DNA of 46,670 nucleotides, filler included, from Jimgerdemannia flammicorona (lineage: Eukaryota): NCBI GenBank assembly GCA_003990765.1. It is 2 parts of 2 records of this genome, joined end to end, with 100 filler letters (N's around TTAATTAATTAA, not from the genome) between each part and the next. Parts side by side here need not be neighbours in the genome. Positions count along the whole stretch, not along the records: positions 23,389 to 46,670 come from RBNJ01001125.1; 1 more part is not named here. One strand, 5' to 3'. Position 1 is the stretch's first letter. Each line of letters begins with the position of its first letter. Positions 1-46,670 of this stretch are shown one piece after another. The notes beneath the pieces were generated by a model that saw only the letters and a program-made list of their open reading frames with translations, was not told the origin of the DNA and ran no database searches. The position numbers were made by a program, and so were the translations under genes.

Positions 1-2408
1 CCCAAGACTGTCCTCGTCCCACCCAAGAAAACTCCCTCCGACGTTGACGATGACCAGATGACGGAAAGCAGTAATATTGCTGCAGAGGTAAAGTAACTGA
101 ATCTCTCCTCCGTCCTAAGCCTGACAGGTCTCTTTTCGTTTGCTATTCTAACATTATCACAAATACCGTTCGTTGCATTATGTGATGGCTTTGTAGGCGT
201 CCGGAACCCTGGTCACTAAGGCAAGCGCCACGGAAACTGGCCAGCCATCAAAGAGCCCAAGACTTGCAGCTACTGGAGAGATCCAGGTGCATTACTGCGT
301 TATATTATATGCTATACTTGCTTCAAAGTGTTATGAGTTTGCAACACTAATGACCTTTGCAAATGTAACGTTCTGTCCTGGCTTGGTAGACTTCAGGAAA
401 TGTCTCATCCTCAGCCGCGGAAACTTCCTCTGCCTCTTCTACTCCCGTCATCCCTAATTTTCTCCCACAAAAAAAACTCCAGGATTGGAGCGCCAATGAC
501 GTTTTCACCTTCCTGAATGCCAACAAAAATCGCCAGTTCGGAGACGAACATATTAAAGTCATTCAAGATCAAGAGATCGCCGGCATAGCATTTCTAGAAC
601 TTACGGATCAAAGGCTTATCGCACAATTCAACCTGAAAATCGGACCAGCAATAGGGATCCAAAAACTAATTGAGAACCTAAAGGTTGCTAAGGGGCTCGT
701 CAGCGACTCTGGTAAGTGTCCTCTTTCTTACGATTTTTGAGAACACTGGAACATTGACGTCGTTTCCAAAAAAAGAAAAAAAAAGTATTACATCGTTTGA
801 AACTCTGCGCTACGCTGTTTCTAGCGTTTTGCCGTGTTTCCGGGAAAATATTAATGAGGAGGAATGATGTGGAAGAGCATAGACTTTCCTGCACTAATTT
901 CTTTTCTTGCGCGATTATATTCAGACAGGAGACCCTATCCCGATGAGACAGACGAGGGCCGGGACCAATTGATGGTGATACCAACCGAGCGGTTGGAATA
1001 TATCGAGAAATTCATAAGGAAACGACCCGTTACCCTTCTACGCAGCCCCCCGCTCTCGGGTAAGAGTACACTGGGCGTGACACTCCTTTCTTGGCTGGAA
1101 ATTATGATGCTGTATACATATCTTTGGCGGGTTTGCCCCGTACGAATGCCCCTATCGAAGAGGATACCTTCGATAATTTCTGGAAGTACAAGGCTAAACG
1201 CACCTGGACGCAATGCCTTCGTTGTATAAAACCTACCATTGTCATTGTCGACGAGGTTCAGGCCCTCTACGGTAACAAAGCTATGTACTTTTGGGGAGAC
1301 TTGAAGAGTCTTCACTCTGCAGACGGTCGCAACGATAAGCTTAGAGTGTTCCTGCTTGCTACCTACGACCCAGTGTGGAATGAGAATTTGACACCGTTAC
1401 AATTTACGAACTCTCTCGGACTGAAGGATCTTCTTTTGTCGGAGTCAGATTTCGAAATCGTTGTGGAGTGGTTTGTTAACCTGCGAGATTCACGGGACAG
1501 TACGAACTTCAGCATCCCACAAGAGGTTGTCAAAACAATCTTCAACTTCACCGGCGGACACGCCGGTCTTTGTCGACATACGATTTTCAAAATGCGCCAA
1601 AAGTTTCGCGACGGTGGCACAACAGAGGACATGCTTAAGAATCTCGTTTCTCGGAATTTTCTGCGATCTACAGAAGCCACACGCGCCTATGAATGGGCCT
1701 CTAATTGGAGTCCGACGAATGAAGCCGAGTCTCTTCGCAATCTCCTTCTTCAAGATTACTCAGAGCCTTTAGATTTTTCCTCTTCAGTTGCACAAGTCAG
1801 GTCTTCTTGTCGTGGATTCCGATTATAATTACCATTTCGCCGCCCCCATCATGCGAACCCTTCTCACAAAGTCCTTGTTCAAAGCACGCGTAGACCTTCG
1901 GAAGTCACCTTCAACGACATTCGACGAGTTCTTGTTACGAACAATCGAACGCATGAGGCCGTCTGTCCTGAGGACGTCGTTAGGCCTAGGATCAGGCCCG
2001 GGTTTGCGACTCCTCGAGAAAACTTGGCAAATGGAATAGTACCGCACGGCTCTCACCGTTGTCCCTGTTGGGGCCTCAGTTAGTCCGGACGTTGGGAGCG
2101 TCTTTGGCTCTGACGGGTTCTTAGACTTCTATGTTAACGGCAAAGGGTACAGTTGGGGAGTCGAACTGCTCCGTGAGGGTGACCGAATGCATGGACATGC
2201 CCGGAGCTTTGAGCCAGGCGGCGAATACAACAAAATTCCCCTTACAGATTATGTCATTATCGACTTCCGCCATGAGAACAAAACAGTTCAAACACCACTT
2301 CCTCACTTTTGGCACGCACTGTACACTGACGACTACGAACACATTACCATCCGGCGTTCCGGTGAAAAGGATAAAGTCCTAATTTTGGGTTGTGATACGG
2401 AGCTTTAA
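1..2408 (+). pseudogene. Crinkler/CR-effector-like gene: SAM domain + P-loop NTPase + PD-(D/E)xK-like restriction-endonuclease domain; 5'-partial and disrupted
   Basis: Phase-consistent GT-AG introns 88-196, 287-389, 712-924. Exon 390-711 encodes a SAM-like segment (WSANDVFTFL...EIAGIAFLELTDQRLIAQFNLKIGPAIGIQKLIE). The last exon has Walker A SPPLSGKST (~1043-1070), Walker B IVIVDEVQ (~1238-1261) and a nuclease-like tail EKTWQME*YRTA...SPDVGSVFGSDGFLDFYVNG...WGVELLREG. Frameshifts near 1090 and 1790, premature TAG at 2037-2039, natural stop 2406-2408. CpGs are retained, unlike the neighbouring repeats. Confidence 0.8.
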
Positions 2409-2476
2409 ATTTACATTTGTCTTTTGTCACGATTATTTTCATATGTTGTATATACGTGTGGCGCAGTATTATCAAT

Positions 2477-3773
2477 TATAATTGGCATACTTAACCAGAT
2501 AATGCAGGCTCTCAGTATGACATCTAGTGTATCATAGTTACTCATGCTACCATACTTATAATTAGCCAGACATACCAGATAGGGTCTGTTTATCTGTACA
2601 GACTCTATATACCTGCCATAAGTAACAGATCTATAGTTAGCCATGTAGTAACCAGATAGCAACTAACTTGTATAAATTACTCCAGAGACAAGAGTGAATA
2701 AACCTCAGTCTGAAAGTTGAACACAAACCAAAGCAAAAGTCAATTGTCTGGTATACTTAGGAGAAATACCTGCCAAAAGCCACTTGATCCAGGAAGGATT
2801 GCAATACTTAAGAGATATGCCTGCCAATGAGTCACTGCTAAGAAGTTGTGAGCTTGGCTCTCTTCTCTTCTACTCCAGTCCACTTTCCGATATAAAGAAT
2901 GAGTCTGTTTTTGGTTCACTTACCAGATAAGTCTGAAGATTTGCCACCCAAGTTCAAGGAAGAACTTCACTGCCATTTCTAAGTTATTCACTATATTCCC
3001 AGTTGAAGCCACCAATTCAGATAGAATCTGCGCTATTGTATTCCCAGAAGAGCCTGCTGATTCAGGAAGAATCCACACCATCTAAGTTATTTCCCAGAAG
3101 CTCACTGATTCAGGAGAATTCATATTATCTGCCACTTTTGAGTTATCCACATTTCCAGAACCTGCACTATCTGAGTAGTATTTTTAGTAAACCACCAACT
3201 TAGGAAGAATCTGTAACATTCAAGCTATTTGTTTGTTCTCAGTGAGCCTGATTCAGAGAACCCACCACCAGTGTAATTTCCAGTAAGAAGAATGCATGCC
3301 ATCCTCCATTCCCAGTGTGCCAAATTAAGTTATTTGCTAGAAATCATATACTTTTGAAGATCATTGTACTATACAAATTGTAGCATTCCCAGTTGATCTG
3401 CATAAGGAACCCATCATGCTATACAGAGATCATCATGCAGAAATCACATAAGGAGAACTGTTAAATTACCAGATCATTACCCAGAAATTATATACTTTTG
3501 GAGATCATCATGCTACATATAAATCCCACCAATTCCCAGTTAACCCAAGAAGGAAATCTGTTCATACACAAATCATTGCTATATCTAGAGAACTGTCCTA
3601 ATAAGAAAATTGCTCACAGATATCCAGCTTTTGACTATTATATCACTAAACACCAAGGACCCTAGAAATCTTAGAACATTTTATTGCTTTTTGACAAAGT
3701 AACTATGGGCTAAAGCAAAACTACATCAACCCCCAACCTTGTAATTTGTCTCTATTGAGCCAGGTATATTACA
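2477..3773 (+). mobile_element. Solo-type LTR of Ty3/Gypsy family A (~1.3 kb)
   Basis: Colinear reverse-complement match to the PBS-adjacent LTR at 16248-17585. TATA (TGTATAAAT ~2669) and AATAAA (~2697) are present, and it ends ...ATTACA. No PBS follows and there is no exact TSD (CAAT vs CTAT). Confidence 0.85.
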
Positions 3774-5249
3774 CTATATATATAAATGAACAGGGCAATA
3801 TAATTCAAGAACTATACTTTCTAAATAACTATTTTATTAAAGTTAATATTATTAATAGTGACCTTATCAAGAAATATCCAGAGAGTGCCTAAACCTATAA
3901 ATAGCTTAGTAGTCATTAATATAGTTAGATTAGTTAGTACTATATAACTATATTTTGATCCATCAGACAGTAGATCTCTTGATAAGTTAGTTTACAAATT
4001 ATACTATATAACTCTATTCTGACTTATTAAGAACTAAAGTACTAATCTATATTTAGCCTAGTTCAGATAGCCTCTTATTAGTATAAATACCCTCTCTCTC
4101 AGATTATAGAAACTGAGACAAGAATACAAATAACCTGAGTCTAAACAATTTTCCATACAAATATTTCTTTATATACTATTTCTAGTATTAGTCAATAAGG
4201 AATATTATGAATAGTAAATATATCTATTTAATAACTTACAAATTACTCTTAAGTAAATTTATACTATTTTAGATTCCTCTCTTAACAAGATCTAGAAATT
4301 TCCTAATTATATATTGTCTATAGTAATACCTAATTCAACTAAGCTGGTCTTGATTTTTTAAACTTTCTGAGATAAGAAAAATTCTTAATATTCAGAATAA
4401 GTTCTATAAAAGAACTTTAGTTGAGATATCAATCAATCTTGAAATCAAAAGATATAGAGGTAATACTTTGTATGAAATTGATCTTAACCTAAAGAAAACA
4501 GTCTTTCAGAATACCCAAAACTTTTAAGAAGAACTATATAATGATATTCTAATAAAGTACTCTCTTACAACTTAGTAGTAGTAGGTTATAATCTAATTCT
4601 ACTTTAAGTTACTTCTCAACTCAGCTACAAATCTTTTCAGAAATTCCTACAAGTTAGTATAAAGCCTAACTACTGAACTGAAATTTATTCTGAACTATTT
4701 CACAATCTAGAATAAATTAAACCTAATATATAAAAACAATTAGACCTCTATATATATATATTTACAACAAGTGAGACAAGCTTTATATAAATAAAGAAGT
4801 ACTCCAATTAAATCAATAGATATATAAGTAAAACTCTATTTACTAAACTTCTTGCTCTATACCCTATAAGACAAAATGAAAAAGTTCTTATAGAAGTCTT
4901 CTTTATTCATTACAATAAGAGTTTTATGAGCTTTAAGAGCTCAAGTAATCTAGAATAACCAGCAGCTATCTTTCTAGCCTTAATATCTCATAAAGCCCAA
5001 CTCACAGTAGTCAAGTGGCTTAACTCTACTTATGATCACTGAAACAGAACCAAAACTTATCTATACTACTATTTTCAAAATTATAACATCTGTCATATTT
5101 CAAAGAAGAAGTCTAATAAACTCTTTATCAATAATTAGTATCTGAATCAGAAGTAGGTCTAGCTAAAAGTCCACCTGAACCCAAAATTGAACCAGAAATA
5201 GAATCTAATCTTGTAGAAGCTTTTGATATAGTCTATCTGAACTTTGATA
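3774..5249 (+). mobile_element. Highly degenerate 5' part (LTR end, PBS, N-terminal gag region) of the same family as the chromovirus at 23618-31427; resumes at 7236 after a LINE insertion
   Basis: Colinear with 23618-24730 (e.g. tatgaaattgatcttaacctaaagaaaacagtc vs tatgaaattgaccttgaccataagaaaacagtc). LTR ends ...CTCTTACA at 4569, then ACT + TAGTAGTAGTAG (4573-4584, a mutated TGGTAGCAGTAG PBS). TATA GTATAAATA at 4081. Confidence 0.8.
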
Positions 5250-7235
5250 GTCATTAAAGGGACATAGGCTAGTGAATTGAATGGGAGACTAGTTTTTTTT
5301 AGACTAGAAGAAGACCTATGACCATATCTGGCAGATATGGTTAGGCAAGATACTGGACAGAATTGGAGTTCTCTCAGTATTTCAAGCTTCTATGTTGAAG
5401 CTATTGGAGGGCAGCAGGGTGGTACTGATGTATAATGGTCACCAGAGTCTGGCATTTCTCTTAGAGAGAGAGGTTCTGTAGAGGGATCTACTGTCACCTA
5501 TTCTGTATACCCTCTCACTAGAACCTTTGATAGATAGGATTTGGCAGAAGGTAGTAGGGCTCTCTATTTATGATGTGGTGTGGAAGGTGGGGACCTTTGC
5601 AGATGATATGGTGATTGGACTTAGATCAGTAGCAGATATTGAGGCTTTTAAGAAGATGGTTGAATAGTATGAGATATACTCTAGAGCAAAACTCAACTGG
5701 CATAAGTGTGAGACAATGGTGTTGGAGAATGGATTAGTGGGAGGGGATATTATTGCAATAATTGTCCCTGCAGAAGAAGCAGTGAGATATCTGGGCATCT
5801 TCCTTTCAGTGTATGAATCTATCTTACTACAGGTATGGTAGAAGAGGAGAGTAGCTATCTGGGGGGAGGCTCTTAGAGGCTGCGGAGGTCACCATATCTC
5901 CCTGGCAGGCCAGGTATCAATTCTGAACATCTACTGATTCCCTAAGCTATAGTATATAGTCTATCACTTAGACTTTCCTGCTTAGGTGGTAAAAAGACTG
6001 ATGAAACTGACTAGGGGTTAGATTTGGGCTAAGAGGTAGTCCCAGATCAGTTGAGATACTCCTTCAATATCATTAGTTTAAGGAGGGTTAGAACTGGTGG
6101 ATTTTCCTAAGAGGCTGTACTATCTGAGAGCTTAGTGGTTGAAGCAAACTATGGAACTGAGGGGAGGGGGATGGGTGCTGCTAATGCAGAAGGTGTGGGA
6201 GATGAGATTCTCTCCAAGAGAGTTCTCAGGGGATTTGCTATCCCTGGTGGGCCTGGATAGAAGCCATCAGCTAAGATATAAAGGCTTCTGATAGGGAGTA
6301 GTAGATAGAGTACACTATATAGGCTTATGCTAGCATAACAATGAAGGAGAGATACTGTAGAGACCAGCTATATGGAGATGGGATAGACTGCTTTTGGGGA
6401 GTACTCTATTTATTGAATTTGATCTTATAGATTGAGTGAAGTGTCAGTAGAGACTTAGTCAGGATCTTTGGCCTGGAAGTTGGCAAGCAGTGAGGATGAT
6501 TGGTGAGGAGTGGGATTGGGCAGAAGTCTGGGCATAGAGTGCTGAAGTGCAAAGATAGCTTCCTTCCAAGTTCTAGATAGTATAGTAGTAGATGCTATAG
6601 AGAAATATTATATTGAATTTCCATACTAGATATCTAGTAGATGGTAGACTACTGAAGTGTGAGAAGTGCTATAATGTAGGATAAGTTGGGGGTTTTATAC
6701 AGACTCTAGAATATTGGCTAAGAGAGTATAAGGCTCTGGGGGACTTTTGGATAGCAATAGCAGACTGGCTGAGTATAAAGAGGAGATGAGATAGGGAGAG
6801 AGGTCACTGGAAAGATTTGAGAACTAGGTTGGTAAGAGGTATGGGCAATGAATGACTCACTATAGAGTGGGTTTTAGCTATATAAGTAGGACTGACTGGA
6901 CTTTTGCTCTTTGTTTTTGAGGAAGGATGACAGCTAGCTTTGCAAGAGAGATTGATGAGATAGGAGGGGTTGATGGGAGATTTGCTGAAGAGTGGTTGGT
7001 TGGATGGGGTCTCTAGAGTAGGCATCATTGCTATCTGATAAAAGGAATTTGTAAACAGAGTAATGGGTGGGTAGAGGTGATTAGTGACCTTCTGGTCTTT
7101 AATAGAGAGAGTATAATGAGGGAGAGGGCCCTTAGGGAGATTGGATAGGGGTGGGCTCAGTGTATTATATATTAAATAGATAGATATATTAATAAAGGAA
7201 GGAGTCCAAGAGACTCAAAAAAAAAAAAAAAAAAA
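5250..7235 (+). mobile_element. 5'-truncated L1/Tx1-like LINE (RT to 3' end), degenerate
   Basis: Begins inside RT (D.EK.YD motif ~5302; TFADD ~5593), homologous to 21390-23288. AATAAA ~7191, poly(A) 7217-7235. Perfect 12-bp TSD TGAACTTTGATA at 5238-5249 and 7236-7247. Confidence 0.92.
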
Positions 7236-7605
7236 TGAACTTTGATATACAACTGATACTATATTTGAGAATCAGATTTAGATATTATGATCAAATATCT
7301 ATTCCTCTGATTTATATTTCTAATTTAGATCAACTATCACTATAGTATTTAGAATAAATTATATTTAATTTATTTAATATATTTTGAATAAATTTAGATT
7401 TAATTAAATAGTTTATTTATAGATATTAATTAAATTAGACTAATTATATAAATATTGAAATCTTATATATTTAGCTAGATTTATTATTTATAATTTTTAA
7501 AATAACTAAAAGTAGATAATTATCTTAATTAATAGATATTAAGAGTTAGAGTTGATAATTATATAATGAATTTAAGATTAAAAGAAAAAACAAAAATATG
7601 AATGA

Positions 7606-10600
7606 CCTTTCTCTAGTACTATTCAGATTACATGAACTTCTGACAATACTTCAAATAATATTTTGTTTGAAAAGATATTAATAACATAATGAGCAATGAG
7701 CAATCTGAGGAGTATATAGAGTAGGGTGGCCCCAGTGCCTTTGGCTAACAGTATGTAGGGAGGGGTCAAGATATAGATTTGAGAATACCAAGTACTACTC
7801 TGAGGGGCTGGAGAACTGGCAGTGGTGGAAGAGGTGGGGCAAGGCAGCAGGAGATTGGCTGATTGATCTTTATAGACAAGGTCAAGATAGGAGCTAGGAC
7901 AATGAGACTGGCTGGATAGCTGGAGCTAGAGAAGAGAAAGACTGCTACAGGAGAGAAGAGGAGAGCCTCTCTGGGGGACAAGAGTAGTAGGACTGATGGT
8001 GTATGGGCTGAAGAGGTAACTGCTGATAGAAGTGTGATAGGCAATCAGAAAAAAATCAAGATAGGACTACTGATGATAGACCAAGTTGTGGGAAGAGTAC
8101 AAGACCCAGTAACTTAACTGATAGTGTGATGAGCACAATTACTTAAGAAGTTGAGATCTAAATTCACAGTCACAATATACTTCCAGGGCCTAGTGGTGAT
8201 AGCAAAGATGGTACTGGGGCTCTTAGTGAAGAAAGTAAAAGGTGTAGCCTTAGTGAAGTTTTTGAAAAAGCTTGAATTAATAAAGATTGGATTTGAGGAG
8301 AAGGAGTTACTATTGGGGGCTTTGGAGAAGAGGCTGGAGATTAGGGGAGTAGTAGTTCTGATAGGGAGGTATATATACTGAGACCCTCAGGTAATACAGC
8401 TGGTGGTGGCTAACCTACTAACTATTATGAAGGAGGTAGCTAGACAATTGATAGTAAATATGGTTAAGAAGTTTAGAGAGATTGTGGATATTGAATTTCA
8501 AGTCTGAGAGGGGACAGAGCTTAGGACTGGAGATGTAGACATTCGGGTGAGGCTGATGGGAAAAGAGAATACTGGGAAAGAGAGAGACTGGCTGGTGATA
8601 CTGAGGTGGAGACTTGTTAAATATAAGGTATTGAGGGTGATGAGGATACTGGAGAAGGATGAGGACCTGCTAGAGATACTGGAGGATATGGTGGGGATGG
8701 TCAAGAGGAGGCAGATGGCTTGGAAGGAGTATGAGACTAGAATGGTGGTTGAGGTTATCAATGGCAAAAAGGTGCAGATGGATTGGACTCTCTGAGAGAA
8801 GACACAGGAGAGGAAGGTGCAGAAGAAGTTATTGGCAAGCCTGAGAGAGGCCTAGGAGAGAGCTGAGGTGACCAGTGGAGAGAGTGTAAGGGCTAGTATT
8901 TGGGTGGAGATAGGGTAGTAAGGGGAAGGCCAGGAGGGTGACAAAGGTCCAGAGTTGAAGGTGGTGACAGCAGATATAGAGATGGTAGAAAGTGCTTTAA
9001 TTTAGTATAAGGTATCTGGTATTGAGAGAGAGGAGTTGCAGGATATGTCAGAGGATAGATGAGATGAATCTGGAAAGACTGAGAAGGGGGAGAGCAAGGG
9101 CAGGAGTCAGCCTGGGGGGAGGAGACAGTTGGCAGAGAGAAGTGACTGTAGAAGGTAATGACAAATGTGACAGTAGAGAAGTTGGGCAAGGTAGACTTTT
9201 ACGTGATCAGTGAGGCCTTCTAGAGAGAAGTACTGTAGGGTGAGGGGGTGGTGAGGAAGCTGAGAGATGAGATGATAGTGGTACTATTGGAGAAGGAGGA
9301 GTATGAGAAGGATATGGCCCAGAAGGTAACTCTGTTGAGTATTGCAAATAATTGGATAGTATATCTGTGGGGGCCAAGGAACAGACTGGTGAAATGGTAG
9401 GTAGTGTGTAAGGAGTACCATATGTCTATAGAAATAGTAGATAGAGAGGACTGTGTAGAGTTATTGGTGGCTCTGGATGAACAGCAGGAATTAGAGGCTG
9501 AGATTGAGACTGAGCAGAACTTGGATTTGGCAGGACAGAATGTGAGTATAGAATTATAAAGTGGGTTCATATCTCCATAATATTATTCATCATAAACAGT
9601 ACAACCAATATATTCTCTATAAATGTGAATAGACTTTGTGGGGTAGAGAGGTATTGCAATATCTTTGGCTGACTAAGGAAACTGGATACAGATGTATTTC
9701 TACTTCAGGATATCAGATGTGAGGTTGAGGTTGATAGATTGGAATAGATAAGAGAGTGGGGGGGGGGGTAGCAATATAGTAGGAGAAGGTGGGGATATTG
9801 GTCAGGAGGGGGAAGGAAGACATTGGAGACAATGGATATTGTAGGAGTAGATTGATGTGGGGGGTTGTGGCAGTGGCCAGGCTGGGGCAGCATAGTTGTA
9901 GGTTCTTGTTACCATCTGACAGAGCAGGGGGCCAGAGTGGAATAGATACAGAGTTTGCAGAACTCTAGTGTTCAGGTGGGGACTGGAGTGGACTGCCTGG
10001 GTGAAACTTTAATATGGTCAGAGATTGCAGGCTGAATAGAATAGTTGGTGGAAGGGGGATATCAGGAGAAGTAGAGGGATGGAGGACTGAGAGGAGGTTG
10101 AGAGACTTGGTGCTCTGATGGATGCTGTGAGACTACAGAGTAATAAGCATCAGCTATACATATATTGGGCAAAAGGGCTGGACTCTAGAATTAATTGGAT
10201 TTTGACTACCAAATGCTAGAGAGAGGTGATCTGGGAGAGGGTGGAGGTGGAATGGTATCTCTGGTCAGATCATTGGGGCATCCAGGGGAGAGAGAGGTTT
10301 GGAGGAAGTGGGGAGGATCCTGGATATTAGCATATGAACTTCTTACTATTGGATGAAGCTACTCTATGAAACTTATGAGTGAGGAGAATTTAGTCTCAGA
10401 TTGCAATATAGAAGGAGGCAGGCCTATATATTAGAGACTGGTAGCATAGACTAAAGTCTGAGACTTAGTGTTTTTGGGGAGAGATAGAGAAGATATGGGG
10501 TACTTAGAGATGGAGAAGTATCTGATAAGTATCTTAATGGTTGGAAAGACTATTGATAAAATGAGCAGGGCTGCTGCAGGAGAAAGAGAAGGTGGACTGG

Positions 10601-13395
10601 AGGATTCAGTGAGCTAAGTTGGAGGTGGCTGAGCTACAGAACTTGCTGAGAAGAGAGAAGAATATACAGATGAGAGGATTAGCAGCTAGACTGAGATGGT
10701 AGGAACTGGAGAAAGGAGAGTAACCTACTAAGTTTCAGTCAAGGCTCCTCAGAGCAAGGAGAGCATAGCATAGATGGGATGGAGTATTGAATGAGGATGG
10801 TAAGATGGTGGTGGGGGTACAGGGTATTCTAGAACAGCTGAGTGGCTGTTGGGGGTGTAGGGTATTCTAGAATAGCTGAGTGACTGTTGGGGGTGTAGGG
10901 TATTCTAGAACAGCTGAGTGGCTGTTGGGTCAGACTTCAGAGTGAGGAGAAGAGAGGGGAAGATGTACTGGACATTGTGCAATATCTGAAAGAGTGATAT
11001 CTAACTTCAGCTGTGGGTCTGGGGGAACTTAGAGCATCAGTACAGTAGGAGAAAATCCTCCAGATTCTGACTTCTATAACTCAGGGCACTGCTATTAGAG
11101 AGGATGGACTGCCATGGGATTTTTAGAAGAAGATAGCATTGGTTGAGGAGGTGGTAGAGGATATGGTACAGTTGTATAATGAGGTTATTAATTCTGAGAC
11201 ATGGATTAGGAGTCAGCAATTGGGGCTAGTGACTCTATTGTATAAAGACAAAAGGAGGTGAGAGGACTGAAAAAACTGGAGGCTAATTATACTTCTTGAC
11301 ATAGACCATAAGATAGTGACAAAGGTTCTGGTGACCAGGTTGTAGGGAGTGGCTCAACAGATGTTAGGAAAGGAGCAGAGGAGCTTTGTGGGGGGTCACC
11401 TTATTTGGTATAGCACTGCCTGGGTCTATGGTATGATTGAAGAGACAAGGGCTATAGGAGTAGATAGTCATCTGGTATTCTTAAATCAGGAGAAGGCCTA
11501 TGATAGAGTTTGGAGGGTTTGGCTTAGTAGAGTACTAAGGTGTATTGGTGTTCTCCAGGACATTCAATGCTCTATTATTGGTCTGCTGAAGGGGAGCCAA
11601 GTAGCTATTTTGGTGAATAACTACAGAGAAACTACTTTTCCCTAGGAAGAGAGGTGTCATAGAGTGACCCACTCTCTCTTATTCTTTATGCCTTCACTCT
11701 GGAGCCAGTGCTGGATGGGATTAGACATAGAGTAGGAGGTCTGGATATTCTCAGAGTGAACTGGAAAGTGGGGGCCTTTGCAGATAACATAGTGGTTAAG
11801 TTGGGATCAGTGGAAGATATAGTCAAACTAAAGAGAGTAGTGGAATAGTATGAGAGGTGTACTGGAGTAAGGCTCAACTGGCACAAGTATGAGATAATGG
11901 TATTTAGTGAAGGAGTGGTAGGGGGGATATTATTAGAACAATTGTCTCTACTGGAGAGATGGTCCAGTACTAGGAATCTACTTCTCAGTATATGGCTCCT
12001 TGCTATCCAAGGAGTGGTGGGAACATAGACTAGTAGAATGGGGCAAGATACTGGTAGAGTGGAGTAATAGACATATTTCACTGATAGAAAGAGTGATAGT
12101 ACTGAATGTATACTAGATACTAAAGCTATAGTATCTATAGTACTATCTTGACTTTCCAAAATAAGTGGTTAAGAGGCTTTTGAAGATAGTCTACTCATGG
12201 CTTTGAGCTAGGAGGTGTAGCCAAATCAGATGAGAGATACTAATGTTGCCTATAGGATATAGAGAACTTGATCTGATAGACTTTATCAAATATATGCACT
12301 GCTTGAGAGAATAGTGGTTGAAATATACTGGTGAGCTGAGGGGAGGGAAATGGGTGCTCCTAATGTAACATATTTGAGAGATATAGGTATCATCTAGAGG
12401 AGGTTTTGATGACTTACTCTCTTTGGTAGTATTGGAGGAGAACTGAAAGATATGATACTCTGACTTTTGATAGGGTGTGGTTGATGGAGCCCACTGTATT
12501 GATATCTGATAGAAGGATGAGGAGAGGGAAAAAAACTGAGGATCTTGGATATAGAGGTGGGAGTATCTATTGTTGAGAGATAGTTAAGTGGAGGACTTTA
12601 GTCTTGAGAATAGAATAGAGTATCTTGGAGGATAGAGGAGAGAACTCTGGCCAGAGGTCTGGTAGGGGGTTGGTATTGGTGAAGGATAGGACTAGGCCAG
12701 TATTTAGTCATAGTATAAAATAGTGGCAAGATAGCTTTCACCCAAGTTCTGAGTGGTGTAGTGGTGGTTCCTGAGGCAGAATATGATGCTGAACTTCTGG
12801 TTAAGATACTTGATAGAAGGGGATACCTTTGATTATAAAGAATGTCTTGATGTCAGGCAGAAGTACAGAGTGGTACAAACCCTAAAACACTAGCTGAGAG
12901 AGTGTGAGAGCATAGAGACTTTCTGGAAGAGGATTTGTAGAGGTTGGGGGTGGATGCTCCTGTACCAGGAGAAGGTAGGCAGTGGGCAGTTTTGTAGTCA
13001 TGTTTGGTGAGTGGTGTGAATAATGAGTAGCTAATAGTCAGATAGATAATTGTAGTATAGATTGGTCTTACAGAATACTGATTGAGTGTCTTTAAGGAGG
13101 GCCTCAGATTGGCTGTTGAAATGAGGGAGGCATGGTGGAAGTGGTTGATGGTAGAGCTCCTGAATGGATAGTGGATTGGGTGGGGGCCCAAGGGGTGAAG
13201 CAGAAGGAGCTGGTAAGGAGGATTGTGGTGAAGAGTAGAGAGAGAATTGAGATATCTAATAGAAGAGTATCCTGGGTAAAGGATGGGGGTGAGAGGGTCC
13301 TGTGTAGGATAGGATAGGGGGGAGTATGATATAATATTATATTATAGATAAGGGAGATAATAAAGGTGCAGTCTAAGTAACTATAAAAAAAAAAA
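7606..13395 (+). mobile_element. Near full-length degenerate L1/Tx1-like LINE (5'UTR, ORF1, APE-RT ORF2, poly(A))
   Basis: Colinear with 17606-23288: ORF1 remnants (LRSKFTVTIYFQGLVV; GKENTGKERDW), APE remnants (~9600-10275, WSDHW), RT (NQEKAYDRV ~11484; AFADN ~11774), AATAAA ~13359, A-tract 13385-13395. Many transition-type stops. Confidence 0.9.
10812..10929 (+). repeat. 38-bp tandem triplication inside LINE ORF2
   Basis: GGGTATTCTAGAAYAGCTGAGTGRCTGTTGGGGGTGTA units start at 10822, 10860 and 10898; there is no such repeat in the homologous region of the LINE at ~20850. Confidence 0.9.
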
Positions 13396-14069
13396 TAAAA
13401 ATGAAAATAAGAATACTCTACTATAATAAAAATAACTCAAAAATATACTAATTAGCTACTAAGTAATAAATATATCAAAAACACTAGTTACTAAATTTTA
13501 ATCAATATAAATATCTGTTATATAATCTATAATATAAATAATAAACTTTAAACTTTAAGCCAAAACTACTATGAGAATATAAGAAGATTGTAAAAGCTTT
13601 TATGTATATATAGTACATTAGTTATGTTGGAAGTAAGAAATACAATTGAATACCATAATATTTATTTCAATAGTTTAAACCAAACTGTTTTTATTATCTA
13701 TGAACATCTGTAAACCATTCACATTTTTTTTTTATTGGTGATTGACAAATACATCTCTGAATTTCAATAGCTTAAAAATCATGAATTATGAAAGCCGTGC
13801 GAGCTCCCAATATGAGCAACCTGCAATTGGCCAAAGGTAGTCTAGAAACATGCCAAATAACGAAACAGATGTTCATTTAATACAGGTGCTATTCTGGTCA
13901 TATGCGATATTCTATTTAGTGGAAAGAGTGAAACAGGATAGGTTATCAAAAAGCTAGAGACCACATGTGCACCCAACTATTTGGACTACCTGTTAAAATC
14001 TTTTTCTTCAAAGAGAGAGAAAGATAGAAGTCGGCAAATTGCCAGAGCCACCTATGGGCCCAATGATCT

Positions 14070-14551
14070 GCATCTATACCTGTTCTATCATCTTCATTAT
14101 CTGTACTAGGGTTACTCTATTCTATGAGCTCTTCTTCTTCTTCAGGGAATAGGATTTCAATAGTATTGATGAGGCTCAAATAGGTAGTAGGGTTCATTCC
14201 TTGAATATCATTTAGGGAGAACTGTGTCTGTGTCAGAGCTGTGACATTTCATTTGTAAATGGTGTACAGTCTGTCTGCAGCAGTAGTGTCTCTTCTGGTC
14301 AGACCAGTGGTGTTCCTGATGTAGGTCTGTTCTGGGGCTGGAAGGTTCTGCAATTGTTTGCCAATTGCATAATAGGCCTGTAGTTGGTGGACTTGTAGTA
14401 GGCACCTAGCCAAGGTGAGATTTTCTTGGTGAACTTGGATCTTCTGAAGGGGGTTTCCATTGGCTTGGCTGAATTGAGGTAGAGGAACTGGTAGGACCTG
14501 GAAGGAGCTGAGGACTAATATCTGGAGGTGCTGATCAATCCTTTGGCTCAT
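14070..14551 (-). pseudogene. Accessory ORF-X homologue in the ORF3 position (immediately after integrase tail)
   Basis: MSQRIDQHLQILV...PVPLPQFSQANGNPL...HQLQAYYAIGKQL...TAADRLYTIYK*NVTALTQTQFSLNDIQGM...EEEEE. Aligns by eye to the LTR-encoded ORFs at 30645, 34517, 35348 and 37664. 3' end approximate. Confidence 0.7.
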
Positions 14552-16228
14552 AGTACAGGAAAAAATATAGTTTGAGGTGATTGATGTATACTAGTGTTCT
14601 CAGGGTTCATCCATCCATGCTTCTTAAATAGATGCTAGTTCCTCTGATATTGTATACAAGATAAGGTCCTTCCCATTTGGGTTCCAGTTTGGTGGCAAAA
14701 TTTGTTTCAACCATGCTTCTCCAACCTAGTACTTGATCTCCAATCTTGATGGTGGTTCCAATTCTCTTCAGTCACTTCTTTTGTTGTCACATTCAGTGGC
14801 ATAATGTCCAAATTGTCCACAGTGGAAGCATTGGACTTGAGCTCTATCTTGGACAAGGTACCTTCTTCTTCTTGCTGGTAATTTCTGTTATCTCTTAGTG
14901 GATAATCTTGGCTCCTCTGTGGTGGGTATCCTCTATTGTCTTGGTAGCTCTGATTTTTACATATCATAAGTTTTTCAATCTGTCCAACCAATCAGTCTAA
15001 TTTGGAGCTGAGATCTTGGATTTTGCTTCTATCCTTCTTTCCTTCCTTGGCTGGCCTTCTTTCTTCAGATCTTTCTTGTCCTTGGAGGAGTCCTTGTAGG
15101 GCTTTGACCAGGATGTCTTCTTTCTCTTCTTTCCTATTATGATCACTCCAGGTAGTTCCTTATCTGATATCAAAGAATCCTTGGGTTGCATCTACTTGTT
15201 CTTCAGACCTTCTAATGCCTAGAGTGTGGACATGCTGGGCAATGTTTGGGGGAATTCCATTCATGAAGGTCATTGGACCTATGATGTCCTAGTTGGTGGC
15301 ATTGAACCTGACAGCATGCATTCTCTTCTGGATTCTTATGAAGAAGGCTCTAGGTGATTCTCCAAGATTCATCTTCATCCCCATGATGGATTCTTGAGCC
15401 TTGTGGTGGGTTTCATTTCCTGTATACTTTTTAATGAGCCAGTGGACCATAGCCTCATATTCTAGCTCATAAGACATTGCTGCTTGTATCTGTCTTGCTA
15501 GTTCTGAATCTGGGTTGTTTGCTGTTCAATAGAAAATTCCTCTGGCTGGTTCCCTGAGCTGAGCCTTGTAGATGGCGATTTTTCTTTCATCTGAGAGATT
15601 TCTCAAGGCTGCAATTCCTTCAATTCCATCAAGAAATTCTCTAGAGTCTTCCTCTGGATATCTTGCAAAGATTGGCAATGAGGTGGCCATTTCTTCATCA
15701 CTTTCTTCTGATTCTGGTTCAGGTTCGGATTCTGATTCTGATTCACTTTCTGAGCTATCACTGGAGGTGGGGGTACTTGGGTATCTTGAGGATGGTGTTC
15801 TGGACCTTAGACAAAGTGGAATAAGTCTAGGTATTCTTGTAGGAGCTACTTCCAAATCTGTGAGGGGTTGTGGTAAAGGTTCTATTGGTGAGATTGGTGG
15901 GGCTGGTATGGAGTGTCTGGCTGTAAGGTCTTGGGTTTGTGTAATAAAATCTTCTAGTTCTTATGCAAGTTCTTCGAAATATCTAGCAGGACTGCCTGTA
16001 TTGTCTGGTTGATCTGGTTGGGGATTTCAGGCTATACTGCCTTCTGGTTCTGGTTGAGATCCTTCTGATGCTGGGTAGTTAGTAAGTCTTGATGTAATTA
16101 CTTCTCTTCCTGTCCAAATGCTGGTGATGACTAGTTCTCCTATAGTGGCAGAGGTTGGTATTATGTCAAATATATCTAGTTTGACTGTGGGTTCTTGTGA
16201 GCTGAAAAGTCACATTGATTTGAAATCT

Positions 16229-16245
16229 TCTCAGTTGAGCTCCCA
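16229..16245 (-). promoter_or_regulatory. Primer-binding site, probably tRNA-Pro type
   Basis: TGGGAGCTCAACTGAGA lies 2 nt after the LTR end and differs only by transitions from TGGGGGCTCGACCGGGA, which resembles the tRNA-Pro PBS TGGGGGCTCGTCCGGGA. Confidence 0.65.
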
Positions 16246-16247
16246 AA

Positions 16248-17585
16248 TATAATGTGCCTGGCTCAATGGAGGCAAATTACAAGGTTGGGGGTTGATATAG
16301 TTTGGCTTGAGCCTCCAGTTACTTTGTCAAAAAGTAACAAAATTTTCTAAGATTCCTGGGGTCCTTGGTGTTTAGTAGTATAATAGTCAAAAGCTGGATA
16401 TCTGCAAGCAATTTCCTTATTGAGATGGTTCTCTGGATGTAGTGATGATTTGTGTGTAAACAGATTTCCTTTTTAGGTTAACAGGGAATTGGTGGAATTT
16501 GTGTGTAGTGTGATGATCTCCAAAAGTATGCAATTTCTGGGTGATGATCTTATATAGTATGATGATCTCTATACATGACAGTCTGGTAATTTAACAGTTC
16601 TCCTTATGTGATTTCTACATGATGATCTCTATATAGCATGACAGATTCCTTATGCAGGTCAACTGGGAATACCACAATTTGTACAGCATGACAATCTCCA
16701 AAAGTATATGATTTCTGGTGAATGACTCGATTTGGCTCACTGGGAATAGAGGATAGCATGGGTTCTTCTTACTGGAAATTACACTGGTGGCAGGTTCTCT
16801 GAATTGGGCTCACTGAGAACAAATAAATACCTCAGATGTCACAGATTCTTCCTAAGTCAGCAGTTTACTAGGAATACTACTTGGATGGTACAGGTTCTGG
16901 GAATGTGGATAACTCAAAAGTAGACAGATTCTCCTGAATTGGCAGGCTTCTGGAAAATAACTCAGATGGCATGGATTCTTCCTAAATCGGTGGGCTCTTC
17001 TGGGAATATGATGGTGCAGATTCTTCCTAAATCAGTGGCTTCAACTGGAAATATAGCAAATAACTTGGAAATGGCAGCAAAGTTCTTCCTTAAACTTGGG
17101 CAGCAAATCTTCAGACTTATCTGGCAAGTCAACCAAAAATGGACTTGTTCTTTATATCGGAAAGTGGACCAGAGTGGAAGAGAAGAGAACCAAGCTCACA
17201 ACTTCTTGGCAGTGGCTCATTGGCAGGTGTATCTCCTAAGTATTGCAATCCTTTCTGGATTAAGTGGCTTTTGGCCGATATTTCTCCTAAGTATACCAGA
17301 CAATTGACTTTGGCTTTGGTTTGTGTTCAACTTTCGGACTGAGGTTTATTCACTCTTAATTTATACAAGTTGGTTGCTATCTGGTTGCTATATGACTAAC
17401 TATAGATCTGTTACATACTTATGATAGGTATACAGAGTCTGTACAGGTAAACAGACCCTATCTGGTATTTCTGGCTAATTATAAGTATGGCAGCATGAGT
17501 AACTATGATATACTGGATGTCATACTGAGAGCCTACATTATCTGGTTAAGTATGCCAATTGTTTACATCATCTGGCTAAGTTATA
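16248..17585 (-). repeat. 5' LTR of family A element
   Basis: Inverted homologue of 2477-3773. Termini read TATAAC...CATTATA (TG...CA mutated to TA...TA). TATA and AATAAA at ~17370-17345. Confidence 0.85.
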
Positions 17586-17685
17586 ATTCAGGTGCCAAAA
17601 AAACACCTTTCACCAGCAAAATTCGGGTGACACAAGACTCAGACAACACTTTTCACTATGTTTTCGGTGTCCAGCGACTATCAAT

Positions 17686-19601
17686 ATGGATGGCAATAAT
17701 CGAACTGGTGAGTATACTAGCGAGGGAGGGGCCGGCGCCTTTGACTGGCAGCAGGTGGGGAGGAGTGGAGATGGTTTGGGGATATTGGGGGCCATGACAG
17801 CTAGCCAAGGTCCTGGTGGTGGAGGGAGGGGTGGGCTGAGACAGAGAGGGGGAGAGAGGTCGACCTTCACTGACAAGGTCAGAATGGGGAAGATGGCCCC
17901 AGGTCTGGATGAATGGCTGGGCCTGGGGAAGGTGTTGATGGCTGCTGCTGGGGGACAGAGAGGTGTACCCAGGAGAGTCTCAGGTGGCAGGGAAGGAGTG
18001 GGAGTAGGGGCTGGAGATGTGACTGTTGATGAGGCTGTGACTGGAGATCTGGCAAAAAATCCAGATGTGATGGCAGTTGACAATTCAGAACTAGGGGTGG
18101 GCATGAGGCCTGGGGACCTGGCAGATAGAGTGATGGGCATGGTGTCAGTCCTGTTACTCAAGAAGTTGAGGTCAGAATTCATAGTCATGATGTGCTTCCG
18201 GGGCTTAGTGGTGATGGCTAGGATGATTTTGGGGCTGGTGGTGCAGGAGGTGAAGGGAGCTGCATCAGTGAAGTTTTTGAGGGTTAAAGAAGGGGTTGAA
18301 GAGGGGTTTGAGGAGGAAGATGCCTTATTGGCGGCCATGGAGAAGGGAGTGATGATTGGTGGGGTTGTGGTCCCTATGGCCCGGTGCATGCACTGGGACC
18401 CCCGAGTGGTACAGTTGATGGTGTTGGATCTCCCTACCATGTCAAAGGAGAGGACCAGGGAGTTGGTTGTAGAGGCAATCAAGGAGTATGGAGAGATTGT
18501 GGATGTGTGGTTTAAGGTCTGGGAGGGCATGGAGCTTCAGACTGATGATGTTGATGTCAGGGTGAGGCTGGCTGGGAAGGAGAATACAGGGAAGTCAAGG
18601 GACTGGCCAGCGATGCTGAGGTGGGGACAGGTGGAGTATAAGGTCACAAGGGTGAAGGGGACTCAGGAGGAGGAGGAGGACCTGTTGGAGGCTCTGGAGG
18701 ACCTGGAAGGGGTGGTTGTGAGGAGGAGATTGGCCTGGAAGGAGTTTGAGGCTAGAACAGTAGTGGGGGAGGTGGATGGGAAGAGGGTCTGGATGGAGAA
18801 GGGGGCCTGGGAGAAGTTGCAGGGGAGGAGAATCCAGAAGGAGCTGCTGATGAAGTTGAGTGGGGGTTGGGCCAGTGGTAGCTCAGGGGAGGGAGTTGTA
18901 GGGTTGTAGGAGAGCACCTGGGCTGAGAGGGGAGAATTAGCCCAGGGTGAGGCTCCGACTAGAGTGAGGGTGGAAAGGGGGGGCAAGTTGGAGGCAGATG
19001 CTGAAATGGGTGAGGGTGTGCACCTTCAGTATAGTGTCCCGGGTGGAGCTGAGGGGGAGGAGGAGTTGCTGGATGTGCCAGACAAGGAGTGGGATGAGTC
19101 AGTGAGGAGGAGCGCACTGGTGGACCCTGAGGTAGATGGGGGACAAATCGCTCAGAGTGCGGTGGCAGCGGTGGATGAGGAGAAGTGGATGTGGAAGACC
19201 CTAGAAGGGGTTGCAGCTAAAGAGCTGGGGGGTGAGGATTTCAGGATGATGGAAGAGAGACATTGGGAGGAGATCCTTCAGGGGGTGGAGGTGCCGAGGA
19301 AGATGAGGAATGAGATCCTGGCTGTCCTCTTGGAGTTGGTTGAATATCAGGTGATGATCAGCATGAGGAGGAACTTAGAAAGATTGCGAGTAACAGGGCA
19401 CTTTTCTTATGGAGCACAAGGAAGGAACTGGAGAAGTGGTGTGCAGTCTGCTTGGACTACCAGTTGGATATGGAGGAAGTGGACAGGGTGGAATGTCAGG
19501 AAATCCTGGGGGCACTGGATGCTCAGGCTGTTGTGGAGAGTGACTTGGAAGCTAAACGGCACTTGGATCTGGCTGGGGATGAGATAAGCATAGAATTTTA
19601 G
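17686..19601 (+). pseudogene. LINE ORF1 (G/V/E-rich, no domain recognised), with stop and frameshift
   Basis: ORF track 17686-18909 and 18964-19587 are in one frame; the position upstream of ORF2 and conservation in the 7690-9558 copy support the call. Confidence 0.75.
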
Positions 19602-19631
19602 GCTGGGGTCTCTATTGCAACATTTTTCAAT

Positions 19632-22600
19632 ATGAACAGTATAATTAAGATATTCTTGTTGAATATTAATGGGTTATGGGGGGCAGCTAGGAGGAAGCAT
19701 ATATTTAGATGGCTTAAGGGACTGAATGCAGACCTCTTCTTGTTACAGAATGTTTGTTATGAGGCAGATGTGGACTTACTGGATTGGACTAAGGAATGGG
19801 GGGGCACGGCAGTTTGGAGGGGGAAAGTGTGTATTCTCATTCAGAAGGGGATGGGAGACATTGAGGATATTGGACATTGGGGGTCTAGTGTGGTATGGGA
19901 AATGTGGAGGAGGCCTGGATGGGGCTCATTGACAGTTGGGCCCTGTTACTGCCCAGCTGAGAGAGGAGAGAGGGTGGAGTGAATTCGCGGATTGAAGGAG
20001 GCTGGTGTATTGGGAGAAGTTGGGCTGGACTGTATGGGGGGTGACTTCAATATGATATGGGATAAGGAGTGGGATAGAATAGATGGAGGGAGAGGCATGT
20101 GGGGGGAAAGTGGTGGGTTGGGTGACTGGTTGGAGACAGAGAGGTTGTGTTCTCTAGTGGATTTAGGAAGACATTTTTGGGCTGAGCAGCAGATGTATAC
20201 CTACTGGGCAGCAGGGCTGGGCTCCAGGATTGACTGGGTCCTGACAGCAGAGTGTTGGGGAGTGGATGTCTGGTTGGCACTGGAAGTAGTATGGTGTCCA
20301 TGGTCTGATCACTGGGGGCTGCTTGGAGGGGGGAGGTTTGGGGGAAATGAGGATGGGCCTGGACATTGGCAGCTAAATTCTTCCTTGTTGGAGGATAGGG
20401 AGTTGTGGGAGGGCTGAAAAGTAGAGGTGGTGGGAAATATCAGTAGGTGGCATGAACAAGGCCTTGGGATTGAGGACTGCTGGAGATGACTGAAGGTGAA
20501 TGCTCAGGGGTATTGGAGGGAGGCAGGGAAAGGGAAGTGTGCTCAGCAAAGGCAGAGGGTGCTGTGGGCCTTGCAGCATCTGGCTACACTCATGGAGAGG
20601 TGGGCAGGTGTGCTGGAGAATTGGGACATGTCTGATTGGTATATTGTTAGAATCTGGCAGGAGGTAGAGGAGCTTAAAGGAGTGTTGCGAAGGGAGGAGG
20701 AGGTGAAAATGCAGGGAATAGTGGCCTGACTATGGTGGCAGGGGCTTGAGGAAGGGGAGAGGCCTACTATGTTTTTGTCACAATTGTTACAAGCATGATG
20801 AACGAAACAGCAGTGGGAGGGAGTTCTGGATGAGAATGGCAAGCTGGTGGTAGGGACTCTGGTGATTCTGGGCCTATTGAGAACCAGTTGAGAGAATCTA
20901 TAGAGTGAGGAGAAAGGTGGAATAGATGCTCTGGATGTTGAAAGACAGCTGGGGGATTGGCACCCAGACCCTGCAATGGGACTTGGGGCATTGGGGAACC
21001 TGGTGAGTGGCGAGGAAATTCACAGGGTTGTGGCCTTAATGAGTAAGGGGACAGCCCTGGGAGAGGATGAACTTCACTGGGATTTTTGGCAGAAGATGGC
21101 TGGGGTGGGTGAGGTGCTAGAGGAAATGACTGCTATGTATGATGGAGTTCATCGGTCTGGTGCCTGGATTGGGAGACAGAGCTTAGGGCTAGTCTCCTTG
21201 CTCTACAAGAATAAGGGGAGACGAGAGGACTGGAAGAACTAGTGGCCAATTATGCTTCTCGATATGGACCGCAAACTGGTGGCAAAGATCTTGGTGATGA
21301 GGTTGCAAGGAATCGCTCAGCAGGTACTTGGGGTGGAACAGCATGGGTTTGTCAGTGGTCAGTTGATTCGAGATGGGACAGCTTGGGTTCATGGAGTGAT
21401 TGAAGGTGCCTGGGCATCAGGAGTGGATGGCAGATTGGTGTTTCTGGACCAAGAGAAGGCCTATGATAGAGTGCAGAGGATATGGCTTGAGGGAGTGCTG
21501 AAACGAATTGGGATTCCCCCAGGGTTTCGAGGATTGTTGATCAGCCTCCTGGAAGACAGTTAGGTGGCATTGGTCATTAATGGCCACAGGGGGGTGACCT
21601 TTCCCCTGGGATGTGGGGTGCCACAAGGGGACCCATTGTCACCCATTTTGTATGCCCTTTCCCTAGAGCCTCTACTGGATAGAATTTGGTAGCAGATTGG
21701 GGGTTTGGACATTTTAGGGATTAATTGGAAGGTGGGGGCCTTTGCTGATGATATGGTGGTTGGGCTGGGCTCCTTGGTGGATGTGGGGGAGTTACAGAGG
21801 TCTGTGGATTGGTATGAGAGGGGTTCTGGTGCTAAACTAAACTGGCACAAATGCGAGACTCTGGTGCTAGGTGCTGGCATTGTTGGTGGCAATGTCATTG
21901 GGACAGTAGTACTGGCTGGTGAACCAGTGTGTTATTTGGGAATCTACTTTTCAGTGTTTGGGTCTCTTCTTCCCTGGGCATGGTGGGACTGTCAGCTTCT
22001 GGAGTGGGGAAATGTTCTGCTGCATTGGAGAGGCCGGCATATGTCTCTAGCCAGAAGAGTGATGGTACTGAATGTGTATTGGATACTGAAGCTATGGTAT
22101 GTGGGATATCATTTGGATTTCTCAATCTGGGTGGTCAAGGGGTTGATGAAGATGGCAAGGTCATGGATCTGGGGAGGGCAGCGAAGCCAGATTGGTTGGG
22201 AGGTGCTCACACTGCCCTTGGAAAGAGGTAGACTGGGCTTAGTGGACTTTACTAAGTGGCTTCTATGTCTGAGAGCTTGGTGGTTGTGAAGGATGAGTGA
22301 GCTTCAGGGTTGGGAGTGGGTGCTACTCATGCAGAGGTTGTGGGAGGTTTGGTACTCCCCACGTGGTGACTCAGGTGACCTGCTTGCGATGGTGGCCATG
22401 GAGGGGAGTAGGAGGATGCAGTTTACAGGCTTCTGGTGGAGGGTGGTGGATGGCGCTAAGAAAATTGGACTTCGCTGGTGAGGTGATGAGGCCGAGGAGG
22501 ATTGGGGACCACAGATGTGGCAGTGGGACAGGCTGCTACTGGGTGGTGTTCCGGTGGAGAGCTTTCAGCTTGGTGAGGGTCTGGAGTATCTGCGAGGCCT

Positions 22601-23288
22601 AGGTGGAGATTTATGGCCTGAAGCCTGGCAGAGGGTTGAAATTGGCAAGGAATGGGACTGGCATGGACTCTGGCTTTGGAGCAAAAGGGTGAGGCAGTGG
22701 CTGTCCCCCAAGTTCTGGATGGTGTGGTGGTGTGTCCTATGGTAGAATGTGATATTGAACTATCGGTCAGGGCACTTGGTAGATGGTGGGGTATTTGAGT
22801 GTGAGGATTGTTTCAATATTGGTCAGGAGGGAGGAGTGGTACAAATACCTGAACATTGGCTTGGTGAGTGTGAGGTTTTGGAGGAGTTTTGGAGATGTAT
22901 TATAGACCGGGTAGGGCTGGGTGCCTTGGAGGGAGGGGGAGGGGGGAGATGGGGAGAGCTCCCCCGGCGACTGGTGGGTGGGGTTGGGGATGAATAGCTG
23001 ACCCTTGGTTGGGCTTTGGCTATGTGGATTGGGTTGGCTGGGCATTGGGTTCATGTCTTTGAGGATGGGCATCGGGTTGGGGTTGGGGATAAGGTGGTGC
23101 ATTGGGATTGATTGCTGTTGGACATTTTGAATAGCTGGTGGCAGGGTTGGGGGCTGGGTGGGGGACACCACAGGGGTTTGGTATAGTGTATCTCTCGGAA
23201 GAGTGGTGGGAGGATTCAGATAGTGGGTAATTGGGTGGTGCTCGGGCAGGGGAGATAGAGGGGGGAGGGTTGGGTCCAAGGGGCATTG
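19632..23288 (+). pseudogene. LINE ORF2: apurinic endonuclease + reverse transcriptase + C-terminal CxxC...H...C
   Basis: APE motifs NINGL, GGDFN, SRIDW, SDH. RT motifs KN*WPIMLL, DQEKAYDRV, GVPQGDPLSP, AFADD. CEDC...EHWLGEC at ~22800-22871. Interrupted by several in-frame stops; end approximate. Confidence 0.93.
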
Positions 23289-23388
23289 NNNNNNNNNNNN
23301 NNNNNNNNNNNNNNNNNNNNNNNNNNNNNNNNTTAATTAATTAANNNNNNNNNNNNNNNNNNNNNNNNNNNNNNNNNNNNNNNNNNNN
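23289..23388. other. Artificial contig spacer (N44-TTAATTAATTAA-N44)
   Basis: Exactly 100 nt, with a six-frame-stop linker at 23333-23344. Confidence 0.95.
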
Positions 23389-23617
23389 GATAGGCTTTAT
23401 TAAGGGCTTTCAAATGACACCAAGATCATCAAATTTGGATGATTATTCATCAAATTATTGATGTAAACATTTAATTGTCTAATTTGGAAATCAAAACAAT
23501 GGTTGATTCGAATCCGATTCGAATCCGATTCGAATCCCATCCAAGTTGATCCGGATGGGATTCAATCCGAATCAATCCGAATCCAATCCGGATTAAATTG
23601 ACTCGTTAGGAGCACTA
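23389..23617. mobile_element. Right end of hAT-type non-autonomous DNA transposon (MITE)
   Basis: Ends ...GACTCGTTAGGAGCACTA (rc TAGTGCTCCTAACGAGTC, similar to the TIR at 43121). Subterminal (GATTCGAATCC)n repeats at 23515-23595. Abuts the interior of an LTR. Confidence 0.7.
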
Positions 23618-24084
23618 CTCAGAATCTAGGACTGGAACAATCTGAATACAACTTTTGAGTACTTCCCCACAATATTCCTTCACATAACTACTCCTAGTAT
23701 AGCAATATAATGAATAGCGAATAAACCTATTTAATAACCAAACCACTCTTAAGTAAATCCACTCCCTGTTAGGTCCTACTCCTAACCCCATCACGAAATT
23801 TCCTAATTGGGTATTGTCTGCAGTGATATACCAACTCAACTAAGCTGGTCTTAGTTTCTTGAACTTCCTGAAATATGGAAAATCCTGAACATTCAGAATT
23901 AGTCCAAAAAAGGACTTTAGTTGAGACATTAACCCGATCTTGAAATCAATAAGCATAGAGGATGTACTCCATATGAAATTGACCTTGACCATAAGAAAAC
24001 AGTCTTCCAGAATATCCAGAACTTCCAGAAAAATCCTTCTTGAACTATATAATGGTTACCCTAAAAAGCAACCCTCTGATAACT

Positions 24085-24096
24085 TGGTAGCAGTAG
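24085..24096 (+). promoter_or_regulatory. Primer-binding site, initiator tRNA-Met type
   Basis: TGGTAGCAGTAG lies 3 nt after the LTR end and is complementary to the ...CUGCUACCA end typical of initiator tRNA-Met. Confidence 0.8.
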
Positions 24097-26117
24097 TTTA
24101 CAATCCAATTCTGCATCAAGATGCTTCCTCACCCCACTACAAACCCCTCTGCAAATTCCTACAAGTTGGTATAAAGCCCAACCTCTGAACTGGAATTTAT
24201 CCTGAACCATTTGACAATTTGGAGAGAATTGAACCTGACATATAAGGACAATTTGATCTCCACACCTACAACAAGTGGGATAAACTTTATTCAAAGAAAA
24301 AAATACTCCAGTTAAATCAGCAAATAGGTGAAACCCTATTCACTGAACTCCTTGCACTACACCCAGAAAGTCAAGATGAAGAAGGTCTTATTGAAGCCTT
24401 CTTTACTCTCCTCAACAAGAGTTTTGTCAGCTTTACAAATCCGAATGACCTAGGACAACCAGCAGTAGTCTTTTTAGCCATAGTTCCTCACGAAGCCCAA
24501 GCCTCTGTAGCCAAGTGGCTCAACTCTACTGACTTTCACCATACCAGGACCAAGACCATATTATACTACCAATTCCAGAACAGTAAGGCCCACCATATTC
24601 TTAAAGAAGAAGCAAGAGAAACCCTTCATCAACTACCTGACCCCGAACCTGAAGCAGGCCCTGCTACAGCCCTACCTGAATCTGAAACCAACACTGAACC
24701 TGAACTTGACTTTGAATTAAGTCTATCTGAAATCAGATATACAACTAATTCCATCTACTTTGACACCGAGCAAACTCAATTACACAGAGACCAAACTGAA
24801 GAGGAGGAGGAGTATCTCAGTGAATTTGATCCTGGATATACCACCAAAGGAGAAGTACCTCCATCAGGACAGAATACACCTATACAGCAACAAACAGCTA
24901 TCTATCAAGCCCTTACTCCAGACCCACAACTACTACTCCAGCAACTTACACAGACTCAAAGAACACCCTCATACTCCACACCAGTACCTCAAGTAGTACC
25001 AGTAACACCACTACCAGCAGTCCAACTGCCTCTAGTAAACAATATGGTGAACCAATAGATTCTAGACCTTACAGCCCAGGTAGCCATAATGGTAGCAACC
25101 ATTACTGCCTTAGCTGAACAGACCTGATCTACCAAAAATCTGAGCCTACCTACCTTCAATAGTACTGTACAAGAAGTCCAAAGCTTCATTAGTATAGTTG
25201 ATACCAACTTTGAAGCCAATCAATAGACCAATGAGTGAGTTGCTGACCACATTCTGACAAATAATCAAAACCACACTCTGGAACAACTCTTTACTATCAC
25301 TACAGCCTATGTCTGCCAAGTTGTTACATTCTTCTGAGGACCTGCCAAAGAGTAGTGGTGAACCCTTCCTGAAAAACTCCTCACATGGGATACCTGACCT
25401 GCAGTAGTTGCTCAGAATGCAGCAAACAATGCCCCAGGATACAGAGCCCATCCTGCAGCCCCTGGACTCAAACAACTCATGATTGCTCAATACCACAGCA
25501 AAACCATGATTGCTGAATCTTGAGTAAAACTCTGCAACCTCAAATTTGATGTACATGGCAAAGAAGAATTCAAAACCTTCTATACAAAACTCGAGTCACT
25601 CCTGAACACTATTGGTCTAGGATATATTGCCAATGATGAAGTATGAAATGGTACAAGAGCAGACCATTTATTTGATGCACTGCCTGAATGGCTTACTAGA
25701 AAAATCTGAGAACAAGGCTGCTTGGTTGGTTGTAATCACCAACAATAGTGCCTGGCAAGAATCAAGACTATGGTCAAGCAAATTCTAACAGCTGGACCAA
25801 TTCTGCCCTGAAGACAATTCAACAACAAGGAAAAGACTTGGACCAAGAAAGAAGAACCCAAGCATGAAGCATCCTGAGCTCCCTCCACATCTATCTCTTA
25901 GACACTCAGAAATCATGAATCCACCCAGCTGAGTACCTTCAAGAAACTCACTGAAGGCAAAAGGAATGAACTTCAAAGAAGCAGAGCATGCTTCTATTGC
26001 TGAAAGACAGGACACATGGCTAGCACCTGCTCTAACCGAAAACTCCAAACAGCAACATGAACAACCATTACTACTCTGCACTACCTCAACAACCTGACCA
26101 CCAGAACACTGGACTTT

Positions 26118-26516
26118 ATCAAGTTAAGACAAACTACTAAGGCCCCAATCAAAGGAAGTCAAAAGGCAGCTGGATATGACCTGTATGCAGCTGAAGAAGC
26201 TATAGTTTCCAACTGAGAAGTCAAACAAGTCTATATAGGAATCAGTATCCAAATCCCTGAAAGACATGTTGGAAGAATATGCTGTCACAGTAGCCTAGTA
26301 TTGAAAGAACTCTCAGTAGAAGGAGGAGTCATTGACAAAGACTACACAGATGAAGTCATTGTTCTCATCTAAAACCACAGTTGGACATCCTTCAAGATCC
26401 CTATTGGTTTCTGCATTACCCAGATTCTATTTGAAAAAATCGAGTCAACTCTGACAGTCAAGGAAGTCCCTAAACTACTACCTACCATCCAAGGATCCAA
26501 AGGATTTAGCTCATCA
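26118..26516 (+). pseudogene. dut: Trimeric dUTPase domain between nucleocapsid and protease of element 1
   Basis: AAGYDLY, GRICCHSSL (RSG-like), GGVIDKDYTDE, ITQ, QGSKGFSSS correspond to motifs I-V, with two transition-type stops. Confidence 0.9.
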
Positions 26517-29500
26517 AACAAGGCCCCAACCCAACCTACCACAAGCAAAGAAGAACAATTCTATAAGAAAATCGAAGACAGATATGTATGTACCAAGTGG
26601 CCGATGTCTCTATGGTATTGAAATGTACTCATCCCAAATAATTGATGATTGCTTCTCTTGTGTCAACGAACTGGCTCAAAGAAGAACCAACAGAAGAAAA
26701 GCTCCTACAACCGAAATTACCACCATTGAATCAGACAAACTGCTTATACTTAAAGCTTTTGTCAACCGAGCACCTGTCAAGATTATGATAGACAGTGGTG
26801 CCTCAGGCAACTTCATCAATAAAGAGACAGCCAACAGACTCAAGGTCTTCACCTCTCCTGTACAACAAACTCAAGCAGTTGCTACAGCTGATGGAACCTC
26901 ACATATTATTAGCAAAGAAGTCTGTAATTTACCCTTCCGAATTAGTGACTACTGAGTACATGTTACCCTCCAAATTGTACCACTTCCTGACAATGAAATC
27001 ATCCTTGGAACCCTATGGTTAAAATAAGAGAACCCCATGATCGATTGGGTAAACCATTCTCTGACCATCAAGAAAGGATGCCATAACTTCAAACTATAAG
27101 GTGAAAAGGACCCACTCAACTCTAGTGACTCTGGACCAAAGATCACTCATATCAATAAGCTACAACTCAAGAAATTGACCAAGAAATACTCTCTTTTCGC
27201 AATCTCCATCTGCCCATCCAAAGGAGAACCCAAGAACTCTGAAGAAGACTTTTCCAAAGTTGATAGCCGCATCAGACCACTACTCCAGAAATTCCAAGAC
27301 ATATTCCTGAAGAAGCTCCTGAAAGGCCTACCTCCCAAACAAGTAGTAGACCATACCATCAAGACTATTCCAGATGCCAAACCAGCCTTCAAGTCAATCT
27401 ACCATATGTCTCCAAGAGAAATCAATACACTCAAGAAAGAAATCAACAAACTCCTAGAACAAGGATTCATCAGACCCAGTATATCACCCTATGGTACACC
27501 AGTCCTCTTTGTTGTCAAAAAAGGAGGAGACCTATGAATGTGTATTGACTACCATGACCTCAATAAACAGACCATCAAGAACTGTTACCCACTACTGAGG
27601 ATCGATGAAATATTTAATAAACTCACCAACCTGCAATTTATGAGCTCCTTTGACCTGTAAAATGGTTACTGGCAAATTGTCATGAAAGAAGAAGATATCT
27701 ACAAGACAGCCTTCTGAACTTACTATGGATACTTTGAGTTCCTGGTTATACTCTTTGGCTTAACTAATGCTCCAGCAACCTTCCAGACACTGATGAATAT
27801 CATTCTGCATCCATACCTGAACAAATTCATTGTTGTCTACATTGATGACATCCTAGTCTTTAGTAAAACCCTGGAGGAACATCTCGAACACCTTGAACTA
27901 GTACTACTGAAACTCTGAGAAAACCAACTCTTTGCAAAACTCAGCAAGTGCAAATTTCTCCTAAAAGAAATCCAATTCCTTGGACACATTGTCATACCAA
28001 ATGGAATTAAGATAGATCCCAGCAAAATCTCTGCAATCAAAGATTGGCCCAGACCCAAGAAGTTGAAAGACCTCCAGTCATTCCTGAGATTAGCAAACTA
28101 TTATAGGTGATTTGTTACTAACTTTGCTAAAATCACTACTGCCCTCACCCAAATGACCAAGTATAGCAAGAAAGAAGAATAGCCCTGGACCACAAAATAA
28201 GAAAAAGACTTCAACAATCTTATAAATTGGGGACCTGAGCAAGATACCACCTTTCAAGCACTAAAGGATGCCCTGATAACCACTCCAGTACTTCAAGCAG
28301 CAAACCCTGCACTACTATATGAAGTTACCACCAATGCCTCTGACCTAGCCCTTGAAGCAGTACTCATACAAGAAGGACTATCATTTCCATAAGTTCAATG
28401 ATGTGGAAATCAACTATGCAACCCACGAGAAGGAAATGCTAGCCATCATAGACACCCTGATCAAATAGTGACCATACCTAGAAGGATCACACTTCACTAT
28501 ATTGACTGACCACAAGTCATTAGTCAACATCAAGACACAGGCTACCCTTTCTCGAAAGCAAGCCAGATGGATGAAAATTCTCACCAACTTTAACTATGAA
28601 ATCCAGTACTACTCTGGCAAGGAGAATATTGTTGCTGATGCAATCTCAAGACTACTGATCGAAGAAGTTATCCAAACTCTTACTCTGGTTACCAACTCTA
28701 TCATGAAACAAATTATCACAGCATGCACTGATGATAAAGAAGCTCAAGTACTCTGAGAAACCCTGAACAGTGATGATGCTGACAAGCATACACAGTATCA
28801 TTAATACCAACTAAAGGACAATGCTATCTACTATAAGAACAGACTATATGTTCTAAACAACCAAGACCTCCAAAGGACTATTCTATTCAAATATCATGAT
28901 GCCCCTATAGCTGGACATTTAGGATTTGATAAATGTTATGAAGTTATCTCCTGAAACTTCTATTGGTCCCACATGGCAGATCAGCTCAAGACCTACATTA
29001 CTTCCTGTGATGCCTGCCAAAGGAATAAGTCCTCAACACTAGCAAAACCTGGCCTACTCCATCCTATTCCAGTACCATCTGCTAATTGGAAACAAATCTC
29101 TATGGACTTCATTGTACAACTACCCCAAACCAAGAATAAAAAAGATGCAATTGTTGTCTTTGTGGACTATCTCAGCAAACAAGCCCACTTTGTGCCAACT
29201 ACTATAAATGTAATAGCACCAGACATAGCCACACTATTGTTTGACAACATCTTCTGCTATCATGGTCTTTCTAAGATCATTGTTAGTAACCAAGACCTGA
29301 AATTTACCAGCCATTTTTGAAAAGCCCTCCATGTGCACCTTGGAACAAAACTTGCACTATCTACAGCCTTTCACTCTAAAACTGATGGCCAAACTGAAAG
29401 AATGAACTGAACTCTGGAACAAATGCTGAGGAACTATGTTTCCTACAGACAAGATGATTGACACGAATACCTCATTGCAGTCAAGTTTACCTATAACAAC

Positions 29501-30385
29501 AGCAAGTAAGCCTCTCTTAGAATAACTCCATTCTTTGCCAATACTGGACAAAACCCAAACACTCCTCTGACACTTATCCAAACTACTGATTAACCCTCAA
29601 CAGTTAAGGCTGTTGAAGAATTCCTATACCAAATGTGCAATCTAAGCCAGATTACAATTGAGAACTTATTGTGAGCTCAAGAACAATAGTTACAGTATGT
29701 TAACCAACATTGCCAAGAAGAAACCTTTGACATTGGAGAAAAGGTTCTACTAGACATCTGAGGATACCGAGTTGACAACCTTAAGCACAGACCATCTACA
29801 AAGCTGAATAGCAAGTTCATTAGACCATTTGAAGTCATCACACAAGTCTCTCCTACCTCCTACAAACTGGTGCTACCAGACACCATTAAGATTCACCTAG
29901 TCTTTAATGTCCAATATCTCAAGTGATATAATGAGAACAATGATGAGCTATTTTCAAACTGGACCACCAAACCACCTGCACCTGTTATTATTAATGACCA
30001 AGAAGAATATGAAGTTGAATAAATCCTCAACAAATGTAGCCACAAAAACCACCCAGAGTACCTTGTCAAATAGAAAGATTACCCAATCCATGATGCAACC
30101 TGAGAACTCAAGACCAATCTCCAGAATGCTACCAACATAGTTCAGGAATATGATTTCTTGAACAACTGAAATACAAATACTTCAATACCATCAGTACATA
30201 CTAAAAATATTATATCTCCTGAATATTATAATTATCGCAAACCAAACCAAGAACTCAGCAAAACAAGACAAGAATACTGACCCTCTGGAAAAATAGCAAA
30301 ACTGAAAGCAAGCCTATTCTTTCTATACTACTGAACAAAATTAGAAGGCCCCGATGAGGACATCAAAAGCTAAGAAGGGGAGAGT

Positions 30386-31427
30386 TGTAAGTGCACAACC
30401 TCCAAGCCACCAAAATCACACATCACCCTCTAAACAAAGCTACTGAAATTACATGTAACCTTCGAACAAATCTGGAAATCACTTGCTTGATCACGAAGCT
30501 AAGTTAACATGAAGTCACAGAACATAAGATTTACATAAACAGAATCTTATTAATCAGAACCAAATGTATATATACTGAGTACCGAGATGTGTTGAACAGA
30601 GAACCAAAACAAACAACAACCACAACTTCTGAACATACCCAAATATGACTACTGAGATCTACAACCACATTCATGCTGACATTTGGAATGCCATTGTCAA
30701 CCAAGCCACACCCCCTCTACCCCTCATGAATATCCATAACCTAGCACCCCTTTACTTCATGGAAGCCTGATGGAATGCCCTGAACATGCTTAACGAGGTC
30801 TACCAAATTGGACAAATCTCAAGCTACTACCAGATTGGCTGTCTCCTGGAAGACATGGTCGAATACTACCATGATACAGACATTACTCAGATGTCTCAAC
30901 ACCAGAAGCTTATTGCTTGCAAACATCAAGAACTCTTCTATGAATATAGCATTGTTATTTCCTGCCTCCAAGTTACCACAGCTGAAATGATTGCTACCCT
31001 ATCCTATGGTCAAATCAATGACATGATATAAGAACTCAACCACAAGTACCTTGAGTATGTTGAAACCACAGACAGAACCTTCCCACACCCCAATGATCAT
31101 ATCCTGCAAATGCCCCAAGTTATAATATAATCCACTTTGATGAAGACAAAGCAGAAGACAATGATTCCTCTGATGCTGATATGACCTCTAGCCAAGGATC
31201 TCTGCCAACTCTGATCACACCACTAACCTTACCAATGAACTTATAACAGTTTATAACTACCTATGAAACTTATTGGAACAATGACCACTGGTATGAATAC
31301 CAACCTGCATTTATCTATATGAAATTGATCTTGACCATAAGAAAACAGTCTTCCAGAATATCCAGAACTTCCAGAAAAACCCTTCCTGAACTATATAATG
31401 GTTACCCTAAAAAGCAACCCTCTGATA
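30386..31427 (+). repeat. 3' LTR of element 1, containing ORF-X; probably internally deleted
   Basis: Starts TGTAA right after the PPT. 31317-31427 matches 23970-24081, but the 5'LTR segment 23618-23969 has no counterpart here. Confidence 0.8.
30645..31318 (+). pseudogene. Accessory ORF-X inside U3 of element 1 LTR
   Basis: MTTEIYNHIHADIWNAIV...PPLPLMNIHNLAPL...QISSYYQIGCLL...LIACKHQELF...ISCLQVTTAEMIATLSYGQI, then an acidic stretch after a frameshift near 31110. TATA-like TGTATATATA at ~30565. Stops at 30768 (TGA) and 31029 (TAA). Confidence 0.75.
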
Positions 31428-32725
31428 GGAGCATTATAAGAAGCCAATGCTCTCTCTATAGCTGACTTCCTGTACTGAGAAATCAGCTTCCACTATAAGA
31501 CACCAAAACAAATCATCACAGACTGTGGCACAGAATTTGTCAATAGATTCTATGAGATAATGTATCAGAAATACAAGATTCAGTACATCAAGACCACCAC
31601 ATACCACCCTCAAGGAAATGGATAGACAGAAAGAACCAACAAAACCCTCAAGAACATCCTGGTAAAGATTTCAGACATATACAAAAATTGGGATAACTAC
31701 CTCCTAACTGTCCTCTCTGTCCTACAAGACATACAGTCACAGAGTACACACTTTACTCCAAGAGAACTGCTCTTTGGAGAAGAAGATTCCAATGAAACCT
31801 CAGTCACAAATCTAGATCTAACTTGGAGATAAGTTGACTTAGAAATCCAGAGACTATACTAAATCAGGAAGAAGGCTGAAGATTACATCACCAAGTTACA
31901 AGCACTGATAAGAAAGAATGCAGAAAAGAATCACAAGACTCTAGAACCTATCCAAATCAGAGAAAAGGTCCTACTGTATTGAAATATAATAGAAGCCTTA
32001 TGGTTGTGAAAACTAGAGTCCAAATAAGAAGAACCCTTCTATGTACAAGATATTAAGAGGATTACCTTCTGGCTTAGAAAACTCTCAGAGACCATACTGT
32101 CTACCATAGTATATAGGAACAGACTCAAAAAGTATCATGAACCTATTGTAGTATGTGGTTTGTATCCCTAGTTGCTTCTGGCATGGCTCAATGTGCCACT
32201 TGGTGAAGCGCGCAATGTATAACTGAAGGCATTGGTGATGTTCGCAGGTTGATGGTCACGTGACAGGTCATTCGATTCGTGCAGTAATTGATAATAGCGG
32301 GACTTTGATTGTTCAACGATGGTGGCTCAATTGTTTAGTGGATAAGGGCATTCCTGGTGGTGATTAACTTGGTGGCGATTAACTTGAACTTATGTGGTGA
32401 CAATGGGCTTGGCTTTAAGCAGTTCGTGGCACAGTAGGTCGAGAAAACGGAGGTTGATGGCTCGCTCATCCATCTTGGTTAACTTGAAAGGTTCCTGGTG
32501 GTCGTTTGGGTCTTTAGCAGTAGTCTTGTATCCTTTGGCTGGGTAACTTGGGTTCCTTGGGTTCTTTAGCTGTGTTGCCAGGGTCTTGAATCTCGAATGA
32601 TGGTCGAATGCACGGTCCGAATGGCAGTCTGAATGCACGGCGGTTGTAGTCTTGAATCCTTGGCTAGGTCTCGGGTCTCGAATGGCGGTTGAATGGCAGC
32701 AGTCGGGTAACATTTTCTTTCCATA

Positions 32726-33057
32726 GCAAGAGAAAATTCTTTAACTCAAACTTCTGAGTGATCTGTTGCTCTAGGTTGTTATCTTGTTCTCAGAATTTAT
32801 CCAGTCTCTTGGAGGTAGTGGTTTCTTTGTAATCCTTTTTACTTTTAAACACAAACTGACTGACTTGCGGGTGGTCCATGGTCTTGAATCCTTTTTGTGG
32901 TGGCAAAACTTGAAATTCAGGCGGCAAGAGAAATTCCTTAACTCAAACTTCCGAGCGATCTGTTGCTCTAGGTTGTTATCTTGTTCTCAGAATTTTCCAG
33001 TCTCTTGGAGGCAGTGGTTTCTTTGTAATTCTTTTTACTTTTAAACACAAACTGACT
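32726..33057. repeat. ~135-bp direct duplication within solo LTR C
   Basis: 32726-32861 and 32924-33057 are nearly identical; differences include CTGAGTGA vs CCGAGCGA (CpG>TpG). Confidence 0.9.
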
Positions 33058-33530
33058 AAGGTTTATTCACTCTAAGAATATGGGTTATTTATACAAGTTT
33101 GCTAGCTATGGACACGGCTAAGATATACTATATTGTAGTGAACATTCACTATGCTATTGGCTTGCATGATGCGAGGTGCAGGCTATTGTTTACTACAGAT
33201 TGGGTTGTAGGGGATAGTAATGCTGGATTCGGATGAGCAGACAGGAATACTGATTGTTGCCAGAAATGGTTGTGGAGAGTGGCAACGCTGAAAACAGGTA
33301 TGACAATTGTTTGCGCCAAATTGGGATAAGATGAGTGCTAGTGCTGGATATGGATGTTGTGGGTGGTATCGCCGAAAACAGGTGTTGCTAACTTGCTGAC
33401 AAAACGCTGAAAATGGTGGCACTGGATAGCAATGCTGGAAACGGTTGTGCTGAGTAGCAATGCTGGATTCAGACTTGCTGACTTGCTGACATGAAGGCTG
33501 CACAATTTTCACGGCTGACGAGTGGTATTT

Positions 33531-34517
33531 CTAGAGGAAATAGTACCCTTTGTCTGCGGCAGGCAAATCTTGCTGGGTTAAGATTTCTTCTTCATCATAC
33601 CTCTCTTCAAAAGGGGGAAGCACCAGCCAAGAGGTGAGGGGGTAGAAAAGTGGCCAGTCATCTTCAATAACATTTTCCAATCCCTGAACTACTTGAATGC
33701 AGACAGAGGACTGGTAGACTCTCTGTTGCTCCTCTTCTTCTTCTGAAGACTTGTCAGTTTCAGTGTCAGAGGGGGTTTCTTCAGGAGCAGGGTCTTGGAG
33801 TTCTTGGGCCTCCTCTTTGAAGACAGGAACTTCTTGGGTTTCTTCTCGATTCGGTTCCCAAATGATGAGGTGTGAATTGTGGCTGACAGAGTGGTGAGTG
33901 GTTGGGGTAGCTCCAACAGGTGCCTCTATAATGATGGGTGGTCCTTCAAATATCTCCATAAGACTCATTAGGTGACCTTGATGGTTGTCTTGGAGTGGAG
34001 TAGTGTGGGAACCTGGCTGAGTGAGTTCAGTTTGTTGGCTTCCTACAGCAATGTGGTTGCTGCCAATAGAGTTGGCTACTTCAGATTCTATCCAGTCAGT
34101 ATCTTTGGTTGATAGGTGGGAGAGGCTACCAGCTGTTACTCCTTGCAAGTGTGCTATAGCCCAGGGAATATGGCAGAAGATTTGGTGGACATGGAGGGCT
34201 CTCTTGATTAGCCGGCTGGTGGTTAACAATTCGGTAATGAGGTCTTCCCGGTCATCTTCTTGAGTCTCATTGTAAAGGCAGTGTCCGATTTCGTAGTCAT
34301 GCCAGAGGGTCATTCGTTTGGTAGTGTCTTTGAGCTGTTGGGTCATTATATACCGGTAGTTGATGAAGTGTCCAAGATCCTTGGTGTAGAAGTTCAAGTA
34401 TTCGGAAGTATCTGGGTGCCAGATGGCCTTCTTGATAGCTTCAAAGATCAGGGTCTTTGGGCCAGGCAAAGGGGTAGAGCAGCGGGAGGTCTGGTTGGAT
34501 CAGCGAATGGGAGGTAT
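33531..34517 (-). CDS. Accessory ORF-X, best-preserved copy (312 open codons; probable original ATG now ATA at 34517-34515 and one early TGA)
   Basis: IFEAIKKAI...HFINYR...LWHDYEIGHCL...KRALHVHQIFCHIPWAIAHLQGVTAGSLSHLS...acidic tail. TATA-like TATTTAA at ~34579-34573. Confidence 0.75.
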
Positions 34518-35347
34518 TATGTGGTGGGTATTTGGTTCTTTGGTACCGATCCCTGAGGTAGAGTATGGTTCCTTAAATAATGTGGTCTTCATTTTGGCTC
34601 AGATCATCTTGTCTTCTTTTGGGATGATCACCTAATAGGTCAGGCTGTCTATTTGATTGTCACGCCATTAAGTCATCTGATCTTAGCAGTCACTGGTACT
34701 CTGTTGTCAATTGTATACATTACACTATATAAGAGAAGTAAAATGTAATGACTACCTATAAGGTTCTTGTTCATGAATCATAATAGTATATCCTTTAATC
34801 AGTAAACAATCTGTCTGGACCATTCTCTAAGAGATATAGCACCAGCAACTACTCATCTATAAGACTTTCAAAGCCAGAGGAGTTCAAACTGTCAACTGAT
34901 TGGTCAAGATCAGAATCAGGTCCTTGCTCTATATAAAGAGAGTAACTCTTCACCATCATGCCAAAATATATAGAGAAGATACTAGTCCATAAATACCACT
35001 TTTTGACTCTCTGCCAGAGGTTATAGAATTAGCAAATTTTTCAGAACTGGACTAATGAATAAGGACATTTAAGAAGATTCTTATTCAGGAGGAAGATATA
35101 ATGGTAACCTCAGAATGATAACATCAGTACAGGAGATAGCCTTCTTTATAAGCCATCAGATCAGAAGGAGATCATATAGCATGACTCACCTAGGCTATTA
35201 AATGAGTAATGATGACCAACTGTGAGTCATTGTGACTACAGTACAGGTATCTTGAGGAATATAAAAGAAGGATCAAGGAACTGCAATAGCAGTAACTTAA
35301 CAAGACCCACTAATCCCAAAATAGCTCAAAGACTTACCACAAATAAA

Positions 35348-36157
35348 ATACCTGCTGCTTGCCAAATCTCAAGGTCAAGGAACAACCAAGGTCTCTCAGT
35401 CAAAGAAAGGATGTTCCAAAATATCAGAAGAGCTATGAGAACCTATACAAGAAGGACTCCTAGTCTCAACCTGGATACTAAGAATCCTTATCACTTTATC
35501 TTCTACTACTATGAAATAGAAACAAGGATCACCATTATTACTAAATATCTCCAAATATAGTAGAAGTACAAAATAAGAAATCTTCTCTGCTGGGAATTCC
35601 CTCAAGCCAGCTCTCAAGAGCTACAAGATATCACTCTTATAGATATATATAAAATAAGAACAGCCAAGAAGATTCATCAGATCTTTAGATATATACTATA
35701 GTTAATCTCTAATTTGGAGTATACCAGAGTCTCAGACTTCAGAGATCTATCAGTCCACTGTATCAATGCACTAGAAGCCAGAGTGGCAACAGAAGCTCAG
35801 TCCACTATCACCTTTGATAGTGATGAGATAGAAGAGTTCTGGTATCTCATCCTCCAGAACAACCCAGATCAATTCCTATAAGGATTGATCTCTACATTCT
35901 AAGGTCCAAACATCCAGATTAGATCTCTCCAAGATCTCATATTTATTCCTTATTTTGTAGAAGAGAACCTCATAGACTAAAGAGCCCCAGATCTTCTTAC
36001 TCTCCCCACCACTGCCAAATGTAATGACATTATCAGCAATGATGTCATCTTATATAACATATGTGAAATGTACAATGAAACTGATCTCATCTCCTTTGAA
36101 GACATCCTGACCTCTGATGAAGATGAAGCTCCTATAGTCCTGAATATTCTGCTCTAA
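35348..36157 (+). pseudogene. Accessory ORF-X inside U3 of family B 3' LTR
   Basis: Single frame of 270 codons, start ATA (ATG in the other LTR copy), with transition-type stops. Lies upstream of TGTATAAATA (~36415) and AATAAA (~36444). Confidence 0.75.
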
Positions 36158-37663
36158 GTCTCTTGGTTATACTAAATTATAATAGTATTCTTTTCCTATG
36201 TAACAGCTATTCCTCTACTGGTATTTTGACCTTATGTGACTCAGAATTATTCCAGCACTCTTTTCCTATACCACCAAAATTATACCAGTATCCTAAACCT
36301 ATACAACTATCTGTACTGACACTAGAACTTAGCAGTTTTCTGTATTCCAGTATTTTATTTGGTTATTAGAATTTATATTTAGCTTTATATCTTAGCAACT
36401 ATTAAATTATATTTTGTATAAATACCCCTCTTATTTCCTTCAAAATAAAGTTAGTTCCTCTCAATACAATATGTATAATTTCTTATAAGCAATCTAAAGA
36501 GATAACAAGACAGTTTAAAGATAAGAAGTTTGAGGACTATAAGATCTTGGAAAGATACTCCAATAAGAACTTACTTATAACAAACTTGAGTTAGTCTAAG
36601 AGATACACCTTGAAGAGAATCTGATATATTTGAAGAACTCAGCAACCACTATGTGACAATATATAAAACTAAAGAGTGGTATTATTTTTATTTTACTCTC
36701 CTATATTATTACAAGTAATTTCTAGATATTTCTTATCTTTATTCAATTGCTTAATCTTATCAAAGACTAGACTAAGTATACTATTTAGATCTTTCCTAAG
36801 AAGTTCATTCTCATTTAGTATATAATTGATTTATTTTCATACTACTTCATTCTGAATATCAAATAAATATACTTTGTAAGTACTAAGATAATATATCTTA
36901 TCAATCTATTGATCTGAATAGAGTACATAGATATTTTAGACTTAGTTATAACTATAATAGGTAATAATATCAATATTGCAATATTGAGCTATATTATATA
37001 TTTATCAATAGATATTGATTGATGAGTTTCTATATTCTTTTATCAACTTAGTATTTTTATTATATATAATAATTTTATTCTAACTTGGCTTTTGTAAGAT
37101 ATTCTTTATATTTCTTTAATAAATCCTAGATGTCTTTCTCTTTATAAATATTGAATTGTAAGTTATTTTATAATATTAATAAATATTATATAAATTATTT
37201 CAGGGACTTATAATTTTTAGAAAACATCAAGTATATACAGAGTATTATTTTCTTCTAAACTGATTAAAAAGTCATAGTGAATAGACTTATAGCTCATTTC
37301 TATTAGCAAAAAGATAATTTATTATATAACCTAATTAATATTTCTGACTAGACTAGATAATCTATATACTTTAGTATAGTTTAAGAGAAATTTTTTTACT
37401 ATAATAGTGTAATGGTGACCTCAGAATAATGATATCAGTATAAGAGACAGTCTTTTCTTATAAGCCACCAGATCAGAGCACAAGAAGATCATATAGCATG
37501 ATCACTCAGACTACAAGATGAGTAATGATGACCAACTGTGAGTCATTGTAACCACAGTATAGGTATCTTGAGAAATATAAAAGAAGAATCAAGAAACCAC
37601 AGTAGCAGCAACTCAACAAGACCCACCAATTCCAAAATAGCTCAAAGACTTACTATAAATTAA

Positions 37664-38500
37664 ATGCCTGCTGCTCACCAAACCTTAAGGTCAAGGAACC
37701 ACCAAGGTATCTCAGTTGAAGAAAGGATATTCTAAGACATCAGAAGAGCCATGAGGACCCACACAAGAAGGACTCCTAGTGTCAACCTGAGTACTGGTGA
37801 CTCTTATCACTTTATCCTCTATTGCTGTAAAATAGAAACAAGGATCACCATTACTACTGAATACCTCTAAATATGGCAGGAGTATGAAACAGGAAACCTC
37901 CTCTGCTGGGAGTTCTTACAGGCCAGCTCTCAAGAGTTACAAGATGCCACTCCTATGGATATATGTAAAACAAGAACAGTTAAGAAGATCTATCAGATCT
38001 TCAGACATACATCATAGTCAATTCCCAACTTGGAGTATGTTAGAGTCTCAGTCTTCAGAGATCTATCAGCCTACCATATCAATATACTAGAAGTCAGAGT
38101 GGCTATAGAAGCCCAGTCTACTATCACCCTTAATGGTGATAAAGTAGAAGACTTCTGGTATTCCATTCTCCAGAACAACCTAGATCAATTTCTATAAGAA
38201 TTGATCTCAGTATTCCAAGGCCCAAGCATCCAGGTTAGACCTCTCCAAGACCCCATATTTGTTCTCTATTTTGTAGAAGAGAATCTCATAGACTGGAGAG
38301 CTCCAGACCTTCTTATTCCTACTGCTGCCAAATGTGATGACATCATCAGTGATGATGTCATCCTACATAATATATGCAAAACATGTGACCTATGTGATGA
38401 TAATGAGATGGACAAAACATTCATGAACCTCATCTCCTTTGAAGACATCCTGATCTCTGATGAGGATAAAACCCCTATGATCTTGAACATTCTGCTCTAA
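37664..38500 (+). pseudogene. Accessory ORF-X inside U3 of family B 5' LTR
   Basis: ATG 37664 to TAA 38500 in one frame (278 codons, four stops TAA/TAA/TAG/TAA): RIF*DIRRAM...HFILY...IWQEYETGNLL...KKIYQIFRHTS*SIPNLEYV...DLS...ELISVFQGP. Main TATA ~38795 and AATAAA ~38823 lie downstream. Confidence 0.78.
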
Positions 38501-38540
38501 AGTCTCTTAGTTATACTGAATTATGTCAGCACTCTTTTCC

Positions 38541-38564
38541 ATAAAAAAAAAAAAAAAAAAAAAA
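38541..38564 (+). mobile_element. Poly(A)-only retro-insertion with 15-bp TSD
   Basis: AT+A22 flanked by TCAGCACTCTTTTCC at 38526-38540 and 38565-38579; absent from the sister LTR (~36180). Confidence 0.9.
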
Positions 38565-41238
38565 TCAGCACTCTTTTCCTATATAACAGCTATTCCTCCA
38601 CTGGTATTCTAATGTAACTCAGAATTATTCCAGCACTATTTTCCTATATGACTGAAATTATACCAGTATCCTGAACCTATGCAACCATTAGTGCCAATAC
38701 TAGAACTTAGCAGTTATCTATATCCTGGCATTTTATTTTAGTTATTGGAATTCATATTTAGCTTCATATCTTAGCAACTATTGAATTATATTTTATATAA
38801 ATATCTCTCTTATTTCCTTCAAAATAAAGTCAGTTCCTCTCAGTATAATATATATAATTCCTTGTAAGCAATCTAAGAGATAACAAGACAGTTTAAAGAT
38901 AAGAAGTTTGAGAACTATAAGATCTTAGAAAGGTACTCCAATAAGAACTTACTTATAACAAACTTAAGTTAATCTAAGAGATACACCTTGAAGAGAATCT
39001 GGTATATTTGAAAGACTCAGTAATCACTACATGACAACTTGGTATCCATTGGCTGGTGATTCAAGATGAATCTCTCACTTTCAAGCTGAAAAATAAACAA
39101 CCACTACAACAACTACTCTGACTACAAGAGTCACCTCTGTAAGAATTCAAGATAAGATAGAAATATATCCCCCCACATTCTATGAATATACTACTGAAGA
39201 GTCAATCCTGACCTTTATTGAAGACTTTGAACAATTTGCCACCATACAAGCCCTTGGTGTGGATGCACAATTGGCCCTTCTACCAGTCAGCCTCAGAGGA
39301 CCTACTAGAGACAAGTTTAATGTAACCACTATTGCTAATAATGATGCAGCCAAACTTGCTAACATGAAGGCCTTCCTCAGAATAATATACTATACTGAAG
39401 AGATCAAGCAAGCTCTCAAGGATCAACTCAATACTATCTGCCAGGAACTCAGTGAAGATCCCAACTCATTCTATACTCAAATCTACCACCAGATTGTCCT
39501 GGCTGGCTATAATGATGCTCTCAAGGAACAAATAGCAGATTCAATCTTCCTTAAAGGAGTTCACTCTGAAATTGCCCTAGCAATCTAGTATACTCCAGCT
39601 GCACTGACCCTTGGTCAGAAAGTGGTCTTTGTACAAAGATATTGAACTGCCAGACATCTTGCCAAACACTCAATAGAGAAAATAACTGGCATCAAGATGG
39701 AGCCATCAAAACCAACTAGTATCATACCTACCACAGTTGTAAATAGACAACTATCCCCACCTACCCCCAAGACAGCCAAAGCTGATCCAGTGGAGGAACT
39801 TGCCAAGCAGTTTGCTGAGATGACTGCATACCTTGGTGATATTGTTAGAGAAGTCTGAAGCACCAACAGGAGACCAGTGCAGAGATTTTCAGCTACTATA
39901 GAAGAATGCAATATCACATACTTCAGATATAGAGAAGAAGGCCACTATGCAAAGAATTGTATGACCAAAACAAGATGCAAAGCCCAACCAAGCAATGCTA
40001 GCAGAACTAGAGAACAAACCAATACAGTAGTCATTGAGGAGATCAGTGATACTGATGATAAAGAATACTATGAGGAGTTTGAATTTTACCCTACTACTAA
40101 AGGTACCAGAACCCAGTCCAAGTCTTATGACAAGAAGAGCAACAGCAAGCCAGTTGGAAGACCAAAGAAGATCCCAGCTATCACTATTCAAAGCAAGACT
40201 CAACTCAAGAAGATTGATCAGGACATAGAGTTAGATGAAGCTGCCTACCAAATCATTGAAGGCACTACTCCAGTCTCAGGAGAAAGTGAAAGCAAGAAGA
40301 AACAGAAGCTGTACAAGACCAAGATCCACTAGTATGATATCTATAAGGACCTTAAGGAACAGAAGATCAATGCTACTTTTGGACAGCTAGCTGAAGTGCC
40401 TGCCTTCAGACAGCAGTTGAGAGTAGGACTTGCAACTACTGTCAAGAATCAAGAGTATAGGATTGTAGAAGCTTACAATGCACAGGAAGAATCTGAAAAC
40501 TCAGGTGAAGAATCCAAAGACTAGTACAAGACATCAGCCATATCCCATGTCAGATTGAAGACTATATCTTTAATGCCATCATTGATACTGGTGCTGGAGA
40601 ATGCCTCATGAATAAGAAGGCAATTGACTGCCTAGGCTGGGATATTGAAGAGTCTACCAAGATGATCTATGTTACAGCAGATGGTATATAAGCTACCCTC
40701 CTTGACAAAATCTGAGAAGTCTCCATCAAGATAGGAGGAGCTACTATCTCAGTAGATATGATTGTTACAAGTACCACCAACTATAATATCCTCATTGGCA
40801 ACTAATGGCTTCACAAGACCAAGGCCATCATTGATCTCAATGCCCAGAAGATGTAGATCAACTATAGAGAAAGAAAGGTATGAGTCTCTATCAATGTCCA
40901 CAAAAGAGTCTTACCAGACATAGAGAAAGGAGATGAAGAGGATACAGAGGTCTTCATGCACTCAGTGAACAAGAACAGGAACAAGACACCCAAGCTCACA
41001 GATGAGCAGTAGTATAACAAGATTATCAATAACTATGTCCCTCAAGGAAGATGCCTCCATAGTACTAGGATGTACTGCTCTGAACACCTGAATGACTGCT
41101 GGTTCTATATCAGTGAAGTCAGGAAAATCCACCAACAGAAATATGAGTAAGAAGCTGCCAAAGCAAAAAAGGAAAGCTGAAGAAGATGACCAGCCCCCAG
41201 AGCTTTAAGCTGACAGTAATGATGAACCAGATATCACC

Positions 41239-41649
41239 CTCAGGATTAAGAAGTTCTACCCCAAAGCCAAGATCCCAGAATACAAGACTGAAAAAGTCAT
41301 AGAAATAGACCTTGCCAGCATTCAAGATGCTACTCTTGAACCACAGACCACCACTCTACTTGGTACTAGAATTGGAGTCAAGCTGCCAGAGAACTATGCT
41401 GGAATTATCAAGACCAGGAGCAGTCTGGTCAAAAGTGAAATCTCAGTTGAAGGAGGAGTAATTGACTCTGATTACACTGGCAAGATCTTCCTCATAGTCA
41501 GAAATCATAACCCTACTACCCTATTTGAAGTCAAGAAGTATGACAGGATTGGCCAGATGCTGATCAACGAAATCAAGAAGCCCAAGATCACTGAAGCCAT
41601 CAAACTCATCAAGACTAAGAGAGGAGAACAAGGCTTTAGATCTACTGGA
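41239..41649 (+). pseudogene. dut: Trimeric dUTPase domain between protease and RT of element 2
   Basis: LRIKKFYPKAKIPEY...IDL...GIIKTRSSL...GGVIDSDYTGKI...DRIGQM...RGEQGFRSTG. Confidence 0.92.
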
Positions 41650-43120
41650 AGAGGAGCCTATACTACTATCAAGATTACTGAACTTGAACACAAGAAAGAC
41701 AAGGACCAGAGTAAGCACATATATACTATTGGAGAAAACTTTCTCCTGGAAGAACAACTTCTCAAGATCCTGCACCATAATGAAGGAGTACTTGCTACAG
41801 ACTTTAGGGATATCTACAATCAAGAACCCAAGTACTATCATGAAGTTGACACTAGTGATACCAAGCCCATCTACCAGAAAGCCAGATCCATACCACCTGC
41901 CTATAGAGAATGGCTGTGAGCAGAACTCAAGAAAATGGAAGAAGCTGGAATCATCAAGCAAGCTATCAGTCTCTGGGCTTCACTCATTGTCCTCACCCCA
42001 AAGAAAGGAAGCAAGTCTGGAGAGTTTGTATCAAGACTCTGTATTGACTACAAGAAGCTCAATACCATCACCAAGAAGGATAGGCAGCCCTTGCCAAATA
42101 TTCAAGAAATCCTTACCACTCTTAGAAGTGAAGCCAAATACTATACTACCTTGGATCTGTTTTCAGACTTCCATCAGATTGGTCTCACTCAAGATACCAG
42201 TGAGAAATCAGCCTTCATCACATCTGATGCCACCTATATCTACCTGTGAATGCCATTTGGAATGTGCAATACCCCAGCAAGTTTTCAGTAAATGATGAAC
42301 AGAGTCTTCAGCAATGAGATTGGAAAATAGCTCTTCATCTATATTGATGATATGATCATCTTCAGCAATACTATATGGGAATATATCAATTACATATAGC
42401 TAGCTCTCAAGAAGCTCAAAGAGCATGGTCTCTATATCAAGCCCAAGAAATATAAGTTTGCTACTCAGGAAATTGCCTACCTAGGATACCTCATCAACCA
42501 GACTGGAATCTACACAGACTCCATGAAGATTGAGGCTGTTGCAGCCTACTTGAGATCCAGAATAACTACAAAAGTCCATGCCTTCCTTGGACTGGCCAGC
42601 TACTATAGAAGATTTATCAAAGGATACTCCAACATTGCAGCACCTATCTATGAGCTACTGAAGAAGGAAACTAAATTTGAATAGACCAAGGAATGCCAAG
42701 AAACCTTCAATGAACTCAAGACCAGATTGATCCAAGTACCTATCCTCAGAAGACCAGATTGGAACCTAGAATTCATCCTGCAGACAGATGTGGGTGCTAT
42801 AGTACTTGGAGCAGTTCTAACTCAGAAGAAAGATGGACATGAATATGTCATCTCCTATGCAAGCTGAGGTACCTGTAGAGCAGAATAGAACTACAAGTCA
42901 TGCAAGCTTGAATGCTTAGTAGTAGTTTGGGCAGTAGACAAGTTCCACTACTACATATCTAGCCAGGAAATACTTCACTATTCAAACAGACCATTCCACT
43001 CTTGCTTAGCTATTCTACACTCTGAACCCCAAAGAAATATATACCAGATGAATCTACAAGCTGCAAGAGTATGACTATATGGTCAAGCACTACTTAGGAA
43101 GAACCAATACCAATACTGAT

Positions 43121-43512
43121 TAGTGCTCCCAAACAAGTCAAATCAATTCGAATCAAATCGAATTGAGGGTTAAACAAGTCAAATCGAATTGGGGATTTTT
43201 CAATTCGAATCAATTCAAATCAAATCAAAAGTCGAATTGAATTGAGGGTCTAATTTGAACCCTAATTTTCAAAATGCAATAACTCAGCGTAAACTCATCT
43301 AAATATAACATACTTTAGCTTGTTAGAATCACATTAATACGGTGAATCTAACAAGCTAAAATATGTTAAATTTAGATGAGTTTTCATTGAGTTATTATAT
43401 TTTGAAAATTAAGGTTTGAATCGAACTTTGAATCAAATTGGACCTTTGATTCAATTCGAATCAAATTGAATTGGACCCTTGATTCGATCGAATCGAATCG
43501 AGTTTGGGCTAA
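43121..43512. mobile_element. hAT-type MITE (left TIR, subterminal repeats, central palindrome); right end displaced by an LTR
   Basis: Starts TAGTGCTCCCAAAC (fits the hAT YARNG terminus). TCGAAT/TCAAAT repeats; imperfect hairpin 43254-43420. Confidence 0.72.
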
Positions 43513-46500
43513 TGTAATGGTTCTAGTTTCTAAATGAGGAAGCGACTAATTCTGGTGGTCCTAAGTAGCTCGAAGAGATACTAAGGATTCAAGTATTCTC
43601 GAAGGATTTCTGGGAGAAAATATTCTGAGCTTTATTCATGAGAACAAAGGGGTTATTTATACAAGATCTGAAAGAAGGATCTGGAAGGATCTGAGAAATC
43701 AAAGGAAAATGCCAAGAGGAAAGTTCTTGGCAAAGATGACAAATGATGACAAATAAAGTTCTACAAGTTTCCAGGACATTCAGTGACTAACTAAATAAGT
43801 ACTAGTTAATACTCGGCACCAAGAAAGGATTTCTAAGCATTCGGAAGGTACCAGAAGGTCGTAGAATATTGGAGAAAGACAAAGAAAAGGAATAAACTAT
43901 ACTAAAATGTTACATCTCCCCCTCCTTAAGAATCAATGTCCTCATTGAATTCTCAAAGTTACATATGATAAACAATAAGACTAAAAGAAACTTCAAATTA
44001 AATATACTGACTCATTGGCAAGGATTGGCCATTCTTGTATAAGGCGAGGGCCAAAGTATCATCTTGATCGGATGAGAACTGGTTCGAACCTCATTGGTTG
44101 CAGGATTTATAGGGTTCTCCTGTATCTCTTGCTTCTGATGCTGTATCCCTTAGAGAGCCCCGATGCGTAATGTGCCTGATCAGCACAGTAGGTCATCTAC
44201 TATCCAAGGGGAGAACCTCACGGGCAGTCAATGAGTTCCTTTTTGCTTGAACTCTTGGATGAGGTCTTGGGAGTTCTTGAGGTTGGCGGCAGGTTCCCAG
44301 GTAGCGTCATATTCAGGGTAGCCCATCCATTTGACTAGGTATTCTGTGTGACGGTATCAGACTCATTTGTCTAAGATTTTCTCGACTTCATACTCGATGT
44401 GGTCTTCAACTATGACTGGTGCTGATGGTGTCGGAATTTGGCCAGGGTATGGGGGTAACTGGTTCTAGGTCTTGAGTTGTGACACATGGAATACTGGGTG
44501 TATACGCATGGTTGTTGGCAAGTTGAGATGGTAAGACCAGATAGAGACTTGCTTGGTGATCTCGAAGGGTCCAAGGTACTTGGGCTGGAATTTGGCTAAC
44601 TGGCAGTTAACTTGAGATTGAGCCTTAATGTTGTCAGCTTTGAGTAGAACCATATCGCCAATATTGTATATGACATCTCACTGCTTCTTATCAGCATACT
44701 TAGCTTGATGTTGCTGAGTCTTTTGCAGATTCATAGTGGTGATCTTGAGAAGGGAATCCATTTTGTCGATAAGGTTCTGGGCTGTGGGGACTTGTGTGTG
44801 ACTGGATTGCTGGAATTGAACTAGACTTGCAGGGGTCTCAGGGTTTTGACTGTGAAGTAGCTGAAATGGGGAAAGGCCAGTTGATGATTGGTTGGCATTA
44901 TTGTAGATGAACTTGGCGTAAGTCAGATAGTGGTCCCAATCATCTTGCTCATAGGACATGTAGTTTCTGAGCATTTGTTCAATGTTCTGTTCATTCGCTC
45001 TATCTGTCCATCAGTTTGAGGATGGAAAGCTATAGACATAGCATTTTGGGTTCCAAGGGTCTTAAAGAGTGCTTGTCAGAAGTGACTTGTGAACTTGGGG
45101 TCGCGGTCGCTGATAATTACTCAGAGAAGTCCATAATGGTGGAAGACAGTCTTGAAGAAGATTCTTGCAATTTCTGGGGCAGTGGCATTGGTTGTGGTTG
45201 GCTCGGCAATTGTAATCTTGGTGAGACAGTCCACAAATACAACAATAGCATCATAGCCTGTTTTGGTTCGTGGGAGTTGCACAATGAAGTCCATTGTGAC
45301 TTGTTTGAACTTCTTGGTCGGAATTGACAAGGGTTGTAGAAGACCGGCAGGTGCTTGGTTGCTTGACTTGTTTCTTTGGCAAAGATCGCAGCTTTGGACA
45401 TACTCCTTGATTTCCTTGAGCATGTTTGGCCAGTAGTAGTCTCATTGGATATTCTTGATGGTCTTCTCAGTTCCAAGGTGGCCAGCTAGTGGGGAGTCAT
45501 GGTATTCATAGAGAATCTTATACCGTAGTTCAGGGTTAGCAGGAATATATACTTTGTCTTGACAGTACATGAGGTTGTCCTTGATGGTGTACTTTTCCTT
45601 GAATTCCTTGGTGTTCCTTTGTAGAACCAGAGAGTCTTGTTCATACACCTTCTTGATCTGGTTGAGGAATTCAGGTGCCATGGTGACTTGTAAAATTGCA
45701 GCAAGGTCAGGTCTCCTTGAAAGTGCATCTGGTACAACTAGAGTTTTGCCAGGCTTGTAGATGATGTTTGGGGTAAAGGTCTGAAGTAATTGGCTCCACT
45801 TGGCTTGTTGGCGAGAAAGGGTTGGTTGAGTGTTGATGTACTGAAGAGACCTGTGATCGGTGATCACGTCAAACTCAACTTCTTCTAGATAGTGTCGCCA
45901 GGTCTTGAGGGCATGCATGATTGCCAGGAGTTCCTTTTCATGAGTAGCCAGCTTTTGTTCTGCTGGGGACAATTTTCTTGACTCAAAAGCAATAGGTCAG
46001 TGTCCTTGACCATCATCTTGAGAAATGACTGTACCAATGGCAAAGTTAGATATATCTGTGGTGACCATGAACTTCAAGTTTGGGTCCATGTTTCTAAGGA
46101 CAGGTGTATGGGTCAGGCAGTTCTTGAGTTCTTGAAAGGCTTGTTGACAGAAGGCATCCCAGATGTAGGGAACATAGAGGTCAGAGTTGGGTTCCTTTCG
46201 CAGGAGGTTTGTCAAAAATTCTGCAATGCCAGAGAAGTTCTGGACAAATTGACGGTAGTATCCAGCTAGACCAAGGAAGGACCTAAGTTCAGTGAGGTTT
46301 GCAGGTACAGGCCACTGTTCAATGGCTTGTATTTTCCTTAGGTCTACTTGAATTCCTTTGGCTGATACAATGTGTCCAAGGTATTCGACTTGATCCTTGA
46401 AAAATTCACATTTCTTGAGCTTTGTATAGAGCTTGTTCTTATGGAGGATCTTGAGGACTTGTTCGATGTGCTTGAGGTGTTCTTCTTCGGTGCTACTGAA

Positions 46501-46670
46501 GATCAGGATGTCATAAATGTACACAAGTACAAAGATATAGAGCTGATCTTTGAAGACAGTTTGCATGAGATCTTGAAAGGTTGCTGGCGCATTGGTGAGA
46601 CCAAAGGCCATGACTAGAAACTTGTAGAGTCCAAAGGGTGTCATGAAGGCAGTCTTGGGTATGTCTTCTG
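43513..46670 (-). mobile_element. Chromovirus (Ty3/Gypsy) element 3: RT-RH-IN-chromodomain-PPT-3'LTR; 5' part outside the window
   Basis: [17 protein letters not shown] (decayed YIDD), HEKELLAI, YHDSPLAGHLG..CDLC, VTMDFI, KYLGPF, chromodomain EYEVEKIL...YLVKWMGYPEYDATWEP (44395-44250), PPT AAGGAGGGGGAGA 43927-43915, 402-bp LTR 43914-43513 (TGTAAC...ATTACA). Confidence 0.93.

Follow-up and report, generated by a model that had tools for sequence, protein, structure and literature searches.

ORF-X, a conserved protein family carried inside the long terminal repeats of some Ty3/gypsy retrotransposons

A conserved protein family, here termed ORF-X, is carried inside the long terminal repeats (LTRs) of some Ty3/gypsy retrotransposons; this conclusion is supported by decayed copies in two LTR families, B and C, of Jimgerdemannia flammicorona and by intact relatives in public metagenome data. 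The decayed copies lie in a window of 46,670 nucleotides, filler included, which is the whole stretch of DNA that was analysed. This is unusual, for terminal repeats are as a rule regarded as non-coding control regions and are annotated and masked accordingly, which may be why ORF-X appears only as "hypothetical proteins" on short metagenome contigs. Our proposal, to which we give a probability of about 0.65, is that ORF-X would be a protein-coding accessory gene in the long LTRs of related Ty3/gypsy elements, expressed from a separate mRNA and acting as a trans-acting regulator.

Results

The family-C and family-B frames belong to one protein family

The family-C copy of ORF-X (Table 1) comprises 322 open codons at 33534-34499(-), followed by a stop codon at 33531-33533; its start codon is missing and its single in-frame stop is codon 6. 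Ahead of this stop, positions 34517-34503 encode the five residues IPPIR, where intact relatives have MPPTRR. Such intact relatives, 324-331 aa in length, are present in public metagenome data, and one of them, the 325-aa C-type protein P0001, is 76% identical to the family-C ORF-X.

Within the window, tblastn matched the family-C translation to one of the two family-B copies, B2, with 26% identity over 176 aa (E 1e-8 to 1e-10). With a profile derived from the eight non-window rows of alignment A2, both family-B copies (B1 and B2) and the family-C copy were recovered at E values on the order of 1e-66 to 1e-97 (Table 1). The likeness between the C and B translations that had been read by eye in the preliminary description is thus confirmed, and the family-B frames, although decayed, belong with the family-C ORF in one family. 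Among 1.84 billion proteins, P0001 retrieved an intact B-type protein, P0010, at E 5e-15; the same search returned 10 proteins at E <= 1e-3, of which 5 at E <= 1e-10, and P0008, P0009 and P0010 are 31-35% identical to P0001. The family profile search found 10 proteins. At least six deep ORF-X lineages possess intact frames of 205-342 aa; six lineages with intact frames lie outside the window, which itself contains the two B copies and the one C copy. Overall identity between lineages is 24-32%, and several common motifs stand out above this level: DLGHF, W.EYEIGH, AKK.HQIFRH.P..I, L.DNPDQ.L, FEGPPI and a DD..PL.LNF end. All database matches to ORF-X are short unnamed metagenome contigs, and a scan of viral contigs yielded 31 pattern matches, none of which was confirmed.

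ORF-X could have originated as a passenger, that is, as a fragment of a host or foreign gene captured once by an ancestral element and having no role in the life cycle. LTR retrotransposons are known to capture genes, as described in sections of PMC7264820 and PMC5408684, and the outside locus L001 (described below) and families B and C seem to differ in where the ORF stands with respect to the polypurine tract. However, a cellular homologue was found neither among 1.84 billion representatives nor among 5.8 billion clusters, and the frame and motifs are retained across lineages at 24-35% identity, which argues for constraint on the protein. We therefore consider a passenger origin quite unlikely and a conserved accessory gene the better reading.

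Table 1. Features of the window that bear on ORF-X
Feature	Position	Strand	Basis or remark
Family-A ORF, 160 codons read, 2 stops	14070..14551	-	Directly after integrase C-terminal domain
3' LTR of chromovirus element 1	30386..31427	+	Bounded by polypurine tract AAGAAGGGGAGAG (30372-30384) and TGTAAG
Element-1 ORF, 128 codons, 1 in-frame stop	30645..31031	+	ATG at LTR +260; TATATAT at +182
Family-C unit, solo-LTR-like, 2,578 bp; begins TGTAATGTAT, finishes CATACTACA	32147..34724	-	Sequence reading and empty site
Family-C TATAAAT then AATAAA, 26 nt start to start; candidate main promoter and poly(A) signal pair	33062..33093	-	
Family-C ORF-X copy	33531..34517	-	Frame reading, relatives and profile match (E 2.6e-97)
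TATA-like motif TATTTAAGG	34571..34579	-	62 nt upstream of family-C ORF start position; +146 in LTR
ATAG target-site duplication, upstream copy	34725..34728	.	Second copy at 32143-32146
Family-B 3' LTR (B1)	35097..36658	+	Preceded by polypurine tract AGGAGGAAGA (35087-35096)
B1 ORF-X copy, 269 codons, 6 in-frame stops, start codon missing	35348..36157	+	Profile match (E 1.5e-66)
Family-B 5' LTR (B2), 1,629 bp, TGTAATGG...CATGACA	37408..39036	+	PBS-like ACTTGGTATCCATTGG, then gag from 39097
B2 ORF-X copy, 278 codons, 4 in-frame stops	37664..38500	+	Profile match (E 1.2e-70)
B2 LTR TATATAA (38794-38800) and AATAAA (38823-38828); candidate main promoter and poly(A) signal pair	38794..38828	+	

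Decay and constraint

All five frames considered in the window (two of family B and one each of family C, element 1 and family A) are broken, as might be expected if such frames were non-functional, being relics or chance openings that persist through constraint on the LTR DNA or because the copies are young. A single LTR family is represented by the two copies B1 and B2 (81% nucleotide identity, 66% amino acid identity). Within the ORF they differ at codon positions 1, 2 and 3 by 55, 39 and 54 changes, respectively (269 sites each), a distribution that has no clear coding bias, is expected if both copies decayed after insertion, and, both copies being dead, does not decide on selection; it is compatible with non-functional frames as well. 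Near-identical intact copies differ largely by changes of R to C, H or W, and youth may account for their open frames as much as selection does. On the other side, the LTR DNA that flanks ORF-X in families C and B is unalignable, and the sole tblastx match between them is in the ORF frame, so that conservation is seen at the amino acid level where the DNA cannot be aligned. Moreover, the indels between B1 and B2 within the ORF, of 30 and 3 nt, are each a multiple of three, and the intact frames of 205-342 codons occur in no fewer than six lineages. Frames without any function are, in our assessment, very improbable, and we continue with ORF-X as a probable functional gene.

Location of ORF-X within the LTRs of families B and C

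The family-B copies of ORF-X are inside true LTRs, as established by the TG...CA termini of B2, the polypurine tract before B1, and the PBS-like site and gag after B2 (Table 1). The B1 LTR opens with TATAATGG; the internal sequence upstream of it is composed of 31428-32146 and 34725-35096, which are continuous according to the empty-site contig described below. The B2 LTR is followed by TGGTATCCATTGG, gag, dUTPase and RT, which belong to the same element downstream. A poly(A) run at 38541-38566 in the B2 LTR was considered as the mark of a retroposed insert and dropped, the flanking motif being merely repeated in that part of the LTR.

The family-C unit has the termini TGTAATG...ACTACA with ATAG on either side. 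The corresponding empty site is present in a single contig (record 26) of one sequencing run, X4; the contig passes from 32142 to 34725 and omits 2,582 nt, and the 4 letters at its joint fit both sides, in agreement with the 4-bp ATAG duplication. Four sequencing runs, each with a small share (0.05-0.12), were retrieved for the window, none of them listed as RNA. Because of this target duplication and the matching empty site, family C is regarded as a solo-LTR-like remnant that carries ORF-X, and the earlier suggestion that the gene is left behind in solo LTRs is supported for this unit. No full-length family-C element was seen. The assumption that all five ORFs lie within true LTR boundaries holds for B, by the LTR termini, and for C, by the target duplication and empty site, but is not supported for the family-A ORF, around which no LTR could be shown.

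ORF-X is in sense orientation in the LTRs of both families, and the layout around it is common to B2, B1 and C. Counted from the start of the LTR, the upstream TATA is at +169 (B2; TATAAAA at 37576-37582, 88 nt upstream of the ATG), +164 (B1) and +146 (C), whereas the start-codon position is at +257, +252 and +208, respectively; 3' of ORF-X, a TATA is followed by AATAAA with a spacing of 29, 27 and 26 nt. These positions bear out two points of the preliminary description, namely that the ORF of families B and C is situated between the TG start of the LTR and the main TATA/AATAAA, and that TATA-like motifs precede it. The termini of the B and C LTRs are also alike (TGTAATG...ACTACA), and for this reason common descent, rather than capture of the gene, may connect the two LTRs.

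Since ORF-X is downstream of its own TATA and upstream of the conserved TATA/AATAAA pair, a location in U3 is probably the most economical reading for families B and C. Alternatively, the upstream TATA could be the sole promoter, in which case U3 would be ~200 nt long and ORF-X would be located in a very long R as a leader ORF preceding gag, forming the first cistron of the genomic RNA and being repeated at the 3' end of this RNA. In B2 there is no ATG between the upstream TATA (37576-37582) and the ORF start at 37664, and a precedent for a long R is provided by rice Retrosat2, for which a section of PMC3485330 gives a U3 of 243 nt, an R of ~2 kb and ORF0 ahead of gag-pol. Nevertheless, an ORF of 270-330 codons together with ~600 nt before gag would hamper gag translation, and the TATA/AATAAA pair 3' of the ORF in B1, B2 and C resembles the usual short-R arrangement of LTRs. 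A leader ORF thus appears unlikely, and the U3 location is used below.

Scans of metagenome contigs with the C-type alignment gave 145 pattern matches, none of which was confirmed; a second scan gave one locus, L001. This locus contains an intact 291-aa ORF with TATAAAAG ~80 nt ahead of its ATG, and its leader matches the B1 leader at 90% over 29 nt. The ORF ends just ahead of a polypurine tract and a TGTAAT junction; therefore, in the L001 lineage the gene seems to be located before the LTR and not inside it. A multiple DNA alignment of LTR starts that included L001 was uninformative past the polypurine/TGTAA junction.

Element 1 and family A

Element 1 is a chromovirus with a chromodomain and an SH3_Tf2-1 domain upstream of its 3' LTR; of this LTR, the last 114 nt alone recur in the 5' LTR (23968-24081). 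Its ORF had been described as starting ~260 nt into the LTR, which is correct (Table 1), and the offset compares with +257 in B2. An intact 128-aa protein, P0029, is 80% identical to it, and the intact relatives of the family-A ORF are 171-172 aa long.

In a tblastn search of the window, neither frame matched B or C, and the family profile scored A and E1 (the element-1 ORF) at E 1.9 and 3.4, both bit scores being negative. When the groups were compared with the family by hhalign, together with their intact relatives, the E1 group scored 29.1 (P 7.5e-4, 102 columns), a value reached by none of 200 column shuffles; the A group scored 17.8 (E 0.1), and 8 of 200 shuffles reached this score. The element-1 ORF is probably a remote relative of the ORF-X N-domain, while the relation of the family-A ORF to ORF-X would be marginal. 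Between A and E1, for which a direct likeness had been noted, tblastn aligned 48 aa at 29% identity with E 0.02-0.04 and found nothing stronger. The claim that four LTR families carry ORF-X was therefore overstated: B and C are secure and E1 is probable, but A is marginal and its ORF follows pol. The observation that the carriers include both a chromovirus and a non-chromovirus stands, since E1 belongs to the former and the B-type integrase tail shows no chromodomain.

Domain organization and composition

Each lineage is predicted to combine a helical N-domain, which contains the common motifs, with an acidic tail. In the fold model of ORF-X, residues 20-150 are helical with a block pLDDT of ~60-90, whereas the tail is below 50; the model, of the N-domain together with the tail, is moderate (mean pLDDT 59). 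The C-terminal parts have a net charge of -11 to -27 in all nine main-family proteins examined, with a D+E fraction of 0.19-0.30 and a bulky hydrophobic fraction of 0.16-0.34, and by composition the tail has the make-up expected of an acidic, hydrophobic-rich disordered activation region. Acidic C-terminal tracts, formerly attributed to all of the frames, are present in C, B and A but not in the natural E1 ORF, which is 128 aa long and has no acidic tail.

A match to an already described retroelement domain or to a Pfam or PDB family was looked for, and none was found. The five window translations gave no Pfam match above the curated cut-off (best E 0.0088, below threshold), and a search of PDB sequences with the ORF-X profile gave 0 matches. 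For the ORF-X model, the best Foldseek match in the PDB had E 0.52, VIA-align (wide) reached a best Z of 3.2 with none at Z >= 5, and the best BFVD match had E 0.03, so that nothing was found at E <= 0.001 in BFVD or the PDB; the ESM Atlas contained no usable match for P0001. Among the Pfam and fold matches, none pointed to a DNA-binding family or fold. An origin of ORF-X from gag was rejected, hhalign against two gag ORFs of the window giving E 0.41 and 0.62.

Discussion

Proposed mode of action

The carriers of ORF-X would be related Ty3/gypsy retrotransposons with long LTRs, in a eukaryote of which repeats are likewise present in soil metagenomes. In the B and C type, the LTR would consist of the following parts, in order: TG, ~150-170 nt, the upstream TATA, ~60-90 nt, the start codon and an ORF of ~270-330 codons, then several hundred nt, a TATA/AATAAA pair ~27 nt apart, and a U5 with the CA end. 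If the downstream pair provides the genomic RNA with its promoter and poly(A) signal, ORF-X is thereby placed in U3. The upstream TATA would drive a separate mRNA, ~1.2-1.5 kb in length and polyadenylated at the signal of the same LTR, and with such an mRNA any LTR, whether 5', 3' or solo, would constitute a self-contained gene. The encoded protein, with its conserved helical N-domain of ~170 aa and its disordered, strongly acidic and hydrophobic-rich tail, may be a nuclear trans-acting regulator that either activates transcription from the LTR or counteracts silencing by the host; we propose this transactivator or anti-silencing role with low confidence, from the composition of the tail.

Being inside the LTR, ORF-X of families B and C is duplicated at both ends of an element and kept in solo LTRs. 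A bolder proposal is that every LTR, solo copies included, is an autonomous gene, complete with promoter, ORF and terminator, whose product is a nuclear factor acting in trans for the whole element family. We regard it as tentative and rather doubtful; if true, ORF-X would be the first LTR- or U3-encoded protein family outside retroviruses, and solo LTRs would be able to go on supplying a helper function to the family. Expression from each LTR would turn solo LTRs from inert scars into potential protein sources, would make gene dosage scale with LTR copy number, and would offer a handle on retrotransposon self-regulation or resistance to silencing in a TE-rich genome.

Comparison with known systems

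The sag gene of MMTV is placed in the U3 of a retroviral LTR, and ORF-X could be viewed as a non-retroviral parallel to such U3-encoded genes. Both are ORFs of ~300 codons upstream of the main promoter signals of the LTR, in a long U3 that is probable for ORF-X. No sequence or fold match to sag was found (best E 0.03 in BFVD, none in the PDB); ORF-X has a helical domain, an acidic tail and a non-vertebrate host, and the parallel would be one of position only. As a term, "LTR ORF" refers in the literature searched almost exclusively to MMTV. In openly accessible full-text literature, no report was found of a protein-coding gene that lies in sense orientation within the LTR of a non-retroviral element.

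Tas/Bel1 of foamy viruses and Tax of HTLV are transactivators of complex retroelements. A precedent for a Ty3/gypsy element that encodes such a factor is CERV of C. elegans Cer1, which, according to a section of PMC10309623, is produced from a spliced mRNA and has a role in RNA export. These are small non-structural proteins that have their own mRNA and act in the nucleus on the expression of the element itself. In composition only, the tail of ORF-X is like an acidic activation domain, being acidic and rich in hydrophobic residues; no homology of ORF-X to Tas/Bel1, Tax or CERV was detected.

Extra ORFs are also present in other LTR retrotransposons. ORF0 of rice Retrosat2, RIRE3 and RIRE8, described in part of PMC3485330 as evolving much faster than gag-pol, is similar to ORF-X in being an additional sense ORF of Ty3/gypsy elements with unusually long LTRs, but is located upstream of gag-pol in the internal region and not in the LTR. 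Most of the described aORFs of LTR retrotransposons are located 3' of pol and ahead of the 3' LTR according to a review (PMC7264820), the searched text of which contains no mention of ORFs within an LTR; brtn of the Botrytis Boty elements is an antisense gene, as stated in a section of PMC8365987. Like these aORFs (plant env-like and antisense ORFs, brtn), ORF-X is an extra, family-specific ORF beside gag-pol in Ty3/gypsy elements that evolves faster than pol, and it is conserved over several copies and lineages rather than being a one-off transduction. The family-A ORF, directly after pol, and the layout of L001 fit this class well, whereas ORF-X of families B and C is in sense orientation and within the LTR, not between pol and the 3' LTR. 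A possible route to the B and C arrangement would lead from an aORF located after pol to a gene resident in the LTR.

Retroelements of the window

Several retroelements, partly nested, make up the 46.7-kb window according to Pfam searches of 66 stop-to-stop frames and of read-through pol tails. In the reverse transcriptase (RT) region, element 1 shares ~33-35% identity with family B and ~50% with the minus-strand chromovirus, so the carriers are truly different families. The family-B dUTPase lies within the pol region, upstream of the RT; gypsy elements of fungi with dUTPase are known (PMC2864245). Element 1 shows a weak dUTPase relic at 26373-26618 (+), with an E-value of 5.5e-4, below the cut-off.

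The two non-LTR-like elements (5467-13400 and 17587-23288, plus strand) are related to each other (65-70% identity in separate segments), rich in G+C (up to 55%) and very strongly GC-skewed; one has an RVT_1 match and an endonuclease/exonuclease/phosphatase match just below the cut-off (E 8.2e-5). A 1.3-kb repeat, present as two inverted copies of 84% identity at 2480-3771 (+) and 17560-16250 (-) with 12.5 kb between them, probably represents the LTRs of another family. Frames at 390-2405 (+) look like a host gene and have no Pfam match; for 1064-1825 an ESM Atlas feature search pointed to AAA_35/STAND-type ATPases (scores 0.90-0.94), which is a lead only. Where the family-B element breaks off, an inverted repeat of 132 nt flanks a 9-nt spacer (43201-43473).

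Retroelement features and LTR layout (columns 4-8 give offsets from the start of the LTR)
Feature	Position	Strand	Upstream TATA-like	Start codon	ORF-X end	Downstream TATA	AATAAA	Evidence
Element 1, chromovirus: protease, RNase H, integrase zinc domain	26455-29317	+						Pfam
Element 1: SH3_Tf2-1 and chromodomain	29300-30385	+						Pfam
Element 1 ORF (E1)	30645-31031	+
Family B, Ty3/gypsy: gag, RT	from 39097	+						Pfam
Family B: dUTPase	41209-41916	+						Pfam PF00692, E 5.2e-25
Further chromovirus	46668-44250	-						Pfam
Non-LTR elements	~5.5-13.4 kb; 17.6-23.3 kb
B2 LTR	37408-39036	+	+169	+257	+1093	+1387	+1416
B2 ORF-X	37664-38500	+						Family profile, 37709-38494, E 1.2e-70
B1 LTR	35097-36658	+	+164	+252	+1061	+1321	+1348
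B1 ORF-X	35348-36157	+						Family profile, 35381-36151, E 1.5e-66
C unit	34724-32147	-	+146	+208		+1632	+1658
C ORF-X	33531-34517	-						Family profile, 34484-33630, E 2.6e-97
Family-A ORF (A)	14070-14551	-

ORF-X is a conserved protein family

The family-C copy of ORF-X is open for 322 codons (33534-34499, stop at 33531-33533). Ahead of it, five codons spell IPPIR and are followed by a stop, while intact relatives start with MPPTRRSNQ; the C copy therefore lacks a start codon and is interrupted by a single stop at codon 6. When this frame was searched by word index against 5.8 billion protein clusters, two were matched, P0001 (325 aa, 6 members, 76% identity at 94% query coverage, E 9.8e-153) and P0002 (200 aa), both metagenome-derived, with names absent or given as "hypothetical protein". 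In a phmmer search against 1.84 billion representatives, P0001 yielded 10 matches at E <= 1e-3, five of them at E <= 1e-10, including P0008 (8.6e-21), P0009 (342 aa, 4.1e-20) and P0010 (247 aa, 5e-15) at 31-35% identity; P0014 and P0015 are remoter matches, and P0019 (205 aa) and P0020 (246 aa) are their cluster mates. Intact counterparts of the family-B frames are P0010, P0022 (271 aa) and P0023.

A profile of the eight non-window rows of the family alignment, searched against the six-frame translation of the window, recovered all three B and C frames (see table). The blocks LN..DLGHF, W.EYEIGH, AKK.HQIFRH.P..I.N, L.DNPDQ.L, FEGPPI and a terminal DD..PL.LNF are kept across alignments, and pairwise identity beyond them is 24-32%. 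The sole tblastx match between the C and B LTRs falls in the ORF frame, which shows that the protein is conserved and not the DNA. The core of the preliminary description, which took ORF-X for a real protein family, thus stands on profile E-values of 1e-66 to 1e-97 and on the existence of intact relatives: ORF-X is an accessory gene family, resident in LTRs, that had no prior name.

The two family-B copies differ at 55, 39 and 54 sites in codon positions 1, 2 and 3, respectively (269 sites each), by 135 transitions and 13 transversions, and by two indels of 30 and 3 nt. Their divergence is mostly neutral decay. Constraint on ORF-X is suggested by the motif-level conservation and by frames that stay open in six or more deep lineages. 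Contigs of four public sequencing runs (three soil metagenomes from one study and one coded organism) were compared with 31400-39100; the metagenome contigs mostly have G/C where they differ from an A/T of the window, as in run X1, where A>G (202) and T>C (238) outnumber C>T (120) and G>A (83). The transition bias and this G/C excess fit cytosine-deamination-type decay of the window copies.

ORF-X lies inside the LTRs of families B and C

The B2 repeat starts with TGTAATGG and ends with CATGACA, followed by a primer-binding-like TGGTATCCATTGG and then by gag. The B1 repeat is 81% identical to B2 over the aligned part and is immediately preceded by the polypurine tract AGGAGGAAGA; the sequences flanking B1 and B2 are unrelated. 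The two repeats are the 5' LTR (B2) and the 3' LTR (B1) of two different B elements. In the B2 LTR a run of ~25 A (38541-38566, plus strand) lies just past the ORF, between two copies of TCAGCACTCTTTTCC; metagenome depth falls sharply at 38339-38595 and in the corresponding stretch of B1.

The 2,578-bp C unit extends from TGTAATGTAT to CATACTACA, with ATAG on either side, and breaks up the integrase tail encoded by the B element that owns the 3' LTR B1. A 406-nt contig of run X4 spans 31850-32142 and resumes at 34725-34837, the joint sharing four letters with both sides; this contig represents the empty site and shows that the C unit inserted as a discrete piece, duplicating 4 bp. The window holds no internal family-C sequence, and the unit was named solo-LTR-like because of its B-like termini and of the same gene at the same place. 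Its presumed U5 contains a direct duplication of ~136 nt (32726-32861 and 32924-33057; 95% identity, copies 198 nt apart).

In B1, B2 and C, a TATA/AATAAA pair with an internal spacing of 26-29 nt lies 3' of the ORF. In retroviruses, a TATA box starting transcription at or just past AATAAA is the classical way to exclude the poly(A) signal from the 5' end of the genomic RNA, and the downstream pair was read as main promoter and terminator on account of this placement. With that reading, ORF-X of families B and C would sit in U3, as the preliminary description had proposed. A separate ORF-X mRNA would run from the upstream TATA to the poly(A) signal of the same LTR. The upstream TATA recurs in L001, the one outside DNA relative, as TATAAAAG, ~80 nt ahead of the start codon of an intact ORF (291 codons); the L001 leader is 90% identical to that of B1 over 29 nt.

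The U3 assignment may not extend to L001, where the stop of the intact ORF is directly followed by a 12-nt purine run, GGAGGGAGGA, and then by TTGTAAT (1252-1272), a junction resembling that of polypurine tract and LTR in element 1. Here the gene seems to precede the 3' LTR directly, at the customary site of additional ORFs. Together with the position of ORF A right after pol, this arrangement suggests that the ORF-X cassette can be placed within the LTR or outside its boundary.

Element 1 and family A as possible relatives

The sharing of ORF-X by four families, as first described, is reduced by these comparisons to two secure families (B and C), a probable one (element 1) and a marginal one (A). 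The E1 and A frames gave no tblastn matches to B or C, and the family profile reached them, in the correct frame and colinearly, at E-values of only 3.4 and 1.9. Both have intact relatives: P0029 (128 aa, 80% identity) shares the stop of E1 at 31029-31031, and P0031 and P0032 (171-172 aa) correspond to A and have acidic ends. With hhalign, the E1 group scored 29.1 against the family (P 7.5e-4, 102 columns), a value reached by none of 200 column shuffles (maximum 22.8); the A group scored 17.8 (E 0.1), which 8 of 200 shuffles reached. E1 against A gave an E-value of 0.003, and two gag ORFs, used as controls against the family, gave 0.41 and 0.62.

The 3' LTR of element 1 is bounded by AAGAAGGGGAGAG and TGTAAG (30372-30391), with TATATAT at +182 and the ORF starting at +260, a layout nearly matching that of family B. 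E1 is thus a probable shortened relative of ORF-X. The two LTRs of element 1 have only their final 114 nt in common (23968-24081, 96% identity). The ORF-bearing part (30386-31313) is unique to the 3' LTR; an ORF-less version recurs at 4160-4588, in a second copy of the family, and is 73% identical to the 5' LTR (23671-24081). Two runs of N, at 23289-23332 and 23345-23388, come shortly before the 5' LTR. Disparate LTRs within one element were described in 7 of 150 full copies of crapaud in Podospora and ascribed to gene conversion or ectopic recombination (PMC10787394).

ORF A starts immediately 3' of an integrase C-terminal module, and neither a repeat nor a polypurine tract marks an LTR there. 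The family-A element (14552-16249, minus strand) lacks protease, RT, RNase H and the integrase core; a CCHC zinc knuckle of gag (PF00098, E 1.3e-4) stands before the integrase module, almost abutting it. Because of this succession, the element looks like a non-autonomous internal-deletion derivative.

Protein model

The AlphaFold2 model of P0001, built from 11 sequences, has a mean pLDDT of 59, with helices over residues 20-150 (block pLDDT ~60-90), a short strand region past FEGPPI and a tail from residue 232 with pLDDT below 50. No family, solved sequence or fold was recognized in Pfam, a PDB sequence profile search, Foldseek-PDB, VIA-align, ESM Atlas or BFVD. The C-terminal parts of all nine main-family proteins examined carry a net charge of -11 to -27 and contain 16-34% bulky hydrophobic residues. 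Acidic activation domains have a similar acidic, hydrophobic-rich composition; from the tail composition alone, a nuclear regulatory role might be proposed with low confidence.

Comparison with known systems

In the literature searched, the term "LTR ORF" nearly always denotes MMTV sag. In the main text of freely accessible papers, no sense protein gene within the LTR of a non-retroviral LTR retrotransposon was found. Additional ORFs themselves are known. Fungal gypsy elements have been drawn with a dUTPase and an "additional ORF with unknown function" (PMC2864245), Boty of Botrytis carries brtn, an antisense gene (PMC8365987), rice Retrosat2 has an ORF0 upstream of gag-pol and an R region of ~2 kb (PMC3485330), and the C. 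elegans element Cer1 codes for CERV, a regulator (PMC10309623). In plant LTR retrotransposons, most additional ORFs are found in the interval from pol to the 3' LTR, and their orientation is either sense or antisense (PMC7264820). The ORF of L001 seems to occupy this customary place, whereas ORF-X of families B and C lies inside the LTR.
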